NCBI GenBank assembly: GCA_944332485.1
Contig: CALVKB010000001.1
Location: 22,924-86,923, forward strand
Direction: 5' to 3'
DNA from: an uncultured Bacilli bacterium
GTDB lineage: Bacteria > Bacillota_I > Bacilli_A > RFN20 > CAG-288
Length of the DNA: 64,000 nt
Made by a program: the position numbers and the translations under genes. Within the stretch, counting starts at the first letter, position 1, and each line of letters starts with the position of its first letter. Positions 1-64,000 of this stretch are shown here, one piece after another. The notes beneath the pieces are model-generated. The model worked only from the letters and a program-made list of their open reading frames with translations, had not been told where the DNA came from and ran no database searches.

Positions 1-159
1 AGCGGTTCTTGGTATTCCTATGGAAATACTAAAATCGGACAAGGTACAGTTCAAATGTACAAATATTTGGAACAAAATCCAAATATCTTTGCAGAAATTG
101 AGAGTAAAGTTTTGGAAAATTTAAAAAACAACATTCCATTAGAGAAAAAAATCAAATAA
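1..159 (+). CDS. recA: RecA, C-terminal fragment (5' end outside window)
   Basis: Frame 1 reads SGSWYSYGNTKIGQGTVQMYKYLEQNPNIFAEIESKVLENLKNN...KIK then TAA at 157-159. This matches the RecA C-terminal 'GSWYSY...GQG' region. Too short for the ORF track. Confidence 0.65.
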   Translation, partial: SGSWYSYGNTKIGQGTVQMYKYLEQNPNIFAEIESKVLENLKNNIPLEKKIK

Positions 160-347
160 TTTTCTTATTTTTTAGTAATAAATAGTATGTTATATAAAAT
201 TTTTATATAATTATTTTTGGATGTAAGTTCTCTTACAGCCGACTTATCTTATAAAATTAATTTGAATTAAATATACATACAATTATTTATAAAGTTATAT
301 TTTATTTTTATCGCTGTAAGACTTTCCTCCAGAAAGGAAATTTTAAA

Positions 348-1940
348 ATGTTTTTAGTAGATACAATGGATTTTACTCTTGCAATATCATTGCTAGTGGT
401 TTTACCTATATTAGCTTTGTTATTAGGAGGCTTAATTGTATTTTTAATCTACCATTTTTCACCAAAATTAAAAGACAAAAAAGCCAAAAAAGAAATTGAA
501 ATCATGATGAGAAACGCTGAGATAAAAGCAGAACAAATTCAGAAAAATGCCAAGATCGATGCTAAAGTTTATCAACAGGAAGCTAGACAACAAGCCGATC
601 AGGAGATCAAAGAACGTAAAGCTGGAGTTATCGAACAAGAGAAGAAGTTAGAAGCTCGTGAAGCTCAAATTAACAAACGTGATGAGATTTTAACTCAGAA
701 AGAGAATATCTTAGAGGAGAAAAAATCCTATTACGAACAGAAAGCTAAACATATGGAAGTCAAAGAAACTGAATTGCAACAGAAGATTGATTCCATAATT
801 GTTGAACTTGAAAAAGTTGCTAAACTTACTCAAAAACAGGCTCATGATGAAATTATCAGAAGAGTCGAGGAAAAAACAACCAAAGAGATCGCTTTATATG
901 TCCAACAAAAAGAGGATGAAGCCGAATTGCAACTTGAAACTCGTGCCAAAGAATTACTGGGTTTAGCAATCGATAAATATGCTCAAGATGTTGTTACCGA
1001 AAGAACAACCAACACCATCGATATTCCATCTGATGAGATGAAAGGTCGTATCATCGGACGTGAAGGAAGAAACATCAAATCATTGGAAGCTTTGTTGGGT
1101 GTTGACATTTTAATCGATGATACACCAAACGCAATTTCCATCTCTTCTTTCAATCCAGTTAGAAGAGAGATTGCTCGTCAAACTTTGGATATGCTTATCA
1201 AGGATGGTAGAATTCAACCTGGTAGAATTGAAGAAATTTACAAGAAAATCATCTCAGAATTTAATTCAACCTTGAGAAAAATCGGTGAACAAACCTGCCA
1301 AAAACTCGGTATTGTTCGTATAAATAAAGAGATGTACGATTACATAGGAAGATTGAAATACAGAACTTCATATGGTCAAAACGCTTTGGATCATTCAATC
1401 CAAGTTGCTTATTTATGTGGCATTATGGCAGCTGAATTAGGTTTGGATGTCAACTTAGCAAAACGTGCTGGATTGTTGCACGATATCGGTAAAGCTGCCG
1501 ATTTCGAAATGGAAGGTTCTCACGTTGAAGTTGGTGCAAGAATTTGTAAAAAGTACAACGAACCAGATGTTGTTATAAATGGTATTGAATCTCACCACGG
1601 TGATAAACCTATGAAGTATTTGATCTCGAACATCGTTCAAGCTGCTGATACTTTATCAGCCGCTCGTCCAGGTGCTAGAAGTGAAACTTTGGAAAACTAC
1701 ATTCAGAGAATAGAGAAGATCGAAGATATATGTAAAAGTTTTGAAGGTGTCAGTAATTGCTATGCTATGCAATCCGGTCGTGAAGTTAGAGTGAGTGTCA
1801 TCCCTGAGAGAGTCAGTGATGAACAAACTGTCATTTTAGCTCAACAGATCAAAACAAAATTGGAACAAGAAGCAACATATCCAGGCCAAATTAAAGTTAA
1901 CGTAATAAGAGAGTGGCGTGCCACTGAAATAGCCAAATAA
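348..1940 (+). CDS. rny: Ribonuclease Y
   Basis: N-terminal TM helix, long coiled-coil, KH motif GRIIGREGRNIKSLE, HD domain (LLHDIGKA ... ESHHGD). 530 aa is typical of RNase Y. Confidence 0.95.
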   Translation: MFLVDTMDFTLAISLLVVLPILALLLGGLIVFLIYHFSPKLKDKKAKKEIEIMMRNAEIKAEQIQKNAKIDAKVYQQEARQQADQEIKERKAGVIEQEKKLEAREAQINKRDEILTQKENILEEKKSYYEQKAKHMEVKETELQQKIDSIIVELEKVAKLTQKQAHDEIIRRVEEKTTKEIALYVQQKEDEAELQLETRAKELLGLAIDKYAQDVVTERTTNTIDIPSDEMKGRIIGREGRNIKSLEALLGVDILIDDTPNAISISSFNPVRREIARQTLDMLIKDGRIQPGRIEEIYKKIISEFNSTLRKIGEQTCQKLGIVRINKEMYDYIGRLKYRTSYGQNALDHSIQVAYLCGIMAAELGLDVNLAKRAGLLHDIGKAADFEMEGSHVEVGARICKKYNEPDVVINGIESHHGDKPMKYLISNIVQAADTLSAARPGARSETLENYIQRIEKIEDICKSFEGVSNCYAMQSGREVRVSVIPERVSDEQTVILAQQIKTKLEQEATYPGQIKVNVIREWRATEIAK

Positions 1941-2734
1941 TGTATTTGAATTTATTATTTATAGGTGATATTTTCGGAAAGATTGGAAGAAATTGTGTTG
2001 AAAAAATACTTCCTTCTATAAAAAAGGAGTACAACATAAATTTCATCATTGCCAATTCCGAAAATTCCACCCATGGTAATGGTTGCTCTTACTCAAATTA
2101 CAAAACTTTCATGACACTCGGATTAAATTGTTTAACTTCCGGTAATCATTTTCTCGGTCATAAAGATGTCTATGAGCACCCTGAGTTATTCGATAATCAA
2201 TTACGTCCTTTGAACTTTCCAAAAAATTACCCACTTGTTGGAAGTAAAGTTTACAATTTCAACAACTACAAAATACGTATAACAAATATGATAGGTAACA
2301 CCTTCATGCAACCATGCATGGATAATCCTTTTGAAACTTTCAATGAATTTCTAACAACTGTTAAAAATACTCATGATTTTCATTTGGTGGATTATCATGC
2401 GGAAGCAACTGGTGAAAAAAGAGCCTTCGCTGAGATGTTTTCAAACGATGTTGATGCGATAATAGGTACTCATACTCATGTTCAAACAAACGATGATGCA
2501 ATTTTGAACAACAGAACATTTTTCATAACAGATGTCGGCTATACAGGAGCGGTTGATTCTATTTTAGGTGCTGACAAAAAAGCGATGATCTTAAGGTCAG
2601 CTTACAATATGCGTTCGAAGATATCTCACCCTGAAACTGGATTATGTAATTTCTGTGCAGTTTATTTACAATACGACTTTGATAAAAATGCAATTACTAA
2701 ATTTGAAAAAATATCCAGAAAAATTGAAGTGTAG
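1940..2734 (+). CDS. ymdB: YmdB-family metallophosphoesterase (2',3'-cyclic-nucleotide phosphodiesterase)
   Basis: GDIFGKIGR N-terminal motif, GNHF, and GTHTHV metallophosphatase motifs. Lies immediately after rny, as in B. subtilis. Confidence 0.85.
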   Translation: MYLNLLFIGDIFGKIGRNCVEKILPSIKKEYNINFIIANSENSTHGNGCSYSNYKTFMTLGLNCLTSGNHFLGHKDVYEHPELFDNQLRPLNFPKNYPLVGSKVYNFNNYKIRITNMIGNTFMQPCMDNPFETFNEFLTTVKNTHDFHLVDYHAEATGEKRAFAEMFSNDVDAIIGTHTHVQTNDDAILNNRTFFITDVGYTGAVDSILGADKKAMILRSAYNMRSKISHPETGLCNFCAVYLQYDFDKNAITKFEKISRKIEV

Positions 2735-2743
2735 TTAAATTGA

Positions 2744-2784
2744 GGATGAGTTAAATTTCAAAAATTAAACTCATCCTTTTAATT
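2744..2784 (+). terminator. Rho-independent terminator after ymdB
   Basis: Stem ggatgagtt / aactcatcc followed by a T-run. Confidence 0.55.
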
Positions 2785-2880
2785 TGTATTTATTTTTATA
2801 TTAACAACATATAAACGCTCAAAAATTGAATATCAAGATTATTTTTGATATTATTTTTAGCAGATAAGTGAGGAGTTACA

Positions 2881-3153
2881 ATGGAAATTTTAAAAGTTGC
2901 TAAAGAGACTAATATAAATAAACTTGCTGGTTCTATCGCCAATAATCTTAGAAACGATGGTGAAGTTGCAATCTGTATGATCGGTGCACAATCCATCAAT
3001 CAAACGATCAAAGGCTGCATCATCGCAAGAAGATACTTGAAAGAGGAAAATAAGGACTTGTACATTCAGCCTGATTTCTTCGACACAACTTCCACCGCTG
3101 AAAATCGTGTCACTGGTATCCAATTCACCATCAAAGTTGTTAATCTCGCATAA
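2881..3153 (+). CDS. spoVS: SpoVS-family protein
   Basis: MEILKVA...NKLAGSIANNLR...IGAQSINQTIKGCIIARRYL aligns closely with B. subtilis SpoVS (MEILKVSAKS..VAGALAGVLR..IGAGALNQAVKAVAIARGF). Confidence 0.85.
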   Translation: MEILKVAKETNINKLAGSIANNLRNDGEVAICMIGAQSINQTIKGCIIARRYLKEENKDLYIQPDFFDTTSTAENRVTGIQFTIKVVNLA

Positions 3154-3157
3154 TTAA

Positions 3158-4621
3158 ATGAGCAAAAATAAAAAAAATAAGCCCATCATCATTGAAGAGC
3201 CTAATTTTAACAAGGCTAAATTTAGAAGCACCTCAAATCTGGATTTTATAGATGCAGATTTGAGTGTTCCAAACAATTTGAAACAATGGGCAAACAACAA
3301 AAAATACTTGATTAAAACATTCGGATGTCAAGGCAATGTTCGAGATACTGAATATCTGAAAGGATACTTCAATATTTTGAACATGTCTGAAACCGATGAT
3401 TTTTCAAATGCAGATATCATATTATTCAACACTTGTGCTATCAGAGAAAATGCCGAAAATAAACTTTTCGCTGAACTAGGTAATCTTAGAAAATACTATG
3501 AGAAGAATAAAAATCTCATCATCGGTGTCTGTGGTTGTGTTATGCAAGAGGAAAATCCATATAGCTTATTAAGGCAAAGTTTTCCTTTTGTCAAACTTGT
3601 ATTTGGAACATTCAATATCAATCATATATTCAACCTTTTATCGAAAGTTATTGAAAGCAATACAAGGGTTGTTGAAGTTTTTTCAAAGCAAGGTGAAATC
3701 ATTGAAAATATGCCAACAGTCCGTAACGATAAGTATAAAGCGTTCGTAAACATAATGTACGGCTGTGATAAATTCTGCAGTTATTGCATCGTCCCTTTCA
3801 CAAGAGGTCAACAACGTTCAAGAAAACTAACTGATATTCTCAAAGAAGTCAATCAGTTGATTGAAAATGGTTATAAGGAAGTTACTTTAGTTGGTCAAAA
3901 TGTCAATTCCTACGGTTTAGATTTAACACAATCAGATAAAACTAGTTTCTACGAACTATTGGAAAAAGTTGCTCAAACTAAGATTGAAAGAATAAGATTC
4001 ACAACAAGTCATCCTTTTGATTTCAACGAGAAAGTTTTCGAGATTATGGCTAAATATAAAAATATAATGCCAGCTTTGCATCTTCCTTTACAATCAGGCT
4101 CTGATTCTGTTTTGAAAGCGATGAATAGAAAATATGATGTCGAACGTTATAAACAACTGGTAGCTTTGTTAAGAAAACACATACCTGATGTTTGTTTAAC
4201 AACTGACATCATTGTTGGTTTTCCAACTGAGACGCTCGAAGACTTCAACAAAACTATCGAACTTTGCAAAGAGATCCGCTTCGATGCTGCTTACACATTT
4301 ATCTTCTCGCCAAGAGAAGGAACAGTCGCTGCTAAAATGACAAACATCACTCCTAAAGATGAAATATCAAGAAGATTTTTAATTTTAAAAGATACTATAG
4401 ATAAAATTACCGAAGAGAAAGGTCATGAATATGTGAATAAAACTGTCAATGTTCTTTTCGACAGTATCAGTAAGAAAAACGAAAATATGATCTCCGGTTA
4501 TGACGAGCATAACAAATTAATCCATGTTAAATATCAAGATAATTTGATTGGTACTATAAGAAAAGTTAAAATTAAAGAGTCACATACATTTTCATTTATA
4601 GGAGAAGTTTTGGATGAGTAA
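3158..4621 (+). CDS. miaB: tRNA-2-methylthio-N6-dimethylallyladenosine synthase (radical SAM methylthiotransferase)
   Basis: UPF0004 N-domain (FGCQGNVRDTEY), radical-SAM CDKFCSYCIVP, C-terminal TRAM domain. N-terminal extension as in B. subtilis YmcB. Confidence 0.9.
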   Translation: MSKNKKNKPIIIEEPNFNKAKFRSTSNLDFIDADLSVPNNLKQWANNKKYLIKTFGCQGNVRDTEYLKGYFNILNMSETDDFSNADIILFNTCAIRENAENKLFAELGNLRKYYEKNKNLIIGVCGCVMQEENPYSLLRQSFPFVKLVFGTFNINHIFNLLSKVIESNTRVVEVFSKQGEIIENMPTVRNDKYKAFVNIMYGCDKFCSYCIVPFTRGQQRSRKLTDILKEVNQLIENGYKEVTLVGQNVNSYGLDLTQSDKTSFYELLEKVAQTKIERIRFTTSHPFDFNEKVFEIMAKYKNIMPALHLPLQSGSDSVLKAMNRKYDVERYKQLVALLRKHIPDVCLTTDIIVGFPTETLEDFNKTIELCKEIRFDAAYTFIFSPREGTVAAKMTNITPKDEISRRFLILKDTIDKITEEKGHEYVNKTVNVLFDSISKKNENMISGYDEHNKLIHVKYQDNLIGTIRKVKIKESHTFSFIGEVLDE

Positions 4622-4952
4622 AATTGATTACGACAAACTTATCAATGAGGATATCGATAATATCATCGATATAATAAATCATGATAAATATGTTCAAACA
4701 TTTCTTAGATTGAAACATTTTATTATCAACGATCCAAAATTGTTATCTTTAGAAAGTAGCGTTGCTGAATACAAATTTAAAGCTAAAAAATCATCTGGTG
4801 AAGAGAAGATAAAATATCTTCAACTAGCCAACAAAGCCTATGAACAATATATAAATTCTCCTGCCATGACAAATTATGATTATTATCTCAATCTAATGGA
4901 GAAAAAAATTGAAATTGTCTCATCAATTTTTCCACAGAAGAACGAAGATTAA
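4614..4952 (+). CDS. YmcA/RicA-like (YheA/YmcA family) protein
   Basis: About 110 aa helical protein in the position occupied by ymcA (ricA) in B. subtilis. Overlaps the miaB stop by 8 nt. Family assignment from position and composition only. Confidence 0.45.
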   Translation: MSKIDYDKLINEDIDNIIDIINHDKYVQTFLRLKHFIINDPKLLSLESSVAEYKFKAKKSSGEEKIKYLQLANKAYEQYINSPAMTNYDYYLNLMEKKIEIVSSIFPQKNED

Positions 4953-4954
4953 AT

Positions 4955-4978
4955 AAACCGCTCAGGCGGTTTTTTAAT
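4955..4978 (+). terminator. Rho-independent terminator
   Basis: aaccgctcaggcggtt followed by ttttt. Confidence 0.6.
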
Positions 4979-5029
4979 TTGTGAATATAATATAATTAAT
5001 TAAGTTATTTATAGGATCTAGTATGTAGT

Positions 5030-7621
5030 ATGGCGAATAAAAAAGAACAGAAAGAAAAGACAACTTTCACCCCGATGATTCAACAATATTTGAAAATCAA
5101 AGAACAAAATAAAGATGTTCTTATATTTTTCAGATTGGGTGATTTTTACGAGTTATTTTTCGAAGATGCCGAGATAGCTTCAAAGGAATTGCAATTATTT
5201 TTAACGAGTAAATCAGCTGGAAACAATCAAAAAATCAGAATGTGCGGAGTCCCGCATCACGCTTATAAATCTTACGTTCAAAAATTGTTGGATAACGGTC
5301 ATAAAGTTGCCATTGTTGAACAATTAGAAGATCCTAAACTCGCTCAGAACAAATTAGTTCAAAGGGATGTTGTTCAAATTATAACTCCTGGTGCTAACAT
5401 GGACTTAAAAACAAATGAAAATAACTATATAGCTTCGATAGAACTTGATAATAGCATATGTTCAATAGCTTTTTGTGATATGTCAACAGGTGAACTTATA
5501 GCAACTAATGTCATAAATGAAAACAGTGAAATTCTCTCAGCATTACTTGATAAAGATGTCAAAGAAGTGGTTTTTTCAAGTTTTGTCAATGCAAATTTGG
5601 TCAGTTTTATAAAACAAAATCGTGCCAATATTTTAATCTCGGAATGCAACGATGTTGAAACAAGTCTTGAGATGGAACCATTATTTGAATATTTGAAAGA
5701 TCCACGACAGATAAAAGCGATAACCCGTTTGATCAATTACTTGCGTTTCACACAAAAACGTGAAATTTCATACTTTAAAAAGGTCATTAGTAAACAATCA
5801 AACAAGGTTCTTAAAATCGATTATCAAGCTAAAAATAACCTCGAATTGATAAGATCCCTCGATAACAAAAAAGTCTATGGCACTTTGTATTGGTTTTTAA
5901 ACAAAACCAAAACACCGATGGGTAGCCGTTACCTTAAACGTATAATCGATGAACCAAGTGCTGATATAGATGAGATCAATCAACGTTTGGATGTAGTTAC
6001 ATATTTTATCGATAATTTCATCGATCGTGAGGATTTAGTATCTTTTTTAAGTGAAGTTTATGATTTGGATCGCTTAATCGCTCGTATCGGTTACAATTCA
6101 ACAAATGGACATGATATGCTCCAATTGAAAAAATCACTGATTACTATTCCAAAAATTAAAAATGTTTTACAAAAATGTCCTTTGAAACTTGTTCAAGATA
6201 TCACTAACAGAATTTCAAATTTCGATTATTTAGTTGAAAAGCTTGAAAAAGCCATTGTTGAAGAACCTCCTATTACAATCACTGAAGGTGGTATTTTCAA
6301 AAAAGGATATGACTCAGAACTTGATGAATTGATCGATATCAACACATCTTTGAAGCAATGGATTTCTCAGTTGGAATTGAAAGAAAGAGAAAGAACCAAC
6401 ATCAAAACCTTGAAAGTCGGTTATACAAAAATATTCGGTTACTACATCGAAATATCAACTGGTGCTTTGAAAGATGTCAAAGATGAGTTTGGTTATGAAA
6501 GAAAACAAACTTTGACAACCGGTGAAAGATTCGTCACAAAAGAATTGAAGGAGAACGAAGAGAAAATTTTACATGCTTCTGAACTTAGAAAAGATAGAGA
6601 GTACAAGTTGTTCTGTGAACTTAGGGATGAATTTAAAACCTACACACATCAAATTCAGGATTTATCAGATTGTTTAAGTTACCTTGATGTTCTTTTAAGT
6701 TTTGCATCAGTATCATCTGATAACAACTTTGTCAGACCTATTTTCAACGATGAAAATTTAGTCGATGTTAAACAATCAAGACACGTTGTCATGGAACAAT
6801 GCAACAAAGATAAAAAATTTGTTCCGAATGATTTTTACATGGATAACAACACCGATGTTTTACTTATCACCGGTCCTAATATGGGTGGTAAATCAACATA
6901 TATGAGGCAACTTGCTTTAAATGTTGTGATGGCACAGATCGGTACATACGTCTCCGCAGAATATTACAATTGTCCAATTTTTGATCAGATTTTCACAAGA
7001 ATCGGAGCTTCAGATGATATTATCAAAGGTCAATCAACATTCATGATGGAGATGGAAGAGGTCAATCACGCTTTGAAACAATCGACAAGTCACTCCCTTA
7101 TATTATTCGATGAGATCGGTCGTGGAACTGCAACATATGATGGTATGGCACTTGCCCAAGCTATTTTGGAATACTTAGTCACAAAAGTTCATGCTAAAAC
7201 TTTATTTTCAACTCACTACCATGAATTAACAAATTTAGTAAGTGAAATTAAGCAAATAAAAAATATTCATGTTGGCGTCAAAGAGGAAGATGGTAACATC
7301 ACTTTTTTATACAAAGTTTTAGATGGACCGATGGATAAATCCTATGGTATCAATGTCGCAAGTTTAGCAAATATGCCGAAATCACTTTTGGATAGAGCGA
7401 AAATTATATTGAAAACATTCGAATCAATTTCCAACAAAGATATTGATTTTATCAAAAAATCGATGGCTGATTTTGAGAAACAACAAAAACAAGAAATTGA
7501 AGCATCAAACGATAAACTTAAAGCAACTTTAAATAAAATTAAAAAGATTGACCCTGTCAATTTAACACCATTAGAAGCTTTAAATTTCGTATTTGAATTG
7601 AAGAAAGATATAGGTGATTAA
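5030..7621 (+). CDS. mutS: DNA mismatch repair protein MutS
   Basis: Walker A GPNMGGKSTYMRQ, STF/MMEM motifs; 863 aa. Confidence 0.95.
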   Translation: MANKKEQKEKTTFTPMIQQYLKIKEQNKDVLIFFRLGDFYELFFEDAEIASKELQLFLTSKSAGNNQKIRMCGVPHHAYKSYVQKLLDNGHKVAIVEQLEDPKLAQNKLVQRDVVQIITPGANMDLKTNENNYIASIELDNSICSIAFCDMSTGELIATNVINENSEILSALLDKDVKEVVFSSFVNANLVSFIKQNRANILISECNDVETSLEMEPLFEYLKDPRQIKAITRLINYLRFTQKREISYFKKVISKQSNKVLKIDYQAKNNLELIRSLDNKKVYGTLYWFLNKTKTPMGSRYLKRIIDEPSADIDEINQRLDVVTYFIDNFIDREDLVSFLSEVYDLDRLIARIGYNSTNGHDMLQLKKSLITIPKIKNVLQKCPLKLVQDITNRISNFDYLVEKLEKAIVEEPPITITEGGIFKKGYDSELDELIDINTSLKQWISQLELKERERTNIKTLKVGYTKIFGYYIEISTGALKDVKDEFGYERKQTLTTGERFVTKELKENEEKILHASELRKDREYKLFCELRDEFKTYTHQIQDLSDCLSYLDVLLSFASVSSDNNFVRPIFNDENLVDVKQSRHVVMEQCNKDKKFVPNDFYMDNNTDVLLITGPNMGGKSTYMRQLALNVVMAQIGTYVSAEYYNCPIFDQIFTRIGASDDIIKGQSTFMMEMEEVNHALKQSTSHSLILFDEIGRGTATYDGMALAQAILEYLVTKVHAKTLFSTHYHELTNLVSEIKQIKNIHVGVKEEDGNITFLYKVLDGPMDKSYGINVASLANMPKSLLDRAKIILKTFESISNKDIDFIKKSMADFEKQQKQEIEASNDKLKATLNKIKKIDPVNLTPLEALNFVFELKKDIGD

Positions 7622-7622
7622 T

Positions 7623-9476
7623 ATGAGCAAAGTTTATTTGATGCCGATGGAACTTGCTAACAAAATCGCCGCTGGAGAGGTTGTTGAGCGTCCAAGTTCA
7701 GTCATAAAAGAACTTGTTGAAAATTCCATCGATGCCGAAGCAACAGAGATAACAGTTTCTATAATCGATGGTGGAAGAACCATGATAAAAGTTATCGATA
7801 ATGGTTGTGGAATGTCAAAAGAAGATGCTGTTTTATCATTCTCTCGCCATGCTTCAAGCAAAATTAGAAATACTTATGATTTGGATAGTTTGAAAACCTT
7901 AGGCTTCAGAGGTGAAGCTATCCCATCCATAGCTTCTGTTTCAAATTTCACAATGGAAACCTCAGATGGAGTAACCGGCACAAAAATTGTCAAAACACCT
8001 GATGCTGATTTGATAGTTTCAAACGGAACTCTTAGAAAAGGAACAACTATCACAATAGAAAAACTTTTTTACAATGTTCCAGCTAGATTGAAATTTTTAA
8101 AATCCGATAAATTTGAAAAGATGAAATGCGTTGAAATTATGGAAAATATCGCTCTTGGTTTTCCAAACATTCAATTTATCGTTAAAGCAGATGAAAAAGT
8201 AGTTTTCAAAACTTCTGGAAGAAACAATTTACTCGAAGCTATTTTTCAAGTGAGAGGAAGTTCAATCGCTAAGAATTTATACAAAATTCACCATAAAGAG
8301 AATGGTTTAGAGATAGATGGATATATAAGTAAACCGGAGACAAATTTTTCATCAAGATTTGAGATGCACACCTATATAAATTCGAGAGTTATCTACAATT
8401 ACAAATTAAATAGATGCATCGAAGAAGTCTACAAAGATTATTTAGCTCCCAATAGATATCCTTACACCTGTATAAATTTCAAAATTGACCCATATTTAGT
8501 TGATGTCAATGTTCACCCTTCAAAAAAGGAAGTTAAAATTTCAAATGAAGAACATATAATATCCGTTTTAAAAAAAATCATCAAAGAGAAATTACTCAGT
8601 GAAAAGCCAACATACAACATCAATTTCAGACAAAAAGATGAACCATCACAACAGGAGAAACTTATCAACGAAGAGGAACTTGTTGAATTATTAAATAAAT
8701 CGAATTTCTCATCATTCGCTTTTGAAGAAAAAACAAAAGTTGAAACAAATGAAACAACTGACTCAAATGATCTTCCTTTTGATTTGTTTGAAACAAAAGT
8801 AGAAAACAAGGATAAAATCGAACCCAATATACCAAGTTTTGAAGATAAGCACTTAATTTTGAATGATTCACAAGCGAAAACATCCAACTCACTACTTTCA
8901 CTTAATTTAACTCCATTAGGTCAAATTTCAAACACATATATAGTTTTCGATTCAGAAAAAGGTCTTGTTTTGATGGATCAACATGCCGCAGCAGAAAGAA
9001 TCAATTTTGAAAAGTACAACTCTCTTTTCAAAAATCCAATTTACTCAGCCACTCCTTTGATTCCTATACTGATCGATGTATCACCAAATTTAATGCTCAA
9101 TTTTGATGACGAACACAAAAATAATTTAAAAAACATCGGTGTTATTTGTGAAGAATTTGGACAAAATACAATAAAAGTTTCTGAAATACCGACATTTTTG
9201 TTGAATAAAGAGGAGTACATATCAGATATCATCACTTTGTGCTTGCAGGACAAAAATATCTCTTATACGGACTTGATCAAAGATACTATCGCATCTATAG
9301 CCTGCAAAGCTTCGATAAAAGCCAACAGAAAATTGACATTTGATGAAATCCAATACTTAGTTGCAAAGCTTAGAAAATGTGAAAATCCTGCCAATTGCCC
9401 ACATGGACGTCCGACTGTGATACTTTTAACTTTACAAGAGATTGAAAAGTTATTCAAAAGAACAGGAGGCTTCTAA
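7623..9476 (+). CDS. mutL: DNA mismatch repair protein MutL
   Basis: GHKL ATPase motifs ELVENSIDA, DNGCGM. C-terminal endonuclease-type domain with a CPHGRP motif. ATG at 7623 is preceded by AGGTGA. The ORF track's 7614 would be a GTG start overlapping mutS. Confidence 0.93.
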   Translation: MSKVYLMPMELANKIAAGEVVERPSSVIKELVENSIDAEATEITVSIIDGGRTMIKVIDNGCGMSKEDAVLSFSRHASSKIRNTYDLDSLKTLGFRGEAIPSIASVSNFTMETSDGVTGTKIVKTPDADLIVSNGTLRKGTTITIEKLFYNVPARLKFLKSDKFEKMKCVEIMENIALGFPNIQFIVKADEKVVFKTSGRNNLLEAIFQVRGSSIAKNLYKIHHKENGLEIDGYISKPETNFSSRFEMHTYINSRVIYNYKLNRCIEEVYKDYLAPNRYPYTCINFKIDPYLVDVNVHPSKKEVKISNEEHIISVLKKIIKEKLLSEKPTYNINFRQKDEPSQQEKLINEEELVELLNKSNFSSFAFEEKTKVETNETTDSNDLPFDLFETKVENKDKIEPNIPSFEDKHLILNDSQAKTSNSLLSLNLTPLGQISNTYIVFDSEKGLVLMDQHAAAERINFEKYNSLFKNPIYSATPLIPILIDVSPNLMLNFDDEHKNNLKNIGVICEEFGQNTIKVSEIPTFLLNKEEYISDIITLCLQDKNISYTDLIKDTIASIACKASIKANRKLTFDEIQYLVAKLRKCENPANCPHGRPTVILLTLQEIEKLFKRTGGF

Positions 9477-9478
9477 TA

Positions 9479-11056
9479 ATGATTTATGTGATATTAGGCC
9501 AAACTGCTTCAGGGAAAACTTCTTTAGCTTTGAAACTTGCTAGAGAATTCAATTTGCCATTGATAAATTGTGATGCTTTTCAGTGTTACAAGCAGATGAA
9601 TATCGGAACTGCCAAACCAAAAAAAGAAGAACTTGAAAATGTTGAACATTATTTTATCAATAACGTTGATATAACCGATGCCATCAATGTTAAAAAATTT
9701 CAAGAACAAGGTAGACAACTTATAGATAAACTTACAAAAGAAAATAAAGACATCATCATTTCAGGTGGTACAAGTTTATATATTAGAGCTCTGTTATTCA
9801 ATTATGAATTCCCTGATATTGATAACAAAATATACGATGAATTATCTTTATACCCGTTAGATGAACTTTTAAAAATTTTGGAAGAACTCGATATTGAAAC
9901 ATACAATAACATCGACAAAAACAATAAAAGAAGAGTCGTAACAGCTGTCGCTTTGGCAAAAAATAATTTTTCAAGAGATGATCTTGTGAAAAAATTCAAC
10001 AATAAACCTTTATATCCTTGTTTGTTTTTCAATATTGATGTTGATAAAGAGGATATCAATGAAAAAATTGACTTAAGAGTTGAGACGATGTTTGTTGAAA
10101 ACTTAGTAAATGAAATTGAATATTTGATACAAAATTACGACTACAACAAACTCAACGCTTTTAAAGCCATCGGCTACAAAGAGTTCTTAAATTATATCAA
10201 TGAAGATAAAACAATCGATAAAAGTAAACTTGAACAAATCAAACAAGATATCAAAACACACACTCATCAATATGCTAAAAGACAAAGAACTTTTATAAAA
10301 ACTCAATTTTCCAATGTGAAAAATTTATCACCAGAAATGATATATTCTCGTATTATGATCGATCAAAGTATCAAACAAAGAACTAAATTGATGCTTGATC
10401 AAAAAATATTGAGCCAAATAGAAAATATGCATTTTTTAGTCTGTGGTCTTGGAGGTGTTGGTAGTTTGATACCTGAATATTTAGTAAGATTAGGTGCAAA
10501 AAACATCGATATTTTGGATTTTGACAAAGTTGATTTAACTAATCTAAACCGACAGATAAGTTACAATCTTGATGATGTTGGAAAAGATAAAATAGATGTT
10601 ATAAGTGAAAAACTTGCAAAGATAAATCCTTCAGTTAATATAACTTCACTGAAGATGAAATTAGATAAGTTTAATATGATAGACAAACAGTATGATTTTA
10701 TCTTCGATTGTATTGATTCAATTGAGGGAAAAGCATATTTAACTAAATATTCAATCGATAATAACATCCCAATTATTATAAGTGGCGGTGCTGGTAAAAA
10801 AATAGATTCCACCAAGACAAAAATTGAAAAGATAACAAAATCAAATGACGTTTTGATAAAAAAATATCTTGAATATTTAAAACCTATATTAACAAAAGAT
10901 GATCATCTAAATTCAATATATTGTGTTTGTTCGAATGATACAAATATCAAAACAAAAAATAAAACAATATCTTCAATCCCAACTGTCCCTAACAGTTTCG
11001 GTTTGGCCATGATATCATTTTTACTAAAGAGAATTGTAGGAGGTTTTAATATATGA
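9479..11056 (+). CDS. miaA: Fusion: tRNA dimethylallyltransferase MiaA (N) + TcdA/CsdL-type tRNA threonylcarbamoyladenosine dehydratase (ThiF/E1 fold, C)
   Basis: N-terminus has P-loop GQTASGKTSLA and YAKRQRTF (MiaA). From about residue 300: LVCGLGGVGS...DFDKVDLTNLNRQ...SGGAGKKIDSTK...CVCSND, matching E. coli TcdA (VVGIGGVGS..DMDDVCVTNTNRQ..TGGAGGQIDPT..CVFSTE). Confidence 0.8.
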   Translation: MIYVILGQTASGKTSLALKLAREFNLPLINCDAFQCYKQMNIGTAKPKKEELENVEHYFINNVDITDAINVKKFQEQGRQLIDKLTKENKDIIISGGTSLYIRALLFNYEFPDIDNKIYDELSLYPLDELLKILEELDIETYNNIDKNNKRRVVTAVALAKNNFSRDDLVKKFNNKPLYPCLFFNIDVDKEDINEKIDLRVETMFVENLVNEIEYLIQNYDYNKLNAFKAIGYKEFLNYINEDKTIDKSKLEQIKQDIKTHTHQYAKRQRTFIKTQFSNVKNLSPEMIYSRIMIDQSIKQRTKLMLDQKILSQIENMHFLVCGLGGVGSLIPEYLVRLGAKNIDILDFDKVDLTNLNRQISYNLDDVGKDKIDVISEKLAKINPSVNITSLKMKLDKFNMIDKQYDFIFDCIDSIEGKAYLTKYSIDNNIPIIISGGAGKKIDSTKTKIEKITKSNDVLIKKYLEYLKPILTKDDHLNSIYCVCSNDTNIKTKNKTISSIPTVPNSFGLAMISFLLKRIVGGFNI

Positions 11057-12624
11057 ATATCAAAAGAAAACTTATAAAGGATTTTAATGTTAAAAAAGAA
11101 AGTTTGATCAACTACTACAATGATGAAATTTACAAAATCAATTATAAAATGTACGACGAACTACCTTATAAAGGTAAGCTTATTTTAGTCACAGCCATGA
11201 CACCTACAATCTACGGTGAAGGAAAAACAACCGTTTCTATAGGTTTAGCTGATGCGATGAACTACATAAAAAAGAATGTTCTTTTATCACTTCGTGAACC
11301 TTCTTTAGGTCCGGTATTTGGAACAAAAGGTGGAGCAGCTGGCGGTGGCAAATGCTTACTGATACCTGAGGATAAAATCAATACTAGATTCACTGGCGAT
11401 TTTGATAACGTTGCAACAGTTAACAATTTGATCTCCTCTGTTATCGATAATGAGATGTACTTCAACTCAAGCTTAAATATATCTTCAGAGAGAATAGTTT
11501 TCCATCGTTGCATGGATGTTTGTGATAGATTTTTAAAAGATCTCACTTTCCATATGGATAGGAAAAAATCACCGAATATTGAATACAAATCAAGTTTTGT
11601 CATTACTGCCGCAAGTGAAATAATGGCTATATTTACGCTAAGTCAAGATGAAAACGACTTTAAATCTCGCTTAGAAGATGTTACTGTTGCATTCTCAACT
11701 GACAACAGAAGAATAACCGTTAAAGATTTGAATATAACCAACGCTTTGATGAGTTTGATGAAAGAAACTTTATACCCGAATGTTGTCAAAACAAAATGCA
11801 ACACACTCTCATTAGTTCACGCTGGTCCTTTTGCAAATATCGCCACTGGAACATCAAGTGCAATATCTTTGAAACTCGCATTGAAACTTAGTGATTATGT
11901 TATAACTGAATGTGGATTTGGAGCTGATCTCGGTTTTGAAAAATACATCGATATCGTGTCTCGTAACAATAAGATATATCCTGATTTGACAATACTTGTT
12001 GCAACCATCAAAGCCATCAAATATCACGGCGATGGAAACTTGGAATTAGGTTTTGAAAATGTTAAGAAGAATGTTGAACTAATAAGAAAAACTAACATCG
12101 AACCTATCATTGCCATAAATAAATTCAACGATGATTCTTCTGAAGATATTAAACTCGTACAAAAATTATGTGAAAAGAACAATATCGAATATTCATTTGT
12201 CACATCCTACAAAGATGGTAATAAAGGTGCTGTTGATTTAGCAAATAAAGTTGTAGAAAAATTGCAAAATAAAAAAGAAAACGACATCAAGTTTTTCTAC
12301 AACTTTGAAGATACAATTGAGAATAAAATTTTTGCAATTGCTAAAAATGTCTATGGCTGTAAAGATGTAGAATACAGCCAAAAAGCCTTGGATGATATAA
12401 AAGTTATAAATGAAAATGGTTTGAGTAACTTTGCAATTTGTATGGCTAAAACACCAAACAGTTTCACCGATGATAAGAATGTGAAAAACAGAGGTGACAA
12501 TTCAACACTTCATATACAAAAAATTGAATTTAATTCAGGTTCAAGACTTCTAATTCCATATACTGGTGAGATGATTTTGATGCCCGGTTTATCAAAAGAT
12601 CCATTGATCAAACATTTTAAATAA
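11053..12624 (+). CDS. fhs: Formate--tetrahydrofolate ligase
   Basis: TPTIYGEGKTTVSIGL and REPSLGPVFGTKGGAAGGG are signature Fhs motifs. Confidence 0.95.
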   Translation: MNIKRKLIKDFNVKKESLINYYNDEIYKINYKMYDELPYKGKLILVTAMTPTIYGEGKTTVSIGLADAMNYIKKNVLLSLREPSLGPVFGTKGGAAGGGKCLLIPEDKINTRFTGDFDNVATVNNLISSVIDNEMYFNSSLNISSERIVFHRCMDVCDRFLKDLTFHMDRKKSPNIEYKSSFVITAASEIMAIFTLSQDENDFKSRLEDVTVAFSTDNRRITVKDLNITNALMSLMKETLYPNVVKTKCNTLSLVHAGPFANIATGTSSAISLKLALKLSDYVITECGFGADLGFEKYIDIVSRNNKIYPDLTILVATIKAIKYHGDGNLELGFENVKKNVELIRKTNIEPIIAINKFNDDSSEDIKLVQKLCEKNNIEYSFVTSYKDGNKGAVDLANKVVEKLQNKKENDIKFFYNFEDTIENKIFAIAKNVYGCKDVEYSQKALDDIKVINENGLSNFAICMAKTPNSFTDDKNVKNRGDNSTLHIQKIEFNSGSRLLIPYTGEMILMPGLSKDPLIKHFK

Positions 12625-12667
12625 TTTAACTTTAATTTAAACAAAACAATAATATAAAATAATAGTA

Positions 12668-13504
12668 ATGATTCAGTTATTAGGTAAAGATTTAAGAAAA
12701 AAAGATATCGCAGAATTGAAAGACAAGGCTAGCAAAAATGTTAACCTAACTTTTTATTTGGTTTATGACCCATCGTTCAACGAATCCTGTTCATACGTAA
12801 ATTCAATTATTAAAACACTCGATAAAGTGGGTTGGCAACATGTCACTTACAAACTTACAAAATCATACAGAGATTATGGTGCTTTAAATAAGATTCGCTC
12901 CATAAAAGATTCGATGGTCATTTTAGCAAGACCAGTTCTTTTTGATGAAGAAACTTTGATCTCTTTGATCGATTATAGAAGTGATCCAGATATGTTGACT
13001 GATTTCAACAAAGGAAAACTTTACTCTGGCAATTTGAACTATCTTCCAGCAACAGCCATGTCTGTTAGAAGGCTTGTTGAATATTACAACATCGATTGTA
13101 AAGGAAAGAAAGTTTTGGTTATCGGAAGAAGCATCTCAGTTGGTTTACCTATATTCATGTATTTTCAAAGAAAGAATGCAACATGTACATTAGCTCATTC
13201 CAAAACCGAGAAGATTGATTTGAATAAAGCTATCATCGAGTCAGATATAATTGTTTTGGCAACCGGTAAACAAGGTTTGATCGATAGAAAATTTTTGAAC
13301 AATAAACAGATAATAATAGATTGTGGTTATCATTCAAATGGCACTGGTGATTTAGGGTTTGTTCCAAATGATAATGAACTTTATGCTTACACTCCAGTCC
13401 CAGGAGGCGTTGGACCACTAACTATTACAAGTTTGTTGAAAAATGCCTTGTTATTACATACTCTTTACAAAAATTCAAAAGAGAAAGAATTGAACAATTT
13501 TTAA
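12668..13504 (+). CDS. folD: Bifunctional methylenetetrahydrofolate dehydrogenase/cyclohydrolase
   Basis: VLVIGRSISVGLP...CTLAHSKT...PVPGGVGPLTI; conserved FolD motifs. Confidence 0.9.
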   Translation: MIQLLGKDLRKKDIAELKDKASKNVNLTFYLVYDPSFNESCSYVNSIIKTLDKVGWQHVTYKLTKSYRDYGALNKIRSIKDSMVILARPVLFDEETLISLIDYRSDPDMLTDFNKGKLYSGNLNYLPATAMSVRRLVEYYNIDCKGKKVLVIGRSISVGLPIFMYFQRKNATCTLAHSKTEKIDLNKAIIESDIIVLATGKQGLIDRKFLNNKQIIIDCGYHSNGTGDLGFVPNDNELYAYTPVPGGVGPLTITSLLKNALLLHTLYKNSKEKELNNF

Positions 13505-13549
13505 TTAAGCAACCGTCGATACTTATATAAAGTAAGGAGGTTGCTTTTT

Positions 13550-15460
13550 TTGATATCTGTAAACAATTTAAGTTTCTCCTACTACGATGATAAAAATAAA
13601 GATAAATATATCCTTGAAAATGTAAATTTAAGTATCAAAGAGAATGGTTTATATTTCATCATGGGTAAATCTGGATGTGGTAAGTCAACCCTTCTCAATC
13701 TTTTATCCGGCTTTTTAAAACCTATTACTGGTTCTATCTTTATAGAAAACAACACAAACATAGGTTTATTTTTTCAGGATTACAAATTATTTGATTTTTT
13801 AAATGTTGAGCAAAATATCTCATTCCCGTTAATTTTGAAAGGAATTTCAAAGAAGAAAACAAACAAAATAACAAATTCTTTATTGAAAAAATTCAACTTA
13901 TCGCATCTTAAAAAGAAGAGTGTTGGAAAACTTTCTGGTGGTGAGAAAGCAAGAGTTGCTTTACTAAGGATGATAAATTGTGAAACTGACATCTATTTGA
14001 TAGATGAAGCCACTGGTGAATTAGATACTCAAAATGGTGAATTCATTATGAGAACAATAAAAGAACTGAGTAAAGATAAAATAATAATCTTTGTCACACA
14101 TAACAAACAATTAGCCTATAAATACGGTGACCATATTTTCACTGTGGAAAATAAAACACTCAAAGGTGAGATTAATGCAATAACATTTACAAGAAAAACA
14201 GAAGTTATAAAGAAAAGAAAGCATAAAATCATAAACTTTTTTCAATCGATATTCTTCAATTTATGCATGATAAAAAATCGTTTGATTAGAATAATATTCT
14301 CATCTTTTTTTGTTGGCCTTTCTTTTGCTATTTTATCTATAACATTGTTTCTTAAGTTATCTTCTAATGATTTTTCTAAAAATATCTATAACAATTTTCC
14401 AAATAGCAACATTGCAACAATATATAAAACAGAAACTAAAAATTTAACTAATCAAGTGACAATTGAAGAAACTAACACACTATCAGAAAATGAGAAAAAC
14501 GAAATAAAAAATAAATATAATGATGTTCATTTTTATGAGGATTTAACTATCTTTCTACCAAAACAAATAACAGTCTTGTACAAAGACGAATATGTCAATA
14601 TAAACTTGCTCCCAATTATTAGTAAACAAGACGATTTAAGATTTGTAAAAGCTAACAAGTTGTTTTATAAAACTTTCAATGATGATATCAAACTTGTTAA
14701 AGCAGAATTTTCCAAAAAATTTGTGTATTTGGAAGAGGAATATATATTTAACTTCAATTACACATTTGAAGTTGATGGTTATTTTGATGATATCCCTTTA
14801 TTAAATATACCGACCATTTATTACAACTACAACTTGATGAAAAATTATCTATACAATCAAAATATAGATGATGATTCGAATATAAAAATTCAAGATGTTT
14901 TGAATGACTATAATTTCAAAAAGAATTACATAAATCAGGAATTGATCATCTCAGAAAATTTATATATGATAAAAAATGAGAATATAAATGACAATATAAC
15001 AATAAATTCATATCCATTTACAATCGCAGAATCGTTCGATGATTTAATAAATTCTATAACAAGTTTGATTTCGATATTTTTAATTGTAGTTTTAATCATC
15101 ACATTCTTTTTAGAATACATCAGTATATTTTTCCTATATGAGGAGAACAAAAATTATTATGCAATTGTTCTAGCATATGATAGTAACGAAAAAAGTTATA
15201 AAAGAATCCTATTAAATTTAGTTTATATATTCTTCGGTATATCAACTGTTTTTTATTCATCTTTGTTTTTGATATTCAACAAAATATTAAATTCAATCCT
15301 TTTTAAAATAGATTTATCAAATTTCATTTTTTTCAAATTTGATGTGTTGATTTTTTCAATTTGCACAGTTTTAATTTTCATTTTTTCCATGATTGCCAGC
15401 TATTTCTCATATAAGAAAATCAACAAATCTGAATTGTTATTATCATTGAGAAAGGAGTGA
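13550..15460 (+). CDS. Fused ABC transporter ATPase + FtsX/MacB-type permease
   Basis: Walker A GKSGCGKST, signature LSGGEKARV, Walker B IYLIDEAT; then TM1, a roughly 230-aa extracytoplasmic domain and three C-terminal TMs. AAGGAGG at 13534-13540 sits best before the in-frame TTG at 13550. The ORF-track start at 13541 directly abuts the SD. Confidence 0.75.
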   Translation: MISVNNLSFSYYDDKNKDKYILENVNLSIKENGLYFIMGKSGCGKSTLLNLLSGFLKPITGSIFIENNTNIGLFFQDYKLFDFLNVEQNISFPLILKGISKKKTNKITNSLLKKFNLSHLKKKSVGKLSGGEKARVALLRMINCETDIYLIDEATGELDTQNGEFIMRTIKELSKDKIIIFVTHNKQLAYKYGDHIFTVENKTLKGEINAITFTRKTEVIKKRKHKIINFFQSIFFNLCMIKNRLIRIIFSSFFVGLSFAILSITLFLKLSSNDFSKNIYNNFPNSNIATIYKTETKNLTNQVTIEETNTLSENEKNEIKNKYNDVHFYEDLTIFLPKQITVLYKDEYVNINLLPIISKQDDLRFVKANKLFYKTFNDDIKLVKAEFSKKFVYLEEEYIFNFNYTFEVDGYFDDIPLLNIPTIYYNYNLMKNYLYNQNIDDDSNIKIQDVLNDYNFKKNYINQELIISENLYMIKNENINDNITINSYPFTIAESFDDLINSITSLISIFLIVVLIITFFLEYISIFFLYEENKNYYAIVLAYDSNEKSYKRILLNLVYIFFGISTVFYSSLFLIFNKILNSILFKIDLSNFIFFKFDVLIFSICTVLIFIFSMIASYFSYKKINKSELLLSLRKE

Positions 15461-15461
15461 T

Positions 15462-18245
15462 ATGTTAGAAGCTAAGAATTTGTATAAAATGTATAAAAAT
15501 CAAGATAAATATGCAATAAACAACTTTAATTTTACTTTTGAAAATTGTGGTTTATATTACATTATTGGAGAATCCGGTAGTGGCAAATCAACCCTTTTGA
15601 AAATTCTCGGAGGTATGGATAATGAATATAGAGGATCAGTATTTTTCAATAAGAAAAATTTGAAAAATTTATCTTTTGACGAGCTCACAAATTACCGTTT
15701 TGAATATGTTGGTTTCTCTTTTCAAGATAGCTACATATCCAATAAGGAAACTGTATATGAAGACTTATGCAAAGTATTAGCAATAACAACATATGAAGAT
15801 AGCGAAAAGAATAATCTTATCAATGATGCATTGAAAAAAGTTAATCTTCTTGAGAAGAAGAATGAGATTGGAAATAATCTATCTGGCGGTGAGAGAAAAA
15901 GAGTTTCTTTAGCAAAAGCTATTGTTAAAAATCCAAGTGTCTTATTCGTTGATGAACCAACTGGAAATTTAGACGATAAAACATCTATGTTAATAATAAA
16001 TCTACTTAAAGAGTTATCTAAAAACACATTAGTTATTGTAATTACACATGATGAAAGTTTGATAAAAAATCAAAAATATCTAAGAATTTCAAACGGATGT
16101 TTAGTTGAAACAAATATCAAAAATAAAATTTCAACTTTTGATAATGTTGTTTCTAAATTAAAAAGAAAAAAATTGAGTTTTACTAAAACTTTTAAAATGA
16201 TCATAAGTTCTATAAAATCATCTATAAAACTAATTTTCTTCTCAATCGTCTCACTGAATATTTCTTTGACAATATTCGCATTTATTTTCATTCTGACAAA
16301 TGGAGTTAAAGTTGGTTTGATGAACTCGATTGGAAGTTTGATTGACACATCAAGTATAGTTATGCAACAAAAAACTATAACAGCAAATAAAATTGATGAA
16401 CCATTGAATGAAGAGAACATAAAATTTGTTAAAAGTCACTTAGCGAATGAACTAATTGACCAACAGACAATCTATAAAACTGATGTGGACAGATTGTTCA
16501 ACTATAATTCAAAATTTTATCTCAAATCAAAACAAAAAAAATACGAATTAAAAAGATTAAATTTGAACTGTTTTTCAAATTATCACTTAATTTCAGAATT
16601 TAATAATTCACAGTTTCTTCCTACTTTATCTGATTATACTTTGACATATGATGAAGTAGGTCTTGGTATCACGATGAATGAATTAGCAGCGATTATGACT
16701 TTATACAAATTGGATAGCATCAACGAATTTGAACAATTCATACAAGATGAAAAAATCTATTTAAATATGGAAATAATAAATCAAGATTGGTCATATCGAT
16801 TTGTTGATTATGCCCCTAGAATTAAATTTGTAATGATTTCTGATACTCCTATGATCATCCATTCTTTATATAACTACAACGAACAATTCTATGAATCAAA
16901 AGATGGTCTACAACTAATTGGAAAATTAAAAGCTGAAGAATCTGATAAACCATGGACGTTGATAAAAGAATATGGTGTGAAAGTTAAAAAGGAAAATGCT
17001 ATAGATTTTTTTATTCACTTCAAACAAGAAAAAGAACTTGATAAATACGATATTGTAATAAACAATTTTGATACAACAACAGAAGTTTTTTCTTTGAAAA
17101 TAATTTATAAATATTATGATAATATTAATATCTCATTTTTAGAAAACTTAGTAGAAGAACAAAACAACATTGATTATTTTGATCTTTCAAACAACGTCTA
17201 CAGTTACATTGATAATGGACTGAATGCTGGCTTTAAGAAAAATATCTTCATCTCTTCAGATTTATCTAAACTTAATAATATTGAAGATGATTACAGTAAA
17301 ACAGAATACAACTTCAATGAGCAAACAAATTTAAATATAGTTGTTTCCAAAAATGTCATCAAAGGAAATTTGAATTCTTCTTTTGATAGTGAGACTTTAT
17401 ATTTTAAAAATATCAAATCAATACAATCTTTCACAAAATTAAAATCAGATGAAATAATCGTCTCATCAAAATTATATAGAACACTTTTCAACGAGGAATT
17501 TAAAGATGTTCCAAAGAAAATTAATGTCATGTTTTTAGCAAATGTTGAATACGATGAAAACAACAAAATTTACAAAAACACATTTACAAAATTCGATTTA
17601 AAAATTGTAGATGTCGTGAATGATGAGAAAACTCAATCTATATATCAAGATGCTATGTTTTGTTCAGCCATCGGATTTTTATATGGTAAATCAAATACAG
17701 AAGATTTATTATTTTCAAATGTCACTTTCAAAATAAAAGAAAAAGCTAAAATTAAAGAAACAATGAATGAATTGAGAGAAAAATATAGTGAATATTACTT
17801 TGACATACCTTTAGTTAAGATGAAAGAGGAAATTGACAAAACAATCGACAATATATGTTACTTCTTACTTGTTTTTTCGGTTATTTGTGTGGTCATCTCT
17901 TTTGCATTACTTTATCTGTCATTTTTCTTGATTATCAAAAAAGAAGATAAAAAAATAAAAGAATTGACGATCCTTGGTTACAGGAAAAAGGAAATTTTCA
18001 AATATTACTCTATATACCTTTTCTTTGTTTGTTTAATAACTGTGATCTTTTCCACCATAACAACTACAATAGCAAATTTTATTGTTATTAAAGAGATAAA
18101 AAACATGTTCAACACAACAATACCGACAACATACATTTCATATTTGGTGATTTTTGTTTTGATAATTTTCATTTATTTATTGTGCTGTTTATTCATAAAA
18201 ATCAGGCTTGAAAGGAAAAAATTAGAAAAAATCATGCTAAATTAA
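15462..18245 (+). CDS. Fused ABC transporter ATPase + FtsX/MacB-type permease with large (about 500 aa) extracytoplasmic domain
   Basis: GESGSGKST, LSGGERKRV, LFVDEPT; C-terminal FtsX-like TM bundle. The start overlaps the upstream stop (GTGATATG), suggesting translational coupling. Confidence 0.8.
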   Translation: MLEAKNLYKMYKNQDKYAINNFNFTFENCGLYYIIGESGSGKSTLLKILGGMDNEYRGSVFFNKKNLKNLSFDELTNYRFEYVGFSFQDSYISNKETVYEDLCKVLAITTYEDSEKNNLINDALKKVNLLEKKNEIGNNLSGGERKRVSLAKAIVKNPSVLFVDEPTGNLDDKTSMLIINLLKELSKNTLVIVITHDESLIKNQKYLRISNGCLVETNIKNKISTFDNVVSKLKRKKLSFTKTFKMIISSIKSSIKLIFFSIVSLNISLTIFAFIFILTNGVKVGLMNSIGSLIDTSSIVMQQKTITANKIDEPLNEENIKFVKSHLANELIDQQTIYKTDVDRLFNYNSKFYLKSKQKKYELKRLNLNCFSNYHLISEFNNSQFLPTLSDYTLTYDEVGLGITMNELAAIMTLYKLDSINEFEQFIQDEKIYLNMEIINQDWSYRFVDYAPRIKFVMISDTPMIIHSLYNYNEQFYESKDGLQLIGKLKAEESDKPWTLIKEYGVKVKKENAIDFFIHFKQEKELDKYDIVINNFDTTTEVFSLKIIYKYYDNINISFLENLVEEQNNIDYFDLSNNVYSYIDNGLNAGFKKNIFISSDLSKLNNIEDDYSKTEYNFNEQTNLNIVVSKNVIKGNLNSSFDSETLYFKNIKSIQSFTKLKSDEIIVSSKLYRTLFNEEFKDVPKKINVMFLANVEYDENNKIYKNTFTKFDLKIVDVVNDEKTQSIYQDAMFCSAIGFLYGKSNTEDLLFSNVTFKIKEKAKIKETMNELREKYSEYYFDIPLVKMKEEIDKTIDNICYFLLVFSVICVVISFALLYLSFFLIIKKEDKKIKELTILGYRKKEIFKYYSIYLFFVCLITVIFSTITTTIANFIVIKEIKNMFNTTIPTTYISYLVIFVLIIFIYLLCCLFIKIRLERKKLEKIMLN

Positions 18246-18305
18246 GGGAAAGTATTAATAAATATTTAAGATATTTATATAATATAAAAGTTTTGGAGGT
18301 CTTTT

Positions 18306-18509
18306 ATGAAAGGACGCGTGAAAGTTTTTAAAAAACAAAATGGATTTGGTTTTATCCATGCCGAAGATGGTTTGGATTATTTTTTCCATTATTCTGATAT
18401 ACAAAAAGAAGGTTATAAAACTTGTAATGAAGAAGACATGGTCGAGTTTGAACCTACCAGCACTGAAAAAGGTCTTAAGGCTAGCAAAATAACAATTTTG
18501 GAAGATTGA
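18306..18509 (+). CDS. Cold-shock protein (CspA family)
   Basis: RGKVKVFKKQNGFGFI cold-shock domain RNP motifs; 67 aa. Confidence 0.9.
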   Translation: MKGRVKVFKKQNGFGFIHAEDGLDYFFHYSDIQKEGYKTCNEEDMVEFEPTSTEKGLKASKITILED

Positions 18510-18513
18510 TAAT

Positions 18514-19623
18514 ATGGGACTTAAAGCAGGTATTGTTGGTTTACCCAATGTCGGCAAATCAACTTTGTTCAACGCCATCACCAAAAGTCACGCTTTGATG
18601 GAAAATTATCCATTTGCAACAATAGAACCTAACACTGGTGTTGTGATGTTGAACGACAAAAGATTTGATCGTTTATGTGAAATTTTCAAACCAAAAAGCA
18701 AAGTCAAAGCAACTTTTGAATTCACAGATATCGCAGGTTTAGTAAAAGGAGCTTCCAACGGTCAAGGTCTTGGTAACAAATTTTTAGATCATATAAGACA
18801 AGTTGATGCCATCATTCATGTTGTTCGTTGTTTCAAAAACGATGATATCATCCATGTTGAAAATTCAATAGATGCCATAAGAGATATCGAAGTTATAAAC
18901 ATGGAATTGATAATGGCGGACTATGATGTTTGTAAGAAAAGATACGATAAAGTTTTTCCAAAAGCAAAATCCAGCAAAGATAAAGATTCATTGTTTGAAA
19001 TTCAAGTTTTAGAAAAAGTTATTAAATTGCTTGAAGAAGGCAACATGCTTAAGGATTGTAACTTAGCCTATGATGAACTAAAAGTACTTTCAATTTTGAA
19101 TTTATTAACACTAAAACCCACTATTTATGTTGGGAATGTTTCTGAGAAAGAATATTCAAATCCATCGATAAGTGAGGAATTTTTAAAAGTTTCAGATTAT
19201 GCAAAAAAACACGATTCAGAATGTATCCCTATTTGTGCACAAACTGAGTGTGAACTTGCTTCCTTATCGGATGAGGAGAAAAAAGACTTTTTAAGCATGC
19301 TCAATATCACTATGTCTGGTTTGGATCAGATAACTTTAAGTGCTTATCACCTTTTAAATTTAAAAACATTTTTCACAACTGGAGCTGATGAAGTTAGAGC
19401 TTGGACTTTCAAAAATGGTATGACTGCACCAAACTGTGCTGGAATAATTCATTCAGACTTAGAAAAAGGCTTCATCAAAGCTGAAGTATACAAATATGAA
19501 GATATCGACAAATTCGGTAGCGAAGCTGAACTTAAAAGTCATGGTAAAATAGAAACTGTCGGAAAGGATTACTTGGTACAAGATGGCGATTGTCTTTATA
19601 TCAGGTTCAATGTTACAAAATGA
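18514..19623 (+). CDS. ychF: Ribosome-binding ATPase YchF
   Basis: GIVGLPNVGKSTLFNA and a TGS-like C-terminus ...YLVQDGDCLYIRFNV; ends with TGA. Confidence 0.95.
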   Translation: MGLKAGIVGLPNVGKSTLFNAITKSHALMENYPFATIEPNTGVVMLNDKRFDRLCEIFKPKSKVKATFEFTDIAGLVKGASNGQGLGNKFLDHIRQVDAIIHVVRCFKNDDIIHVENSIDAIRDIEVINMELIMADYDVCKKRYDKVFPKAKSSKDKDSLFEIQVLEKVIKLLEEGNMLKDCNLAYDELKVLSILNLLTLKPTIYVGNVSEKEYSNPSISEEFLKVSDYAKKHDSECIPICAQTECELASLSDEEKKDFLSMLNITMSGLDQITLSAYHLLNLKTFFTTGADEVRAWTFKNGMTAPNCAGIIHSDLEKGFIKAEVYKYEDIDKFGSEAELKSHGKIETVGKDYLVQDGDCLYIRFNVTK

Positions 19624-20111
19624 TCGATTATAAAATTGGATTCAGCACTGATATTCACCGTTTTAAAAATGAAGGTGATTATATTTTGCTAGGTGGTGTG
19701 AAAATTAAAACCGATAATCTTTCAATTGTCGCTCATTCCGATGGTGATTGTTTACTCCACGCTTTAGCAGAGAGTATTCTATCAAGTCTTGGAATGGAAG
19801 ATCTTGGCACTTACTTTGATGATCGTGATGATAAATATCTTAACTACGATTCAAAGAAGATTCTAAAATTCAGCTTGGATGAACTTCATAAAAGAAATTG
19901 GAAAATAAGAAATGTCTGTATCAATATAACACTGCAACAACCTCGTTTGTCAGAGTATAAAAAGCTTATCAAAGAAAACTTATGCCAACTTCTTAACTTG
20001 AGTAGTGAAGATATTTCCGTCCATGCTGGAACAAATGAAAAATTGGATGATATTGGCAAAGGATTAGCCATAAAAGTGGATTCCACAATCTTAATTTACA
20101 AGGAGGTTTGA
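19620..20111 (+). CDS. ispF: 2-C-methyl-D-erythritol 2,4-cyclodiphosphate synthase
   Basis: IGFSTDIHRF...LGGV...AHSDGDCLLHAL...GDIG-like motifs. ATG at 19620 overlaps the ychF stop (ATGA). The track ORF starts earlier, at 19590. Confidence 0.88.
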   Translation: MIDYKIGFSTDIHRFKNEGDYILLGGVKIKTDNLSIVAHSDGDCLLHALAESILSSLGMEDLGTYFDDRDDKYLNYDSKKILKFSLDELHKRNWKIRNVCINITLQQPRLSEYKKLIKENLCQLLNLSSEDISVHAGTNEKLDDIGKGLAIKVDSTILIYKEV

Positions 20112-20112
20112 G

Positions 20113-21747
20113 ATGCAAGTAAACGATAAAATCAAAAGTAAGATAGTTGAAATTTTAAAATCAATTGATGAAAGTTTCGATGAATCAACTGTTTTATTAA
20201 CTTCGAATAAGGATAATTCTCACGGTGATCTTTCCACAAATGTCGCTTTGAGAAACGCTAAAAAATTCAATATGCAACCTTTACAATTAGCAAATTTGAT
20301 AAAGGACAAATTCTTTTGTGAAGAAGTTACCAATGTTGAAGTTGCTGGTGTTGGATTTATCAATTTTTATTTAAAATCTGATACTTTAGGTTCAATTATC
20401 GACGAAATCATCAAAGCTGATGAAAATTACGGTCAAAGTCTCAAAAATAAAGATAACAAGGTCAATTTGGAGTACGTAAGTGCCAATCCGACAGGTTACC
20501 TCCATTTAGGTCATGCTAGAGGAGCTGCTTTGGGTGATGCTATGAGCCGTATTTTGAAGAAAGCTGGTTATGAAGTACTTCGCGAATACTATATAAATGA
20601 TGCCGGAAATCAAGTAAATATGCTTGGTAAATCATTGATGGTCAGATATCAACAAGCTTTAAATTTGAAAAATAGAATGCCATCGAAAGGCTATCACGGT
20701 GAGGAAATTAAGCTAGTTGCAAAATCACTTGTTGAACAATACGGTGATAAATATGCTAAAAAGACAAAACAAAATTTGAAGTTTTTCATCGACAACGGAA
20801 TTAAATTTCTCTTGAATCAGATTCTTGTTGATCTTAAACAATTCAGAGTTGAATTTGATAATTTTGTCTCAGAACAATGGATAAGAAATTCCAACAGAAT
20901 TGAATTATGTCTTGAAAGATTGAAACCTTACATATATATTCAAGATGGTGCTACTTTCTTAAATACCACCAAAGATAAGGATGATAAAGATAGAGTAATC
21001 GTAAAATCCAATGGTTCTTACTCCTATTTCATGCCTGATATCGCATATCATGATTACAAATTTGAAAGAGGATTTGATAAGATTATTACTTTGCTTGGCG
21101 CTGATCATCATGGTTATATCACCAGATTAAAATCTGCTATGACTTCCCTAGGTCATGATGCAACAAAACTCAACATTCCTTTGATTCAAATGGTGAGATT
21201 GTTCAAAAATGGCAAAGAATTCAAAATGAGTAAAAGAACTGGAAACGCCATATCGATGAAAGAACTTATCAATATGGTTGGAATTGATGCTGCTAGATAT
21301 TTCTTTGTATCACGTTCGGCTTCGCAACATCTTGATTTCGATTTGGATTTAGCAATGACTATCGGAAATACAAATCCTGTTTATTATGCTCAATACACTC
21401 ATGCTAGACTTTGTTCAATATTAAACAAAGCCAAAGACAAAAATATTTCAGAGTACGATACAAAAGCAGACTTACTGAATAGTGAATCAGAAAAGTCATT
21501 GATAAAAAGTTTATATGATTTTCCAAAAGTGGTTCAAGATGCTGCAAAAACATTAGAACCATATAAAATTTGCAATTATATTCAGGAAGTTTGTACACTT
21601 GTCAACGTTTTCTATCAGAAAAACAAAGTCGTTGATGAGGAAAATTTAACACTTTCAAAACAACGTTTAGCCTTAGTTTCTGCCACAGAAATTGTTTTGA
21701 AAAATGCATTCAATTTGATAGCGATTGATGCACCAGAAAAAATGTAA
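20113..21747 (+). CDS. argS: Arginine--tRNA ligase
   Basis: HIGH-type SANPTGYLHLGHARG; KMSKS-type FKMSKRTG. Confidence 0.95.
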   Translation: MQVNDKIKSKIVEILKSIDESFDESTVLLTSNKDNSHGDLSTNVALRNAKKFNMQPLQLANLIKDKFFCEEVTNVEVAGVGFINFYLKSDTLGSIIDEIIKADENYGQSLKNKDNKVNLEYVSANPTGYLHLGHARGAALGDAMSRILKKAGYEVLREYYINDAGNQVNMLGKSLMVRYQQALNLKNRMPSKGYHGEEIKLVAKSLVEQYGDKYAKKTKQNLKFFIDNGIKFLLNQILVDLKQFRVEFDNFVSEQWIRNSNRIELCLERLKPYIYIQDGATFLNTTKDKDDKDRVIVKSNGSYSYFMPDIAYHDYKFERGFDKIITLLGADHHGYITRLKSAMTSLGHDATKLNIPLIQMVRLFKNGKEFKMSKRTGNAISMKELINMVGIDAARYFFVSRSASQHLDFDLDLAMTIGNTNPVYYAQYTHARLCSILNKAKDKNISEYDTKADLLNSESEKSLIKSLYDFPKVVQDAAKTLEPYKICNYIQEVCTLVNVFYQKNKVVDEENLTLSKQRLALVSATEIVLKNAFNLIAIDAPEKM

Positions 21748-21804
21748 ATAGATAAAAGTATATATAATTATTTTGATATAATATTAGATGTTTGGAGGCA
21801 ATAT

Positions 21805-22206
21805 ATGAATAATCAAATTTCAATGATTGATGCTGCTTATTCTATCGTTAAAGAATCTAAAAAGCCAATCACTCTTGACGCTTTACTTAAAAGTGTGCAA
21901 AAAAAATTGGAACTTACAGATGAGGAGTTGATTCAGCGTCGTTCTAAATTCTACACAAATTTATCATTAGATTCACGCTTTGTCAATTTAGGTCATCATG
22001 GATGGGATTTATCCATTCGTCATGACTTTGCAACTGTTCATGAGGAAGTCAAAGACCTTGATGCTGAAGGCGAGACAAACATTCTCGATTTGGTTGATGA
22101 GGAAGAATTGGATGAAAGCGAACAAGATGAAGAAAATGAAAATTCAAATGATAGCTTAACAGAACAAGATGATGATTTATTCATTCCAAGTGAAGAAGGA
22201 GAGTAA
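21805..22206 (+). CDS. rpoE: DNA-directed RNA polymerase subunit delta
   Basis: N-terminal HARE-HTH-like domain ([21 protein letters not shown]) and a long acidic D/E-rich C-terminal tail, as in B. subtilis RpoE. Confidence 0.85.
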
Positions 22207-22208
22207 TT

Positions 22209-23075
22209 ATGGCCTTAGAAAATATGACAAAAATGCTCAACAAAGCATTTAAAGAACATTATGCTGTTGGTCAATTTAACATCAACAACGTTGAATGGAC
22301 AAAAGCAATCTTAGAACAATGTCAAGAGACAGAAACACCTGTTATATTAGGTTGTACCGAAGGTGCTGCTAAATACATGGGCGGATGGAATACTGTTGTC
22401 GGCTTAGTCAAAGGTTTGATCAAAGATTTGAATATCACAATTCCTGTCGCATTACATGTCGATCACGGTAGCTCATTTGAAGTTTGTAAAGCTGCAATCG
22501 ATGCAGGTTTCACTTCAGTTATGATCGATGCTAGCCACTTCCCATTGGAAGAAAATATAAGAATTGTCAAAGAGGTTGTTGACTATGCTCATCCAAAGGG
22601 TGTCTCAGTTGAAGCTGAGCTTGGAAGAGTTGCAGGTCAAGAAGATGGTGCTGTCGCAGCTGAATCAATGTACGCAGTTCCAGAAGAGTGCATCGATTTA
22701 GTTACAAAAACAAAAGTCGATTTCTTAGCTCCTGCTTTAGGTTCAGTTCATGGTCCATACCATGGTCAACCAAAACTCGGTTTTAAAGAGATGGAAGAAA
22801 TTGCAAATCTTGTCAAAATTCCATTAGTTTTACATGGTGGTTCCGGCATTCCTGATGATCAAATTCAAAGAGCTATCAGCTGTGGAACAAGCAAGATCAA
22901 TATCAACACCGATTGCCAAATTGCATGGACAAAGATCGTTCGTGAAACATTGAACAAAGATAGTGAAGTTTATGATCCACGTAAAGTCATCGGTCCAGGT
23001 ACAAAAGGTATCAAACAAGTTGTTTTAAATAGAATCACAGTCTTTGGTTCTAAAGGAAAAGCAGCAACTAAGTAA
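22209..23075 (+). CDS. fba: Fructose-bisphosphate aldolase, class II
   Basis: [15 protein letters not shown]; 288 aa. Confidence 0.93.
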
Positions 23076-23104
23076 AATTTGAAATGTATATATAAAAAAG
23101 GAGC

Positions 23105-23130
23105 CTAGGGCTCCTTTATTTAAAATGGAG
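23105..23130 (+). terminator. Rho-independent terminator after fba
   Basis: aaggagcc tag ggctcctt followed by tattt. Confidence 0.6.
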
Positions 23131-23137
23131 GAAATTT

Positions 23138-24103
23138 ATGATTGATATTACAAAAGTTTTCAACAAAGTGAAACAATATGAAAGTATCATCGTCACCGGA
23201 CACGTCATTCCTGATGGTGATTGCTATGGAAGTGTGATGGGTTTAGCAACAACTTTAAAAGAGCATTTTCCAAATAAAGAGATAATTCCTGTCATCTCTG
23301 ATTTCAAAATTAAATTTGACAACAATCTTGTTCAAAGTGTTAAACCAGGTGTACTTAGTGATGAAAAAATAAAACAAAGTCTAGTATTTGTTTTGGATTT
23401 AGCAAACACCAACCGTTTGGATGAAAAAAGAGCAGTTGATGGAGCATGTATTATAAAAATTGACCACCATACATTTGAAAGAGTTTATGGTGAAATTGAT
23501 TATGTGGATTCATCAAGTTCATCCTGCTGTCAAATTATCGCTGAGATGCTTATTAAAAAGTTCAAAAAATTATCAGTCGAAGCAGCAACTTATCTTATGT
23601 TAGGTATGATAACTGATACTGGAAGATTTTTATATTCACGTGATGCACAGTGCTTCAATACAGCTGGTGAACTTGTAAAATTCGGAGCTAAACTTAACGA
23701 TATCTACAACAGACTTTATACACAAGATTTGGAAAGTTTCCGTTTCAAGAGCTTTGTATATTCCAATTTTAAAGCAGAAAACAAAGTTGCTTATATTGTT
23801 TTTAGAAAAGAAGATATACATAAATTGGGTGTTGATTTCAATTACGCCGCTGCTAATGTAAATTTGATTGCCCAAATTGAAAATTACCCAATTTGGATAA
23901 GCTTTGCTGAAAGTGATGAAGGAACTGTCCGTGTTGAAATTCGTTCAACTCGTGATTACAACATCAATCCTCTTGCTGTTATGTTCAACGGTGGTGGCCA
24001 TCATCAAGCAAGTGGCTGCAGACTTGACAATATCGAAAATTACATAAAAGTTGTGAAAGAAGCACAAAACTGTGAGAGGTTTTTAGAACATGAAACTGAA
24101 TGA
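23138..24103 (+). CDS. nrnA: DHH-DHHA1 phosphoesterase, NrnA-type (nanoRNase / pAp phosphatase)
   Basis: DHH motifs TGHVIPDGDCYGS, KIDHHT; DHHA1 GGGHHQASG. Confidence 0.85.
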   Translation: MIDITKVFNKVKQYESIIVTGHVIPDGDCYGSVMGLATTLKEHFPNKEIIPVISDFKIKFDNNLVQSVKPGVLSDEKIKQSLVFVLDLANTNRLDEKRAVDGACIIKIDHHTFERVYGEIDYVDSSSSSCCQIIAEMLIKKFKKLSVEAATYLMLGMITDTGRFLYSRDAQCFNTAGELVKFGAKLNDIYNRLYTQDLESFRFKSFVYSNFKAENKVAYIVFRKEDIHKLGVDFNYAAANVNLIAQIENYPIWISFAESDEGTVRVEIRSTRDYNINPLAVMFNGGGHHQASGCRLDNIENYIKVVKEAQNCERFLEHETE

Positions 24104-24935
24104 TTTTATAAACCTTCATAAAAATGAAAAATACTTTGATATTTTCGAAAATCTTCTTAATATCGGCTTAGAAGCCAAAAATATCGTTTTGAATTATTAC
24201 AAAAACGGATTTGATGTTTCAATCAAACAGGATGATTCTCCTGTTACACAAGCTGATTTAGCAAGCAACAAATACATAACAACTAAACTTAAAACTCTCT
24301 ATGAAGATTTTGCAATATTATCCGAGGAGGATATCGATTCCAAAACCCGCTTGACAAACGACAATTTATTCATCGTTGATCCGATAGATGGTACAAGTGA
24401 TTTTATCAATCATGATGATGAATTTGCCATAAATCTTGCTTATGCTTATAAAAGAAAAGTCGAAGTTGGTGTCATAGTTGTTCCTGCTATAAATAAATTG
24501 TACTTCTCTTACTGTGATAATTTCTCATACGAATATGATCAAACAAATGACGAAGTAACTCAAATTAAGGTTTCAAATAAAACAACTAATTTGATAATGC
24601 TCCGTTCAAGAATGCACGCTGTAAAGTCAAAATTGGTCGATTATTTGGAAAAAGATATTTCAAAAACCATACCTTGTGGTTCTTCCTACAAAGGATGCTT
24701 AATAAGCAAAGGTGAGGCTGATTTTTACTTCACAACAAGCCCAAACACTAAAGAGTGGGATGTTGCTCCAATAGATATTATCGTCAGAAATGCCGGTGGT
24801 TTGTTCTTGGATGGTGAAACTTTGAAACCATTTATCTACAATAGGGAAAATCCATACAATTTGAAAGGCTTTTTCTGTTTAAACAGCACTGATCTTCTCA
24901 ATAAAATAAGACAATTCAAAGAGTTGAATAAATAA
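24090..24935 (+). CDS. Inositol monophosphatase / CysQ-family 3'(2'),5'-bisphosphate nucleotidase
   Basis: LSEED...FIVDPIDGTSDF (IMPase metal-binding motif). Overlaps the nrnA 3' end by 14 nt. Confidence 0.8.
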   Translation: MKLNDFINLHKNEKYFDIFENLLNIGLEAKNIVLNYYKNGFDVSIKQDDSPVTQADLASNKYITTKLKTLYEDFAILSEEDIDSKTRLTNDNLFIVDPIDGTSDFINHDDEFAINLAYAYKRKVEVGVIVVPAINKLYFSYCDNFSYEYDQTNDEVTQIKVSNKTTNLIMLRSRMHAVKSKLVDYLEKDISKTIPCGSSYKGCLISKGEADFYFTTSPNTKEWDVAPIDIIVRNAGGLFLDGETLKPFIYNRENPYNLKGFFCLNSTDLLNKIRQFKELNK

Positions 24936-24945
24936 AATTATTTAA

Positions 24946-24988
24946 AAATAAAAGAGGAATAATAAACTATTTATTTTCCTCTTTTTTT
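24946..24988. terminator. Bidirectional terminator between convergent genes
   Basis: aagaggaa ... ttcctctt inverted repeat flanked by A/T runs. Confidence 0.5.
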
Positions 24989-26445
24989 AATGGCTCAACT
25001 TCTTCCAATGGAACGATATTTTGTTCAATCTCTTTACTTTTAATAAGATTTTTCTTCTTCCAAACATCCGATTGCAATCTGAAGTAAAAAATCAAAGCTC
25101 TCAGACATTCATCTATAGTATTAGCGATAAATACTCCTATAACTCCCAATTTACAGACAGTTCCAAAAATATATGTTCCACCAACTGCAATTGCCCAACA
25201 GGAGATAATTGCAGTGATAACAGGTACAAATATATCTCCACTTGATTGAAGTCCTTTAACTAAAACTATATTGCTCGCTCGCCCTTGTTCCAAAAGGATA
25301 TTGAAACTTAATATTATCAAAACGATGTTGATGATGTACATCTGAGTATTAGCAATTGGAATTTCCGGGCTTACTTCTATTGTTGTTTTCAATAAATATG
25401 AAAATAATGGGTATGCTATTGCCAGTATGACAACTGACATGAAAAATGATATAACCGATGCCATCAAGCGAGTATCTTTAATAAGTTTTTTCGCTTCTTC
25501 CTTTTTATTATTTACAATCAAAGCGCCCTCTTGCACTTGCATAGCTTGAGATATAGCAGAGGCAAAAATATATACGAATGTACAAACATTAGATATGTAC
25601 ATCTTGATATTACCTTGAACATCCGGATATAAAAACTGATTGATGATGACCATACTGATGGTTTGTGCAAAATTATATGAGAAGGTTTCACCAGCAGAAG
25701 GAACACCGATCATGATAAGTTTTTTAAAGGTTTGAAATGAGAAGTGTTTGAAAGTTTTAATAATAGATAAACTTACTCCAACATATTTGATATACATTAT
25801 CACAATGACGATCAAACAAACCAACTTTGAAATCGTTGAAGAAAGTGCTACACCGATAATTCCTGTATCTGTTGATGGATCTTTTTTAGCAATCAAGTAA
25901 ATAGCGATAGCATTACCAGCAACATTTAAAACATTCATGATGATTGAAACGTAAGTTGATTGCATCATCTTTTTATTAGCACGCAAGAAGCTTCCGAAAG
26001 TTGAGATCAAGGCTTGAATAACAACCCAGCTTCCAGTAAATTGCATATATAAAACTGCTTTATGACGTATTATTTCTTTTTCTACTTTCAATAAACTTAT
26101 AAATTGCTCTGCGAAAAAAAACAAGAATATTGAAAATGCAGAAGATACTACTAAATTAAAATAAAATGCAATTCTATAAACTTTCTCTGCGTTCTGTTTA
26201 TCATTTTTTCCATTATATTGAGTGATCAAAATTATCGATGCAGTTGTTAAAACTTGGAATGTGACATTGACTAAAACAACAATTGTATTAACCTGTCCAA
26301 TAGCGTTGACTCCATTTTGATCGTAGGAAAGTTGAAATTGGTCGACAAAACCGATGATTATTCCCAAAATTAATTCTAAAAATATCGGTAAAGTTAACTT
26401 TAAAAGCTCTTTGTTGCTTTTGAAGACAGAGAAGATTTTTGTCAT
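24967..26445 (-). CDS. MATE/MOP-superfamily efflux transporter
   Basis: 12 predicted TMs; N-terminus LTLPIFLELILGIIIGFVDQ is typical of MATE. Confidence 0.75.
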   Translation of the reverse strand: MTKIFSVFKSNKELLKLTLPIFLELILGIIIGFVDQFQLSYDQNGVNAIGQVNTIVVLVNVTFQVLTTASIILITQYNGKNDKQNAEKVYRIAFYFNLVVSSAFSIFLFFFAEQFISLLKVEKEIIRHKAVLYMQFTGSWVVIQALISTFGSFLRANKKMMQSTYVSIIMNVLNVAGNAIAIYLIAKKDPSTDTGIIGVALSSTISKLVCLIVIVIMYIKYVGVSLSIIKTFKHFSFQTFKKLIMIGVPSAGETFSYNFAQTISMVIINQFLYPDVQGNIKMYISNVCTFVYIFASAISQAMQVQEGALIVNNKKEEAKKLIKDTRLMASVISFFMSVVILAIAYPLFSYLLKTTIEVSPEIPIANTQMYIINIVLIILSFNILLEQGRASNIVLVKGLQSSGDIFVPVITAIISCWAIAVGGTYIFGTVCKLGVIGVFIANTIDECLRALIFYFRLQSDVWKKKNLIKSKEIEQNIVPLEEVEPLKKEENK

Positions 26446-26448
26446 AAA

Positions 26449-26736
26449 CTAATCCTTAGTTTGATTATCAGTTAAATTGAGACTTTTATTAGTTGAAACA
26501 AGTTCAACACCGGAGATACCTGGAACTTCATCCATCAAAACAACCTCAATACCATCTTTAAAATCGAAAGATGCTAAAGAACAACCATCGCAGGCACCGA
26601 TAGCTTTAATGTAAACAATACCTGTTCTCTCATCGAAATGATCCAATTCAATATCTCCACCATCTCTGTGGAAAAAAGGTCTCATCTTGTCAAGAACTTG
26701 TTCAATTTGATTAATGATGTTGTCAGATTGTTCCAT
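26449..26736 (-). CDS. NifU-like (Nfu) Fe-S cluster scaffold domain protein
   Basis: IRPFFHRDGGDIEL...GACDGC motif. Confidence 0.8.
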   Translation of the reverse strand: MEQSDNIINQIEQVLDKMRPFFHRDGGDIELDHFDERTGIVYIKAIGACDGCSLASFDFKDGIEVVLMDEVPGISGVELVSTNKSLNLTDNQTKD

Positions 26737-26802
26737 AAATTACCTCATCACACAAGTAAAAATTATACAACTAATATTTTAGTATTTACAATAATTTTCA
26801 TA

Positions 26803-26832
26803 CGAAAAAAGCCACCTTTCGGTGACTTGTTT
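26803..26832. terminator. Bidirectional hairpin terminator
   Basis: aagccacc tttc ggtgactt with T-runs on both sides; downstream of minus gene 26852-27322. Confidence 0.5.
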
Positions 26833-26851
26833 TTTATAGATTCTGTTTTGC

Positions 26852-27322
26852 TTATTTTCTGCAAAGTTCCAACTCGATAAATGCAAATAAAGCACCAAGA
26901 ACTGGAATAAATTGTAAGTATGTGTATAACTGCATATCTTTGATGTCAAAAATAAAGTAAACACATGTAAGAACAACCAAACCTGCAAAAGCTGCAACAT
27001 TAATACCGTTGATTAAACGGAATTTGCTGAATATTGTAGCCAATAAACTTGAAACAACTGGGAAGCAAAGAACACCTAATAAGATGTATTCTCTGATGCC
27101 TAAACTTTCAAATATTTCTTTAAATTGCTTAATCGGCTCACTGAGACTCTTTCCTAAAATTAAGTTGATTAAATACAAATTACTATCTTTTTCTTGAGGT
27201 ACCAACAAAGCAACAATAACAAAACCGACAGCACAAAGCAAAGTTATTAAACCAATGTACCAAGGAGATCTACTTGTTTTTGGTTCCTTTAATTCTCTTT
27301 TTGAATGCATTTCCATAATCAT
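26852..27322 (-). CDS. Hypothetical membrane protein (4 TM)
   Basis: Hydrophobic segments; no recognisable motifs. Confidence 0.45.
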   Translation of the reverse strand: MIMEMHSKRELKEPKTSRSPWYIGLITLLCAVGFVIVALLVPQEKDSNLYLINLILGKSLSEPIKQFKEIFESLGIREYILLGVLCFPVVSSLLATIFSKFRLINGINVAAFAGLVVLTCVYFIFDIKDMQLYTYLQFIPVLGALFAFIELELCRK

Positions 27323-27451
27323 ATTCTCCCTTCAGTATTATTGTAGCAAAATTTAAATTGTATTCTTTAATTATTTTAAAAAATTAGTTTTTTTACAACA
27401 ATAAAACAATAAAAAAAGCCTTGATTATTCAAGACTGCCATAAACAAGATA

Positions 27452-27536
27452 TGCCCGGGGCGGGAATCGAACCCGCATGGATGTTTAGTCCGCAGGATTT
27501 TAAGTCCTGTGCGTCTACCAATTTCGCCACCTGGGC
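27452..27536 (-). tRNA. tRNA-Leu (anticodon UAA), no encoded CCA
   Basis: Reverse complement folds as a cloverleaf with a long variable arm, T-arm GCGGGTTCGATTCCCGC and anticodon loop CUUAAAA. Confidence 0.8.
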
Positions 27537-27540
27537 AAAA

Positions 27541-27613
27541 TGACTCGCGGCAGGTTCGAACTGCCGACCCCTTGATTAAAAGTCAAGTGCTCTTCCGACT
27601 GAGCTAGCGAGCC
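27541..27613 (-). tRNA. tRNA-Lys (anticodon UUU)
   Basis: Reverse complement GGCTCGCTAGCTCAGTCGGAAGAGCACTTGACTTTTAATCAAG...GGCAGTTCGAACCTGCCGCGAGTCA; anticodon loop CUUUUAA. Confidence 0.85.
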
Positions 27614-27622
27614 ATGTATAAT

Positions 27623-27697
27623 TGGCTGGGGTACCTGGATTCGAACCAGGGCATAATAGAGTCAAAGTCTACTGCCTTACCGCTTGGCTATACCCCA
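27623..27697 (-). tRNA. tRNA-Gln (anticodon UUG), CCA encoded
   Basis: Reverse complement TGGGGTATAGCCAAGCGGTAAGGCAGTAGACTTTGACTCTAT...CCAGGTACCCCAGCCA. U1-A72 pair as in Bacillus tRNA-Gln. Confidence 0.85.
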
Positions 27698-27703
27698 ATT
27701 GGA

Positions 27704-27787
27704 TGGTGGGCGAGAGTGGATTCGAACCACTGAACCCGAAGGAACAGATTTACAGTCTGCCGCGTTTAGCCTCTTCGCTACTCACCC
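27704..27787 (-). tRNA. tRNA-Tyr (anticodon GUA), CCA encoded
   Basis: Reverse complement GGGTGAGTAGCGAAGAGGCTAAACGCGGCAGACTGTAAATCTGTT + long variable arm + GTTCGAATCCACTCTCGCCCACCA. Confidence 0.85.
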
Positions 27788-27823
27788 AGTTTTATCCAAG
27801 TAATTTAGTCGCGTGTTTTACTA

Positions 27824-27899
27824 TGGTGGATGTTGAGAGGCTCGAACTCCCGACCCCCACCTTGTAAGGGTGATGCTCTCCCAGCTGAGCTAAACATCC
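27824..27899 (-). tRNA. tRNA-Val (anticodon UAC), CCA encoded
   Basis: Reverse complement GGATGTTTAGCTCAGCTGGGAGAGCATCACCCTTACAAGGTGGGGGTCGGGAGTTCGAGCCTCTCAACATCCACCA. Confidence 0.88.
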
Positions 27900-27916
27900 A
27901 AAACAACGCTCTTAAA

Positions 27917-27945
27917 ATGATATAAAAATTTAAGAAACTTGTCAA
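27917..27945 (-). promoter_or_regulatory. Sigma-A-type promoter of the tRNA operon
   Basis: On the minus strand: TTGACA (27945-27940), 17-nt spacer, TATCAT (27922-27917), about 17 nt upstream of the tRNA-Val 5' end. Confidence 0.6.
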
Positions 27946-28022
27946 TAAAATTTTCATTTATTTTTAATGCGTTTTAGCACACATTTTATAGTATGTCAAA
28001 ACGCATTAAAACACACAATTTT

Positions 28023-29315
28023 TTATCTTTTTTCAGGCTTCCCGAGAAGTTTGAACATGTTCTTCTTATATATTTCAACTCCCGGTTGATCAAAAGGATT
28101 AATTTCCAACATGTAAGCACTAAAAGCACAGGCTCTCATGAAAAAGTAGAATAAATTTCCGATTGATTTACTAGATAAATCTTCTATTTCCAAAATATTA
28201 GCAGGAACTCCACCTTCTGTGTGAGCTTTCAAAGTACCCAAATATGCTTGATCATTGACATATGATAAATTTTTGCCAGCTAAATAATTGAGACCATCCA
28301 AATCTTCTTTTTCTTTTAATATAGTTAAATCAAGTTTGACATTCTTAGGTTTGATGATAGTTTCAAATAAAACATGACTGCCTTCTTGAATAAATTGTCC
28401 CATAGAATGTAAATCTGTTGTAAAAACACAGCTGGTTGGGAAAAGTGCTTTTCCTTGTTTTCCTTCAGATTCACCGAAAAGTTGTTTCAACCATTCATTG
28501 ATCATATTCATATGAGGTTCATATGAGATGAACATCTCACTGGTATACTTCATTTGAGTATGTAATAAAAATCTTGTTAAACCATATTTGTAAGCTGGGT
28601 TCTTCTCTAAATCCAAACAAGAATATTCCTTCTCACCTTCGACAAAACCATCGATGAACTCTTCAATATCGATATTAGCACATGCCATCGGGAATAATCC
28701 GACAGGAGTTAAAACAGAATATCTTCCTCCAACATCATCAGGGATGACATATGTATGGTAGCTTTCAGCATCTGCTTCAGTTTTCAAAGCACCTTTTTGT
28801 TTATCAGTTGTGGCAATTATCAATTCATTAGCTTTTTGTTTACCAACTTGTTTTATCAAAAGATCCTTGCACAATCTAAAAGCGATTGCTGGTTCTGTGG
28901 TTGTACCACTTTTTGAAATGACATTGATAGCGAACTTTTTATCTTTCAAATAGTTCAAAACTTGGGCAGTATATGTACTTGAAAGAGTATTTCCTAAATA
29001 TAGAACTTCAAATTTGTCTTGAGAATACAATCCGTTGATAGCTTCAATAGCAGCACGGGCTCCTAAATAAGAACCACCGATACCGATAACTACAAGAACA
29101 TCAACTTCCTCTCTTATACGTTTAGCTGTTTTTTTAATATCTTCCAGGGTAGTTCTTTCATTTTTTAAATTGGATGCATAATCCAACCAACCTAAAAAAT
29201 CATTACCTAATCCATCTTTATTCTTGATAGTATTCAAAACTTTCTCTGAAAGTTTCTTAACTTTACTTTCATCAATTTTATTAAAAGCTTCACCTACTTG
29301 TTTGTAATTAACCAT
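28023..29315 (-). CDS. pgi: Glucose-6-phosphate isomerase
   Basis: SIS domains IGIGGSYLGARAA; short Firmicutes-type PGI, 430 aa. Confidence 0.93.
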   Translation of the reverse strand: MVNYKQVGEAFNKIDESKVKKLSEKVLNTIKNKDGLGNDFLGWLDYASNLKNERTTLEDIKKTAKRIREEVDVLVVIGIGGSYLGARAAIEAINGLYSQDKFEVLYLGNTLSSTYTAQVLNYLKDKKFAINVISKSGTTTEPAIAFRLCKDLLIKQVGKQKANELIIATTDKQKGALKTEADAESYHTYVIPDDVGGRYSVLTPVGLFPMACANIDIEEFIDGFVEGEKEYSCLDLEKNPAYKYGLTRFLLHTQMKYTSEMFISYEPHMNMINEWLKQLFGESEGKQGKALFPTSCVFTTDLHSMGQFIQEGSHVLFETIIKPKNVKLDLTILKEKEDLDGLNYLAGKNLSYVNDQAYLGTLKAHTEGGVPANILEIEDLSSKSIGNLFYFFMRACAFSAYMLEINPFDQPGVEIYKKNMFKLLGKPEKR

Positions 29316-29338
29316 ATTAGTCTCCTTGTCCGTGTTTA

Positions 29339-30043
29339 TTATAAAACTTTTTTTATTCCTTTTATGTAATCATTGAAGAAATCAACATCCTCTTTATATG
29401 TGATTTTACTTAGATGTAAACCACCGTATAAAACAGGATATTTATGTGTGATTTTGTATGCTAATTGCATCTCATCAGTGTTGTTTAAATCTGATATATT
29501 TTTATAAATTTCCTTTAAAAGAGATAATTTGAACGCCTGTGGAGTCAAAATTCTAAGTAAATCATCTCTTGTAACAACTTCATAATATTCATTTTTATTC
29601 TTCATCAAAGTATCGCAGACATTTGAAGCATATGTCACCGCTTGTTCAGTTTTAAGAACATTCAAAATGTTGATAAAATCTGTATCTTTAACGAAACATC
29701 TACAAACATCATGAATAACGACATTACAATCAGTATATTCCAAGTTTGTAGCTTCAGAAATCGCGTTTTTCACACTCTCTGAACGGGTATTACCACCAAC
29801 TATCAGATCGATGTTTTTAAAATTCAATTTAAACTCACTTAAAATATCTTTGACAATGTTGTAGTCATCTTTGGATATAATCAAAAAAATTCTTTCAAAG
29901 CACTTGGCTTGCAACGCACTTTTCAAAGGAAAAACAAACAATGGTGTATTAGTTTGCGTATCGCGATAAAATTGCTTTTTTACTTCATTATTAAACCTTT
30001 GTGAACTTCCTGCTAATAATAAAAATAATATATTATGTCCCAT
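29339..30043 (-). CDS. ispD: 2-C-methyl-D-erythritol 4-phosphate cytidylyltransferase-like (IspD/TarI family)
   Basis: N-terminal LLAGSSQRF...KQF nucleotidyltransferase motif; ispF is elsewhere in the window. IspD versus ribitol-5-P cytidylyltransferase cannot be separated by eye. Confidence 0.6.
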   Translation of the reverse strand: MGHNILFLLLAGSSQRFNNEVKKQFYRDTQTNTPLFVFPLKSALQAKCFERIFLIISKDDYNIVKDILSEFKLNFKNIDLIVGGNTRSESVKNAISEATNLEYTDCNVVIHDVCRCFVKDTDFINILNVLKTEQAVTYASNVCDTLMKNKNEYYEVVTRDDLLRILTPQAFKLSLLKEIYKNISDLNNTDEMQLAYKITHKYPVLYGGLHLSKITYKEDVDFFNDYIKGIKKVL

Positions 30044-30125
30044 ATAAAGAAGTTTAGCATAAAAAATGAGTAATTTAAAATTTGCTTTTAAATTTTGTTT
30101 ATAATTTTACTCGTGAGGTTTGATT

Positions 30126-30647
30126 ATGTTTTTAATGAGTACTTTAACATTACAAATATTAGCGATAGTAGGTATAATTCTCGGTTTGATTCTGTTGACT
30201 TTTTTATATATTTTAACCATGTATTTGATCGCCAAAAAACAGAATATAACTGTTGAAAAAATATATCAACAAACTCGTCCATTTCAAGCAGAAAGATTGG
30301 AATTGATAAAAAATGGTTTCGATATATTGGACGAGAAAAATTACTCAACAAATGAATCTTTGCGTGAATTATATTTGGAAATAGATGAATTATACAAGTT
30401 GGATGTGAAATCAAAACGTGGTTATGTCAAACAGAGCATGGATATTTTGTTCATCTATCTTATTAAAGTTTTTAAGGAAGATTTAAAATCCGATGAAGAA
30501 TTTATTAAAAAACTTGAAGAGACTAATGAAATTTCAAGAACATATTTCGACAAATACAACAAAAAAGCCATGATGTTCAACTCTTTTAAATCTATGATTT
30601 TGGTTAAACCATTTTTGAAAAAATTAGAAAAAAAAGAGATTCTATAA
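30126..30647 (+). CDS. Hypothetical membrane-anchored protein
   Basis: One N-terminal TM, then a charged helical domain. GAGG RBS 7 nt before the ATG at 30126; the track ORF starts at TTG 30120. Confidence 0.45.
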   Translation: MFLMSTLTLQILAIVGIILGLILLTFLYILTMYLIAKKQNITVEKIYQQTRPFQAERLELIKNGFDILDEKNYSTNESLRELYLEIDELYKLDVKSKRGYVKQSMDILFIYLIKVFKEDLKSDEEFIKKLEETNEISRTYFDKYNKKAMMFNSFKSMILVKPFLKKLEKKEIL

Positions 30648-30714
30648 AAATTAATGTTTTATAAATAATAATAATTAAATTATTAAATATAATATAAGAG
30701 ATGGAGGTTTAAAC

Positions 30715-32328
30715 ATGAATAAAAAACCAGTAGTTTTAATAATAATGGATGGTTATGGTTTAAGAACCGAATTAAAAGGAAACGGTATTAACCAAGCACA
30801 TAAAAAATTCTTACATAACTTCTTTAAAACCCATCCTTTCACAACTTTGGAAGCTTCCGGTGAAGCTGTTGGTCTCCCTGAAGGTCAAATGGGAAACTCC
30901 GAAGTTGGTCATATGAATATGGGTGCAGGAAGAGTTGTTTATCAATCATTAACTTTGATCAACAAATGCATAAAAGATGGTTCATTTTTCAAAAATGAAT
31001 ACTATTTAAGAGCTATCGACAATGTTAGAAACACAAACAAAACATTGCACATTATGGGACTTTGCTCAGATGGTGGAGTTCACTCTCATATAGATCACAT
31101 CATCGCGATGTTAAGAATGTGCAAAGAGAACGAACTTACCAAAGAGCAAGTGGCATTGCACTTATTTATGGATGGTAGAGATGTCTCACCAACTTCCGGT
31201 AAGAGCTTTGTTGAAAAAATCCAAAACGCAATAGATGAGATTGGTGTTGGAGTCATCTGTTCTATCCACGGTAGATACTATGCGATGGACAGAGATAAAA
31301 ATATGGATAGAATCGATTTATCATACAAAGTTTTAACAGAGCGTAAAGGTAATAGCTTCTCTGATCCATTGAAATACTTCGATGAACAATATGATTTTCT
31401 CGAAAAAAGTGGAAAAGAACGTTCAGATGAATTCATCGTACCTGGATATAACGAGAACTACAATATCACTATCAAAGATGGTGACTCTGTGATCTTCATG
31501 AATTTCCGTCCAGACAGAGCTATTCAAATTTCAACATTGATAACAAATCCACATTTTTATGAAAATCCACCAATTAAGAATCAAGAGACAAAAGAGTTAG
31601 CATATAAAAGTTACACACCGAATGTTGTTTTACATGACATCACATATGTTTGTACAATGAAATATGCCGATTCAGTCAAAGGTGATATCGCATTCACCTT
31701 AGGTTCATTGGATAATTTGTTAGGTGAGATTGTTGCTAACAACAATCTGACACAATTGAGAATCGCCGAAACTGAAAAATACGCTCACGTCACTTTCTTC
31801 TTTGATGGCACAAAAAATTACGATGGCGTTGAACGTCCAGAATTGAAGAATTGCCGTAGATGTTTGATCAATTCCCCTAAAGTTGCAACCTACGATTTAA
31901 AACCTGAGATGTCCGCTTATGAAGTTAAAGATAAACTTCTTGAAGAGTTGAAAAAAGATGATTTAGATTTGGTCATATGTAACTTTGCAAACTGCGACAT
32001 GGTCGGTCATACAGCCGTGATGAGTGCTGTTATCAAAGCTGTTGAAGCCGTCGATGATTGCGTTGGACAAGTTATAAATTACGTCGATTCAATAGGTGGT
32101 ACTGTTTTGGTTTTAGCAGACCATGGTAATGCTGAAGAATGCATCGATGAAAATAACCAACCTATGACAAAACATACTACAAATTTAGTGCCATTCTGTA
32201 CAAACAACTTAAATTTGAAGTTCAGAGATGGTGGAGCATTATGTGATGTTGCTCCAACAATTTTGGAGTTGCTCAATATTGAACAACCAGAAGAGATGAC
32301 AGGTAAAAGCTTGCTTATTAATAAATAA
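30715..32328 (+). CDS. gpmI: 2,3-bisphosphoglycerate-independent phosphoglycerate mutase
   Basis: IIMDGYG, SEVGHMNMGAGR, ADHGNAE motifs. Confidence 0.95.
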   Translation: MNKKPVVLIIMDGYGLRTELKGNGINQAHKKFLHNFFKTHPFTTLEASGEAVGLPEGQMGNSEVGHMNMGAGRVVYQSLTLINKCIKDGSFFKNEYYLRAIDNVRNTNKTLHIMGLCSDGGVHSHIDHIIAMLRMCKENELTKEQVALHLFMDGRDVSPTSGKSFVEKIQNAIDEIGVGVICSIHGRYYAMDRDKNMDRIDLSYKVLTERKGNSFSDPLKYFDEQYDFLEKSGKERSDEFIVPGYNENYNITIKDGDSVIFMNFRPDRAIQISTLITNPHFYENPPIKNQETKELAYKSYTPNVVLHDITYVCTMKYADSVKGDIAFTLGSLDNLLGEIVANNNLTQLRIAETEKYAHVTFFFDGTKNYDGVERPELKNCRRCLINSPKVATYDLKPEMSAYEVKDKLLEELKKDDLDLVICNFANCDMVGHTAVMSAVIKAVEAVDDCVGQVINYVDSIGGTVLVLADHGNAEECIDENNQPMTKHTTNLVPFCTNNLNLKFRDGGALCDVAPTILELLNIEQPEEMTGKSLLINK

Positions 32329-32345
32329 TTTGAAAGGAGAATTTT

Positions 32346-32984
32346 ATGGAATTATTTGTGGATACCGCTATTGTCGAAGAGATTAAAAAAGCTAAAGAAT
32401 TAGGTATTGTAAAGGGAGTGACAACAAACCCAAGTTTGATTGCAAAATCTGGAAGAAGTGTCAAAGATGTCATCAATGAGATAACAACACTCATCGATGG
32501 TCCAATTTCAGCTGAGGTTGATGAATCAGATGCCGAAACCATGATCAAACAAGGTATTGAATATTCAAAGATGCACAAGAATATCGTTATCAAACTTCCT
32601 TTGACTCAAGATGGAATCAAAGCCTGTAAAGCTTTAACTGAGCAAAACATCAAAACAAATGTCACCTTAGTTTTCTCACCAGCTCAAGCCTTGCTTGCAA
32701 TGGAAGCTGGTGCAACATATGTCTCACCATTTTTAGGTAGAATGGATGATGCAGGTTTCGATGCCAAAAAACTCATCCGTGATATCTGTGAAGTTAGAGA
32801 CTATTATGGTTACTCAACACAAACTATCGCAGCAAGTATTAGAAATGTCGAACATATGAATATCGCTATGTTAGCAGGATCTGATATTGCAACAGTTCCT
32901 TTGAAGATAATCGAAAAGATGTATGAACATCCTTTGACAACCCAAGGTTTGAAGATCTTCGCTGCCGATTCAAAGAAGAAATAA
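32346..32984 (+). CDS. Fructose-6-phosphate aldolase / transaldolase (TalC/FsaA family)
   Basis: MELFVDTA...GVTTNPSL and the Schiff-base lysine region VIKLP; 212 aa. Confidence 0.88.
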   Translation: MELFVDTAIVEEIKKAKELGIVKGVTTNPSLIAKSGRSVKDVINEITTLIDGPISAEVDESDAETMIKQGIEYSKMHKNIVIKLPLTQDGIKACKALTEQNIKTNVTLVFSPAQALLAMEAGATYVSPFLGRMDDAGFDAKKLIRDICEVRDYYGYSTQTIAASIRNVEHMNIAMLAGSDIATVPLKIIEKMYEHPLTTQGLKIFAADSKKK

Positions 32985-33016
32985 TAAAACAATAACAAAT
33001 TAATTTATCTATCTAA

Positions 33017-33058
33017 AAAAGGTATTTTCTAGGCAAAGCCAGAAAATACCTTTTTATT
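33017..33058. terminator. Bidirectional terminator
   Basis: ggtattttct aggcaaagcc agaaaatacc with flanking A/T runs. Confidence 0.55.
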
Positions 33059-33096
33059 TTATATACAATTAAACTAAATTAGTTTAAATATTAACT

Positions 33097-35955
33097 TTAA
33101 ATAATCTTATATGATAATGGTTCAACTTCAGTTGGAACACCATTAACAGTAGGAGTGATTGTCTTATCTGAAAAGTTCATCAAAACATAGTAAGTCTTGT
33201 TTGTTGAAGGATCTTTTGTTGAGAAGCAAATAGACTTCAAATACTCCTCTTTGGTCAAGCCTAAAGAATTCATAGCAGTATTCGAACTATCAACGAAGAA
33301 ATCCATATTCGCATACATCTCATCGAAACTTGAATAACTAGGAAGATTGGAACGAAGTTGTAATTGATCAAATATTTTCATCTGTGAGTAATTTTCTGCT
33401 AATAAACTCCAGTCGATAGCATTAACTTCAACTCCAGTGTTGTATGAATTATGGACAAATGTTCTTTCAACATCGTTGATGATAGATTTGGTCGAATTAG
33501 AAATGACTGTTTGGTCACTCATAAAACGTTCGTTATCTGTTATCTCTTTGCTACGGAAGAACTCCTGTCCTGCTTGGATGAATGAAATACCATTTGTGAA
33601 CATGGTCAAAGCGTTCGATATCTCAGAAAGCTTCTTAGCGATACTCTCATCTTTAGCAGTTATCAAATATTTATCGTAAACTGTCAAATTATCATGACAT
33701 TCGACATAATTAACACTTGCTAACATATTACTTGTTGAATATGGAGTATAAACTTTATTTCCTAATAAGAAGTTTCTGCTTGGATTGCTATTTGTAATTC
33801 CAAAGATGATTTTGTCACGAAGATCGATGAAATTAGAAACTGAAACAGCATCTGTCATATCAAATCCTTCATAGGAATATTGAGCAAAACCTTTATCTTC
33901 TGCGTTGAAAACATTTCCTTTCACGGCATCTCTGAAAGCATCATTGAAAGCTCCAACATAGGAATTTGGATCACTTATTCTACTAAGATTTCCCTGAGTT
34001 GCCATTATGTAATTTTGCTCAGGAAGTTGATCTTCATTACCTTTATAATCGAACATCTCCCAACCTTCACCATAGATCAAAGCGTTAGGATTGATCTGAT
34101 GAACTTTTGAACTCACCATCTCCATGGTATCCAAATCGATAAGTCCCATCAAATCAAAACGGAAACCTTGAACACCGTAGTGAGAAACATAATGACATGT
34201 TGAATCAGCTATGTATCTTGCAAACATACTTCTTGTTGCATTCATATCACTACCAGCTCCAGAACCGTTTGATGTTCTAAAGTAATAATCAGGAACTATG
34301 TTATCGAAATTGGAATTAGTCTTGGATGGAATATGATTATAAACAACATCCATAGTGACACCTAAGCCATCGCTGTTGTAGGTTGTAACAACCTCTTTAA
34401 ATTCATCGATTCTTGCTAATGGATCCTCTTTATTATATGCGTAGCTTCCTTCCAATGAATTATAGTTGTAAGGATCATAACCCCAGTTGTAACCACCATT
34501 ACTAGTAGCGTTCATATATTCATCGCTTGTGTCTGTTTCATCAACAGATTTGAAATCATAAACAGGCATCAATTGAACGTGGGTTAAACCTTTTTCTTTC
34601 AATTCAAGTAAGTAGTTATAACCTATTGACTGTTTTTCAGAATTTTCTTTGTTGTAAAAAGCTGTTTTATCAATCAAAGCTTTGAATGTACCTTTATATT
34701 GTGGATTTTCAGTTTCAAAAGTATCTGATGAGCTGAAATCCTTAACGTGCATCTCATAAATTGTTGGTTTTGCTGAACTTATACTATTGGAAGTTTCAAC
34801 TTGTTGAGTAGTTAAAGCATGCTTTGTAAAGTCAACAACAACGCCATCAGTGGCATTCAATGTTACAGAATATGCATAAGGATCAACGATATTTGTTTTT
34901 GTTTCCCCATAGTTGGTGACTGAATAATGGTATAAACTACCATCATAAGCATCAGTTGTAACTTCATAGCATCCTTTGTTGACAGTAGATTTAGTCATTT
35001 GCAATTCTCTGTAGGTCTGTTCTGTTGGATTCTTGATGTACAATTTTACATCAGTTGCAATTGGTGCCCATAATCTGAAAGTTACTTCATTCAAATTTTC
35101 TGTAAAAATCGCGCCCAACTTAACGTCATCAGTTGGAGTATACATGTCTTCAAAAGTTTGAGATGAATAAAACTTCTGCATCGATAATGGAAGAATCAAC
35201 TCTTCGTTATTCTCATCTGTGTAAATTACTTCATATTTCTTCGTGATGTCCAAATAGTCAGTAGGTAAGATTGTTGTGGTGCTGAACTCATCGACAATCT
35301 TTTCAATTTCAACATTTGTTTTTGAAGTGACTTCTCTTATTTGTAAATCATCTTTAGTCAATTTCAAACTGGTGTCATTTTTATAAACTCTAACACCTTT
35401 ATTTGTTTGATTATTGCTGGTATATCCGTAATTTGCACCGTATAATTTGATACTTTGTATATCTTCTGGTGAGTAATAAACTTCGCCATCAACATAATAA
35501 ATATCACCATTGAACAATGTTGTATCCAAAATAAGATCATTAGTTTGAGTACCACCATCGCTTGTTCTTAAAATAAAACCTCTTGTTGGAGTGACAAAAT
35601 CCTCTCTTGAGATTGACTTAATAACACTTTCTGTGCTTCCGCCCCAGTCACTATACAAAGTATATTCAGTATCAAAAGAAAAACCAATTTTTGAGAAGGT
35701 TATATCGCAATCAGCTACTGTGACATCCTCTTCAATTGCCATATTTTTGAAAAGAACGCTCGAATTATCAACCTCATCATCCCAAGTCCAAATTGCGTCA
35801 AATACACTGTTATCTTTGGTGTAATAGTAAATGTTAACATCATAACCATCACTTGGTGTTGGAGTGCTACTGGTTGTTTGTTCTCCTTTAGAGCAGCTAG
35901 TCAACATTGTAGTTGCTAATAAAGGGAACATAAGTAATTTTGTAATTTTCTTCAT
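33097..35955 (-). CDS. pulA: Pullulanase (type I, GH13_14) lipoprotein, secreted or surface
   Basis: Signal peptide with lipobox LTSC. YNWGYDP, GFRFDLMG (region II), YGEGWEM (region III), YVECHDN (region IV). Confidence 0.9.
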   Translation of the reverse strand: MKKITKLLMFPLLATTMLTSCSKGEQTTSSTPTPSDGYDVNIYYYTKDNSVFDAIWTWDDEVDNSSVLFKNMAIEEDVTVADCDITFSKIGFSFDTEYTLYSDWGGSTESVIKSISREDFVTPTRGFILRTSDGGTQTNDLILDTTLFNGDIYYVDGEVYYSPEDIQSIKLYGANYGYTSNNQTNKGVRVYKNDTSLKLTKDDLQIREVTSKTNVEIEKIVDEFSTTTILPTDYLDITKKYEVIYTDENNEELILPLSMQKFYSSQTFEDMYTPTDDVKLGAIFTENLNEVTFRLWAPIATDVKLYIKNPTEQTYRELQMTKSTVNKGCYEVTTDAYDGSLYHYSVTNYGETKTNIVDPYAYSVTLNATDGVVVDFTKHALTTQQVETSNSISSAKPTIYEMHVKDFSSSDTFETENPQYKGTFKALIDKTAFYNKENSEKQSIGYNYLLELKEKGLTHVQLMPVYDFKSVDETDTSDEYMNATSNGGYNWGYDPYNYNSLEGSYAYNKEDPLARIDEFKEVVTTYNSDGLGVTMDVVYNHIPSKTNSNFDNIVPDYYFRTSNGSGAGSDMNATRSMFARYIADSTCHYVSHYGVQGFRFDLMGLIDLDTMEMVSSKVHQINPNALIYGEGWEMFDYKGNEDQLPEQNYIMATQGNLSRISDPNSYVGAFNDAFRDAVKGNVFNAEDKGFAQYSYEGFDMTDAVSVSNFIDLRDKIIFGITNSNPSRNFLLGNKVYTPYSTSNMLASVNYVECHDNLTVYDKYLITAKDESIAKKLSEISNALTMFTNGISFIQAGQEFFRSKEITDNERFMSDQTVISNSTKSIINDVERTFVHNSYNTGVEVNAIDWSLLAENYSQMKIFDQLQLRSNLPSYSSFDEMYANMDFFVDSSNTAMNSLGLTKEEYLKSICFSTKDPSTNKTYYVLMNFSDKTITPTVNGVPTEVEPLSYKII

Positions 35956-36028
35956 AAAAATCTCCTTATGTATTAAGTATACATAACAATTGTTATGAAA
36001 GCATTTTCATTTAATTATTTAGTAATTT

Positions 36029-36997
36029 TTAAAATTTAGCCGATTTACAAAAACTTGAAAATTCTACATATTTTGATTTTTCAATATCATGAAAAATTTT
36101 CATTTTTTCCTTGTTGGGGTAAACGTTGTAATAACATATGTAAAGTTTTGCCCATAAATACCAAAAATAATCAAATAAAGCTTTCAAATAAGGGTATATT
36201 TCATTTATGAAAATATCATAATGCTTTGAAGCTTCTATTTGTAAAATTTCATTTAAAAAGGAAGTTATGAATAGTTTGTTATTTTTTAAAAGATTCACAT
36301 CGTTAAGTTTGTTTTCATAATAGAAAGTTTGTTCTGATAAGTAACTTACTAAGCTGTAAATTAATTCGGTATGATACAAAAAATCGTAGTCAATTAAGAA
36401 AACTTTATTTTTTGGTGTCACTAAAATATTGGATTCAATCAAATCAAGATGGGTTAAACCTTGAGTGAAAAATTGAGGATATTTTATTTTTAATTCACTT
36501 ATTTTGTTTATAAGTAGGCTTAATATTTCATCTTGACTTATATTAAGAATGCTATGATATTCATCAATTTCTTTGAATAAGTCAAAATAAAAAACAGTTC
36601 CATCATATTTTGATAAATACTTCAAATTGTCTATTATCTTTACTAGAGTATTATCAAAATTATCATTTAATTGTGATATTTTTCTTGAATTAACATTTTT
36701 TGTAATTAAACAAAAGTTTCTTTTAAATTTCTCGTATTTTATGATTATATTTTCATATTTATTCAAGTATTTAATAAGTTCAGCATTCAAAGGTTGACGA
36801 TGCAATTTGTCTAAAAATTTAATATCGAAAATTTCTTTGTTATCGATAAGTCCAACTTTATAAATTAAGTCTTTTTTAGTATCTAAAAATGAAGTGTTGC
36901 TTATGCCATCACCGAAGTATTCAAAAGATTCGCACTTAGAAATTTCACAATTACACAATTTACTTAAGTCAGAAAATAAAGCTTTTTCACCTTTCAT
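36029..36997 (-). CDS. Phosphotransferase-family kinase (APH/choline-kinase fold), substrate unknown
   Basis: Brenner-type catalytic motif LTHLDLIESNILV and IDYDF (DFG-like metal-binding) motif. Confidence 0.5.
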   Translation of the reverse strand: MKGEKALFSDLSKLCNCEISKCESFEYFGDGISNTSFLDTKKDLIYKVGLIDNKEIFDIKFLDKLHRQPLNAELIKYLNKYENIIIKYEKFKRNFCLITKNVNSRKISQLNDNFDNTLVKIIDNLKYLSKYDGTVFYFDLFKEIDEYHSILNISQDEILSLLINKISELKIKYPQFFTQGLTHLDLIESNILVTPKNKVFLIDYDFLYHTELIYSLVSYLSEQTFYYENKLNDVNLLKNNKLFITSFLNEILQIEASKHYDIFINEIYPYLKALFDYFWYLWAKLYICYYNVYPNKEKMKIFHDIEKSKYVEFSSFCKSAKF

Positions 36998-37078
36998 TTT
37001 TAAAACTCCATTTACAGTTACTTATTTTAATTTTTTTAATGTAATAAGTAATATAATTATTTAGTAAGGAGATTAAAA

Positions 37079-37657
37079 ATGTCAAAGAAAATTTTAGTTG
37101 AGACAAGTGCAAGACACGTTCATGTTACAAAAGATACATTGAAAAAATTATTCGGTGAAAATGCTACTCTTGAAGTTAAAAAGTATTTAAGTCAACCAGG
37201 ACAATTTGCTTCAAATAGCAAAGTTGATATTGTCGGTCCTAAAAACACTATCAAGAATGTTTCAATATTAGGTCCAGAAAGAAGTGCTGATCAAGTTGAG
37301 ATGAGTTTAACCGATTGTAGAACTCTTGGAATCGATGCTCCAATAAGAGAATCCGGTGATATCAAAGATTCAGCAAAATGCAAAATTGTCGGCCCATGTG
37401 GTGAAGTTGAATTAAACGAAGGTTTGATCGTTGCAAAAAGACACATCCATATGACTGAGGATGATGCCAAACAATTCAAAGTTAAAAATGGCGACATCGT
37501 CAAAGTCGAAATTCAATCTCCACGTGAGAGAAGTGCCATTTTAAATGATGTTGTAGTCAGAGTTTCAAATTCATATGCTCTTGCTATGCACATCGATACT
37601 GATGAATCAAATTCCTTAGGCTTACAAGGTAACGCCGAAGGCACAATTGTCAAATAA
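37079..37657 (+). CDS. pduL: PduL-type phosphate acyl(propanoyl/acetyl)transferase
   Basis: Two PduL repeats with SARHVHV and AKRHIHM motifs; 192 aa. Confidence 0.85.
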   Translation: MSKKILVETSARHVHVTKDTLKKLFGENATLEVKKYLSQPGQFASNSKVDIVGPKNTIKNVSILGPERSADQVEMSLTDCRTLGIDAPIRESGDIKDSAKCKIVGPCGEVELNEGLIVAKRHIHMTEDDAKQFKVKNGDIVKVEIQSPRERSAILNDVVVRVSNSYALAMHIDTDESNSLGLQGNAEGTIVK

Positions 37658-37667
37658 ATAAGAACGT

Positions 37668-40052
37668 TTATTGTATTTTTTCAAATATTGAAGATAAGGG
37701 AGTTACAACAAATTCTCTATCTTCAATTTTTAATTTAAGTGATTTATTTGAAAAATTGAAACTTGATAAATATTCATTATTATCATCTTTCAAAATGTAG
37801 TTTACAGAATTTAAATAATCCTGTTTTGACAATCCAAATCTACCTTTTTTATCAAAACTCACATTCTCTTTCATCATCTTTATGTTAGGATAAACTGGCA
37901 TTTCGTTTTTTCTGTATGATAAGTATTTTTTGAATTGCTCAACGTACTCTTTGTATTTTGTGACATTATCCCAGTTGATAGCGTTGAGAATAACACCTGA
38001 TGCATATGAATTATGACAAAACACTCTTTTTGTTTCATCGATATTCAAAATGTATGATTGCGATAATGTAAATTCATCCTCAAGATATCTATTTTTCTCA
38101 TTTTCAGGTAAAGCAGTTACTTCCTTAGTTCTGAAAAATTCCTGACCGATTTGGTAAAAACTTATACCATTTGACAATAAAACTAAATTTGTACATAAGC
38201 TTGCAATCTTTCTTGCAATATTCTCATCATGTAAAGTTATGACAAGTTTATCAAACAAAGGGAGATTATCATGACATTCAACATAATTAACGGAGTTGAA
38301 GATATTATGTTCAGAATATGGTATGTAATTTTTGCATGAGATAAGTTCTTTTTTATTTGGATTACTATTCATAATTCCAAATACAATATCATCATGCATC
38401 TGTTTGATTAACTTAACTTCTTTTTTATAGTAACCTTTATAAACTTTCTGACAATATCCATCAACTTTACAATCGAAAACATGGCCTTTCATACCATCAC
38501 GGAATGTGTCGTTGAAAGCTCCAACACAACTATTTGTTGAATCCAAAAAATGCAAATTTTTCTGAATTGCCATCAAATAATCGTTACTTTCATCAAGCTG
38601 ATGAATATTTCCATTCGCATCAAACATATCCCAAGCTTCACCATAAATCAATGAATTTTTATTGATCTTATGAACTTTATCAGATAATTCTCTCATCGCT
38701 TGTAAATCAAGCAATCCCATCAAATCAAAACGGAATCCGGACATTCCGTAATTTTCAGTGAACATACAGCATGAATCGATGATGTATTTTTTGAACATCT
38801 TTCTTGTTGTATTCATATCCGCTCCAGCTTTTGAGGTACTTGATAAACGGAAGTAATAATCAGGTGCGAGCATCTCAAATTTGGAATCCAACTGACTTGG
38901 AACATGGTTGAAAACAACATCCATGATCACACCGACATTTATACTTGCGTATTCTTTTATTACACTTATCATCTCTTTTATTCTGCACAAAGGATCATTT
39001 GGGTTGGAACTGTAATGTGCTTCCAAACAATTGTAATTTAAAGGACCATAACCCCAATTGTAATTGTTGTGGGAAGTTTTCAAGATAAAATCCTTATCAA
39101 AATTATTCTCATGAGCACTTAAAAATTGATAAAAAGGCAATATTTGAATATGTGTCAAACCTTTTTCGCTCAATTCTTTCATGTAATCAAAACCGACTTT
39201 ATCACCATAGGAATTTTTGACATTTTTTTCAATTAATCCAAGATATTTTCCTTTAACTTCAGTATTCTTAGTTATGAAAGTATCAGACATTGAGAAGTCT
39301 TTAACATGAATTTCACAAACGACAGGTTTTGTTGTATAAAAGGATTTAATGTGTTCGAGTGTTTTATTATCTATTTTATGTTTATTCCAATCGATGAAAA
39401 CACCTAATGTTCCATTTTCCAAACACGAGTAACAGTAAGGATCAACCACATTTTCATATGTGATTCCAAAATTTGTTACAGTGAATGTGTATATGCTTAA
39501 ATCTTTAACTTCATTCAAAACAACTTCATAACAACCGTTATTTTGATAATTCATCTTATATTGCTTGAATTCATCATTTATATCGGTTTTCAAATTAAGT
39601 TTTACTTCAGTTGCAAAAGGTGCAAAAACTCTGAAATAGGTCTTGTTATTTTCATTGAAACTTCCAAGTTTATAATCCATATCAGGGGTGTATAAACTGT
39701 TAAATTCTTCAGAGGAATAATATTTATCAAAATATAATCTAGAGCGATATTTTTGATTTCCTGACTCGATTTCAAGAGTGTAAATTTTTCTAATATCCAA
39801 TTTGAAATCGATCAAAACTTCATAATATTCTTTGTGTTTTTTAATGTAATTAAGTTCCTTCACTTCAGAGGTTGAACATAGATGAATCTTATCGATATTC
39901 TTCAAATTTAGCTTAGTGTAAATTCTAATTGAGTTACAATCAACCTCAGAATGTTTGTAACCAAAAACACAATAAAAATCACTTTTTTCACGTTTTATTT
40001 GCACGTTTTTAACTTCATCCTGAATAACAGTTTCGACCTCTTTAAATTCCAT
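37668..40052 (-). CDS. Pullulanase paralogue (type I, GH13), no signal peptide, probably cytoplasmic
   Basis: YNWGYGP, GFRFDLMG, YGEAWDMF, YVECHDN. Preferred start MEFKEV at 40052 after AAGGTGG; the ORF track extends to 40106. Confidence 0.85.
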   Translation of the reverse strand: MEFKEVETVIQDEVKNVQIKREKSDFYCVFGYKHSEVDCNSIRIYTKLNLKNIDKIHLCSTSEVKELNYIKKHKEYYEVLIDFKLDIRKIYTLEIESGNQKYRSRLYFDKYYSSEEFNSLYTPDMDYKLGSFNENNKTYFRVFAPFATEVKLNLKTDINDEFKQYKMNYQNNGCYEVVLNEVKDLSIYTFTVTNFGITYENVVDPYCYSCLENGTLGVFIDWNKHKIDNKTLEHIKSFYTTKPVVCEIHVKDFSMSDTFITKNTEVKGKYLGLIEKNVKNSYGDKVGFDYMKELSEKGLTHIQILPFYQFLSAHENNFDKDFILKTSHNNYNWGYGPLNYNCLEAHYSSNPNDPLCRIKEMISVIKEYASINVGVIMDVVFNHVPSQLDSKFEMLAPDYYFRLSSTSKAGADMNTTRKMFKKYIIDSCCMFTENYGMSGFRFDLMGLLDLQAMRELSDKVHKINKNSLIYGEAWDMFDANGNIHQLDESNDYLMAIQKNLHFLDSTNSCVGAFNDTFRDGMKGHVFDCKVDGYCQKVYKGYYKKEVKLIKQMHDDIVFGIMNSNPNKKELISCKNYIPYSEHNIFNSVNYVECHDNLPLFDKLVITLHDENIARKIASLCTNLVLLSNGISFYQIGQEFFRTKEVTALPENEKNRYLEDEFTLSQSYILNIDETKRVFCHNSYASGVILNAINWDNVTKYKEYVEQFKKYLSYRKNEMPVYPNIKMMKENVSFDKKGRFGLSKQDYLNSVNYILKDDNNEYLSSFNFSNKSLKLKIEDREFVVTPLSSIFEKIQ

Positions 40053-40337
40053 AATTTCAACCACCTTTATAATACAATGATAAATATATATTTTTATTTT
40101 ATTCAATTCAATATTTTTATTTTTGAAATATTAATAAATTGTTAATTTGCTTTGTAATAGGTATCATAATTGAAAAAGCAATTTATTTACACTATATAAA
40201 AGTTGCTTTATAATTTTTACTCTATTCTTTATGTTATACAAAAACAACAAAAAACGTAAAAAATTTCTTCATAAATTAAAGTTGAAAATAATATTATTTT
40301 TATTTATATTTTATATGGTTATAAGGGAGTTTTAAGT

Positions 40338-41834
40338 ATGCCAAAATTTCATTTTTTAGCAACAGATGGTATGACTAAAATCGACGGTCATAAATATCCG
40401 CATTGTGACACTCCGATAATCAAATACGATCCTGATAAGGTCTACATTCAAGCAGTAGATAACAAAGGTCTTCCTCTTAGTGAGATGGTCAAAGTTAATG
40501 ATACTGTTTGTGTTGGTACAGTGTTAGGAATACGTAACGATTTCAATTTACCCGTTTACTCTTCAGTGAGTGGTAAAGTTGTCGCAATCGAAAAGAAAAC
40601 CTCCACAACAGTCGGAAGGTTAGTCGATCATTTTGTCATCGAGAATGACAAAAAATACACAAAAGTAAACTTGCCAAAACTTACTTCCAGAACTAAGGAA
40701 GCAGTGGTAGATTTACTCAAGAAAGGAAGCATCGTCGGTTTAGGTGGTGCCGGTTTCCCAACGTTCATCAAATACAATGTGAAACCTGGAACTGTCATTG
40801 ACACAATCTTAGTCAATGCGGTTGAATGTGAACCATATTTAACAACCGATTATGTGGAAGGTGCTAGAAGTGTCAACGATATGTTCTACGCTTTACCAAT
40901 TTTGATGGAAATCGTAGAAGCAAAACAAGCTATCATCGCTTGTAAAGAGAATAAAAAACACCTTATTGATGCAATCAAGAACGCTATCAATGAGCACAAG
41001 GAAGTCAATGCAAAATTGGTTTTAGTTAAAGACCGTTACCCGATGGGTTTTGAAAGAACACTCATCCGTGAAGTCTTAAAAAGAGAATATGAAGTTCTTC
41101 CAAGTGAATGCCACGTTATCGAAAACAACATTCAGACACTGGAAGCTGCTGGAAGACTTTTCAGAGATGGTGAAGTTATCACCAGACGTGTTATCACCAT
41201 CGCTGGTGAAGCTGTCGCAACACCAAACAACTATGATGTTCCAGTTGGAACCATGTTAAATGACATAGTTGTTAATAACGGTGGTTACAGCTGTGAGGAA
41301 GTCAAGGTTATCAATGGTGGTCCGATGTGTGGTAAAGCTGTCTTGACAACCGAAATACCAGTTTTACTTCAAACCGGTGGTTTCACAATCTTACATAGAT
41401 ATGACATCAAAGCTGAACCATGTTGGAAATGTGGTGCTTGCGTTGATCACTGTCCTATGGGATTACAGCCAGTGCAAATTCAGATGGCTATCAATAGAGG
41501 AGATGTCGAGCGTTGCCACGATCTCCAAGTTGAAAAATGTGTTGAATGTGGATTATGTTCATTTGTCTGTCCAAGTCATATCGATGTTTCCGCAAATGTC
41601 AGCAAAGCTAAATTGATGGCAAGGTTGAAATTCAAACCTGGTGTCAAATCACAAAAAGAAGAACAACGTGAGAAGATAAAAGCTTCACTTCAAAAATTCA
41701 AAGATCTCTTCAAAAAGAAAACTCCAGAGGAGAAAAAACTTATTGAAGAGAAGAAAAAAGAAGCAAAAGAAGCAAAACTTAGATCAAAACAACAAAAGCA
41801 AGAAGTTAAACAAACAGAAAAGGAGGGTAACTAA
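40338..41834 (+). CDS. rnfC: Rnf electron-transport complex subunit C
   Basis: GLGGAGFPT NADH/FMN site; two 4Fe-4S motifs CWKCGACVDHCP and CVECGLCSFVCP; Lys/Glu-rich C-terminal tail. Confidence 0.93.
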   Translation: MPKFHFLATDGMTKIDGHKYPHCDTPIIKYDPDKVYIQAVDNKGLPLSEMVKVNDTVCVGTVLGIRNDFNLPVYSSVSGKVVAIEKKTSTTVGRLVDHFVIENDKKYTKVNLPKLTSRTKEAVVDLLKKGSIVGLGGAGFPTFIKYNVKPGTVIDTILVNAVECEPYLTTDYVEGARSVNDMFYALPILMEIVEAKQAIIACKENKKHLIDAIKNAINEHKEVNAKLVLVKDRYPMGFERTLIREVLKREYEVLPSECHVIENNIQTLEAAGRLFRDGEVITRRVITIAGEAVATPNNYDVPVGTMLNDIVVNNGGYSCEEVKVINGGPMCGKAVLTTEIPVLLQTGGFTILHRYDIKAEPCWKCGACVDHCPMGLQPVQIQMAINRGDVERCHDLQVEKCVECGLCSFVCPSHIDVSANVSKAKLMARLKFKPGVKSQKEEQREKIKASLQKFKDLFKKKTPEEKKLIEEKKKEAKEAKLRSKQQKQEVKQTEKEGN

Positions 41835-41836
41835 CT

Positions 41837-43702
41837 ATGGTCAAAACTGCAATTCAAAATTCACCCCATCTCAGAGGTAAAAACTCGACCTTCAAGATGA
41901 TGATGGAATTTTTGATCGTCGTTAGCATTCTTTGGGTTTGTTCAATTATCTACTATTTTGTAGGTGATTTTGCAAATTATTACAGTGTCCAATACGGTCT
42001 TAAAGCCATCGGAATGGGTGTAAGCTGTGTTTTATTCGCATTTATAACCGATGCTATTTTCTATCTTCCTATCTTTTGGAAAGATGAGAAACGTCTCAAA
42101 CTTGCCAAAGGTGAAACAAGAGTTAAAAGTTACTTTAAGAAGTTGATTTTCAACTATTCTTACGTAACAGGTTTGTTGATTGCATTATTATTCCCAATCG
42201 GTACTCCTGTTTATGTATTATTTGTCTGTACTTTCATCTCCGTTTTCATCTTCAAAAATCTCTTCGGAGGTTTTGGAGCCAACATCTTCAATCCAGCTAT
42301 CATAGGAAGAGTTATCGGACAGATAGCATTTGCTGGCCAATTGAAAACATATCTTGGTGAAAATGCACCTACCTCTGAATTTTTAAACAGCGGTGCTTCC
42401 TTGACAAGCCAATTTGCTGGTACATCAAATTCAATCGGATATGGATTTAGCCAAATTTCAACTTTGAATCTTTTCATAGGAAATTATGTTGGAACCTTAG
42501 GTGAAACATTCGCTATTGTCATAATCATTCTCGCTGTTTATTTGATGGTTAGAAAAATCATCGACTGGAGAGTTGTACTTTCATTTGTTGTCACTTTCTA
42601 TTTGACATATTTCTTGATCAATCTCTGTTCTGGTAAAGGTGTGAATTCATTTGAGAATGCCTTTAGACAATTATGTGTCGGCGGTGCTTTGTTCGGTGCA
42701 GTATTTTGTTTAACAGACCCTGTTACAAGCCCAGTCAACAGAACCGGTAAGATAATCTTTGCAACAGGTAGTGCTTTGATTACTATCGTTATTAGAATTT
42801 TCGCATCTGCTCCTGAAGGAATGGCTTATTCAATCCTTGTTATGAATATGCTCGTCCCGATGATCGATTACTTCACAAGTGAAAGAACAAATAAACACAT
42901 GTGGAAAAAATACACCGCAATCTCAATCATCCCTGCTGCAAGTATCATATTAGGTTGTTCCTATGGTGGTGTTAATTATGTAGCTCCTGTCAAACCAGTT
43001 ACTCCTACAGGTGACGTGGTTTTATCAAAAATTAAAGTTTCAAATAACTATGCTGATTATGGCCATTATGAATTGAATGTCACTGTTGGTACAGATTTCA
43101 AGGTTTACCAAATTGAGATACTTACTCATTCATACACACTTGAAGATTCGTGGATTCAAGGTGGAAGTCATAGTCATGTGATGGAAACTGATTTTACAGA
43201 ATTTGTCAACACATATATTCCAACAGCTTCTAAAGCTATAAGTTTTGCAACTTACGATAATTGTTCATTAAGTGATATTAATAATATTCAAAGTAATTCA
43301 ACTGAAGCAACATATGGATTAGTTTTAGCTGTTCAAAAAGCTATCAATGAATACAAAGCTGAATATACAAAGATCACTGTCGATCATAAAGGTACACAGT
43401 ATTTCGATTCTTTCAGTGGAAATGTTTATATCAATGATGACAAAGTATATTACACTGAGATTACAGATGCTTCCATTGAAATGGATTGCACAATCGATGA
43501 ATTTTTAAATGGTGGCTCTCACACAACTGATACAAGTGTCGATTCAACTGAATTTTCAGAACGTTATATCAACCGTGGTGATGGTATTCCTTTCTCCGTT
43601 TTTGAAGGAACAAAAGTGACTGTAGCTGGTGCTACAATTACTTCCAGTGGATATATTGATTTTGTCAATGAAGCTATCCAACAATATAAAGCGAGCAAAT
43701 AG
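41837..43702 (+). CDS. rnfD: Rnf subunit D fused to about 260-aa C-terminal extension (extra TM + two repeat modules, the last with an FMN-binding-type VAGATITS motif)
   Basis: NqrB/RnfD core (about 350 aa, ends ...VMNMLVPMIDYFT), then an extra TM (AISIIPAASIILGCSYGG) and a soluble domain. That domain is paralogous to the C-terminus of the next gene (NVYINDDKVYYTEI...LNGGSHTT...VAGATITSSGYIDF). Confidence 0.85.
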   Translation: MVKTAIQNSPHLRGKNSTFKMMMEFLIVVSILWVCSIIYYFVGDFANYYSVQYGLKAIGMGVSCVLFAFITDAIFYLPIFWKDEKRLKLAKGETRVKSYFKKLIFNYSYVTGLLIALLFPIGTPVYVLFVCTFISVFIFKNLFGGFGANIFNPAIIGRVIGQIAFAGQLKTYLGENAPTSEFLNSGASLTSQFAGTSNSIGYGFSQISTLNLFIGNYVGTLGETFAIVIIILAVYLMVRKIIDWRVVLSFVVTFYLTYFLINLCSGKGVNSFENAFRQLCVGGALFGAVFCLTDPVTSPVNRTGKIIFATGSALITIVIRIFASAPEGMAYSILVMNMLVPMIDYFTSERTNKHMWKKYTAISIIPAASIILGCSYGGVNYVAPVKPVTPTGDVVLSKIKVSNNYADYGHYELNVTVGTDFKVYQIEILTHSYTLEDSWIQGGSHSHVMETDFTEFVNTYIPTASKAISFATYDNCSLSDINNIQSNSTEATYGLVLAVQKAINEYKAEYTKITVDHKGTQYFDSFSGNVYINDDKVYYTEITDASIEMDCTIDEFLNGGSHTTDTSVDSTEFSERYINRGDGIPFSVFEGTKVTVAGATITSSGYIDFVNEAIQQYKASK

Positions 43703-43713
43703 GAGGTTAATTT

Positions 43714-44820
43714 ATGTCAGAAGAATTGAAAGATAAAGTTAACAAAGAGGTTACTACCTCCCAAAATGAAGCTTCAAAAGACACTTCAAAAGAAAACAAA
43801 AAACAGAAAAAAGTGAAAAAAGCAAAAACAAAGAAACCTTTGAGCAATTTCATCTTATTCCCGATTGTTTTAGGTTCTGTATGTTTGATCTCGGCTGGTG
43901 CTATAGCTGGTATCAATTATTTAACTGAGCCAATCATCGCACGTAATGCTGAGAAAAAGTATCTCAAATCCTGTTACAAATTATTAGGTAACGAAAACAT
44001 CGACAAAACTCAAGGTACTGATGGTCTTAGTAAAGCTGATGTTCCAACAAGTGCCAGCTACATTTTGCAAGCTTACAAAGTCTTTGTCACCAGTGAATTT
44101 GCTTCAGCACATTCTGAATACTCCGATTTTTATTACTATGTCTTACAAACTCCATCCGGTTACAAAGGCAGTGTTACATTAGCTTGTATCATCGCTGGTA
44201 CATACGGAGAAGATGGCGTTTTGTATGATATGATGGCTATCGATACAACAAGTGAAGATGCACTTGGTGCCGGTCAACTTCAAAATGTGACTGTTAAACC
44301 TGGCTACACAGGTGAAGATGGTGATAATCTTTTAGATTCAGGTTACATCACCAGTGGTGCCACAGCAAAAGTCACTTTCAACGCTGTCGATACAGCTATC
44401 AAACAAGCTATCCAAGTGTTTGAAGGTAAGATTATCCCAACTATCGGTTATCAAAAAACTGAAGATGGTTATGAAATTTACTATAACGAACATAGTATTG
44501 AAAATATGACATACTCCAGTTTTACCGGATATGTCTACATCAAGGATGAGAAAGTCTACAATGTTGAAATTTTAAGTTCAACAAACACAATTGGTGCAAA
44601 AGATAACGCCTGGCTCAATGGTGGATCCTACAGTTATTACGAAGATATGTTAGATTTCACATCATTCTCCAACAAATATGTCAATGCAACTGATGGTGTG
44701 AGCTTCGATGTATTTTCAAGTGATCCAGTTTATGTTGCTGGAGCTACCCAAGCTACCGAAGGCTATGTTGAATTTATCAGAAGTACAATAGAATTGTACA
44801 ATGAACATCATAATAAATAA
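43714..44820 (+). CDS. rnfG: Rnf subunit G with additional C-terminal FMN-binding-like module (two SGAT-type motifs)
   Basis: K-rich N-tail, TM, RnfG/NqrC-like FMN_bind region with ITSGATAKVT. A second module YVYIKDEKVYNVEI...LNGGSYSY...VAGATQATEGYVEF follows. 368 aa, whereas RnfG is usually about 200. Confidence 0.8.
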   Translation: MSEELKDKVNKEVTTSQNEASKDTSKENKKQKKVKKAKTKKPLSNFILFPIVLGSVCLISAGAIAGINYLTEPIIARNAEKKYLKSCYKLLGNENIDKTQGTDGLSKADVPTSASYILQAYKVFVTSEFASAHSEYSDFYYYVLQTPSGYKGSVTLACIIAGTYGEDGVLYDMMAIDTTSEDALGAGQLQNVTVKPGYTGEDGDNLLDSGYITSGATAKVTFNAVDTAIKQAIQVFEGKIIPTIGYQKTEDGYEIYYNEHSIENMTYSSFTGYVYIKDEKVYNVEILSSTNTIGAKDNAWLNGGSYSYYEDMLDFTSFSNKYVNATDGVSFDVFSSDPVYVAGATQATEGYVEFIRSTIELYNEHHNK

Positions 44821-44831
44821 GGAGGTCGGAT

Positions 44832-45644
44832 ATGTCAGAAAATAAAATTAATACTGCTGATGTTGAAAAAAGTTCAGAAGTAGTGAACTCTGCTGAATCA
44901 ACTCAAAAAAGTGCAGTTAGTACCAAAGTTACTGATAAACCTAAAAAAGTGAAGAAACCGAATGAATTATTGAAAGTATTCACAAACGGAATCATCAAAG
45001 ATAATGCCTTGTTAGTGATGCTTCTTGGTTTATGTCCTTTATTCCCTTCAACAACCTCAATAAACAACGCTATTGGTATGTCAGTTGCTGTTTTGTTCGT
45101 TCTTTTCTTCTCGAACATCATCATCAGTTCAATACGTAAAATCGTACCAAGCAACATCCGTGTTCCTGTGTACATCGTTGTTATCGCAACATTGGTTACA
45201 ATCGTCGAATTGTTGATGAAAGCATTCACTGAGACATTGTATGAACAACTCTCAGTTTTCATATCTTTGATCGTTGTTAACTGTATCATCTTAGGAAGAG
45301 CCGAAGCCTTTGCAAGCAAAAACTCCGTTGGCAAATCAGCTTTGGATGCTTTAGGTATCTCAATTGGTTTTGCGATGGTTTTGCTTATTGTCGCCTTCTT
45401 CCGTGAAGTCATCGGTACAGGTGGAATAACATTTGTCAATCCATTCACCGGCGATACCTTATTCACATTCTTGCCACTTGCTGATTTTGCTGTTCCAGTA
45501 TTCGTTCAAAGTTTCGGTGGATTTGTCACATTCGGTTTAGTTTTGGGTGTCTTCACAACCATCACCATGTGGAACAACGACCGCAAGATGAAGAAAGAAC
45601 AAAAAGAAAAATTAGCTTTGCAACAAGCTAAAGGAGGTAAATAA
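44832..45644 (+). CDS. rnfE: Rnf subunit E
   Basis: NqrD/RnfE family LGLCPLFPSTTSINNAIGMS with six TMs. About 45-aa K/S/T-rich N-terminal extension. Confidence 0.9.
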   Translation: MSENKINTADVEKSSEVVNSAESTQKSAVSTKVTDKPKKVKKPNELLKVFTNGIIKDNALLVMLLGLCPLFPSTTSINNAIGMSVAVLFVLFFSNIIISSIRKIVPSNIRVPVYIVVIATLVTIVELLMKAFTETLYEQLSVFISLIVVNCIILGRAEAFASKNSVGKSALDALGISIGFAMVLLIVAFFREVIGTGGITFVNPFTGDTLFTFLPLADFAVPVFVQSFGGFVTFGLVLGVFTTITMWNNDRKMKKEQKEKLALQQAKGGK

Positions 45645-45646
45645 AA

Positions 45647-46252
45647 ATGGTATTTTTAACTACATTCATATCTTCCTTATTAGTTAACAACGTCATACTA
45701 AGTGGAACAAAAGGCCTTTGCTCCTACATCGGACTTTCCAAAGATAAAAAAGCAACTTTAGGTATGTCGATCGCTTTGATCGTCGTTTGTGTTTTATCAG
45801 GTTTGATCTCCTGGGGCTTAGCCGCTTTATTGACACTTATCAACGCAACTTATTTATCAACAATCGTCAGCATCCTTGTCATCGCATCATTTGTTCAACT
45901 TCTTGAGATTTTCATCAAGAAATTCCTCCCAAGTTTGTATAAATCATTGGGTATTTACTTGCCATTGATTACAACAAACTGTGTTGTTATGGGTTTGGCT
46001 ATTTCAATTTTCTCAACATACGCAAAATATATCGATGGTACTCTTAGCTCCCTTGATAGTGCTTTGACCATCCTTGGTATGATCTTAGCTTATCCATTAG
46101 GTTACTTCATGGTTATCTATGTCTTTGCTTTCATTCAAGAGAGAATTCAAAACAACAACGAAACTCCACGTGGTTTCAAAGGTGCTGCTATCGCTTTTAT
46201 CGCAACAGCTGCTATGTGTTTAGCAATTTACGGCTTCACCGGACTTGTTTAA
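45647..46252 (+). CDS. rnfA: Rnf subunit A
   Basis: NqrE/RnfA family; six TMs; 201 aa. Confidence 0.9.
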   Translation: MVFLTTFISSLLVNNVILSGTKGLCSYIGLSKDKKATLGMSIALIVVCVLSGLISWGLAALLTLINATYLSTIVSILVIASFVQLLEIFIKKFLPSLYKSLGIYLPLITTNCVVMGLAISIFSTYAKYIDGTLSSLDSALTILGMILAYPLGYFMVIYVFAFIQERIQNNNETPRGFKGAAIAFIATAAMCLAIYGFTGLV

Positions 46253-46267
46253 TAGAGGTTTGTTAAT

Positions 46268-46588
46268 TTGCTTTATAACTCAAATTTAAACTACCTTTGG
46301 ATGGTTTTGATAGTTTTGGGGGCTGTTGGTATATTTGTAAGTTTGTATCTTATAAATAAAAAAACTAAGCCTCCAAAAGACTGTCCGAAGAACATCGTCG
46401 GTTGCCAAGGTTGCATGCTTAACTGCAATAGAAGAGAAGAGGATTTCAATGTCAGTGATTATTTAAATCCTGATTTGACGAAAGTCAGATACGTGAAAAT
46501 TGAGAAAGTTAAAAAACTTAAAAAAGAGCAGTATATGCAAGAATCAGATAAACTGATGCGTGAAATTTTAAGTCAATATAAAAAGTAA
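46268..46588 (+). CDS. Small membrane protein with CPKNIVGCQGCMLNC cysteine cluster (TTG start after AGAGG, or ATG at 46301)
   Basis: One TM then C-x6-C-x2-C-x3-C. Sits between rnfA and rnfB, where no canonical Rnf gene is expected. Confidence 0.4.
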   Translation: MLYNSNLNYLWMVLIVLGAVGIFVSLYLINKKTKPPKDCPKNIVGCQGCMLNCNRREEDFNVSDYLNPDLTKVRYVKIEKVKKLKKEQYMQESDKLMREILSQYKK

Positions 46589-46599
46589 AGGAGAATTAT

Positions 46600-46929
46600 A
46601 TGTTACCAGTTTGGGCACAGATTGTTTTAGCAATTGTTGTAGTTGTTTTATTAGGTGTTCTTTTCAGTATATTGATCGCTGTTTTTTCAAAATACTTCGC
46701 TGTTAAAGAGGACCCTCGCAAAGAGAAAGTTATGTCTTTAATTCCAGGTGTTAACTGCGGTGCTTGCGGTCATCCTGGTTGTTCTGGCTTAGTTGATGCA
46801 TTGATCAGCGGCAAAGAAACACACGTCAAACAATGTAAAGTCATCAAAGATGACAAAGCTAATGAGATCAAAAACTACCTTAATGAAACTCCCGGACCTG
46901 ATGGTCAAACTTTGAAGGTAGATTTGTAA
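46600..46929 (+). CDS. rnfB: Rnf subunit B, minimal form (N-terminal membrane anchor + single Cys-cluster domain; no ferredoxin-type domains)
   Basis: FAVKEDPRKEKVMSLIPGVNCGACGHPGCSGLVDA...C aligns with the E. coli RsxB N-terminus ([35 protein letters not shown]). Stops after 109 aa with no CxxCxxCxxxCP dicluster region. Confidence 0.8.
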   Translation: MLPVWAQIVLAIVVVVLLGVLFSILIAVFSKYFAVKEDPRKEKVMSLIPGVNCGACGHPGCSGLVDALISGKETHVKQCKVIKDDKANEIKNYLNETPGPDGQTLKVDL

Positions 46930-46948
46930 TAAACATTTATATATCGAT

Positions 46949-47419
46949 ATGAAATTAAATTCCAAAGCAAAAAAAAGATACAACTTCAATTTTCAAGATG
47001 TCATCTTTATTTTGCTTGGAATTTTTTTAGTTATAAGTTTGTTGTTGTACACATTGTTCGGTATCAATAGAAACGTCAACGAGAACTCTTTTGTTGTTAT
47101 AACTTACGCTGGTACCGAAATTTACAACAGACCTATAACTGAAGAGAAGGACCCATTGGTCATAACAAAACAGATGGGAATAACAGGAGATCCCGAAAAC
47201 AATATACTTTCAATAGGTCGTGAGTTTGATTTTGTCGGACCAACTGTTGAAGTGAGAATCGTCGATATGACAATTCAGGTTGTTCAAGAGGATTCACCAC
47301 ATAAAATCTGCTCTAACCAAGGAGTTGTGAAATACGCCAATACCCCCATCATCTGCGAACCAAATTATATACAAGTTGTCATCGTTGATTACTCAAGTGA
47401 CAAACCGGACAATATGTAA
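46949..47419 (+). CDS. Membrane-anchored NusG_II-domain-like protein
   Basis: N-terminal TM. C-terminal SPHKICSNQGVV...PIICEPNYIQVVIV resembles the CP(D/H)KICV..G.I...IVCLPN.V.I signature of NusG domain-II proteins that accompany flavin transferases. Confidence 0.5.
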   Translation: MKLNSKAKKRYNFNFQDVIFILLGIFLVISLLLYTLFGINRNVNENSFVVITYAGTEIYNRPITEEKDPLVITKQMGITGDPENNILSIGREFDFVGPTVEVRIVDMTIQVVQEDSPHKICSNQGVVKYANTPIICEPNYIQVVIVDYSSDKPDNM

Positions 47420-47421
47420 CT

Positions 47422-47943
47422 ATGAACATAGAAAGAATCGTCAGAATAAGCTTATTTGTAGCTTTATCAACAGTTATACACTTTTTTGAATCGATGATTG
47501 TTATTCCAATTCCAATACCTGGATTCAAGTTGGGATTAGCGAATATTGTCGGTGTTTTTGTACTATTTTATTATGGTTATAAAGATTATGTCGGAGTTAC
47601 TTTTTTTAGAGTTTTGTTAGTTGCTATTTTGTTCAGTGGTTTTGGAACTGGATTTTTATTAAGTTTTGCTGGTAATTTATTCGCAGTATTAATAACAACT
47701 TTGATCTACTTTTTAACACGAAGTAGCATATTCAGTGCTTCTGTTTTAGGAGCTATATTCCACTCCATTGGTCAAGTGTTGATGTACATGCTTATCTCAC
47801 AAAGTGTTTATATAATCACATATTTACCATATTTAGCTATTTTAAGTATGCTAAGTGGTTTCTTACTAGCTTTGATATGCCGTATGGTATTAATAAGAAT
47901 GCCAGAATACAAAGACACAAGTAAGATAAGAAGAAAAAGATAA
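47422..47943 (+). CDS. Gx-transporter family membrane protein ('heptaprenyl diphosphate synthase component I'-like)
   Basis: Five or six TMs with glycine-rich GFGTGFLLSFAGN. Usually partnered with NusG_II and FMN-binding or ApbE genes. Confidence 0.65.
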   Translation: MNIERIVRISLFVALSTVIHFFESMIVIPIPIPGFKLGLANIVGVFVLFYYGYKDYVGVTFFRVLLVAILFSGFGTGFLLSFAGNLFAVLITTLIYFLTRSSIFSASVLGAIFHSIGQVLMYMLISQSVYIITYLPYLAILSMLSGFLLALICRMVLIRMPEYKDTSKIRRKR

Positions 47944-48015
47944 AAAAGTGTTCTTTTTTTCTTTTATATAAATAAGTTCTTTAATATAATTAATGTTTGT
48001 TTATGGAGGTTTAGT

Positions 48016-48282
48016 ATGATTGTTAAATATACTTATAAACCAGTTGGAGTTTGCTCACAACAGATGGATTTTGAAATAGATGACCAAACAAATAAAATCG
48101 TCAGTTTGAAAGTTACTCGTGGATGCAACGGTAACTTAAAAGGTATCAGCAAACTTGTTGAGAATAGAAGTGTTGAGGAAGTTATAAGTTTACTTGAGAA
48201 TATCGAATGTGGAACAAAACACACCAGTTGCCCAGATCAGATCGCTCAAGGTTTAAAACAATTTTTAGCTATTAAAAATTAA
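48016..48282 (+). CDS. TSCPD-domain protein
   Basis: 88 aa with the literal TSCPDQ motif plus GVCSQQ and RGCNGN cysteine motifs. Confidence 0.7.
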   Translation: MIVKYTYKPVGVCSQQMDFEIDDQTNKIVSLKVTRGCNGNLKGISKLVENRSVEEVISLLENIECGTKHTSCPDQIAQGLKQFLAIKN

Positions 48283-48321
48283 TTGAATATCTTGAATCAT
48301 GAATACGAAAGGGGATATCAA

Positions 48322-49491
48322 ATGAAAAATAAAATATTGTTCACTTCAGAGAGTGTCTCAGAAGGACACCCTGATAAAGTGTGTGACCAAATAGCCGATG
48401 CTATTTTGGATGAATGCTTAAAACAGGATAAAAAATCCAGAGTTGCCTGTGAAGTTTTAGCAACTAATAACAAAATCGTTTTAGCTGGTGAGATAACTTC
48501 TAAAGCGAAGATAAACATAAATAAGATTGTAAAAGATGTCGTCAAAGATATCGGTTACACCAAGAAAGAATATGGTTTCACATACAAAAATGTGAAAATT
48601 ATCAATATGATCAAAAAACAATCCTTGGATATCGCTATGGGTGTTGATCAAAGTGATGATGTTCTAGGTGCTGGTGACCAAGGTATCATGTTCGGTTATG
48701 CCACAAATGAAGACAAGACTTCCTATATGCCTCTTCCTTTGATAATGGCACATAGAATAGTACAATTGGCAACATCTTTAAGAAAGAAAGGTATTCTTAA
48801 ATATGCCCGTCCTGATATGAAATCACAAGTGACAATCGATTACACCTCTAAGGATAATTTGAAAGTCGATACTATCATCTTCTCCTGTCAGCATGATGAG
48901 AATATCGATTTTGAACAATTCAAAAAAGAACTTAAAACAAAAGTTATCGATGTCGTTTTGAAAGAATACAACTTCGATAAATGTGAGAATATTTTGATAA
49001 ATCCTACAGGACGTTTCGTCATCGGTGGACCAGTCGGTGATACTGGATTAACTGGTAGAAAATTGATAGTTGATACTTACGGTGGTTTTGTCAATCATGG
49101 TGGTGGTGCATTTTCTGGCAAGGATCCTTCAAAAGTCGATAGAAGTGCTTCCTATATGGCACGCTATGTTTGTAAAAATCTCGTCGCTAGTGGAATGTGC
49201 GATAAATGTATGATTCAATTATCATACGCCATCGGTTATCCAAAGCCTATCAGTATCTATTTAGATACTTACAATACAGAGAAAGTTGATAGAAACATCT
49301 TATTAAGCTGTATTAAAGATTTATTTGATTTCACACCGAAAGGTATAATCGATACTCTCAGATTATTGGATGATAATATAAGATATCGTGAATTGACCAA
49401 TTACGGTCATTTTGGAAAGAACAATTTCAGTTTTGAACAATTAGACATGGTTGATAAAATAAAAGAGTACGTTAAGAAAGCAAGTAAATAA
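48322..49491 (+). CDS. metK: S-adenosylmethionine synthase
   Basis: FTSESVSEGHPDK, GDQG, GGGAFSGKD motifs. AAAGGGGA RBS before the ATG at 48322; the track ORF begins at 48283. Confidence 0.95.
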   Translation: MKNKILFTSESVSEGHPDKVCDQIADAILDECLKQDKKSRVACEVLATNNKIVLAGEITSKAKININKIVKDVVKDIGYTKKEYGFTYKNVKIINMIKKQSLDIAMGVDQSDDVLGAGDQGIMFGYATNEDKTSYMPLPLIMAHRIVQLATSLRKKGILKYARPDMKSQVTIDYTSKDNLKVDTIIFSCQHDENIDFEQFKKELKTKVIDVVLKEYNFDKCENILINPTGRFVIGGPVGDTGLTGRKLIVDTYGGFVNHGGGAFSGKDPSKVDRSASYMARYVCKNLVASGMCDKCMIQLSYAIGYPKPISIYLDTYNTEKVDRNILLSCIKDLFDFTPKGIIDTLRLLDDNIRYRELTNYGHFGKNNFSFEQLDMVDKIKEYVKKASK

Positions 49492-49492
49492 A

Positions 49493-50992
49493 ATGGAAGA
49501 TTTTGATAATAGGCAATCTTTGACGCCTATATTCACCGCTATAAAAAAATATGTTGAATCAAATCCTGCTCCTTTTGATGTTCCCGGTCACAAGATGGGA
49601 AAATTCAAAACAGAATTAGCAACATATTGTTCGGACATGCTTTATAAACTTGATATAAATGCCCCTATCGGGTTGGATAATTTATATCATGCCACAGGAG
49701 TTATCAAGCAAGCAGAGGAATTGTGTGCTGAAGTTTTTCATGCTGATGAATGCATCTTCTCTGTCAACGGAACAACCGGTGGAATTTTAAGTATGATTGT
49801 TGGATTACTTTCACAAAACGATAAAATAATTCTCCCTCGTAACGTTCATAAATCTGTTATCAATGCTTTGATACTTTCTGGAGCTGTTCCAGTTTTTGTT
49901 ATTCCAGATTACGATTTGGAAAATGGTATTGCTAATGGCGTTCCATTTGAAAATTACAAATTAGCCATAGATTCAAACCCGGATGCTAAAGCTGTGTTTG
50001 TTATAAATCCAACGTACTTTGGAGTTTGCTCAGATTTAAGAAAGATCGTTGAATATGCTCATTCAAAAGATATGATAGTAATATGTGATGAAGCCCATGG
50101 TTCACACTTTTACTTCAACAAAGAACTACCAGTGAGTGCTATGGATGCTAATGCAGATATATCATCGCTAAGTATGCATAAAACAGCTGGTTCACTTACC
50201 CAATCAAGTTTGATCTTGATAAAAGGTGATAGAGTTGATGTTTCAAAAGTAAAAAAAGCCTTCTCAATGTTCTCATCAACTTCACCAAATCACCTTTTAT
50301 TAGCTTCAATTGATGTTGCTAGAAAAAAACTTTATTTTGAAGGTGAAAAATTATTAGATGATACATTAGCTTTGGCAAAATACGCCAGAACGAAACTCAA
50401 TCAAATCAAAGGTATAAAAGTTTTTGATAAACACTACTGTCATAAAGATGGAAGATTCGACTTTGATTTAACTAAACTTGTTATAAAGGTTACAAATCTT
50501 GGATTATCCGGATTTGAAGTTTACAGGATGGTTCGTGAAGAATTCAACATCCAATTGGAATTAGCAGAAGTCGGTTTGGTTTTATGTATTTTGACAATCG
50601 GATCAACAAAAGATGATGTCGATAGATTGATCGAAGCTTTCAAAGTTCTCTCCGATCGATATTACGCTATTAGAAAAACAAAGATCATTCCAAAATTCAA
50701 GTTCCGTTATCCAAAACGTGTTTGTACACCATTTCAAGCTTTCAACGCTCCTAAAAAGCTCATCGTTTTGGAAGAGAGCGTTGGTGAGATATGCGGTGAA
50801 TCACTTATGATCTATCCCCCAGGTATTCCATTAGCCATACCTGGTGAAGTTATCACACTACAAGCGGTGCAGTTGATAGAATATTATTTAAAACAAGGTG
50901 GAGTACTTCTTTCTGACTCCCCTGAAGGATATGTTAAAGTTATCGATAAAAACAAATGGTATTTAGGAAGTGAGGTAAATTATGACTACTAA
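49493..50992 (+). CDS. speA: Orn/Lys/Arg decarboxylase family PLP enzyme (SpeA-like arginine decarboxylase)
   Basis: PLP-lysine region SMHKTAGS; about 500 aa like B. subtilis SpeA; agmatinase gene immediately downstream. Confidence 0.8.
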   Translation: MEDFDNRQSLTPIFTAIKKYVESNPAPFDVPGHKMGKFKTELATYCSDMLYKLDINAPIGLDNLYHATGVIKQAEELCAEVFHADECIFSVNGTTGGILSMIVGLLSQNDKIILPRNVHKSVINALILSGAVPVFVIPDYDLENGIANGVPFENYKLAIDSNPDAKAVFVINPTYFGVCSDLRKIVEYAHSKDMIVICDEAHGSHFYFNKELPVSAMDANADISSLSMHKTAGSLTQSSLILIKGDRVDVSKVKKAFSMFSSTSPNHLLLASIDVARKKLYFEGEKLLDDTLALAKYARTKLNQIKGIKVFDKHYCHKDGRFDFDLTKLVIKVTNLGLSGFEVYRMVREEFNIQLELAEVGLVLCILTIGSTKDDVDRLIEAFKVLSDRYYAIRKTKIIPKFKFRYPKRVCTPFQAFNAPKKLIVLEESVGEICGESLMIYPPGIPLAIPGEVITLQAVQLIEYYLKQGGVLLSDSPEGYVKVIDKNKWYLGSEVNYDY

Positions 50993-51866
50993 TAAATTTG
51001 AAAGAAATCTCAATGTATTTCAATCATGTGAAAGTGAATATAAAGATGCTGATGTTGTTATATTCTCTTCACCGATGGATGCGACATGTTCATTCCGTCC
51101 GGGAACAAGATTCGCTGGTAATCAAATAAGATTGGAATCTTTCGGTATGGAATGGTATTCCCCTTATTTTGATATGGATTTGAAAGATTATAAAACCTGT
51201 GATATCGGTGATATCGACATGCCTCAAGGTGATGTTGAAAAAGATCTTGATTGCATTTCAAATGTGACAAAAGAGATATTGAAAGATAACAAAATTCCTG
51301 TCATGATTGGTGGTGAACACTTAACAACTTTAGGTGTTATAAGAGAGATTGTTAAAAAGTATAAAGATGTAAATATCATACATTTTGATGCCCATACTGA
51401 TTTGAGAACCGAGTTCATGGGAAGAGAATTAAGTCATGCGACAGTTTTAAGAAAATGCTATGATCTTCTCAATCACAAAAATGCTAATTTATATCAATTC
51501 GGAATCCGTTCCGGAGATAAAACTGAATTTGAGTGGGCTAAAACTCACATTCATCAAAGAAAATTCGACACATATGGTTTACAAGAAGTTGTCGAGAAAC
51601 TCAAAGATAAACCTGTATATATAACAATTGATCTTGATGTTCTAGATCCAAGTGTCTTTCCAGGTACTGGTACTCCAGAAGCTGGAGGCATCACATATAA
51701 AGAACTCCAACAAGCTATTTTAGATATGTCCAAATTGAACAATATCGTCGGTTGTGATATGGTTGAATTATCTCCAGATTACGATCCAAGCAAAGTTTCA
51801 ACCCAAGTTGCTTCAAAAGTCCTCAGAGAACTTTTATTGCTTGTTCACAAAACATTAAATAAATAA
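50982..51866 (+). CDS. speB: Agmatinase (arginase/ureohydrolase family)
   Basis: Mn-binding motifs GGEH, HFDAHTDL, DLDVLDP. Confidence 0.88.
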   Translation: MTTNKFERNLNVFQSCESEYKDADVVIFSSPMDATCSFRPGTRFAGNQIRLESFGMEWYSPYFDMDLKDYKTCDIGDIDMPQGDVEKDLDCISNVTKEILKDNKIPVMIGGEHLTTLGVIREIVKKYKDVNIIHFDAHTDLRTEFMGRELSHATVLRKCYDLLNHKNANLYQFGIRSGDKTEFEWAKTHIHQRKFDTYGLQEVVEKLKDKPVYITIDLDVLDPSVFPGTGTPEAGGITYKELQQAILDMSKLNNIVGCDMVELSPDYDPSKVSTQVASKVLRELLLLVHKTLNK

Positions 51867-52005
51867 AAGTACTTTTTAAAATTTCATAGTTATATATCTA
51901 TTTTCAATGGATTTTTACATATTTTTAGAATGCTCATTTTATATGTAATTTTAAATGTAATATCCGAAAATAATTTATAATAAAGATAGAAAGGAAGTAC
52001 CAAAT

Positions 52006-52542
52006 ATGAAAATAAATATCGTCGGTAAAAATGTAACAATTACAGAGGCAATGCATCGTCAAATTGAAAAGAAAATGGAGCGTATTTCCAACTTATTCGA
52101 TTCAACTGATTCTCTTGTCGCAACTGTTTTAGTATCAACATGCAAGAACGAGCAGATTGTTGAAATTTCTGTCAACACAGGCGTTATCAACCTCAGAGTT
52201 AAAGTCAAAACAGAGGATATGTACTCCTCACTTGATTTAGCTATTGACAGACTCGAAGGTCAAATGAGAAAAGTTAAAACTCAGATGACTAACAAAAAGA
52301 AACATGGCGCATTAGGTAAACACATAAGATTCGAAAATATCGCTGATTATGAAGATGATTTACCAGTCATAGTCAAAAAGAAAAACTTCACCTTAGTTCC
52401 GATGGATCAAGATGAAGCAATGACAAGAATGGAAGCTTTGAATCACTCATTCTTCATATATCTTGATTCAACAAGTGGTTTAGTCAATGTTCTTTACAGA
52501 AGGGATGATGGAACCTACGGTTTGATTGAAGTCAAAGAATAA
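52006..52542 (+). CDS. hpf: Ribosome hibernation promoting factor (long HPF)
   Basis: N-terminal RaiA/YfiA domain MKINIVGKNVTITEAM; C-terminal dimerisation domain. Confidence 0.9.
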   Translation: MKINIVGKNVTITEAMHRQIEKKMERISNLFDSTDSLVATVLVSTCKNEQIVEISVNTGVINLRVKVKTEDMYSSLDLAIDRLEGQMRKVKTQMTNKKKHGALGKHIRFENIADYEDDLPVIVKKKNFTLVPMDQDEAMTRMEALNHSFFIYLDSTSGLVNVLYRRDDGTYGLIEVKE

Positions 52543-52555
52543 AACCAAAAATTAA

Positions 52556-53068
52556 TTATTTACACAACAATCCTGGCAACTTGCCAGGATTTTTATTTGC
52601 AATAGATGGATTTTTCAAATTTGAAAGTAACTTAGTTAAATCATCTTTGTTTGCAGTAAGACCGACATTAGCATTTAAGATTTTTCCTTTGTAGAAATAA
52701 GCTATGGTAGGAACCAAAAAACTTTTATAAAAATTATGAGAAGTTAAATTGCTCAAATCATCTTTTAAATTATTCAAAATATCTTTATTTTCCATTTCTA
52801 TCAATTTTGCAACATCAATAATAAGCAAAATATCATCACTTGTTTCAAAGTAAAAATTAACCAACGGAGTTATTTTCACACACAATGAACAAGTGTCATC
52901 TTTAATATACAAATAAAAATTGCTATCTTCTGTTAACATTTTATTGAAAGTATTTAAATCATTATAAATATTGGTAGAGTTCATAGCAGAACTTTCATTT
53001 AGCGTTTCACTTTGACATGAACTTAAGCATAAAATAAACATAGACACAATAATCTTTAAAAATCTCAT
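52556..53068 (-). CDS. Lipoprotein with CxxC (thioredoxin-like?) motif
   Basis: Signal peptide plus lipobox LSSC; DDTCSLC motif. Fold not established. Confidence 0.45.
   Translation of the reverse strand: MRFLKIIVSMFILCLSSCQSETLNESSAMNSTNIYNDLNTFNKMLTEDSNFYLYIKDDTCSLCVKITPLVNFYFETSDDILLIIDVAKLIEMENKDILNNLKDDLSNLTSHNFYKSFLVPTIAYFYKGKILNANVGLTANKDDLTKLLSNLKNPSIANKNPGKLPGLLCK
52570..52595. terminator. Perfect palindromic bidirectional terminator
   Basis: atcctggcaa c ttgccaggat followed by ttttt. It overlaps the last codons (PGKLPG) of the convergent minus-strand ORF. Confidence 0.7.
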
Positions 53069-53168
53069 CTTTAATAAATCCTCTCTAATATATATAAGGA
53101 TTCAGACAAATAAAAAAGCTCTTTTTTCAAGAGCTTTATTGACTAGTTATAATTTTAATTATTTTAAT

Positions 53169-54920
53169 TTAACGTGCTTTATCCAATTCTGATGGATTGA
53201 AGGTATCTAAGATTTTGACAACTTCACTTGCAACATCTTTTTGATTTGGTTTAACCATAGGATCTTTGATATTCGAAGCTTCCAACAACTCCTTGTAATC
53301 CATTGTTCCACCTAATTTTGAGAGTTTCAAATATTTTTCAAAAGTCTTCTCGGCTTTTTCACTTGTCTTCAACTCATTGTAAGACTCACATAAAAATTCC
53401 AATGAAACAATTTGAGCGATTGTGTAATCAATGTAATAAAAAGGAGAAGTTACAATGTGATGTTGACGCATCCATTGACCACCATTTTTAAGGAAAGGTG
53501 CTTTATCATAATTGATCAAAGGATTGTAGATCTTCTCAAGTTCAGCCCATTTCATCTTTCTTTGTTTATGTGTCATCTTTGGATTCTCATAAACTTCATG
53601 TTGGAAATGATCAACCAAAGTACCATATGGGATGAAAGTCAATGCACTGGCGATATGATAATATCTGTATTTATCAGCTTTATTTCCAAAGAACAACTCC
53701 ATCTTTGGATGAGCTAAAAATTCCATTGACATGGAATGCATCTCACAAACTTCATATCCTGGGCTTCTTAACATCGGCACTTCGATATCAGCGGATAAGA
53801 ATGCTTGTAAAGCATGACCAAATTCATGAGTCAAAACATCGACGTCACCACTTGTTCCGTTGAAATTTGAAAATATAAATGGTGTTTTCAAGCAAGGTAA
53901 ATATGTCTCATAACCACCACCGGCTTTACCAGGTTTCGCTTCTAAATCAACACAATTATGATCGATCAAGAAATTGAAATATTTCGAACATTCACTGTTC
54001 AGTTGTTTATAAAGTTTTCTTGCTTGATTGACAAGTTTATCTTTATCACCTTTAGGTTGTGGGTTACCTGATTTATAGAAGATCTTGTAATCATAATACT
54101 GTGTATCATCACCGTAACCTAATCTTTCTTTTTGCTGTTCCAAAATCTTGTTAGCGAGAGGCACGATATTGGTGACAACTTGCTCACGGTATTGTTTGAC
54201 ATCCTCTTCATTCCATCCGGTACGACCTAATCTGTCATAAGCCAATTGAATGAAGTTCTTATAACCTAATTTAGTGGCGATCTTTGTTCTTGTTTTTACA
54301 AGCTTATCGAAGATTTTACCAACTTCAGTATCGTGATCTTTCCACCACTTCAAAACAAGTTTGTTAGCTTTTCTTCTTTCAGAACGTGATTTGGAAGAAC
54401 AATATTTACCCATCTGTGGGAGTGATAATTTTTGACCTTTGTACTCGATCAAAGCTGATGAAATAAGTTTTGTGTATTCTGATGTTAACTTATTCTCCTC
54501 TTGAAGAAGTGGGATAACCTTTGGAGAGAATGTTTTAAGTTGAACTTGTAATTTCTTGATGAATAATTCACCGAAAGCTTCAACGATCTCCTTACGATAA
54601 GGGCTATTTAAAATAAGTTCATTGATCTTATTACCATATTCACTTATCTGAGGGATGATCTCATCGAACATATCATTCCACTTGTTGTATTTTTCATCTC
54701 TTGTATCGATTGTATGATGAACTGAGATCAAACTGTATTGAGTACTCAAAGCATCATCCAAAGCGAAAGAGTCTCTTATAGCCTGTAATGTCTCTTCAGC
54801 ACTTTTAGCTTTTTTAAATTCATCGATAACCTTCAAATAGTCATTTTTGAATTCTTCAAAATTAGGTTCAGCAACCTCGATTTTCAAAAAATCTTCAAAT
54901 TTAGTATCAAACTTCTGCAT
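53169..54920 (-). CDS. pepF: Oligoendopeptidase F (M3B family)
   Basis: HEFGHA zinc motif; 583 aa. Confidence 0.9.
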   Translation of the reverse strand: MQKFDTKFEDFLKIEVAEPNFEEFKNDYLKVIDEFKKAKSAEETLQAIRDSFALDDALSTQYSLISVHHTIDTRDEKYNKWNDMFDEIIPQISEYGNKINELILNSPYRKEIVEAFGELFIKKLQVQLKTFSPKVIPLLQEENKLTSEYTKLISSALIEYKGQKLSLPQMGKYCSSKSRSERRKANKLVLKWWKDHDTEVGKIFDKLVKTRTKIATKLGYKNFIQLAYDRLGRTGWNEEDVKQYREQVVTNIVPLANKILEQQKERLGYGDDTQYYDYKIFYKSGNPQPKGDKDKLVNQARKLYKQLNSECSKYFNFLIDHNCVDLEAKPGKAGGGYETYLPCLKTPFIFSNFNGTSGDVDVLTHEFGHALQAFLSADIEVPMLRSPGYEVCEMHSMSMEFLAHPKMELFFGNKADKYRYYHIASALTFIPYGTLVDHFQHEVYENPKMTHKQRKMKWAELEKIYNPLINYDKAPFLKNGGQWMRQHHIVTSPFYYIDYTIAQIVSLEFLCESYNELKTSEKAEKTFEKYLKLSKLGGTMDYKELLEASNIKDPMVKPNQKDVASEVVKILDTFNPSELDKAR

Positions 54921-54937
54921 AACTTTTCTCCTTTTCT

Positions 54938-56479
54938 TTACTTAAGTTTGTATATTTCTGTAAATTTTTCTTCCAAATAATCTAAATAATCATCGACTGT
55001 GAAATCACGTTTTGTGATTTGCTTGATCCATGTTTGTGCATCCAAGCAACTAGCTTTTGCAAAAACATTATCTCTCATATAATCGACGATACGTTGAATA
55101 TTGTCATTCAATATAATTTGATTGATATCAAATTCTTCAAGCATGGTGTTGTAGTACATCGCATTGTAGGCATTTCCTAAAGCGTAAGTTGGAAAATATC
55201 CAAAACCACTTGACCAGTGGACATCTTGTAAAACACCATGGGCATCATCACTGACAACTTCACCTAAGTATTCTTTGTAAAGTTTGTTCCAACGTTTGCT
55301 CAATTCATTGACAGTGATCTCTTTATTGAAAAGTGCTTTTTCAAGTTCATATCTGATTGCGATATGCAATGAATATGTCAATTCATCAGCTTCTGTTCTA
55401 ATCAAATTGCTTTTAACTTCATTAGCCGCTAAATATAAATCTTCCTCAGTGACATCTGATAATTCACTTCTGAAGATTCTCTTGAATTCAGGGTAGATCA
55501 AATGAATGAAGGCACGGGAACGACCGATTCTGTTTTCAAAGAAACGGGAGACAGATTCATCCATTGCTAAACTTCTGTAATGATCAATATGATTATCATA
55601 ATCGGAGTTTGGAATATTCTGACCGAATATTCCATGGCCACCTTCATGAATTACAGAGTAAATATTAGATAAGAAATTATCCTCAAAAATATGAGTGGTG
55701 ACACGATGATCATTCTTAGCTAAAGAATTTGTAAATGGATGCTCAGTGAAACCTAAACTACCACGATTCATGTCATAACCTATTGTCTTCAATAAATATT
55801 TTGAAAATTCAACTTGCTTATGAGCAGGGATATGACGTTTGGTAAAATCGTTACGAATAACAACCTTACTCTCTTTGACTTTCTTCAATAATGGGATGAT
55901 GCGTTGTTTTATTTTCTCAAAGAATGGATCTAACAACTCAGTACTCATATTTTTCTCATTGTTGTCCATGATCCTATTGAATACTGTAGATTCCAATGGT
56001 CTTGCTGAGAGTGTCACTTGTTTTTCACTGACTTTCAAAATTTCTCTGAGTTGATTTTTGAATAAATTGTAATCATTTGCTTTCTTAGCTTTCAACCAAC
56101 ATAAGTAACCTTCGATCAAAACTTTATCGAATTGTTGTCTTTGCTTCTTAGTGATATTCTTTTCATCTTGATAGTTCGAATACAAGTGATCTATCAAAGT
56201 TTTCTCTTCAAGTGTGAACTCCTCTTTTGAAAGTCTGTCATGAAGTTCACAGACTAAATTGATGTAATTTTTATCATTTGTCAAAGCGAACATTTGTTGA
56301 GAAAGATAAAGTTCATCCTCGTTGTTTTCATCCATCGATAACTCTGGACAGCTTGTTGATGAATCATAACTTATAACTGCCATCATATGATAGAATCTTT
56401 CAAGTTTACTTAAATACTCATTCAATTTTTCAAGTAACTCTTGTTTTGTTAAATTATTGATTTCCATAAAAAACCTCAC
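54938..56479 (-). CDS. Carboxypeptidase Taq-type metallopeptidase (M32)
   Basis: HEGGHGIF (HExxH), IRTEADELTY, DxRxT-like and HPF motifs. Confidence 0.88.
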   Translation of the reverse strand: MRFFMEINNLTKQELLEKLNEYLSKLERFYHMMAVISYDSSTSCPELSMDENNEDELYLSQQMFALTNDKNYINLVCELHDRLSKEEFTLEEKTLIDHLYSNYQDEKNITKKQRQQFDKVLIEGYLCWLKAKKANDYNLFKNQLREILKVSEKQVTLSARPLESTVFNRIMDNNEKNMSTELLDPFFEKIKQRIIPLLKKVKESKVVIRNDFTKRHIPAHKQVEFSKYLLKTIGYDMNRGSLGFTEHPFTNSLAKNDHRVTTHIFEDNFLSNIYSVIHEGGHGIFGQNIPNSDYDNHIDHYRSLAMDESVSRFFENRIGRSRAFIHLIYPEFKRIFRSELSDVTEEDLYLAANEVKSNLIRTEADELTYSLHIAIRYELEKALFNKEITVNELSKRWNKLYKEYLGEVVSDDAHGVLQDVHWSSGFGYFPTYALGNAYNAMYYNTMLEEFDINQIILNDNIQRIVDYMRDNVFAKASCLDAQTWIKQITKRDFTVDDYLDYLEEKFTEIYKLK

Positions 56480-56719
56480 AAATACAATTAAATTATATAT
56501 TTTTTAATTTAATAATAATTAATTAACTATATATCATTGTTAGAATTTTGCCATAAAATTAATTTTCATTTAAATTTGCCCAAATATAATATATTGCAAA
56601 TTGAAGTCTTTTATAGAAAAGCAACTTATTTGTATAAATAAAAAATGTAAAATTGACTTTATTATTTATCATTGTGATAATTAGATTGTACAAACTGTTT
56701 TTAAGTGAGGAAAAAGATT

Positions 56720-57265
56720 ATGAAAAAAGTTTTAGTTATCATCAGTAAAGGCTTTGAAGAAGTCGAATTATTAGGGCCTCTTGATATGTTTTCAAGAAGT
56801 AATATAAGTTATGATTTAACAACAATAGATAACACATCAGATGTTGTCAGCTCCCACAACTTCACACTTCACAATGTCAAACCATTAACTGAAAATATAG
56901 ATGTTGATATGTACGATATGTTGTTCATCCCTGGTGGTGCCCATTTTAAAACTCTCGATAACTCAACTTTAGTTAAAAATACAATTTTGAAATTCGATAA
57001 AGCTGGTAAACTCATAGGTTGTATTTGTGCTGCACCGATACTTTTAGGCCATTTAGGTTTACTTAAAAATAAAAATTACACTTGCTTCACCGCGATGAAT
57101 GAAGAGATGGGTGGTAACTACAAATATCAAGGTGTTGTAGTGGATGGAAGATATATAACAGGAAGAAGTGTTTACTACTCAACAATGTTCGGTATTGAAT
57201 TAGCAAAACACTTACTTTCCAAAACTGATTTTGAAAAATTGTGTGCTCAAATATATGTTGAATAA
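56720..57265 (+). CDS. DJ-1/PfpI family protein
   Basis: Nucleophile-elbow GCICAAPILLG. GAGGAA RBS before the ATG at 56720; the track ORF starts at 56705. Confidence 0.85.
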   Translation: MKKVLVIISKGFEEVELLGPLDMFSRSNISYDLTTIDNTSDVVSSHNFTLHNVKPLTENIDVDMYDMLFIPGGAHFKTLDNSTLVKNTILKFDKAGKLIGCICAAPILLGHLGLLKNKNYTCFTAMNEEMGGNYKYQGVVVDGRYITGRSVYYSTMFGIELAKHLLSKTDFEKLCAQIYVE

Positions 57266-57361
57266 TTAAATTAATATTTCTAAGTTAGTAAATATTTTCA
57301 AACTAGCCTCTTATTCTTATATAATTAAAACGATATATTTATGAGGTAAAAGAGGAAAAAG

Positions 57362-59554
57362 ATGAAAAGTGTTTTTGAATTGGAGTTTTTCAATAGAACT
57401 CTGAAAGTTGAAATTGGTGAAATTTCAAAACAAGCTGACGGTGCAGTATTAACCCGTTATAACGATACGGTTGTTTTATCCACAGCCTGTGCCGCTAAAG
57501 AACCAAAGGAAGGAACAGATTTCTTCCCATTAACTGTTGTATACAACGAAAAACAATATTCAATAGGTAAAATCCCTCAAGGATTTTTAAGAAGAGAAGG
57601 TCGTCCTGGCGAACACGCCACATTGACAGCTCGTTTGATCGACCGTCCAATAAGACCTATGTTTTCCGATGGTTTTAGAAATGAAGTGCAAATTATAAAC
57701 GAAGTTTTCTCAGTCGATCCTGATTGCACACCTGAGATGACTGCTATGTTCGGTTCAAGTTTAGCATTGGGCATTTCTGATATACCATTTGATGGTCCTA
57801 TCGCTGGTGTTCAAGTTGGATATGTCGATAATCAATTTGTCATCAACCCATCCGTTGAACAAAAGGAAAAATCATTGTTGAATTTATCAGTTGCCGGAAC
57901 AAAGCAAGCTATTAACATGGTTGAAGCTGGTGCTAGTGAACTTTCCGAAGAAACAATGTTAGAAGCTATCATGTTCGGTCATGAAGCTATCAAAAAATTA
58001 TGTGAATTCCAAGAGAAAATCATAAAGGAAGTTGGTAAAGCTAAACGTGATATCCCTGTTTATCAAATAGACCCAGCTTTACAAAAAGAAGTCAATCAAT
58101 TGAATGATTCAAAAAATAGATTGATAAAGGCTGTTTCAATTCACGATAAGCTTGATAGACAAAATACAATTGATGAGATTGAAAATGAAATCATCAGTAT
58201 TTACGAAGAGAGAGAATACAAGGATGAAAAGACTAAAAAAGAGATTCTTTTCATGGTCAAAGATATTCTTGAAACTGTCGTTAAAGATGAAGTTAGACGT
58301 TTAATTACTGAAGATAAAATAAGACCAGATGGTCGTAAGATCGATGAGATCAGACCTTTGGATGCCCAAGTTGATTTACTTCCAAGAGTTCACGGTTCAG
58401 CTATGTTCACAAGAGGTCAAACTCAAGTTATCTCCTCCTGTACATTAGGACCTTTATCTGATGCTCAAATTTTGGACTCTGTCACTGGTGAACAAGGCAA
58501 ACGTTTCATGCATCATTACAATTTTCCACCTTACGCAGTTGGTGAAATTGGACGTACTGGTTCTCCAGGTAGAAGAGAAATCGGTCATGGTGCTTTAGGT
58601 GAGAGAGCTTTGAGTTATGTCATCCCATCTGAGGATGAGTTCCCATTCACCATCCGTTGTGTTTCTGAAGTTGTTGAATCAAATGGTTCCTCCTCTCAAG
58701 CTAGTATCTGTGCTTCCTGCATGGCTCTTATGAGTGCTGGTGTTCCAATCAAATCTCCGGTCAGTGGAATCGCAATGGGATTGATATCTTCAGGACCATT
58801 CGATGGTAAACATCCTTACACCATCTTAACTGATATTCAAGGTATGGAAGATCACTTAGGTGATATGGATTTTAAAGTTGCTGGAACTCCTGATGGTATC
58901 ACAGCTTTGCAGATGGATATCAAGATCAAAGGTATCACAAGGGAGATTTTACAACAAGCTTTAGCTCAAGCTCACAAAGCTCGTGCTGAGATTTTGAAAG
59001 TCATGCTCAACGCAATTCCATGTCCAAGAGAAGATACATCCAAGTACGCTTTGAAGACCAAAACTATCTACATTGATCAATCTAAGATCAGAGAAGTTAT
59101 CGGTACTCAAGGTAAAGTTATCAATAAGATCATCGATGAAAATGATAATCCTAGCATCGATATAAACGATGATGGTAGAGTTATCGTTTATCACACAGAT
59201 AGAAACATCGTTGAAAGAGTTTGCCAAATCATCGAAGATATAGCTAGAATTGCTAAGGTCGGTGATGTTTACAATGGTAAAGTTGTCCGTATCGAAAGTT
59301 ACGGTTGCTTTGTCAATTTGTTCGGTAATGTCGATGGTATGTTGCATATTTCTAATATCGACTATGTCAGAGTGAACAAGGTTGAAGATTACTTCAAACT
59401 CGGTGATACAGTTAAAGTTATTGTCACCGGTATCGATGAACAAGGTAAAATTTCCCTCTCGCACAAAGAGTTCAGAGAGAAACCTGAGAACTATGTCGAA
59501 CCTAAATTCACCAATCCATTAGTCTCGAAGAAGAAAGACAACAGAAGAAAGTAA
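57362..59554 (+). CDS. pnp: Polyribonucleotide nucleotidyltransferase
   Basis: Two RNase PH domains, KH (GKVINKII) and S1 domains; 730 aa. Confidence 0.95.
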
Positions 59555-59563
59555 AATATCAAT

Positions 59564-59860
59564 ATGAGCAACAATTATTTTGAGCAGGAAGATAGTAAGG
59601 TTAAAGTTTTAAGCATCGTAGGTTTAGTTTTATCTATACTAGGAGTTTTAGGTGCTTGTATTGCATTTATCCCTATGCTTAATTTTATCTATGTTTTCTA
59701 CATTCCCTTTATCTTTGGAATAGCTTCTTTGATTGTTGCTGCTATTATCAATTCCAAACAAGGTAGACATCGTATTTCCTTGTTTGTTTTTTCCGGAGTT
59801 GTCACTTTTATCGGTTTTGTTTATATTATGATTGCAGCTATTATGCTGATGATGTTGTAG
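59564..59860 (+). CDS. Small membrane protein (3 TM), unknown function
   Basis: Hydrophobic; no motifs. Confidence 0.45.
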   Translation: MSNNYFEQEDSKVKVLSIVGLVLSILGVLGACIAFIPMLNFIYVFYIPFIFGIASLIVAAIINSKQGRHRISLFVFSGVVTFIGFVYIMIAAIMLMML

Positions 59861-59878
59861 TCAAAGGAGGAAACATAT

Positions 59879-61762
59879 ATGAAAAAACTTATTAAATCAT
59901 TGTTAGTTTTGAGTGTTTTACCTTTATCAAGTTGTGCTTCAAATATGCAAGGTTCCATCACTTTCTATTTCAATGGTGGTGTTTCAACTGATCCGACTAT
60001 AACAATGACAACTTTGAATGAAACTTTCAAAGGAACAAGCGGAGAAAAATTGGATATAACTGTCCCATCTTTAACACGTGATGGTTATTATTTTTTGGGT
60101 TGGTATGAGACATGTACATTAGATAATAACAATCTTTGTACAACTTACTCAAATAAGATTGATTTTACAACCCCTGTCATCCCATATGGTCAAGCTAGTG
60201 CCTATGCGGTATTTAAAAAGGTCGTTGATATAACTTTCAATTTCAATCAATCAAGTTTCTCCACGATGGAAGATACAACGTTTGTATTAGAAGGTTATGA
60301 GTCAAAAAGTATCGCTTCCAGCAGTATTCCAACCTCAACTGATCAAAAAGTTAAAAACTACTATTTATCTGATACTTGGTATTATGATAGAGAATGCACA
60401 CAGCCATTCAATTTTAACAATGCAGTTTTCGGTAATGAAAATATAACTTTATATGGAAAATGGATAAGCAATCCAACTTTGATTTTCTTGTCAGGTAACA
60501 ATGAAAGAAGAGGAACATTCGCTGATGGTACAGATATGTACATCACCAGCGAATACGATTTTGATACTGTTTTCGATCCGACAAACTTACCAGAATTGAC
60601 AAGAACTAGTCCAAATGGAATCCCATCGATTTTCGAAGGTTGGTTCTTAGTCAATGATGATAATGGAAATTTAGTATTTACCGACTATCAATACACCTTT
60701 GGTAATAATCCAATAGGTGAGAAGGATATTATTTTATATGCCAAATGGAAGGATAGCTTGAATGTTGAAGTGAACTATCCAGATGGCACATCTGTGACAT
60801 CCTCAATTTATGAGAATATGACATTTGAAGCTTCAAGAGAAATTACTCATGTTGATGATATTTACAAAACTATTACAAACAAAAATTTTGTCAATTTTAC
60901 CTATTCAACAATCGATAACACTATTCAAAATGAGGTTTTTTACAAACAATCTACTATCGTCAATCAAGAGATTATAATAAACGCTAACTACACCGATTAT
61001 CCAACTATAAATGTTTATTATATTGATAGTTCAAATAATTATATTAAAGTTGGAGATGAAACTTTCATTGTTCCTAACGACTCATACTTATTGAGTTTAG
61101 GAAGTTATGAACAACAAACTTTGAATGATAATGCAGTAATTGATTATTTTGTTGAAAACAATTCATCTTTACTTGAGGATTACTATATCAAAGATTTCTT
61201 AACTTACACCTTTGATAATGATAATAATATCATCAAAGATGAATATGATAAGTATGTATTAAGAAGTGTTTCCGCTGATAATAAAGTTGGTGATAACCCA
61301 AATATGGATATTTTTATCGAATTGGGAACTTATTATAAATTTAACTATGAAGAACAGATAATCAAATTAAAACAAGGTGAAATTTTAAATTACAGTGATG
61401 TTAATAATCTTGTTGACACAAATAAACAATCAAGCTCATACAAACTTGAATCAACTTTGATGAACAGTTTTATCCTTGATGCTGATCATTCCTATAATAC
61501 AAGTTTGTTTACCAATGATTATATTTGGAGTATTTCAATCCCGACTTTATTGAGTTTTAAAGTTGTTTATAATTCGACTGTTATATATGAAAACAACAAT
61601 CTTTCAGAAGGTTATTTGATGAACGAAATTTACTCTGAAATTAAAACAACTTTGAAAAATCTCGGTGTTGAAAATTATTATTTTTATGATCTAAATGTAA
61701 ATAGTGAAGTATCAGTCCCTAGCATGCTAGATAAAAGCTATAATATCGAAATTCGAGTTTAA
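59879..61762 (+). CDS. Surface lipoprotein with Listeria-Bacteroides (Flg_new-type) repeat domains
   Basis: Lipobox LSSC. Repeats with the (Y/F)xF(L/E)GW(Y/F) signature: DGYYFLGWYET, IFEGWFLVND. Confidence 0.65.
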   Translation: MKKLIKSLLVLSVLPLSSCASNMQGSITFYFNGGVSTDPTITMTTLNETFKGTSGEKLDITVPSLTRDGYYFLGWYETCTLDNNNLCTTYSNKIDFTTPVIPYGQASAYAVFKKVVDITFNFNQSSFSTMEDTTFVLEGYESKSIASSSIPTSTDQKVKNYYLSDTWYYDRECTQPFNFNNAVFGNENITLYGKWISNPTLIFLSGNNERRGTFADGTDMYITSEYDFDTVFDPTNLPELTRTSPNGIPSIFEGWFLVNDDNGNLVFTDYQYTFGNNPIGEKDIILYAKWKDSLNVEVNYPDGTSVTSSIYENMTFEASREITHVDDIYKTITNKNFVNFTYSTIDNTIQNEVFYKQSTIVNQEIIINANYTDYPTINVYYIDSSNNYIKVGDETFIVPNDSYLLSLGSYEQQTLNDNAVIDYFVENNSSLLEDYYIKDFLTYTFDNDNNIIKDEYDKYVLRSVSADNKVGDNPNMDIFIELGTYYKFNYEEQIIKLKQGEILNYSDVNNLVDTNKQSSSYKLESTLMNSFILDADHSYNTSLFTNDYIWSISIPTLLSFKVVYNSTVIYENNNLSEGYLMNEIYSEIKTTLKNLGVENYYFYDLNVNSEVSVPSMLDKSYNIEIRV

Positions 61763-61764
61763 TT

Positions 61765-63081
61765 ATGACAAAAAATGAATTAATAACCCTTTGCGAAAAA
61801 CAAAAGAACTTCTATAAAACTTTGAAGACTAAAGATATAAATTTTCGCTTGCAACAATTGAAAAAATTATACAAATTACTTTATTCTAATAAACTTAACA
61901 TTTTTAAATGTTTAAAAGAAGATTTAGGTAAAACATATAAGGAATCATACACTTCTGAGTTACTTTTGTGTCTAGAAGAGATACATTACTTTATAAAAAA
62001 TTTAAAAAAGTTATCAAAAAGAAGAAAAATTGAAAATACGATTAAAAGCAAAAATATAAAATCTTTTATCCTATATGAACCTCTTGGTTTAACATATATT
62101 ATCTCACCTTTTAATTATCCTTTACAATTGACCGTTGTTCCTTTAATAGACTCTATTGCAAGCGGTAATGTCAATTTGATCAAACTTTCTGAAAAAACTA
62201 GTAACTTTACCAAATACTTCACAAATCTTATAAATGAGAATTTCCCTGAAGAATTTTTAAAAATTATCGATATAGATTATGAAACTTCAGATTTTCTGAT
62301 TTCTAATTTTGTCGATCATGTATTTTTCACTGGTTCAACAAAAGTTGGGCACCACATAATGGAAATTGCAAGTAATTCATTATGTAAAGTTTCTTTGGAA
62401 CTTGGTGGTAAATCTCCTTGTGTAATCTTAGATGACGCTAATATCGAACAAGCATGTAAAAGAATAATATACGGAAAATATCTTAATGCTGGTCAAACCT
62501 GCATCGCAGTTGATTATTTATATGTAAGTGAAAATAAATATAAAGAAGTTCTCGCTAATTTAGAAAAATACATCAAACTTTTCTATGGTGAAAATCCATT
62601 GAAAAATGAAAATTATAATAAAATTATCGATGCATCTGCGTTTAACCGATTAAAAAGTTATTTAAAGCAAGGAAAGATATACTTTGGTGGAAAAACCGAT
62701 GATAAAACTAACAGAATAGAACCAACAATACTTTTTGATATAAAACGTGATTCAAAATTGAATGAAGATGAGATTTTCGGTCCAATTTTGCCGATTTATA
62801 TTTACAAAGACTACATAGAATTAATTAAAGAACTTGATTGTAGAATAATAGAAAAACCACTTGCTTTTTACATTTTTACAAACAACTTAAAGCAAGCAAA
62901 GGAAATTTTAAATAGATATTCCTCTGGTACTAGTGCAATAAATGATACTATAATGCAAATTGTAAATAACAATGTTCCATTCGGAGGTGTTAACTATTCT
63001 GGAATCAATTCTTATCATGGAAAATTTGGGTTTGAATGTTTCTCACATTTAAAATCTATAACATACAATTTGAAAAAATAA
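61765..63081 (+). CDS. Aldehyde dehydrogenase (short, class-3-like NAD(P)+ ALDH)
   Basis: ELGGKSP and catalytic Cys region GQTCIAVDY; 438 aa. Confidence 0.88.
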   Translation: MTKNELITLCEKQKNFYKTLKTKDINFRLQQLKKLYKLLYSNKLNIFKCLKEDLGKTYKESYTSELLLCLEEIHYFIKNLKKLSKRRKIENTIKSKNIKSFILYEPLGLTYIISPFNYPLQLTVVPLIDSIASGNVNLIKLSEKTSNFTKYFTNLINENFPEEFLKIIDIDYETSDFLISNFVDHVFFTGSTKVGHHIMEIASNSLCKVSLELGGKSPCVILDDANIEQACKRIIYGKYLNAGQTCIAVDYLYVSENKYKEVLANLEKYIKLFYGENPLKNENYNKIIDASAFNRLKSYLKQGKIYFGGKTDDKTNRIEPTILFDIKRDSKLNEDEIFGPILPIYIYKDYIELIKELDCRIIEKPLAFYIFTNNLKQAKEILNRYSSGTSAINDTIMQIVNNNVPFGGVNYSGINSYHGKFGFECFSHLKSITYNLKK

Positions 63082-63089
63082 AAAAACTG

Positions 63090-63160
63090 TTGGAATGACA
63101 AATTGTTCATTTTATTAAGAGGAACAATCCATTCACAACAGTTTTTTATTTTGTAAATAT
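63090..63160. terminator. Inverted-repeat terminator region between convergent genes
   Basis: aaaaaactgttg ... caacagtttttt inverted repeat. Confidence 0.4.
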
Positions 63161-63169
63161 CAAATTAAA

Positions 63170-64000
63170 TTAACAATCAGCATCGTAGAAGCAACTACCG
63201 CCGATAAACTCTCTCATCAATGAATTATTCGGGATGTATTTGTCTTCCAATTCCTCAAGTAACAGCAAGAACTTTTTAAGCTTTCTGACAGTTGTGTAAC
63301 AATCAGAGGTTTCTTCAACTTGATTCAAGATTGGCATAGCGTGTTTTTTCATAACATTCAATTCATAAGGTAAAAGTGAATTGAATACAAAATCAGCTCC
63401 TTCTTGAGTAGCATAAATCCATTTGAACTCACCTTTTCTGACACTTGGCCACATTCTTATAGTGTCCTCAGCAGTAGCGTTTCTTGTACGATAATCACGA
63501 ACTATTCTTCTTAATAATCTAAGATCAGTTAAAGAAATCGGGTTATGATCATCGATGTTGATCTGAGCTTGAGGAGCGATATAAATCTTGAATTTTTGAT
63601 AACGTGAGATGGAAGGAGTGAGTTTATCATTCAAAGCGTGAATACCTTCGATGATGATAGGTTGATTCTTCTCAAGTTTAATCGGAGCAGCTTTAAGGTG
63701 TTTCTTTGTTTTGAAATCAAAGATAGGTAAAGCCACTTTCTCACCTTCGATCAAAGCTAAAATATCTTTATTGAATTGCTTTGTATCCAATGCTTCGATT
63801 GTTTCTAAATCCACTTTGCCATCCTCATCAAGTGGGCATTGTTCTCTTGGCAAATAATAATCATCGATACTGACACGGATAGGATTCAAACCTTTGGACA
63901 TCAACTCTAAACGCAATCTGTTTGCAAAGGTTGTTTTACCTGAACTGGATGGACCAGCAATACAGATAAGTCTTATATCTGAATCAGCGTATTTAATCAT
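63170..64000 (-). CDS. udk: Uridine kinase / phosphoribulokinase-family nucleoside kinase (may continue beyond window edge)
   Basis: P-loop GPSSSGKTTFANRL and PRK-family core; about 60-aa C-terminal extension. An ATG lies exactly at the window boundary, so the true N-terminus is uncertain. Confidence 0.7.
   Translation of the reverse strand: MIKYADSDIRLICIAGPSSSGKTTFANRLRLELMSKGLNPIRVSIDDYYLPREQCPLDEDGKVDLETIEALDTKQFNKDILALIEGEKVALPIFDFKTKKHLKAAPIKLEKNQPIIIEGIHALNDKLTPSISRYQKFKIYIAPQAQINIDDHNPISLTDLRLLRRIVRDYRTRNATAEDTIRMWPSVRKGEFKWIYATQEGADFVFNSLLPYELNVMKKHAMPILNQVEETSDCYTTVRKLKKFLLLLEELEDKYIPNNSLMREFIGGSCFYDADC

Follow-up and report, generated by a model that had tools for sequence, protein, structure and literature searches.

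Why should one gene of an uncultured low-GC gut bacterium encode two enzymes predicted to modify position 37 of different tRNAs? The question is raised by an open reading frame (ORF) found directly after mutL, as the ORF order confirms, in the 64-kb window (the whole stretch of DNA analysed here; Table 1). The initial annotation had read this ORF as an uninterrupted fusion of the tRNA dimethylallyltransferase MiaA with a TcdA-type dehydratase, and the ORF listing, Pfam and NCBIfam matches, predicted fold and domain trees all bear this out. Judged from its sequence, the product is quite probably a bifunctional tRNA-A37 enzyme, with predicted activities for i6A37 and ct6A37 formation on different tRNAs.

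Table 1. Coordinates of the fusion gene, its parts and related features of the window
Feature	Position	Strand	Remarks
miaB	3158..4621	+	i6A37 to ms2i6A37 methylthiotransferase; TIGR01574 499.9 bits (cut-off 355.3)
mutS	5030-7621		upstream of mutL
mutL	7614..9476	+	immediately upstream of the fusion; conserved miaA position
MiaA::TcdA fusion ORF	9479..11056	+	single ORF, 525 aa; stop TGA 11054-11056
MiaA half	9479..10333	+	residues 1-285, predicted tRNA A37 dimethylallyltransferase
Junction helix	10331..10393	+	residues 285-305, AF2 secondary structure
TcdA-type half	10334..11053	+	residues 286-525, E1-like, predicted t6A37 to ct6A37 dehydratase type
fhs (formate-tetrahydrofolate ligase)	11053..12624	+	downstream; conserved right border of the miaA/tcdA slot
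ispF (MEP pathway)	19590..20111	+	fits supply of DMAPP, the MiaA co-substrate
tRNA-Leu(UAA)	27451..27537	-	loop CUUAAAA (A36-A37-A38); expected MiaA substrate
tRNA-Lys(UUU)	27540..27614	-	loop CUUUUAA (U36-A37); expected t6A carrier, so TcdA substrate
tRNA-Tyr(GUA)	27704..27787	-	loop CUGUAAA (A36-A37-A38); expected MiaA substrate
ispD	29339-30043	-	MEP-pathway context

A MiaA half and a second domain in one frame

The ORF starts with an ATG located 2 nt past the mutL stop and preceded by GGAGG ~11 nt upstream, and its TGA overlaps the ATG of fhs by 4 nt (ATGA). Both Pfam domains expected of such a fusion are detected well past chance: IPPT (PF01715) spans residues 35-275 (E 1e-59), followed by ThiF (PF00899), which takes up residues 308-441 (E 3e-38).

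On the MiaA equivalog model TIGR00174 the N-terminal half scores 202.1 bits, above the cut-off of 148.65, its residues 4-278 lying on profile positions 3-279 of 288, and it matches PDB 3d3q in a phmmer search (E 8e-41). Foldseek comparison with the E. coli MiaA-tRNA complexes 3foz and 2zm5 (TMt 0.83-0.84, rmsd 2.8-2.9, ~304 columns) recovers the two-domain fold of the enzyme, a core plus the helical insertion domain that clamps the anticodon stem-loop. A P-loop GQTASGKT (residues 7-14, nt 9497-9520) and a GGTSLY motif are present, as is the YAKRQRTF motif described initially, located at residues 265-272 rather than near residue 275. Asp32, presumably the catalytic base, sits in DAFQCY, which aligns with DSMQVY of PDB chains 3d3q and 2qgn. 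No variation is seen at G7, T9, K13, D32 and Q35 among 29 fused homologues, whose identities reach down to 33%. The full core, insertion domain, P-loop, DxxQxY Asp and YAKRQxT are shared with the free-standing MiaA of E. coli (3foz/2zm5), Staphylococcus epidermidis (3d3q) and Bacillus halodurans (3exa), and the gene setting, after mutL and near miaB, is that of MiaA in Bacilli. Two differences stand out: the P-loop carries Gln where most MiaA have Pro, and the C-terminal tail, where the usual MiaA ends, runs directly into a second enzyme. On these matches, residues 1 to ~285 are a complete predicted MiaA.

The C-terminal half is of TcdA type

The three motifs first reported for the C-terminal half, GLGGVGS (residues 323-329, nt 10445-10465), NLNRQ (residues 355-359, nt 10541-10555, including R358) and SGGAGKK (residues 435-441), are all found, along with D347, T354/N355, K371, D413 and the segment GGAGKKIDSTK, an instance of the TcdA-type GGAG..D.T. 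In alignment, G323-S329, D347, T354, N355, R358, K371 and D413 fall on the ATP-binding and catalytic residues of TcdA (E. coli D61, T68, N69, R72, K85 and D130), for which roles have been described (PMC4405576; PMC13139853). The counterparts of R358, K371 and D413 in this alignment are TcdA R72, K85 and D130, whose yeast equivalents are required for ct6A formation (PMC13139853; PMC4405576). The same set of 29 homologues also keeps G323, G325-G328, D347, N355, R358, K371 and D413 invariant.

Against E. coli proteins, BLASTP of this half gives 113 bits to TcdA (36% identity over 188 aa), 79 to MoeB and 73 to ThiF. That it matches E. coli TcdA along its whole length, as the initial annotation had it, is nearly right: the fold aligns over ~232-242 columns of the ~240-255 resolved in 4d7a and 4rdh (TMt 0.84-0.86, rmsd 2.0-2.3), but the BLASTP match reaches only TcdA residues 3-186 of 268. 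MoeB structures align less well (TMt 0.65-0.74; 1jwa reaches 0.74 at rmsd 4.1). The closest named free-standing homologues are annotated as tRNA threonylcarbamoyladenosine dehydratase.

A different identity could be argued from family models, namely a ThiF/MoeB-type adenylyltransferase acting on a sulfur-carrier protein in thiamine, molybdopterin or thio-modification pathways. The Pfam family is itself named 'ThiF', and among NCBIfam models this half scores best, if only marginally, on the ThiF model PRK08644 (109.5 bits, compared with 107 on the TcdA model). We rejected this match as an identity, for the model is non-discriminating and gives genuine E. coli TcdA an equal score (103.7 bits). 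The 107 bits do fall far below the TcdA equivalog cut-off (NF011696/PRK15116, 304 bits), a narrow model on which E. coli TcdA scores 582 and free-standing Bacilli/Firmicutes proteins named TcdA by NCBI only 153 and 172. Besides the lower BLASTP scores to MoeB and ThiF, the CxxC pairs of the Cys4 zinc site are absent from this half at the positions where those proteins have CYRC and CxVCG, the TcdA-type C-terminal segment is present, and no ThiS/MoaD-like gene adjoins the fusion gene. In neighbour-joining (NJ) domain trees, built with E. coli ThiF and MoeB as the only outgroup and without B. subtilis YrvM, these two proteins are split from everything else in 100/100 bootstraps, and E. coli TcdA falls inside the remaining group. 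The grouping with MoeB or ThiF that the initial annotation had held up as the competing outcome was thus not obtained, BLAST score, bootstrap, fold and the lack of CxxC all placing the domain with TcdA. We regard a ThiF/MoeB-type enzyme as very improbable and already largely refuted.

Residues ~286-525 are, by the same evidence, a TcdA-type E1-like domain with its predicted ATP-binding and catalytic residues kept. With TcdA/CsdL of E. coli (4d79/4d7a/4rdh/4yed) and B. subtilis YrvM it shares the E1-like Rossmann domain, GxGGxG, the TcdA-type C-terminal half and the missing Cys4 zinc site. It departs from the E. coli protein in its surroundings, being joined at its N-terminus to MiaA and not encoded beside csdA/csdE, and in several residues: by alignment, the Cys220/Cys234 loop is deleted, Asp352 stands in place of Cys66, and the K+ site is without its side-chain ligands, neither Gln158 nor Glu208 being conserved. 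Cys220/Cys234 and Cys66 have been proposed as catalytic in E. coli TcdA.

The fusion is genuine and conserved

Since close relatives have miaA and tcdA as separate, adjacent genes, and one assembly in the 90% cluster of the query carries a split version (456-aa plus 75-aa), a sequencing or assembly error that removed a stop codon or a frameshift between two genes had to be considered. At least seven contigs from independent samples and assemblers (among them ERZ28614000, ERR4096598 and ERZ24773515) carry the identical ORF, and 10 further contigs a 95%-identical variant. Moreover, clustering at 90% identity leaves ~80 distinct groups with 33-95% identity to the query in which the two domains are fused in frame, as single proteins covering ~99% of the query, and residues at the junction are conserved. 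The hidden stop and restart feared in the initial annotation is excluded by these copies, and we see practically no chance that an artefact underlies the single ORF.

Purifying selection acts on both halves: measured against a 95%-identical relative, the MiaA half has a dN/dS of 0.03 and the TcdA half, which evolves ~7 times faster, one of 0.22.

A rigid junction between the halves

The AF2 model of the fusion (pLDDT 90.8, pTM 0.86) has no flexible linker. Instead a continuous helix is predicted, which closes the MiaA part and opens the TcdA part as its N-terminal helix, with pLDDT at ~90 throughout the junction. The BLASTP offset pairs KQR(301) at this point with RQR(12) of E. coli TcdA; R301 shows almost no variation, and the length of the junction differs by at most 3 aa in the main fused clade.

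Such rigidity, combined with presumed dimerisation through TcdA, allows us to speculate on a single 'position-37 hub' that would accept anticodon stem-loops of any kind and direct the tRNAs by nucleotide 36 to one or other of the two active sites, or whose activities would be allosterically coupled, for instance by ATP or t6A-tRNA binding tuning prenylation. We think this quite unlikely; if true, UNN and ANN decoding would be linked in these gut Bacilli with their reduced genomes.

One locus with adjacent, fused and lost genes

The fusion gene lies in a conserved block with the order miaB-mutS-mutL-miaA-[tcdA]-fhs-folD, in which miaB is on the same strand and whose synteny is kept in relatives. 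A survey of these relatives, an idea already put forward with the initial annotation, returned three states at the same locus: adjacent miaA and tcdA, the fusion, and miaA alone. States were called by direct translation, as similarity matches over query residues 1-~520 can join frames. Fused single ORFs were thereby found at L001, L002, L003 and L007, and split adjacent genes at L010, L012, L013, L016, L022 and L066; L087 and L088 are also split. In the split loci, with the same synteny, miaA and tcdA either lie end to end (TAA-A-ATG) or share 17 nt. Four other unfused loci (L004, L005, L008 and L015) were rejected as splits: their miaA abuts fhs with no tcdA next door, which indicates domain loss.

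The split pairs, harbored by related uncultured gut Bacilli, encode the same proteins in the same order and setting (miaB/mutL-miaA-tcdA-fhs), as two polypeptides where the fusion has one, and their tcdA products are the closest free-standing homologues of the TcdA half (41% identity). In both NJ domain trees the fused clade is monophyletic, and lineages nested within it have lost the TcdA half, which is evidently dispensable. The trees suggest that an operon pair was ancestral, that fusion occurred twice independently, and that some lineages afterwards lost the TcdA half. The fusion is conserved in its lineage and appears to have arisen from the operon pair, presumably through loss of the stop codon between co-transcribed miaA and tcdA. 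Two meanings of the fusion were proposed initially, a shared tRNA-binding platform and co-regulation; it is co-regulation that gains support from the split relatives, in which both genes stay adjacent, abutting or overlapping, at this locus. Other C-terminal fusions of MiaA occur in the representative protein set, with a YggS-like PLP domain (P0382) and a cytidylate kinase (P0392), so that fusion to MiaA is by itself no proof of functional coupling.

Predicted activities and substrates

In the bifunctional enzyme that we favor, the MiaA half would use DMAPP to dimethylallylate A37 at N6 in the UNN-reading tRNAs, those with A36-A37-A38, and MiaB, encoded nearby, would turn i6A37 into ms2i6A. 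The TcdA half would bind ATP, adenylate the threonyl carboxylate of t6A37 in tRNAs for ANN codons and cyclise it to ct6A; being E1-like, it probably forms a homodimer, and the fusion protein would then be a dimer with two MiaA modules. Expected substrates of both halves are encoded in the window, together with genes of the MEP pathway (Table 1). No second tcdA and none of the t6A synthesis genes tsaB/C/D/E are found in the 64 kb, so the presence of the t6A substrate rests on the near-universality of t6A. YrvM, the Bacilli orthologue of TcdA in B. subtilis, is experimentally required for ct6A and ms2ct6A (PMC5389704).

Could the fusion be genuine and its TcdA-like half nonetheless no longer make ct6A? 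It might have turned into a module that lets MiaA dimerise or bind tRNA, or might adenylate another carboxylate (that of a different N6-acyl adenosine such as hn6A or ms2t6A only, or of a non-tRNA molecule). The half is more divergent than its free-standing Bacilli counterparts, as its lower score on the TcdA model indicates, its dN/dS is the higher of the two, and neither the Cys loop nor the K+ ligands of the E. coli protein are found in it; the junction, rigid and conserved in length, and the pTM also suggest a fixed inter-domain geometry. Yet invariance of GxGGxG, D347, R358, K371 and D413 across such distant homologues is unexpected for a purely structural module, and i6A offers no carboxylate to adenylate. 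In split relatives the free-standing proteins belong to the same clade and are TcdA-like in the ordinary way. The Cys loop is likewise missing from free-standing Firmicutes TcdA-like proteins, and cysteines are reported to be dispensable in yeast Tcd. A half that has given up ct6A formation is, in our judgement, unlikely.

The TcdA domain is known to tolerate an N-terminal fusion in Pandoravirus TsaN (TsaD-TsaC-SUA5-TcdA, PDB 8ide; PMC10484737), likewise a multi-domain A37-modification protein with a C-terminal TcdA module, and one that ranks, through this module, with the best matches of our C-terminal half in both sequence and fold. TsaN joins consecutive steps, t6A and then ct6A, whereas the present fusion would join parallel pathways on different tRNAs, so that no intermediate would be passed on. 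Since the two halves are predicted to act on mutually exclusive sets of tRNAs, the benefit is most likely fixed co-expression and a 1:1 stoichiometry of two anticodon-loop enzymes, not channelling; a gain in general tRNA affinity is possible in addition.

Significance

The literature searched contained no paper describing a MiaA-TcdA fusion or such a bifunctional enzyme. The fusion is a modest variation on known enzymes, with no new chemistry or new kind of system. Its interest lies in a natural 'Rosetta-stone' link between the otherwise independent i6A/ms2i6A and t6A/ct6A pathways, and in a single locus that keeps every stage, from operon pair through two independent fusions to domain loss, a clean case for how and why tRNA-modification enzymes fuse. 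Being compact and Cys-free, the TcdA domain would also be useful as a minimal model in which to study how TcdA works, its mechanism being still unsettled. Public annotation names the fused proteins 'MiaA' only, and a widespread group of uncultured gut Bacilli would consequently have its ct6A capacity under-called.

A single reading frame joins MiaA to a TcdA-type domain

The initial annotation described the gene behind mutL as a single-ORF fusion of two tRNA-A37 modification enzymes, MiaA and TcdA. All motifs that it quoted are found in one ORF (see the table), and both expected Pfam domains are detected there: IPPT (PF01715, residues 35-275, E 1e-59) and ThiF (PF00899, residues 308-441, E 3e-38). 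The ORF starts 2 nt past the mutL stop, with GGAGG upstream, which bears out the proposed mutL-adjacent miaA position, and its TGA stop overlaps the fhs ATG by 4 nt (ATGA). Gene order is rny, ymdB-like, miaB (TIGR01574, 500 bits), mutS, mutL, miaA::tcdA, fhs, folD, ABC transporter, in a window of 32% GC. The fhs and folD genes, translationally coupled to the fusion gene through the ATGA overlap, directly follow the miaA/tcdA slot in every relative examined; no functional link to the fusion is evident.

Features in the window and residue correspondences of the fusion protein
Feature	Window position	Strand	Residues	Remark
miaA::tcdA	9479-11056	+		one ORF, 525 aa
P-loop GQTASGKT	9497-9520		7-14	MiaA half
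YAKRQRTF			265-272	MiaA half
GLGGVGS			323-329	TcdA half
NLNRQ			355-359	TcdA half
SGGAGKK			435-441	TcdA half
E. coli TcdA D61			D347	alignment
E. coli TcdA T68 / N69			T354 / N355	alignment
E. coli TcdA R72			R358	alignment
E. coli TcdA K85			K371	alignment
E. coli TcdA D130			D413	alignment
fhs + folD	11053-13504	+
tRNA Val(UAC)-Tyr(GUA)-Gln(UUG)-Lys(UUU)-Leu(UAA)	27451-27899	-		spacers 2-36 nt
Rnf operon	40338-46252
RnfD-like ORF	41837-43702	+		621 aa
ORF after RnfD-like	43714-44820	+		368 aa; no Pfam match at E≤1e-8
ORF	21805-22206	+		no Pfam match at E≤1e-8
ORF	26852-27322	-		no Pfam match at E≤1e-8
ORF	30120-30647	+		no Pfam match at E≤1e-8
ORF	36029-36997	-		no Pfam match at E≤1e-8
ORF	37668-40106	-		no Pfam match at E≤1e-8
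ORF	52556-53068	-		no Pfam match at E≤1e-8

The fusion is real and does not reflect a hidden stop: the same protein, 100% identical, is present on at least seven contigs from independent samples and assemblers, a 523-aa variant (95% identical) occurs on 10 further contigs, and the junction shows no frame break in a 29-sequence alignment, where Q276, F277, I288 and R301 are conserved. Within the main fused clade junction length varies by at most 3 aa. Among 5.8 billion proteins searched, about 80 clusters (90% identity level; 33-95% identity to the query) carry both Pfam domains and match about 99% of the query as one protein. The fused family is real but narrow, shrinking to about ten clusters in a 50%-identity representative library. 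Comparison with the 95%-identical relative shows purifying selection on both halves, with the TcdA half (dN/dS 0.22) less tightly held than the MiaA half (0.03). Within the query's own 90%-identity cluster, one 136-kb contig carries a broken gene copy (P0248, 456 aa, and P0249, 75 aa). The break does not fall at the domain junction, and it reflects either local misassembly or pseudogenisation of this allele.

Identity of the two halves

The N-terminal half scores above the MiaA equivalog cut-off (TIGR00174, 202 bits versus 148.65) and staphylococcal MiaA can be aligned over residues 2-302 (E 8e-41). An AlphaFold2 model built from the 29-sequence alignment is confident (pLDDT 90.8, pTM 0.86) and joins the two halves through a continuous helix (residues 285-305). 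In line with the proposed MiaA identity, Foldseek pairs the N-terminal part of this model with the E. coli MiaA-tRNA structure 3foz (TMt 0.84, rmsd 2.8). In the P-loop, Gln replaces the Pro of most aligned MiaA (GPTxxGK); GQT is characteristic of the main fused clade, including the lineages that descend from it without TcdA (loci L004, L005, L008 and L015), GPT being retained in split lineages and in a second fused pair.

For the C-terminal half, the alternative of a MoeB or ThiF domain was weighed against TcdA. Among proteins of solved structure, the sequence of this half comes nearest to the TsaN TcdA domain from Pandoravirus (8ide) and to E. coli TcdA (E about 1e-25), and matches MoeB (5e-16) and ThiF (8e-14) less well. 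With comparison sequences from NC_000913, BLASTP gave 113 bits to E. coli TcdA (36% identity, 188 aa) versus 79 to MoeB and 73 to ThiF. NCBIfam placed ThiF (PRK08644, 109.5 bits) marginally above TcdA (PRK15116, 107), both below cut-offs; this ambiguity is uninformative, and a ThiF identity drawn from it was rejected, since authentic E. coli TcdA itself obtains 103.7 bits on the ThiF model and Bacilli proteins named TcdA by NCBI reach no more than 153-172 bits against the TcdA model's cut-off of 304. The closest free-standing homologues (220-250 aa, 31-41% identity, ~94% coverage) are, where named, all tRNA threonylcarbamoyladenosine dehydratases. In neighbour-joining (NJ) trees the fused domains fall inside the group holding E. 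coli TcdA, ThiF and MoeB (the only two outgroups) separating in 100/100 bootstraps. Foldseek aligned this half to E. coli TcdA (4d7a, 4rdh, 4rdi; TMt 0.84-0.86, rmsd 2.0-2.3, ~234 columns), including the TcdA-specific C-terminal part, versus TMt of only 0.65-0.74 and rmsd of 4-6 Å for MoeB. By sequence and predicted fold, then, the C-terminal half is a TcdA-type domain, as first annotated.

Residue comparisons give the same picture. D347, N355, R358, K371 and D413 are invariant across the fused family; T354 is not among the listed conserved positions. In E. coli TcdA, R72, K85, T68 and N69 are assigned to ATP binding and the Cys4 zinc site is absent (PMC4405576); no CxxC pairs appear in the fusion protein, which has the TcdA-type segment GGAGKKIDSTK that ThiF and MoeB lack. 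In yeast, mutation of the residues equivalent to R72, K85 and D130 reduced or abolished ct6A, and the yeast Tcds function without a catalytic cysteine (PMC13139853). Unlike E. coli TcdA, the fusion protein lacks Cys66 and the Cys220/Cys234 loop, which are also absent from free-standing Firmicutes homologues.

Origin and loss of the fusion

Both fused and split states were found among relatives, plus a tcdA-less one, all in MAGs of uncultured, low-GC Bacilli or 'Mollicutes' from the gut (e.g. Ca. Onthovivens). The homology search joins matches across gene boundaries, so state was decided by direct translation of each locus. Four of the 10 species-representative genomes with both parts are fused (L001, L002, L003, L007; 520-526 aa); the other six (L010, L012, L013, L016, L022, L066), where the search had returned residues 1-~520 as one match, hold two adjacent ORFs, set apart by a stop or by a change of frame. 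For P0121 and P0122, the free-standing TcdA-like proteins of closest match, the surrounding gene order is the same and the gene lies directly 3′ of an unfused miaA; miaA and tcdA overlap by 17 nt at L087 and are one base apart (TAA-A-ATG) at L088. At L004, L005 (Ca. Enterosoma), L008, L015, L009, L014 and L019, tcdA is absent and miaA abuts fhs.

Bootstrapped NJ (distance) trees, one per half and needing maximum-likelihood confirmation, group the main fused clade with tcdA-less L004, L005, L008 and L015 in 99/100 replicates; these four never fall outside it (0/100), which indicates that their TcdA half was deleted later. For the C-terminal domain the main clade is monophyletic in 81/100. The second fused pair (P0079, P0105), from two independent samples, joins that clade in 0/100 bootstraps of either tree and is nested among split lineages, which indicates a second, independent fusion event.

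Substrates and proposed function

In a compact tRNA cluster within the window, tRNA-Tyr(GUA) and tRNA-Leu(UAA) carry A36-A37-A38 and are expected MiaA substrates, and tRNA-Lys(UUU), with U36-A37, is an expected t6A carrier and therefore a predicted TcdA substrate. The MEP-pathway genes ispF and ispD are both present, consistent with DMAPP supply; t6A synthesis genes were not found within the 64 kb. Elsewhere, the RnfD-like ORF is unusually long, with PF03116 spanning residues 6-351 only, and it or the 368-aa ORF that follows may represent an Rnf subunit that has diverged or been fused. Of the six other Pfam-less ORFs (21805-53068 range), two encode 811 and 321 aa.

We infer that the fusion protein is most likely a bifunctional enzyme. 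The MiaA half would prenylate A37 on tRNAs reading UNN codons, MiaB then adding the methylthio group, and on tRNAs that read ANN codons the TcdA half would turn t6A37 into ct6A37 by ATP-driven adenylation and cyclisation, in agreement with the activity demonstrated for TcdA of E. coli and YrvM of B. subtilis (PMC5389704). The two substrate sets are mutually exclusive (A36 versus U36), so no intermediate would be handed over; most plausibly, the fusion ensures that two enzymes whose genes were already co-transcribed are made together and in a set ratio. TcdA forms a dimer that carries tRNAs at its outer rims (PMC4405576), so fusion would also put two MiaA modules in one particle, which may raise general tRNA affinity. 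The lack of a growth phenotype in ΔyrvM B. subtilis (PMC5389704), the higher dN/dS and the repeated loss are consistent with an accessory TcdA half.

Each half belongs to a known family. As a C-terminal module, TcdA has its nearest precedent in TsaN of Pandoravirus, where consecutive steps of one pathway are fused (PMC10484737); no description of a MiaA-TcdA fusion was found in the literature searched, and public annotation of the fused proteins names MiaA only. Two proteins of the representative library, from outside the window, join MiaA to a C-terminal YggS-like PLP domain (P0382, Ala_racemase_N, 529 aa) and to a C-terminal cytidylate kinase (P0392, 523 aa). The MiaA C-terminus seems generally to tolerate read-through fusions and, because such partners are unrelated neighbours, function should not be read from fusion alone. 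What the MiaA-TcdA fusion offers is a neat series of evolutionary states and a corrected annotation rather than a new mechanism.

Follow-up and report, generated by a model that had tools for sequence, protein, structure and literature searches.

A multi-flavinylated RnfG with a second, outward electron branch has already been proposed (Méheust 2021; PMC8238504), and one-way NQR/RNF-like systems of two subunits exist (PMC8238504). EetB (PF07456) is the FAD-export subunit that serves extracytosolic ApbE, and it co-localises with rnf and apbE (PMC9973259). ATP formation and amino-acid fermentation depend on Rnf in F. nucleatum, a relative of Leptotrichia (PMC10790702), and a small, flexible [4Fe-4S] domain is the part of RnfB that feeds RnfA/E (PMC12174285). 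No description of an RnfD fusion, a short RnfB or a conserved small Cys protein was found in the literature.

The locus analysed here belongs to an uncultured low-GC, Mollicute-like Bacilli organism, a gut-type bacterium. Judged from its sequence, it encodes an Rnf complex of a clade-typical form, for which extra outer flavins acting as a side branch to outside acceptors are about an even call. Three departures were identified at the sequence level: three extra divergent FMN_bind domains, predicted on the outer face, of which two extend RnfD behind an added transmembrane (TM) helix and one forms the C-terminus of RnfG; the loss from RnfB of the polyferredoxin domain, the usual ferredoxin acceptor; and a conserved gene for a small protein with one TM helix and four Cys between rnfA and rnfB.

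Locus layout and conserved Rnf core

Positions 40338-47943 (+ strand) of the window, the whole 64-kb stretch of DNA that was analysed, contain nine ORFs in the order rnfC-D-G-E-A, small Cys protein, rnfB, NusG_II and PF07456 gene; Pfam and NCBIfam searches and the coordinates agree with the order proposed by an earlier, sequence-only reading. The best sigma-70-like match upstream of rnfC (TTTACA-17-TATAAT, 11/12; 40186..40214, +) is a promoter candidate by consensus match only. Of the two terminator-like hairpins detected on the + strand, the first (45768-45782) falls within the rnfA ORF and the second (49145-49162) past the unit; the scan gave no hairpin marking an end between rnfC and a downstream gene for a TSCPD-domain protein, in keeping with a single transcription unit. 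The latter gene (88 aa, four Cys; 48016..48282, +; TIGR03905, E 1.4e-29) recurs in related loci: in 12 it lies downstream of the operon, and in L007 and L009 it immediately follows rnfB; it possibly belongs to the operon, its membership being uncertain.

RnfC (498 aa; 40338..41834, +; TIGR01945, E 2e-88; PF01512, E 1.9e-32; PF13375) combines an NADH/FMN domain with an SLBB domain and ends in a Lys/Glu-rich tail; two [4Fe-4S] motifs of the form CxxCxxCxxxCP (Cys 362-372 and 401-411) precede this C-terminal tail. RnfE (270 aa; 44832..45644, +; NF009070, E 4.3e-70) has an N-terminal extension of 45 aa, and its [2Fe-2S] ligands, Cys68 and Cys151, both align with Cys of 7zc6_E. The [2Fe-2S] ligands of RnfA (201 aa; 45647..46252, +; TIGR01943, E 5.7e-47), Cys25 and Cys112, likewise align with Cys of 7zc6_A. 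As read from the sequence, the canonical path is complete: RnfC, covalent FMN at Ser188 of RnfD and at Thr217 of RnfG, the four Cys of the intramembrane RnfA/E [2Fe-2S] centre and one [4Fe-4S] cluster in RnfB.

This conservation bears on the claim that the locus is less a ferredoxin:NAD+ oxidoreductase than an NADH-driven chain. In its strict version, a one-way chain from NADH to extracytoplasmic flavins with RnfA/E/B vestigial and ferredoxin uninvolved, the proposal appears improbable: all cluster ligands of RnfA/E, RnfB and RnfC are kept, which argues that the cytoplasmic RnfB branch is under selection and that the complex has not been reduced to such a chain. The conservation of RnfA, RnfE and RnfB would be just as compatible with an ordinary ferredoxin:NAD+ pump. 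That the complex is such an ion-translocating oxidoreductase, working between ferredoxin (or flavodoxin) and NAD+, with extra flavins that are internal (relay, electron buffer or support for the mobile RnfG domain) and have no exit, is a possible though doubtful reading, to which the conserved cofactor ligands of the canonical path and the Rnf dependence of F. nucleatum (PMC10790702), a relative of Leptotrichia, lend weight.

Added modules of RnfD and RnfG

The RnfD core (aa 1-355; 41837..42901, +; PF03116, E 2.8e-66, residues 6-351) carries the canonical covalent-FMN site SGAS at Ser188 (nt 42398-42400), with G186 and A187 conserved at ≥90% across the family alignment. The solved chains 7zc6_D and 9eri_D end where their alignment with this core stops, at residue ∼350, so that the extension of RnfD is ∼270 aa long. 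An extra TM helix, absent from the solved RnfD chains, was located by hydropathy at aa 361-379 (42917..42973, +) and is predicted to run from the cytoplasm to the outside. It is followed by two modules, M1 (aa 392-508; 43010..43360, +), a divergent FMN_bind copy with the degenerate site SNST at Thr489 (nt 43301-43303), and M2 (aa 509-621; 43361..43702 including the stop codon, +), a divergent copy with VAGAT at Thr600 (nt 43634-43636). The ∼260-aa extension, extra TM helix and ending VAGATITS (residues 596-603) reported by the sequence-only reading are thus all present, but the extension holds two modules and not one.

The N-terminal part of RnfG (aa 1-242; 43714..44439, +; TIGR01947, E 3.3e-4) is encoded between rnfD and rnfE and comprises a Lys-rich cytoplasmic tail, a TM helix (46-66) and a canonical FMN domain with TSGAT at Thr217 (nt 44362-44364). 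Residues 73-242 gave an AF2 model with pLDDT 80-96, and the sole significant match in a fold search with this N-terminal module was 9eri_G, the RnfG of A. woodii (E 7.4e-5, probability 1.00). A third divergent FMN_bind copy forms the added C-terminal module (aa 243-368; 44440..44820, +) with VAGAT at Thr345 (nt 44746-44748); its AF2 model was without good confidence. At 368 aa, RnfG exceeds the solved RnfG chains by ∼170 aa, as had been claimed together with a second module ending in VAGATQATEG (residues 341-350); the excess is made up of this ∼125-aa module and also of the 45-aa Lys-rich N-terminal tail.

The three copies are ∼115 aa long. M1 and M2 match the C-terminal module of RnfG far beyond chance (blastp, E 3e-11 and 1e-23, respectively). 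All copies stay below the Pfam FMN_bind (PF04205) cut-off (E 0.046 for M2), but HHalign related them to Pfam-verified FMN_bind repeats (96.3%, E 1.6e-9) and placed AGAT opposite TGAT. The best PDB sequence match, RnfG 7zc6_G at the flavinylation site, was weak (E 0.15). The AF2 model of M2 was moderate (pLDDT 69.5), and its top three fold matches in the PDB, among them 8p2b and 8p2a, were FMN domains of characterised multi-flavinylated proteins (E ∼0.06). These comparisons support an assignment of the modules as divergent FMN_bind-type domains with an acceptor Thr. They are predicted to be extracytoplasmic, given the extra TM helix of RnfD and its flanking charges, four K/R on the N-side versus one on the C-side; the positive-inside counts agree with the topology proposed earlier.

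Whether the modules carry flavin was also considered. They may derive from FMN_bind and have lost flavin binding, serving a structural or surface role in a wall-less organism whose genome may be without ApbE. Relative to the ApbE motif D-x-x-[S/T]-G-A-[S/T], the added V-A-G-A-T sites have Ala at -3 and no Asp at -6, and M1 has SNST; together with the subthreshold Pfam scores and the absence of apbE from the window and ∼10 kb past its right edge (∼74 kb examined), this speaks for such a loss. On the other hand, the acceptor Thr is invariant across the aligned copies, M1 included, and G-A-T is retained in five of six; close homologues have S, T, A, I or N at position -3; mutation of the Asp affects flavinylation only slightly; ApbE would be required anyway by the canonical sites of RnfD and RnfG; and the operon keeps an EetB-like FAD-export gene. 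The loss of flavin is therefore considered unlikely. The earlier assignment of the motifs to the ApbE-flavinylated type holds as to FMN_bind kinship and the invariant Thr; as the motifs deviate, flavinylation is only inferred.

Short RnfB, small Cys protein and flavin-trafficking genes

RnfB (109 aa; 46600..46929, +; PF04060, E 1.3e-9, residues 49-80; TIGR01944, positions 3-92 of 190) consists of a TM helix and the small first [4Fe-4S] domain (Cys 53, 56, 61 and 79), without the polyferredoxin domain. It aligns only with the first ∼75 residues of the solved chains 9eri_B, 7zc6_B and 8ahx_B (333, 274 and 174 aa); against 9eri_B all four Cys are aligned and no sequence extends beyond the [4Fe-4S] domain. 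The description of RnfB as an N-terminal anchor plus one Cys cluster lacking ferredoxin-docking domains is borne out by these alignments. The absent ferredoxin-accepting domain would favour a one-way chain. The part retained is the small, flexible domain that feeds RnfA/E (PMC12174285), which speaks for an ordinary pump; in such a pump, a soluble carrier would donate directly to the short RnfB cluster, perhaps with help from the small Cys protein.

The small membrane protein (106 aa; TTG start; 46268..46588, +) is preceded by an AGAGG ribosome-binding site 9 nt upstream and has one TM helix followed by a predicted cytoplasmic NKKTKPPKDC-x6-C-x2-C-x3-C. Pfam and NCBIfam searches gave no significant match (best E 0.064), and weak PF12669 matches were found in 5/10 members of its family. 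The same motif occurs at the same position in most related loci. The protein is a candidate for an additional subunit or for a factor in Fe-S maturation.

The operon ends with two flavin-trafficking genes. The NusG_II protein (156 aa; 46949..47419, +; PF07009, E 2.7e-10) is predicted to be membrane-anchored, N-in, with an extracytoplasmic domain, and the Gx/EetB-like protein (173 aa; 47422..47943, +; PF07456, E 2.6e-31; PF12822, E 1.6e-6) is an ECF-S-like membrane protein predicted to be the FAD-export subunit supplying ApbE. Both had been called known partners of flavinylated proteins. An EetB gene beside rnf is published (PMC9973259), and Gx was paired with NusG_II in all 34 related loci that carry it; no paper was found that names NusG_II a known partner, the association resting on supplementary tables and the present locus counts.

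Related loci and electron routes

A set of 80 related loci from Erysipelotrichales, uncultured Bacilli and Leptotrichia was compared. RnfB is always short (65 loci; median 105 aa, maximum 137 aa), and the ferredoxin-docking domain is missing in 65/65. RnfD is extended (>450 aa) in 58 of 75; the extended ORFs were recovered by RnfG-seeded jackhmmer. The number of added modules ranges from 0 to at least 5 among close relatives. ApbE (PF02424 verified) lies within 10 kb in 52/80 loci, frequently in the order rnfB-apbE-nusG_II-Gx, and in ∼17 relatives the cluster is adjoined by the gene of a two-repeat lipoprotein that matches PDB 2kzx_A at ISGATIKV (E 3.3e-8). The layout is thus not peculiar to this genome; it is how Rnf is normally built in a large clade, and it is common in a large group of Bacilli.

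The universal occurrence of this design among the fermentative anaerobes of the clade, Leptotrichia included, suits an ordinary pump, as does the lack of a candidate external acceptor gene (PplA-like lipoprotein or secreted reductase) in the 64-kb window. The variable module number is unusual for a fixed internal path, however; the docking domain is missing throughout, and the double FMN-type lipoprotein adjoining the cluster in several relatives suggests partners outside the complex. For a one-way chain, rnfB is lacking within 10 kb in the nearest RnfD relatives (L002-L004, L008 and L012), and the two-subunit NQR/RNF-like systems (PMC8238504) are a precedent; those systems, however, lack RnfA, RnfE, RnfB and RnfC entirely, and throughout the present clade RnfB and the small Cys protein keep fixed positions, which argues for selection on the RnfB branch.

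In the side-branch reading, which we prefer, ApbE, assumed to be encoded elsewhere in the genome, would attach FMN to Thr600 of RnfD, Thr345 of RnfG and possibly Thr489 of RnfD, and the complex would hold four or five covalent flavins in total. The extra flavins would branch off at the flavin node of RnfG and RnfD and deliver electrons to acceptors beyond the membrane, such as flavinylated lipoproteins or reductases, free flavins or other oxidants, and would be fed by NADH via RnfC and by a low-potential donor via the short RnfB; the ion-translocating core would be retained. The small Cys protein might add a cluster on the truncated RnfB side or assist assembly of the membrane Fe-S centres, a role like that proposed for NqrM in NQR. 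The comparison with the Listeria PplA/FLEET system was overstated: the window ORFs included no recognisable counterpart of Ndh2, of quinone-synthesis genes or of PplA (by profile search for PplA-like proteins only), and the likeness to FLEET is one of analogy, in a design that may, to judge by its genes, let cells send electrons outward.

Rnf operon and subunit identity

The window consisted of low-GC chromosomal DNA (about 32%) with the standard bacterial code, and an ORF survey returned housekeeping genes of the kind usual in a small fermentative Bacilli or Mollicute-like genome. Nine closely packed ORFs were located on the + strand at 40338-47943. A consensus scan gave a good promoter match at 40186-40214 (+). 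No terminator-like hairpin marking an end was detected between rnfC and the TSCPD-domain gene 3' of the operon; the sole + strand match lay within the rnfA coding sequence.

RnfC, RnfD, RnfE, RnfA, RnfB (PF04060 only), the NusG_II protein and the PF07456 protein (Gx) were identified by using Pfam and NCBIfam. RnfG was very divergent, and a PDB sequence search gave no match; it was identified by its position between rnfD and rnfE, by TIGR01947 (E 3.3e-4) and by a fold match to 9eri_G, the RnfG of Acetobacterium woodii (E 7.4e-5, probability 1.00), which was the only significant structural match of its high-confidence modelled part (residues 73-242). All six Rnf genes (C, D, G, E, A and B) are present in one cluster. 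RnfC carries the NADH/FMN domain and two four-Cys motifs; RnfA C25 and C112 and RnfE C68 and C151 align with the Cys ligands of [2Fe-2S] in Clostridium tetanomorphum Rnf (7zc6_A, 7zc6_E). The canonical FMN sites are predicted at RnfD Ser188 (SGAS) and RnfG Thr217 (SGAT), with conservation of 90% or more for G186 and A187 across the aligned family. Judged from sequence, the Rnf redox path is complete, and only RnfB departs from an intact complex.

Three subunits carry Lys/Glu/Ser-rich low-complexity tails of 45-70 aa, predicted to be cytoplasmic and absent from the solved homologs: RnfC (41630-41834), the N-terminus of RnfG (43714-43848; also found in the RnfG homologs P0124 and P0125) and the N-terminus of RnfE (44832-44970). 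Just upstream of the operon lie two large pullulanase-like (CBM48) genes (33097-35955 and 37668-40106, - strand) and a PduL-type phosphotransacylase gene (PTAC; 37079-37657, +), an arrangement that contig L001 (96% identical) shares. At 13541-18245, two large genes for ABC-type ATPase-permease fusions lie in a segment with a GC content down to 25%, compared with about 32% elsewhere, and this segment may be foreign or fast-evolving.

For comparison, 80 related loci (named with L numbers) were gathered by an RnfD profile search of species-representative genomes, in which the closest RnfD showed 45% identity. They came from Erysipelotrichaceae (with cultured Anaerorhabdus, Longibaculum, Holdemania, Floccifex and [Eubacterium] hominis among them), many uncultured Bacilli, Proteiniclasticum, and Leptotrichia and other Fusobacteriales. 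Within its clade the window locus is nothing out of the ordinary, and its layout is the common one, save that no apbE was found next to it.

Added modules and flavin-supply genes

The RnfD core was aligned with the solved RnfD chains to about residue 350, where those chains end. Beyond it follow a linker rich in Lys and Arg, a hydrophobic helix at 361-379 and some 240 residues containing two copies of a module of ~115 aa, M1 (392-508) and M2 (509-621). RnfG ends in a third copy, its last 125 residues (the C-module); blastp gave E 1e-23 and 3e-11.

The sequence-only reading had regarded the added segments as flavin-binding modules of the FMN_bind type. No module copy scored above the gathering score of Pfam FMN_bind (PF04205): RnfG gave no match at all, and the sole match, at RnfD 594-615, stayed below the cut-off (E 0.046; 14.8 bits, cut-off 22). 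Because both Pfam and NCBIfam remained below threshold on the added modules, profile-profile comparison was needed. A module profile of six sequences was compared by HHalign with the FMN_bind repeats of other extended RnfD proteins, each of which passes Pfam FMN_bind, and gave a probability of 96.3% (E 1.6e-9, 99 columns) with AGAT aligned on TGAT. Against PDB sequences, the best match of the module profile was C. tetanomorphum RnfG at its flavinylation site, a weak one (E 0.15). M2 gave an AlphaFold model of moderate quality (pLDDT 69.5), whose top three PDB fold matches (Foldseek) were FMN domains of CbFMN4 and SaFMN3, two characterised proteins with several covalent flavins (8p2b, 8p2a; probability 0.80-0.98, E about 0.06). 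When RnfG was modelled whole, confidence over the C-module was low (pLDDT below 50), and this model carries no information on it. We conclude that the added modules are divergent FMN_bind domains.

An extracytoplasmic location of the modules, also part of the sequence-only reading, was borne out by positive-inside counts: K/R residues numbered four on the N-side and one on the C-side of RnfD helix 361-379, and seven versus two about the RnfG anchor. By the same counts the RnfD tail, the RnfG domains and the NusG_II domain are predicted to lie outside, and the Cys motifs of RnfB and of a small protein encoded between rnfA and rnfB inside.

Candidate flavinylation sites were compared with the published ApbE motif, D-x-x-[S/T]-G-A-[S/T]. 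In published mutagenesis the acceptor Thr was essential and the Asp nearly dispensable, and changes of Gly or Ala cost about 50% of flavinylation. Both canonical sites, Ser188 and Thr217, fit the motif. Thr600 of M2 and Thr345 of the RnfG C-module (both AGAT, in the context V-x-V-A-G-A-T) fit partially, with Ala at -3 and the Asp missing at -6; the M1 site at Thr489, S-N-S-T, is degenerate. The acceptor Thr was kept in all six aligned module copies, and position -3 was S, T, A, I or N among close homologs. This invariant acceptor, together with the variable position -3, makes flavinylation of Thr600 and Thr345 likely; that of Thr489 is doubtful. With two predicted FMN-binding domains in RnfG, an N-module (Thr217) and a C-module (Thr345), the operon has the architecture of the multi-flavinylated RNF clusters of Méheust et al. 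(2021).

Extended RnfD is common among the relatives: the protein exceeded 450 aa in 58 of 75 loci, extended RnfD ORFs were recovered by jackhmmer seeded with the window RnfG, and database homologs reached 1024 aa, some with Pfam-positive FMN_bind repeats. Public RnfD homologs with a source name were labelled plain 'RnfD'. Two cultured relatives share the design: Anaerorhabdus furcosa ATCC 25662 has an RnfD of 510 aa and an RnfB of 111 aa, and Longibaculum muris DSM 29487 an RnfD of 616 aa and an RnfB of 126 aa. Two loci of uncultured Holdemania sp. differ in their proportions: L032 combines a mildly extended RnfD (453 aa) with an RnfG of 409 aa that has four candidate flavinylation motifs, and L055 has an RnfD of 459 aa, its RnfG region being cut off. 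Holdemania is the Erysipelotrichaceae genus for which very large sets of secreted flavin reductases are reported, the membrane electron source of which was not identified in the study concerned.

The last gene of the operon encodes Gx, which matched PF07456 with E 2.6e-31 (109 bits, cut-off 30) and PF12822 with E 1.6e-6, as a multi-TM protein of ECF-S-like build. PF07456 is the family of Listeria EetB and defines eetB (PMC9973259), so the gene can be given a published functional reading: EetB is an ECF-S-like FAD-binding membrane protein needed for the export of FAD for extracytosolic flavinylation by FmnB, an ApbE homolog (PMC9973259). The study counted 2,169 genomes in which eetB co-localizes with apbE and 572 genomes of Clostridia in which it co-localizes with rnf (PMC9973259). 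The co-localization of eetB with apbE, ECF-T and ECF-A was not seen in the window, in which no ApbE was found and no ECF-T or ECF-A was recognised among the ORFs. A search for apbE with an HMM from the ApbE proteins of eight relatives (--max) was negative throughout the window, nor was the gene found in ~10 kb past its right edge. Among the related loci, Pfam-verified ApbE lay within 10 kb in 52 of 80, often in the order rnfB-apbE-nusG_II-Gx; Gx was present in 34 of the 80, accompanied by NusG_II in every case and by ApbE in 29. This steady trio of ApbE, NusG_II and EetB is a testable lead on FAD delivery to ApbE. No paper on NusG_II proteins in the context of flavinylation or rnf was found in the literature; NusG_II proteins do stand next to ApbE in supplementary cluster tables (Méheust 2021, PMC8238504). 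An identification of NusG_II with Listeria EetA was considered and found unsupported. In the literature searched, lmo0408 was the only Listeria NusG_II protein mentioned.

A family of two-repeat lipoproteins (300-390 aa) is encoded beside apbE or rnf in about 17 relatives (L015:16869-17906, L017:16804-17865, L019:14606-15550, L020:17803-18900, L025:17257-18366, L044:16381-17379(-), L056:16644-17825 and others). It had no Pfam match at 1e-3, and HHalign against FMN_bind gave a probability of only 7%; the link to flavin domains rests on a match to 2kzx_A, a small C. thermocellum protein (E 3.3e-8), at ISGATIKV, an SG(A/C)T site. The family may represent PplA-like extracellular double flavin proteins, and its repeats may be those of the PplA-type double FMN domain published from an Erysipelotrichaceae protein. 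Locus L026 carries three lipoprotein genes between rnfB and apbE (14015-16202); two encode paralogs of 233 and 216 aa, and the third a protein of 245 aa, without Pfam match, that ends in an SGAS site followed by a helix.

Short RnfB and the small Cys protein

RnfB of the window (109 aa) was aligned with residues ~4-75 of the solved RnfB chains, a stretch that takes in the TM helix and the small single-[4Fe-4S] domain, and all four Cys matched in the alignment with 9eri_B. In canonical complexes the C-terminal RnfB domain (2-7 clusters) accepts ferredoxin and the small domain feeds RnfA/E (2025 review, PMC12174285). A C-terminal ferredoxin-accepting domain (2-7 [4Fe-4S]) was found neither in the window nor in any of the 65 related loci (of 80) with rnfB, in which RnfB had a median length of 105 aa and a maximum of 137 aa. 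Homolog searches returned six relatives for RnfB and five for RnfG.

The ORF between rnfA and rnfB (46268-46588) encodes a protein of 106 aa, and an ORF in the same place was found in most of L006-L080, across Erysipelotrichaceae, uncultured Bacilli and Leptotrichia; loci without rnfB also lack it. After a TM helix these proteins carry the motif NKKT.KP.GC-x5-8-C-x2-C-x3-4-C, predicted to be cytoplasmic. Pfam and NCBIfam gave no significant match. PF12669 (FeoB-associated Cys-rich) matched 5 of 10 members weakly, which is a hint only, and phmmer against 1.84 billion representatives returned 12 matches, too few for a family definition.

NqrM (DUF539, PF04400), which is needed for maturation of the NqrD/E iron centre, was considered as an identity for this protein. 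Both have one TM helix and conserved Cys (four in NqrM, reportedly), and both are encoded with their complex and near flavinylation genes. None of ten members matched PF04400 at E up to 10, and the identification was rejected; without detectable sequence similarity to PF04400, the likeness is one of analogy and not of family membership.

The sequence-only reading had also likened the complex less to a ferredoxin:NAD+ oxidoreductase than to an NADH-driven chain. Taken strictly, as a one-way chain no longer linked to ferredoxin, this does not agree with the strict conservation of the small protein and of the ligands in RnfA, RnfE and RnfB; the known one-way relatives have dropped the RnfA, RnfE and RnfB-type subunits that are kept here. 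A serious rival, which was judged somewhat improbable, is a pump of the usual kind that links ferredoxin or flavodoxin to NAD+ and has accessory flavins; it would have the complete RnfA/RnfE ligand set in its favour and would have to do without the docking domain of RnfB. No assay of ferredoxin:NAD+ activity with Na+/H+ translocation was found in the literature for any Rnf of the same architecture.

Two further arrangements were noted around RnfB. The nearest RnfD relatives (L002, L003, L004, L008 and L012; 37-45% identity) have an unextended RnfD (381-393 aa) and neither rnfB nor the small Cys ORF within 10 kb. In the first four, rnfC-D-G-E-A is directly followed by NusG_II-Gx, and in L012 this pair is divergent and upstream of the rnf genes; an Rnf of this type would have no input module of the RnfB kind. 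A TSCPD-domain 4-Cys protein (88 aa, TIGR03905) is encoded 3' of the operon in the window (48016-48282) and in 11 other related loci (L002-L004, L007, L009, L011, L019, L024, L026, L031 and L068; 12 with the near-identical L001). In L007 and L009 its gene directly follows rnfB, and the short RnfB might have a cytoplasmic partner in this protein.

Interpretation and comparison with known systems

For the window complex we infer that the added domains carry FMN, that electrons leave the RnfG/RnfD flavin node through them and that an outside acceptor takes these electrons. An outward branch for RNF with multi-flavinylated RnfG was already proposed by Méheust et al. (PMC8238504), so the central idea is not new. 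The literature searched gave no description of FMN_bind fused to RnfD, of an RnfB that is short throughout, of the small Cys protein or of the NusG_II-EetB pairing; all are widespread in public genomes. The locus is a sound lead for the bioenergetics of gut Bacilli and not a surprise.

A more far-reaching reading was, taken as a whole, considered unlikely. Under it, the 'Rnf' of Erysipelotrichales, of RF39-like/Acholeplasma-like Bacilli and of Leptotrichia would stand as an enzyme of its own with seven or eight subunits, in which RnfB, instead of a domain for docking ferredoxin, would have the small TM+4-Cys protein, not recognised before, as its partner. Covalent flavins, up to five or more in number, would be lined up along RnfD and RnfG as a 'flavin wire' carrying NADH- or ferredoxin-derived electrons to PplA-like lipoproteins and to the large sets of secreted flavin reductases of these bacteria, with ion pumping kept. 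Anaerobic respiration in these gut lineages would find its missing membrane link in this enzyme, and NusG_II would be the obligatory outer-face partner passing FAD from EetB to ApbE. The study of respiratory reductases in gut lineages did not identify the membrane chain and did not mention quinones.

Reviews treat Rnf as a uniform ferredoxin:NAD+ pump with RnfB docking ferredoxin (PMC12174285). The 80 loci, from gut and environmental Bacilli and Leptotrichia, lack the docking domain and have the small Cys protein, and outer flavin domains occur on RnfD and RnfG in numbers that vary across the loci. If the flavins of the proposed outward branch are real and lead outwards, they would offer a simple route coupling NADH or ferredoxin oxidation to outside acceptors in bacteria without known respiratory quinones; the large sets of reductases reported for Erysipelotrichaceae could be among these acceptors. 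Should this not be so, the short RnfB would still leave one asking what supplies such complexes with electrons.

The NQR/RNF-like two-subunit system, the hallmark of which is the fusion of RnfD/NqrB with a cytosolic NAD-binding domain of the NqrF type (PF00175; Méheust 2021; Huang 2024), was rejected as a model: the RnfD extension contains no PF00175, and all Rnf subunits are present. With canonical Rnf (7zc6, 9eri and Azotobacter vinelandii 8ahx), the window locus shares six subunits, gene order, full-length alignments of RnfC, the RnfD core, RnfE and RnfA, the [2Fe-2S] and [4Fe-4S] ligands and both FMN sites. It differs in RnfB, which has 174-333 aa in canonical complexes and 109 aa here, ending after the first [4Fe-4S] domain; in the gain of a TM helix and two FMN_bind-like domains by RnfD and of one such domain by RnfG; and in the additional small TM+4-Cys gene between rnfA and rnfB.

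The RNF clusters of Méheust et al. (2021, eLife, PMC8238504) are alike in having RnfG with more than one FMN-binding domain, and their extra RnfG flavins were proposed as a second route to extracytosolic acceptors (PMC8238504). Those extra domains are on RnfG only, whereas here they are on RnfD too; FMN_bind fused to RnfD, a truncated RnfB or the small Cys protein was not found in the text of PMC8238504 or in the supplementary files searched. The tandem small FMN domains of SaFMN3 and CbFMN4 (8p2a, 8p2b; PMC10339131), with FMN covalently attached to a Thr just before the C-terminal helix, gave the best structural matches to M2, weak ones at 15-19% identity. They are soluble secreted proteins with canonical motifs, whereas the domains described here have AGAT and are held on RnfD and RnfG by a tether.

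A Listeria-type FLEET/EET system was not recognised in the window: the ORF survey gave no Ndh2, quinone-synthesis genes or FmnA, the family HMM no two-repeat or PplA-like lipoprotein, and no FmnB/ApbE was found. The EET locus of Listeria monocytogenes (PplA, Ndh2, DmkA/B, EetA/B, FmnA/B) is nevertheless alike in having an EetB-family gene beside extracytosolic proteins with ApbE-type sites. The two share a logic in which FAD is exported, flavinylation takes place outside and electrons pass along covalent flavins. In Listeria the membrane source is Ndh2 with demethylmenaquinone, whereas here it would be Rnf, with flavin domains fused to the Rnf subunits.

Follow-up and report, generated by a model that had tools for sequence, protein, structure and literature searches.

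An RnfD subunit with an added membrane helix and two diverged FMN_bind-like modules related to the RnfG C-terminus in an uncultured Bacilli bacterium

The RnfD subunit encoded in a 64,000 nucleotide stretch of DNA from an uncultured Bacilli bacterium (the whole of which is called the window below) is a real and recurrent variant of this protein, in which the canonical core is followed by an additional transmembrane helix and by two modules that are paralogous to one another and to the C-terminus of the RnfG subunit encoded by the next gene. Many anaerobes rely on Rnf as their main ferredoxin:NAD+ energy converter, and the flavins on its outer face normally form a closed relay. The variant falls within the known theme of multi-flavinylated Rnf complexes, and apparently outward-facing domains that are carried by RnfD itself are new to the literature searched.

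Results and Discussion

The rnfD gene, its canonical core and the added helix

The rnfD gene (positions 41,837–43,702 on the forward strand, as are all features below unless stated otherwise) is a single ORF that encodes 621 amino acids (aa), the extension included, and the same gene structure is present in the relatives L003 and L004/L005 (below). The reading frame is uninterrupted and ends with a TAA stop codon, which is followed by a GGAGG ribosome binding site and the rnfG ATG at 43,714. Base composition is even along the whole gene, including the junction between the core and the extension. The canonical RnfD/NqrB core occupies residues 6–351 (41,852–42,889): the match to Pfam NQR2_RnfD_RnfE (PF03116; 224 bits, compared with a cutoff of 27.7) is confined to these residues, and the NCBIfam RnfD/NqrB models stop at residues 351–355, so the original prediction was correct in stating that canonical RnfD has nothing equivalent to the extension. 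The region that it singled out (42,914–43,702) is residues 360–621 plus the stop codon. The NCBIfam model TIGR01946 scores this RnfD at 173.9 bits, short of the cutoff of 207, which marks the protein as a divergent member of the family; its membership is indicated by its place in the operon rnfC-D-G-E-A-(small ORF)-B (40,338–46,929). The core contains a predicted internal flavinylation site of the form [S/T]GA[S/T] in the five-helix linker, namely LNSGAS, where Ser188 (42,398–42,400) takes the place of Thr at the canonical RnfD flavinylation position. The consensus of the clade at this site is TGAT or TGAS, and ApbE takes Ser as an acceptor with lower efficiency (PMC12052999).

An extra (11th) transmembrane (TM) helix at residues 352–379 (42,890–42,973) follows the core. 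It is seen as a hydrophobic segment in the hydropathy plot (residues 361–379) and as a helix in the full-length AF2 model of RnfD (residues 352–379, pLDDT about 74–90), and it recurs in homologues (below). Directly before it is a stretch rich in Arg, Lys and His, ERTNKHMWKK. Could this helix be an RnfG membrane anchor that was captured in an ancestral rnfD-rnfG' fusion? No alignment was obtained when the helix-region profiles were compared by hhalign, and the idea is thus unsupported, but the segment is too short for such a comparison to exclude it.

Two repeat modules and their kinship to the RnfG C-terminus

As had been proposed from the sequence, the added hydrophobic helix is followed by two related modules, both FMN_bind-like, which we call Dr1 (residues 394–510; 43,016–43,366) and Dr2 (residues 511–621; 43,367–43,699). 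A third such module makes up residues 245–368 (44,446–44,817) of the 368 aa RnfG protein (43,714–44,820), which also has a TM anchor (residues 46–64) and an RnfG-like N-terminal domain with the motif SGAT (Thr217). Dr2 and the RnfG C-module are 40.6% identical over 96 aa (E 6e-23), and their Smith-Waterman score (z = 25) was reached by none of 500 shuffled sequences. Dr1 is 31.8% identical to the RnfG C-module over 88 aa (E 6e-10, z = 11.9) and 31.7% identical to Dr2 over 63 aa (E 3e-6, z = 8.1). These pairwise similarities are far above chance; the three modules are paralogous, and in particular the paralogy of the second RnfD module and the RnfG C-terminus, which was the core of the original prediction, is borne out. 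None of the three shows any likeness to the N-terminal domain of RnfG (z < 0).

The GAT-Thr motif is indeed present on two different Rnf subunits, as VAGATITS in Dr2 (Thr600, codon 43,634–43,636) and as VAGAT in the RnfG C-module (Thr345). In Dr1 it has degenerated to SNST (Thr489, codon 43,301–43,303), which is without the Gly and Ala. The Thr at the acceptor position is invariant in all nine aligned modules and GAT is kept in seven of them, the exceptions being the Dr1 copies of the window and of the homologue P0001. The loss of Gly-Ala from Dr1 had escaped the original prediction, as had the two flavin-type domains of RnfG itself and the fact that other members of the clade commonly share the architecture.

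The modules are a diverged FMN_bind subtype

The above alignments relate the modules to one another, but are they FMN_bind domains? The Pfam FMN_bind model (PF04205) gives 14.8 bits for RnfD residues 594–615 and 12.3 bits for RnfG residues 271–358, both of which are below the gathering cutoff of 22, but alignment of a module profile with the canonical FMN_bind profile by hhalign gives a probability of 95.3% (E 2e-8, 73 columns), with an insertion of ~26 residues in the module. The module profile was built from nine modules, and in an exhaustive HMM search of 1.84 billion representative sequences it matched only 17 proteins: C-modules from the RnfGs of close relatives, several proteins that each have between three and eight strong PF04205 domains, and a small number of unrelated proteins rich in repeats (Ig-like, fibronectin-type). 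The E-values of its matches to the multi-FMN_bind proteins are 2e-9 to 6e-4 (for 1.84e9 sequences). Weak direct matches to Pfam FMN_bind, to the PDB RnfG chain 7zc6_G and to NCBIfam RnfG all lie on the motif and the terminal helix. The best PDB sequence match of the module is the RnfG of C. tetanomorphum, with GATITS aligned on GATITS; a PDB sequence search with the whole of RnfG gave chance matches only.

The AF2 model of Dr2 (pLDDT 82.7) has the predicted features of the FMN_bind fold, an antiparallel sheet and a C-terminal helix with the acceptor Thr at the helix N-terminus. The invariant Thr lies immediately N-terminal of the terminal helix (module residues 91–110), and Thr164 of C. tetanomorphum RnfG holds the same pre-helix position (PMC9588780). 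In Foldseek searches FMN domains rank first, at scores without significance. We conclude that the modules are homologous to FMN_bind and form a diverged and rare subtype of it. Pfam thresholds alone would have missed these FMN_bind-like domains; since such thresholds miss diverged domains, surveys of flavinylated proteins will undercount them.

For ApbE, the motif D-x-x-[S/T]-G-A-[S/T] has been published (PMC12052999). Compared with it, Dr2 (VTVAGAT) and the RnfG C-module (VYVAGAT) keep G-A-T, lack the Asp at position −6 and have Ala in place of Ser/Thr at −3, while in Dr1 (QSNST) both the Gly and the Ala are gone. In mutants of this motif an Asp-to-Ala change had a minor effect, and Gly-to-Ala or Ala-to-Val changes cut flavinylation by about 50% and did not abolish it (PMC12052999).

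The extension in independent assemblies and in relatives

ENA assembly L003 contains a 622 aa RnfD that is 96% identical to that of the window and is encoded by a single ORF in the same operon on a 136 kb contig. Logan assemblies L004 and L005 contain an RnfD that is 63% identical and has the same extra helix and only one module, in which NGAT is retained. Because independent assemblies carry the same operon, the extension is not an artefact. Nothing but the unusual length of the protein speaks for a chimeric assembly or for a frameshift that joined rnfD to a second rnfG-like gene, and we consider such an artefact so improbable as to be negligible in view of the identical layout in the 96% relative, the one-module form in the two Logan assemblies, the dozens of related extended RnfDs (next paragraph), the even base composition at the junction, and the clean stop, ribosome binding site and start between rnfD and rnfG.

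In 117 of the 120 closest RnfD homologues the core is followed by a hydrophobic helix; the tail reaches at least 80 aa in 75 of the 120 and at least 200 aa in 53. Pfam detects FMN_bind in 30 of the 75 tails of at least 80 aa. GA[ST] is present in 48 of these 75 extended tails, with 77 motifs compared with 23.5 expected, and mostly in recognisable contexts such as GATYT and SGATFSS; many of the relatives' extra modules are without GA[ST] and have SAT, SST, GSS or no motif. The extended RnfD architecture is conserved, and precomputed Pfam annotations of proteins in databases already show it. The closest named relatives of the organism are uncultured Bacilli MAGs, and single-protein metagenome scans found only a 55% identical relative, which is present in a metagenome from the human gut. 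When the tail alone was used in a word-seeded protein search, no match was obtained; this reflects the limit of sensitivity of that method and not absence, because the 96% relative is in the database searched. Being common in an uncultured gut lineage (the 75 of 120 above), the architecture is a tractable target.

The surrounding operon

The operon begins with rnfC (40,338–41,834; 498 aa; Pfam RnfC_N, Complex1_51K, SLBB and Fer4). Beyond rnfD and rnfG it contains rnfE (44,832–45,644) and rnfA (45,647–46,252), both of which match PF02508; a gene for a small, clade-specific TM protein of 106 aa (46,268–46,588) with a four-Cys motif, which is conserved in six relatives and had no match in a Pfam and NCBIfam family search; a short rnfB (46,600–46,929; 109 aa) that encodes only a TM segment and the PF04060 Fe-S domain; a gene for a membrane protein with a Pfam NusG_II domain (46,949–47,419); and, as its last gene, one for an EetB-family (PF07456) ECF-S-like protein (47,422–47,943), which follows the rnfB region in all relatives examined. 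The order rnfC, D, G, E, A, small ORF, short rnfB, NusG_II, eetB is kept in six of the six relatives examined. EetB is an FAD-exporting ECF substrate-binding (ECF-S) subunit that in Listeria exports FAD for extracytosolic flavinylation, and it is often colocalised with Rnf (PMC9973259).

In relative L008 a 494 aa ApbE is encoded directly after eetB. Pfam analysis of essentially all ORFs of 120 aa or more found no apbE in the 64 kb window, and no gene for a reductase or other obvious extracellular partner lies near the operon. A conserved, unannotated 322 aa ORF beside the operon (36,029–36,997, minus strand) is kinase-like (APH/choline-kinase type) and not an ApbE. If motifs and modules are counted, the cluster falls under the operational definition of a multi-flavinylated RNF cluster in Meheust et al. 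2021, which is RnfB clustered with a protein that has more than one FMN-binding domain: counted toward this were the two flavin-motif domains of RnfG, and the two FMN_bind-like modules and internal site of RnfD.

Topology and proposed function

The last ~10 residues of canonical RnfD are cytoplasmic, and FMN-RnfD and RnfG are extracellular (PMC9588780). A single added helix after this cytoplasmic C-terminus, together with the basic stretch that precedes the helix, suggests that the RnfD modules lie on the outer face of the membrane beside RnfG; the modules are of low confidence in the full-length AF2 model of RnfD.

The explanation that we prefer, and think reasonably probable, is that the extra domains of RnfD and RnfG are extracytoplasmic, covalently flavinylated relay domains, possibly forming an electron side branch, and that Dr1 is mainly a spacer. 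The 11th TM helix would bring the normally cytoplasmic C-terminus of RnfD to the outer face, where it would display two diverged FMN_bind domains. Covalent FMN would most likely be attached to Dr2 (at Thr600) and to the RnfG C-module (at Thr345) by an ApbE-type transferase that would be encoded elsewhere in the genome, and the FAD for this would be exported by the EetB-type transporter encoded in the operon. The outer face would then carry four covalent FMNs and not two, and Dr1, with its Gly-Ala lost, would probably now serve chiefly as a spacer. The added flavins would lengthen the extracytoplasmic chain (RnfG-FMN, RnfD-FMN), and their most likely purpose would be a side branch that connects the Rnf core with an extracellular acceptor or donor of electrons. 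In this scheme we infer the location outside the membrane and the covalent flavinylation as well as the direction and the partner of electron flow. Multi-flavinylated RnfG is described in RNF clusters, and a second pathway to extracytosolic acceptors is proposed for it (Meheust et al. 2021, PMC8238504).

Age and evolution of the modules

The modules had also been described as recently duplicated, and this description does not hold. The copies are only 31–41% identical, there is no nucleotide-level repeat beyond short chance matches (no more than about 36 nt), and the 96% relative already has both modules, so the duplication is not recent; recent gene conversion is rejected on the same absence of DNA repeats. 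In a tree of the modules, Dr1 and Dr2 each group robustly with their own P0001 orthologue and the clade of RnfG C-modules is also robust, while the deep nodes have bootstrap values below 50% and the placement of Dr2 is poorly resolved. Dr1 groups with P0002, the single module of the 63% relative, at 44% bootstrap. From this weak node and a motif-level resemblance, Dr1 appears to be orthologous to that single module; Dr2 would be a separate lineage that is nearest to the RnfG C-modules, as far as the poorly resolved deep nodes can tell. If the orthology of Dr1 holds, its Gly-Ala was lost in a lineage that bears a second, intact module, which fits a role as spacer.

Measured against the 96% relative, the core has a dN/dS of 0.07, Dr1 one of 0.21 and Dr2 one of 0.53, and dS of Dr1 is 3–4 times that of the remaining gene. 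The modules are under constraint, and it is weaker than that on the core. The raised dN/dS and the high dS of Dr1 would suit modules that are flavin-free relics of FMN_bind and act as structural elements, spacers or variable domains exposed at the surface of a small gut bacterium that may lack a wall. So would the missing Gly-Ala of Dr1, the frequent SAT, SST, GSS or motif-free extra modules of the relatives, the family scores below threshold and the absence of apbE from the 64 kb window; in addition, exposed surfaces of RnfD/G are reported to be possible toxin targets in Bacteroides (PMC12718326). We nonetheless judge this quite improbable, given that the acceptor Thr is present in nine of nine aligned modules and GAT in seven, that the GATITS of Dr2 is identical to that of C. 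tetanomorphum RnfG, that GA[ST] is three-fold enriched in the tails of the clade, and that eetB is within the operon.

In four of five other lineages the modules of the RnfD tail are most similar to the RnfG modules of the same genome, and the module types differ between lineages. The identity of the tail to its own RnfG is 39% in L004, 37–38% in two repeats in L001, 60–65% over 243 aa in L006 and 33% in L007; the RnfD tail of L008 has no match to its own RnfG at E 1e-3. Such resemblance points to either repeated copying between adjacent genes or co-evolution of interacting partners, and it is in either case a clean example of such exchange or co-evolution between neighbors.

Co-evolving, interacting partners would fit a serious, if rather unlikely, alternative in which the extra flavin domains act within the Rnf cycle and there is no exit branch. 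Dr2 and the RnfG C-module would form a pair, and this pair would tether or position the mobile RnfG head or buffer electrons between the [2Fe-2S] cluster of RnfAE and FMN-RnfD. A swinging motion of RnfG between RnfAE and RnfD is known (PMC9588780; PMC12174285), pseudo-symmetric pairing is predicted for FMN-bind2 domains (PMC10979944), and the operon is without an external reductase gene, all of which agree with such a role. Repeated duplication between adjacent genes, however, could explain the within-genome similarity in L004, L001, L006 and L007 (33–65%) equally well, and L007 and L008 combine long RnfD tails with single-domain RnfGs, so pairing is not obligatory.

In weighing the preferred explanation, that of flavinylated relay domains outside the membrane, we counted in its favor eetB in the operon, the apbE that follows eetB in L008, the enrichment of GA[ST], the recurrence of the architecture and the precedent of multi-flavinylated RnfG. 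Counted against it were the PF04205 scores below threshold, the partial agreement with the ApbE motif, the lack of apbE in the window, the faster evolution of the modules, the lack of a nearby extracellular partner and the many modules of relatives without GA[ST]. If it is true, flavin domains on RnfG and RnfD would let electrons leave or enter the pump at the cell surface, and the idea of the multi-flavinylated protein would extend from RnfG to RnfD. A bolder proposal, which we regard as unlikely, is that the Rnf of this clade of small-genome gut Bacilli has been rebuilt as an outward flavin conduit: domains of RnfD and RnfG would have been copied repeatedly between the genes and paired across the subunits as a "flavin wire", electrons derived from ferredoxin or NADH would enter or leave directly via the ion-pumping complex without quinones or cytochromes, and the truncated RnfB and the Cys-rich subunit would belong to this remodelling as well.

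Comparison with known systems

An RnfD with outward-facing FMN_bind domains is not described in the literature searched, a scope that extends to PMC8238504 short of its full supplementary table. The nearest known system is the multi-flavinylated RnfG of that paper, which likewise belongs to an Rnf operon and is an extracytosolic subunit with more than one FMN_bind-type domain, as the RnfG of the window is with two. The window differs in that RnfD, the polytopic subunit that translocates ions, also bears extra domains, which are attached through an added TM helix. The NQR/RNF-like fusions of NqrB/RnfD to NqrF (PMC8238504, PMC10979944) also have an RnfD/NqrB core that has acquired a C-terminal redox domain. 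In these fusions, however, the added domain is a cytosolic NAD-binding domain (PF00175) and the other Rnf subunits are absent except for an RnfG/NqrC-like one, whereas the window has the full rnfCDGEAB set and the added domains are of FMN_bind type and probably outside.

The flavin-based extracellular electron transfer (EET) system of Listeria (PplA, FmnB, EetB; PMC9973259) resembles the window in its membrane-tethered, outward FMN_bind domains, a placement that is likely here, and in its gene for an EetB-family FAD exporter. Electrons enter the Listeria system via Ndh2 and demethylmenaquinone, whereas the domains of the window belong to the Rnf complex, and no gene for PplA, Ndh2 or ApbE/FmnB is present in the 64 kb window.

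At the level of the domain, the modules share profile homology, a similar predicted fold and a Thr at the N-terminus of the terminal helix with the FMN_bind (PF04205) domains of RnfG, NqrC, PplA and multi-FMN proteins (PDB 7zc6_G, 8p2a, 8p2b), and Dr2 also shares GAT(I)TS with them. They differ from these domains in the addition of about 26 residues (NGGSH...DFTxFSxxY) between the sheet and the motif, in lacking Asp at −6 and having Ala at −3, in their sub-threshold scores and in the rarity of the subtype. The FMN-bind2 domains of Huang et al. 2024 (PMC10979944) are about 160 aa long, have insertions after beta1 and beta3, and occur in even numbers as pseudo-symmetric pairs. The modules of the window, in contrast, are about 115 aa long and have one insertion of ~26 aa; the larger modules of relatives L001 and L006 may be of the FMN-bind2 type.

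RnfD tails in related operons

An eleventh hydrophobic helix follows the canonical core in 117 of the 120 closest homologues of the window's RnfD (P0001-P0120), and in 45 of these 117 helix-bearing proteins the tail is just 15-80 aa long and contains no added domain. Because the helix is present in nearly all of these homologues, including those with short tails and no domain, an outward-facing RnfD C-terminus seems from these sequences to be the norm for the clade. The best match of the RnfD tail modules in four other lineages is to the RnfG modules of the same genome, with 33-65% identity (relatives' loci L001, 8001-11392; L004; L006, 7001-10449; and L007, 7001-9707), and module types vary from lineage to lineage despite this likeness within each genome. 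Judged by sequence comparison, the likeness suggests either repeated copying between the neighbouring genes or co-evolution.

When the window's rnfD is compared with that of relative L003, whose product is 96% identical, the first FMN_bind-like tail module (Dr1, 43016-43366) has a dS of 0.23 versus 0.05-0.07 in the other parts of the gene, a synonymous divergence 3-4 times that of the remainder of rnfD, which may be due to local recombination or a mutational hotspot.

A short RnfB and a small cysteine-motif protein

The window's rnfB (46600-46929, + strand) encodes a 109 aa protein that consists of a TM helix and a PF04060 Fe-S domain and nothing else. It aligns to RnfB models only over about positions 3-92, so the usual ferredoxin-docking polyferredoxin part is absent, and the same short length is found in 6 of 6 relatives. 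Between rnfA and rnfB lies a gene for a small membrane protein (46268-46588, + strand) with a conserved four-cysteine motif, INKK...P..CP....GC..C.L.C, and the gene holds this place in all six related operons. The protein has no match to any family, and it may be an extra Rnf subunit specific to the clade or a piece split off RnfB.

Other genes of the window

Two large proteins of 952 and 812 aa (33097-35955 and 37668-40106, both - strand) flank the PTAC gene; CBM_48/GlgB_N is their sole Pfam domain at E <= 1e-4, and no glycoside-hydrolase catalytic part was found by Pfam at that threshold. A 322-aa kinase-like protein with HxDxxxxN...IDYD is encoded at 36029-36997 (- strand); its versions in relatives are of the APH/choline-kinase type. 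The gene's place alongside the rnf operon and a PduL-type phosphotransacylase gene is conserved in several relatives. A 525-aa protein (9479-11056, + strand) joins a MiaA-type IPP transferase (residues 35-275) to a ThiF-family domain (308-441), which is an unusual fusion in a single protein, and five tRNA genes are clustered at 27452-27899 (- strand).

The end of the rnf operon

In every relative the rnf operon ends with NusG_II-domain and EetB-family genes, which in the window encode a NusG_II-domain membrane protein and an EetB-family (PF07456) ECF-S-like protein (46949-47943, + strand). There is no apbE within the window; in relative L008 a 494-aa ApbE (12220-13704) is encoded directly after this pair. 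The NusG_II-domain protein of the operon is a putative counterpart of Listeria EetA.

Follow-up and report, generated by a model that had tools for sequence, protein, structure and literature searches.

A divergent second FMN_bind-type domain with a putative flavin attachment threonine on RnfG of an uncultured gut-type bacterium

The window, that is the whole stretch of DNA that was analysed, comprises 64 kb (64,000 nucleotides) from an uncultured, low-GC gut-type bacterium. ORF calls together with Pfam and TIGRFAM assignments reveal an rnf operon in the order rnfC-D-G-E-A-(small ORF)-B, with rnfG located between rnfD and rnfE. For most of the window ORFs, Pfam scans returned housekeeping genes only. 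The features at the locus are as follows.

40338..41834, + strand: rnfC, the NADH-binding and Fe-S subunit (Pfam RnfC_N, Complex1_51K, SLBB, Fer4)
41837..43702, + strand: rnfD, 621 aa (Pfam NQR2_RnfD_RnfE over aa 6-351)
43007..43360, + strand: RnfD module m1, aa 391-508 (local HMM and alignments; Pfam match absent)
43361..43699, + strand: RnfD module m2, aa 509-621 (Pfam FMN_bind, 19.5 bits)
43714..44820, + strand: rnfG, 368 aa (ORF and operon position)
43834..43923, + strand: N-terminal TM helix of RnfG, aa 41-70 (hydropathy scan; AF2 helix aa 46-91)
43930..44442, + strand: canonical RnfG ectodomain, aa 73-243 (AF2 pLDDT about 80-95)
44443..44817, + strand: C-terminal divergent FMN_bind-like module of RnfG, aa 244-368 (profile, fold and Pfam evidence)
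44832-45644, + strand: rnfE (Pfam Rnf-Nqr, 184 bits)
45647-46252, + strand: rnfA (Pfam Rnf-Nqr, 131 bits)
46268..46588, + strand: small membrane-anchored protein with a four-Cys motif (CPKNIVGCQGCMLNC), no family match
46600..46929, + strand: truncated rnfB, 109 aa (Pfam FeS, 38 bits)
46949-47419, + strand: NusG_II-domain protein (Pfam)
47422-47943, + strand: Hpre_diP_synt_I / ECF-S-like membrane protein (Pfam)

The RnfB subunit contains a TM helix and the four-Cys Fe-S domain PF04060 only. A ferredoxin-type acceptor domain is absent from it, and rnfB models are matched over their N-terminal half only, for example at positions 3-92 of 190. Across related loci the length of RnfB is 89-137 aa. 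Homologs of the small four-Cys protein are found clade-wide, in the same slot between rnfA and rnfB at 36 related loci, and it is possible that this membrane protein is an extra Rnf subunit. Directly 3' of the operon, the genes for the NusG_II and Hpre_diP_synt_I proteins are co-conserved. Their arrangement is shared by three related loci (L001, L002 and L090), and homologs of these genes are found in about 30.

RnfG begins with a Lys-rich tail in the cytoplasm, which is followed by one TM helix, the canonical ectodomain and the C-terminal FMN_bind-like module. Since 14 Lys/Arg residues precede the TM helix, the remainder of the protein is predicted to be extracytosolic. An identical sequence (P0142) is present on 10 public contigs. 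A preliminary description, made from the sequence, had placed two putative flavinylation sites on this subunit. Both of its peptides, YITSGATAKVT and VAGATQATEG, indeed lie in frame of the single plus-strand ORF at 43714-44820, and the interval it assigned to the second site, 44446-44820, takes in the C-terminal module (aa 245-368) and the stop codon.

The canonical ectodomain is very diverged. No Pfam FMN_bind match was obtained for it, and a profile of the whole RnfG against PDB sequences gave nothing at E<=10. On the whole protein, TIGR01947 scores 20.8 bits over aa 51-159 only and does not reach its cut-off of 102. The domain is recognisable only by its fold, by this weak TIGR01947 match and by gene order. 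Its top Foldseek match is RnfG of A. woodii (9eri_G, E 1.6e-4), and 3dcz is also matched. The site SGAT (aa 214-217, nt 44353-44364) directly precedes helix 219-237 of the AF2 model and ends in Thr217. It is unaltered in 19 of 19 close variants and reads SGAT, SGAS or SGVT in orthologs. The slot between rnfD and rnfE, the N-terminal TM anchor, the ectodomain of RnfG fold and the [ST]GA[ST] site together identify the protein as an RnfG. A scan of GTDB genomes with RnfG as query gave no relative, whereas the RnfD query did find relatives.

The C-terminal module carries the putative second site, AGAT (aa 342-345, nt 44737-44748), with Thr345 as the candidate attachment residue. Three residues by themselves say little, and Pfam makes no domain call here, which would fit a chance GAT in an unrelated C-terminal extension. 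This reading is effectively refuted. The motif [STA]GA[TS] occurs only 6 times in the 19,053 residues of the window ORFs, and 4 of these 6 occurrences are in RnfD and RnfG. Outside Rnf the background is about 0.11 per 1000 aa, which predicts about 0.04 occurrences for RnfG, and the GAT motif there exceeds chance. The Thr is conserved in position, as described below, and homology and fold point in the same direction. Pfam FMN_bind (PF04205) matches the module with 12.3 bits when the complete protein is scanned and 16.5 bits when the module is scanned by itself (E 0.014), spanning profile positions 6-76 of 77 and remaining below the gathering cut-off of 22 bits. When the module profile (A2) was compared by hhalign with Pfam-verified FMN_bind domains (A5), the probability was 88.7% (E 2.6e-6), with the GAT aligned on SGAT. 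A local iterative HMM settles on 30 modules, among them the three canonical domains of an RnfD fusion (P0123), and 15 of these 30 match Pfam FMN_bind (best E 5e-13). In an exhaustive search of 1.84 billion representatives, 8 of the 10 scanned matches are multi-FMN_bind proteins; the distant matches P0126, P0133 and P0136 were set aside as Ig-like or low-complexity repeat proteins. The top PDB sequence match of the module is again an RnfG (7zc6_G), with GAT on GAT at the flavinylated Thr.

The predicted structure agrees with this assignment. With only 6 sequences, AF2 on full-length RnfG gave a pLDDT below 50 for the module, while the alignment of 30 modules yielded a good model (pLDDT 91, pTM 0.88). 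The model has strands at module residues 11-17, 27-34 and 37-46 and a last helix at 102-122, with the Thr being residue 102. The fold, and the place of the Thr within it, agree with the crystal description in PMC10339131. The best two Foldseek matches in the PDB, 8p2b_B and 8p2a, are both covalent-FMN domains, with target TM-scores of 0.61 and 0.57, at weak E-values of 0.37 and 0.94 and identities of 12-13%. At about 125 aa the module forms a distinct subfamily, with an inserted hairpin/helix segment that bears a conserved WxNGG motif. The segment resembling 'ETxGxG' of canonical domains was not recognisable in the module alignment. An origin as a duplicate of the RnfG N-domain was rejected, as blastp shows no internal repeat. 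Internal duplication of the RnfG domain does occur elsewhere, at two other loci (L012 and L013).

Profile comparison and structure prediction thus confirm the module as a divergent second FMN_bind-type domain with the attachment Thr kept. In the per-domain FMN_bind HMM check, the C-terminal module alone scores, below threshold, and the canonical domain gives no match. The alignment preserves the surroundings of the Thr, so the second domain of the preliminary description stands, by profile homology, HMM linkage, fold and the Thr of the orthologs. Its proposals that FMN is attached here and that a flavin wire is extended go further, and we treat both as conditional below.

Conservation of the second site is substantial. 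Its Thr is retained in 5 of 5 ortholog lineages (AGAT, TGAT, IGAT, SGAT and TSAT), and across the 30 aligned modules both the Thr and the Gly at -2 are at least 90% conserved. Identity of the module and of the canonical domain is 60% versus 46% to P0004 and 49% versus 44% to P0005. The module is therefore no less conserved than the canonical domain, and in these two comparisons more so. The dN/dS ratio is 0.41 for the module and 0.28 for the canonical domain.

The ApbE substrate motif tested was D-x-x-[S/T]-G-A-[S/T]. The second site reads V-Y-V-A-G-A-T and has neither Asp at -6 nor Ser/Thr at -3. In addition, its +2 residue is Ala and not Ser/Thr, the side chain of which hydrogen bonds flavin N3 in crystals (PMC10339131). 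These losses, and the sub-threshold Pfam scores, would be expected if the module were a degenerate FMN_bind-derived domain without flavin, in which the Thr is a relic or a helix cap. We consider such a degenerate domain a possibility to be taken seriously, although rather unlikely. Its role would be structural, and docking to the RnfD sister modules, stabilisation of the ectodomain or contact with the cell surface could be thought of, each tentatively. Three further observations speak for it: module m1 of RnfD carries SNST instead of xGAT, the ectodomains evolve fast (dN/dS 0.24-0.41 versus 0.06 in the membrane core), and G-A-T is altered in 3 of 19 close variants (one GAN, two EAT). These variants, however, come from short contigs of 1.8-2.9 kb and could be sequencing errors. 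Furthermore, the Thr is present in every ortholog lineage despite about 50% sequence divergence and, like the Gly at -2, in at least 90% of the 30 aligned modules. Mutagenesis showed the Thr to be essential, while the effect of Asp-to-Ala is minor and G or A substitutions leave about 50% flavinylation (PMC12052999). To be noted, the canonical site of the same RnfG, Y-I-T-S-G-A-T, likewise has neither Asp at -6 nor Ser/Thr at +2, although this domain must function.

No ApbE was found in the 64 kb window, either by regex or by an HMM (best E 0.44) trained on the ApbE genes that Pfam confirmed at related loci, and this too would suit a module without flavin. ApbE adjoins rnf in more than 50 of 80 related loci. 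The canonical sites, Thr217 of RnfG and Ser188 of RnfD, need ApbE, and a gene for it is therefore expected in the genome. The target domain of RnfG is predicted to be extracytosolic, from the single TM helix and the K/R-rich tail, as ApbE substrates require. We infer that FMN would be bound covalently to Thr345, attached by an ApbE encoded outside the window. The lack of a nearby ApbE would likewise suit a module that binds flavin non-covalently or captures external flavin, for scavenging or shuttle docking and not as a fixed redox centre. The FMN_bind fold is kept, the gene for an ECF-S-like membrane protein (Hpre_diP_synt_I) lies just 3' of the operon, and covalent and non-covalent flavin sites are linked in evolution (PMC11334425). 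We regard non-covalent binding as improbable, since a conserved G-A-T triad is a specific sign of recognition by ApbE, an enzyme that Thr217 and Ser188 require anyway.

The additional domains are not confined to RnfG. The canonical core of RnfD (aa 1-355) contains its intrinsic site SGAS at aa 185-188 (nt 42389-42400). It is followed by an extra TM helix at aa 361-379 (nt 42917-42973, hydropathy scan) and by the two C-terminal modules. The site of m1 is degenerate, SNST (nt 43292-43303), with the Thr kept and G-A replaced by N-S; that of m2 is AGATITS (nt 43625-43636). Of all paralogs, m2 is nearest to the C-terminal module of RnfG, with 37-40% identity, and in blastp the RnfG module matched RnfD aa 497-617 (35% identity, E 1e-21). 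The dN/dS of m2 is 1.35, from 8 changes at a dS of 0.03 only, too few to interpret. With the RnfG-type module also present twice on the RnfD C-terminus, any flavin 'wire' would span two subunits. The extra TM helix and the two modules of RnfD had been overlooked in the preliminary description.

A comparison with known systems shows that the arrangement is of a known kind, in unusually divergent form. Multi-flavinylated RnfGs have already been reported bioinformatically by Méheust et al. (2021, eLife; PMC8238504), who proposed for them a side-branch role to extracytosolic acceptors. Like those, the RnfG described here belongs to a complete rnf operon, has more than one FMN_bind-type domain with a [S/T]GA[S/T]-like site and is predicted to lie outside the membrane. 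Unlike them, its extra module is of a distinct subfamily of about 125 aa, carries AGAT without the Asp and is also found twice on RnfD. The operational class of that study requires that an RnfG from an RnfB-containing cluster have at least two Pfam FMN-binding domains. Our RnfG falls outside it, with its two FMN_bind-type domains present by homology and fold. Neither domain reaches the Pfam FMN_bind threshold, so a Pfam-based survey would have missed this RnfG, and surveys of flavinylated proteins that apply such thresholds overlook whole lineages. Pfam-detectable FMN_bind domains do occur, unambiguously, in cultured relatives from the Erysipelotrichaceae: three in RnfG of Holdemania massiliensis, two in RnfG of Anaerorhabdus furcosa and two in RnfD of Longibaculum muris. 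In the literature searched, no biochemical data on multi-flavinylated Rnf were found.

Canonical RnfG and NqrC (7zc6_G, 9eri_G) share with our protein the slot between rnfD and rnfE, the N-terminal TM helix and an SGAT before the last helix of the ectodomain. They measure only about 170-210 aa, in contrast to the 368 aa and the extra C-terminal domain found here. Structurally, the module model is closest to SaFMN3 and CbFMN4 (8p2a, 8p2b; PMC10339131), which go with the PplA-type EET flavoproteins. Proteins of this type consist of beads-on-a-string repeats of about 85 aa with DxxxGAT, and full flavinylation was demonstrated experimentally (PMC10339131), whereas here one divergent copy of larger size is attached to an Rnf subunit. 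RnfD fusions of Erysipelotrichales and related Bacilli, such as that of Longibaculum muris, also combine the RnfD core and an extra TM helix with FMN_bind domains bearing xGAT, with 3 such domains in P0123 and 15 in P0128. Those domains are canonical and Pfam-detectable, unlike the divergent RnfD modules here with the degenerate SNST of m1. No discussion of RnfD-FMN_bind fusions was found in the literature searched. Such add-ons to RnfG and RnfD occur clade-wide.

Taking these data together, we lean towards the view that RnfG is a two-domain flavoprotein with FMN on Thr217 and Thr345, which with the RnfD modules forms an outward side branch for electrons. RnfG would be extracytosolic and anchored via its single N-terminal helix, with one FMN expected on Thr217 of the canonical ectodomain and Thr345 of the divergent second domain flavinylated by the ApbE from outside the window. 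The two RnfD modules would be put outside the cell by the extra membrane helix, giving up to three outward-facing flavin domains beyond the two canonical covalent FMNs. Most likely they would serve as a relay or side branch through which the FMN pair of RnfG and RnfD passes electrons to extracytosolic acceptors; we infer both the direction and the purpose of this electron flow. Should Thr345 and the RnfD sites carry FMN, the number of covalent flavins in the complex would rise from two to as many as five, with three sitting on flexible outward domains, and the complex would be a natural test case for Rnf branching electrons to the cell exterior.

A wider reading is that Rnf has been rebuilt as an outward flavin conduit in the lineage of the window, in RF39-like MAGs, in Erysipelotrichaceae and in Leptotrichia, which we regard as doubtful. 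The RnfB polyferredoxin domain would have been lost, the four-Cys protein would have joined and RnfD and RnfG would have gained outer covalent-flavin domains, a course of events to which we give little credence at present. It is similarly speculative that electrons would pass to or from extracellular or cell-surface acceptors while ions are still moved. If this conduit were real, it would mean cytochrome- and quinone-free extracellular electron transfer in wall-reduced gut bacteria. The minimal RnfB and the small Cys-rich protein are also present in cultured Holdemania and Longibaculum, so the architecture is open to experiment.

The RnfG encoded in the window carries two SGAT-type putative flavinylation sites, as the preliminary description had claimed, and both peptides quoted there are found in frame in the rnfG ORF. 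The canonical SGAT lies at aa 214-217 (nt 44353-44364; T217) and the second site, AGAT, at aa 342-345 (nt 44737-44748; T345). The latter belongs to a C-terminal module (aa 244-368), and the interval 44446-44820 takes up the ORF's 3' third. A chance motif at T345 is effectively excluded. The pattern [STA]GA[TS] occurs six times in the 19,053 aa of the window ORFs, with four of the occurrences in RnfD and RnfG, where it is not a chance pattern. The operon is organized as follows.

40338-41834, + strand: rnfC, first gene of the operon
41837-43702, + strand: rnfD, 621 aa, directly before rnfG
43714-44820, + strand: rnfG, 368 codons, between rnfD and rnfE
44832-45644, + strand: rnfE, after rnfG
45647-46252, + strand: rnfA, after rnfE
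46268-46588, + strand: small Cys-rich ORF, between rnfA and rnfB
46600-46929, + strand: short rnfB, last rnf gene of the operon
46949-47943, + strand: NusG_II protein, then an ECF-S-like (Hpre_diP_synt_I) membrane protein, directly 3' of rnfB

By its sequence the protein is a very diverged RnfG. TIGR01947 (rnfG) gives 20.8 bits, below its cut-off of 102, and a profile of RnfG with five homologs found nothing among PDB sequences even at E<=10. Scored per domain with Pfam FMN_bind (cut-off 22 bits), the C-terminal module matches but below threshold, and the canonical ectodomain (aa 73-243) has no match. The module is the single sub-threshold stretch in the whole protein (12.3 bits), and alone it reaches 16.5 bits over profile positions 6-76 of 77. 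The canonical part can still be recognised by its modelled fold. AlphaFold gives a confident model of aa 75-240, and fold comparison ranks Acetobacterium woodii RnfG (9eri_G, E 1.6e-4) first in the PDB, with T. maritima RnfG (3dcz) also among the matches.

An origin of the module as a copy of the RnfG N-domain was ruled out by blastp. Instead, blastp shows homology to a tandem pair of modules that ends RnfD, with 35% identity to aa 497-617 (E 1e-21) and 31% to aa 420-512. A profile of nine such modules has its best PDB sequence match, with a marginal E of 0.052, in RnfG of C. tetanomorphum (7zc6_G), where the module GAT falls on the flavinylated TGATITS. In an exhaustive search of 1.84 billion representatives, the same profile found orthologs first, followed mainly by large repeat proteins. 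Of ten matches scanned, eight are multi-FMN_bind proteins by Pfam, among them an RnfD that carries 15 FMN_bind domains. A local iterative HMM search of RnfD homologs converged on 30 modules in 26 proteins, including the three canonical DTATGATMTT domains of the RnfD fusion P0123. Half of these modules individually match Pfam FMN_bind and no other family recurs. In hhalign, the module profile aligns with a Pfam-verified FMN_bind profile (probability 88.7%, E 2.6e-6, 79 columns), placing G-A-T on S-G-A-T. The AlphaFold model from the 30-module alignment (pLDDT 91, pTM 0.88) consists of three antiparallel strands, a hairpin insertion and short helices, and a long last helix starting at the Thr. 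Its top two Foldseek matches in the PDB are 8p2b (CbFMN4-D1) and 8p2a (SaFMN3-D2), both crystal structures of single covalent-FMN domains, with target-normalised TM-scores of 0.61 and 0.57 and weak E-values. We conclude with high confidence that the RnfG module is a divergent FMN_bind-fold domain with T345 in the flavinylation position.

Whether T345 carries FMN is a separate matter, and on this point the preliminary interpretation holds only in part: the second domain and the position of T345 are supported, while covalent FMN is just somewhat favoured. All five ortholog lineages found retain the Thr (AGAT in the window, TGAT in P0001, IGAT in P0004, SGAT in P0005 and TSAT in P0137), and the 30-module alignment shows at least 90% conservation for both the Thr and the Gly at -2. 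The module is no less conserved than the canonical domain, with identities of 60% versus 46% to P0004 and 49% versus 44% to P0005. In comparison with a 92%-identical strain, dN/dS is 0.41 for the module and 0.28 for the canonical domain, which also counts in favour. A flavin-free structural domain is a less probable alternative. The T345 site lacks the "strictly conserved" Asp and a Ser/Thr at -3, and has Ala at +2, where a hydroxyl bonds flavin N3 in crystals; these features count against flavinylation. The Asp is also absent from RnfG's own canonical site, which counts in favour. So does published mutagenesis, in which the flavinylated Thr is essential, the effect of Asp-to-Ala is minor and roughly half of the flavinylation survives Gly or Ala substitutions (PMC12052999). 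The canonical SGAT does not vary in 19 near-identical natural variants (19/19), and the C-terminal site is altered in three of them (P0003, P0148 and P0152; GAN once, EAT twice), all on short contigs, so that errors in these readings are possible. A domain binding flavin non-covalently would fit the same fold assignment and is improbable. No ApbE is encoded within the 64 kb window (best E 0.44 with an HMM from Pfam-confirmed ApbE genes of related loci), and of 80 related loci, more than 50 have such a gene beside the rnf operon. Since canonical Rnf function needs ApbE, the gene is expected outside the window and is probably encoded elsewhere in the genome.

RnfD has the following parts.

aa 6-351: RnfD core (Pfam RnfD), intrinsic site SGAS at aa 185-188
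aa 361-379, nt 42917-42973, + strand: extra hydrophobic helix, with a basic stretch between core and helix
aa 391-508, nt 43007-43360, + strand: module m1, degenerate site SNST
aa 509-621, nt 43361-43699, + strand: module m2, AGATITS, Pfam FMN_bind 19.5 bits

In solved Rnf and Nqr structures the canonical RnfD C-terminus is cytoplasmic. With the extra helix, m1 and m2 would thus be placed extracytosolically next to RnfG in the predicted topology. The nearest relative of the RnfG module is m2 (37-40% identity). In the P0007 lineage RnfD has a single module, which is about equally close to m1 (38%) and m2 (34-35%) and has its highest identity (48%) to the RnfG module of P0005. These cross-identities tentatively suggest recent shuffling of modules between the adjacent rnfD and rnfG.

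The window RnfG is rare. Five homolog clusters were found among 5.8 billion proteins and no relative among GTDB representative genomes; an identical protein occurs on 10 metagenomic contigs. Relatives of RnfD number hundreds, in uncultured Bacilli, "Mollicutes", Erysipelotrichaceae and Leptotrichia. Across the 80 related loci, RnfD C-terminal extensions with extra xGA[TS] sites are common, and two or three sites are seen in several RnfGs. By Pfam, Holdemania massiliensis RnfG is confirmed to have three FMN_bind domains, and Anaerorhabdus furcosa RnfG and Longibaculum muris RnfD to have two each. In two related MAGs the whole RnfG ectodomain is duplicated in tandem, with SGAS in each copy in L012 (2661-3656, 331 aa) and GTS in each copy in L013 (4106-5671, 521 aa), a separate route to a two-site RnfG. 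Flavin-domain addition to Rnf is thus recurrent in the clade, and the window holds its most diverged form. At the extreme, RnfD is fused to 15 canonical Pfam FMN_bind domains in P0128 (1853 aa) and to three in P0123 (719 aa); no discussion of such fusions was found in the literature searched. The multi-flavinylated Rnf concept is already published, from bioinformatics only, and no biochemical study of it was found in the literature searched. New here are a divergent subfamily of the module that scores below curated thresholds, the occurrence of this subfamily on RnfD as well as RnfG, and its association with a minimal RnfB and a small, conserved Cys-rich protein.

Apart from a TM helix, this 109-aa RnfB has just the PF04060 four-Cys domain. 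It is without the C-terminal polyferredoxin domain, the [4Fe-4S] ferredoxin-type acceptor of electrons from ferredoxin (PMC12174285). RnfB has 89-137 aa in every related locus where it was found (80 surveyed), and the short form is also present in cultured Holdemania, Longibaculum and Anaerorhabdus. The small TM protein encoded at 46268-46588 has a C-x6-C-x2-C-x3-C motif and no family match. Homologs (60-116 aa, TM and four Cys) occupy the same position in 36 of the 80 loci, from Bacilli to Leptotrichia, and the protein is possibly an as yet undescribed accessory subunit of Rnf. The NusG_II/Hpre_diP_synt_I pair has the same arrangement in three related loci (L001, L002 and L090), with homologs in about 30; the pair could conceivably serve to supply flavin.

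Canonical Rnf moves electrons from ferredoxin via RnfB and the RnfA/E [2Fe-2S] cluster to the FMN of RnfG, a mobile shuttle, and on via RnfD FMN and RnfD-bound riboflavin to RnfC and NAD+ (PMC12174285). In the window, RnfA/E have their four membrane Cys residues and RnfB has the ligands of its proximal cluster. The extra domains would be tethered where the two periplasmic-side FMNs meet. A relay role, linking the RnfA/E cluster to RnfD, is an alternative. The best-supported reading is a side path, by which electrons would exit to, or come in from, extracytosolic partners, a role put forward for multi-flavinylated RnfGs (PMC8238504).

The RnfC C-terminus (aa ~440-498, nt 41660-41834) is a Lys/Glu-rich low-complexity tail, and the N-termini of RnfG and RnfE have Lys-rich tails resembling it. 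At 32% GC, and with housekeeping genes in its remainder (among them MutS/MutL, formate-THF ligase, FolD, ArgRS, aldolase, PNPase and MetK), the window is chromosomal DNA from a low-GC bacterium. One ORF (9479-11056) joins an IPP transferase (MiaA-type) domain with a ThiF-family domain, an unusual fusion. Upstream of the rnf operon lie the following.

33097-35955, - strand: large ORF with CBM_48 as its sole match, which suggests a pullulanase/isoamylase-like glycoside hydrolase
37079-37657: PTAC phosphate propanoyltransferase gene, between the two large ORFs
37668-40106, - strand: second large ORF
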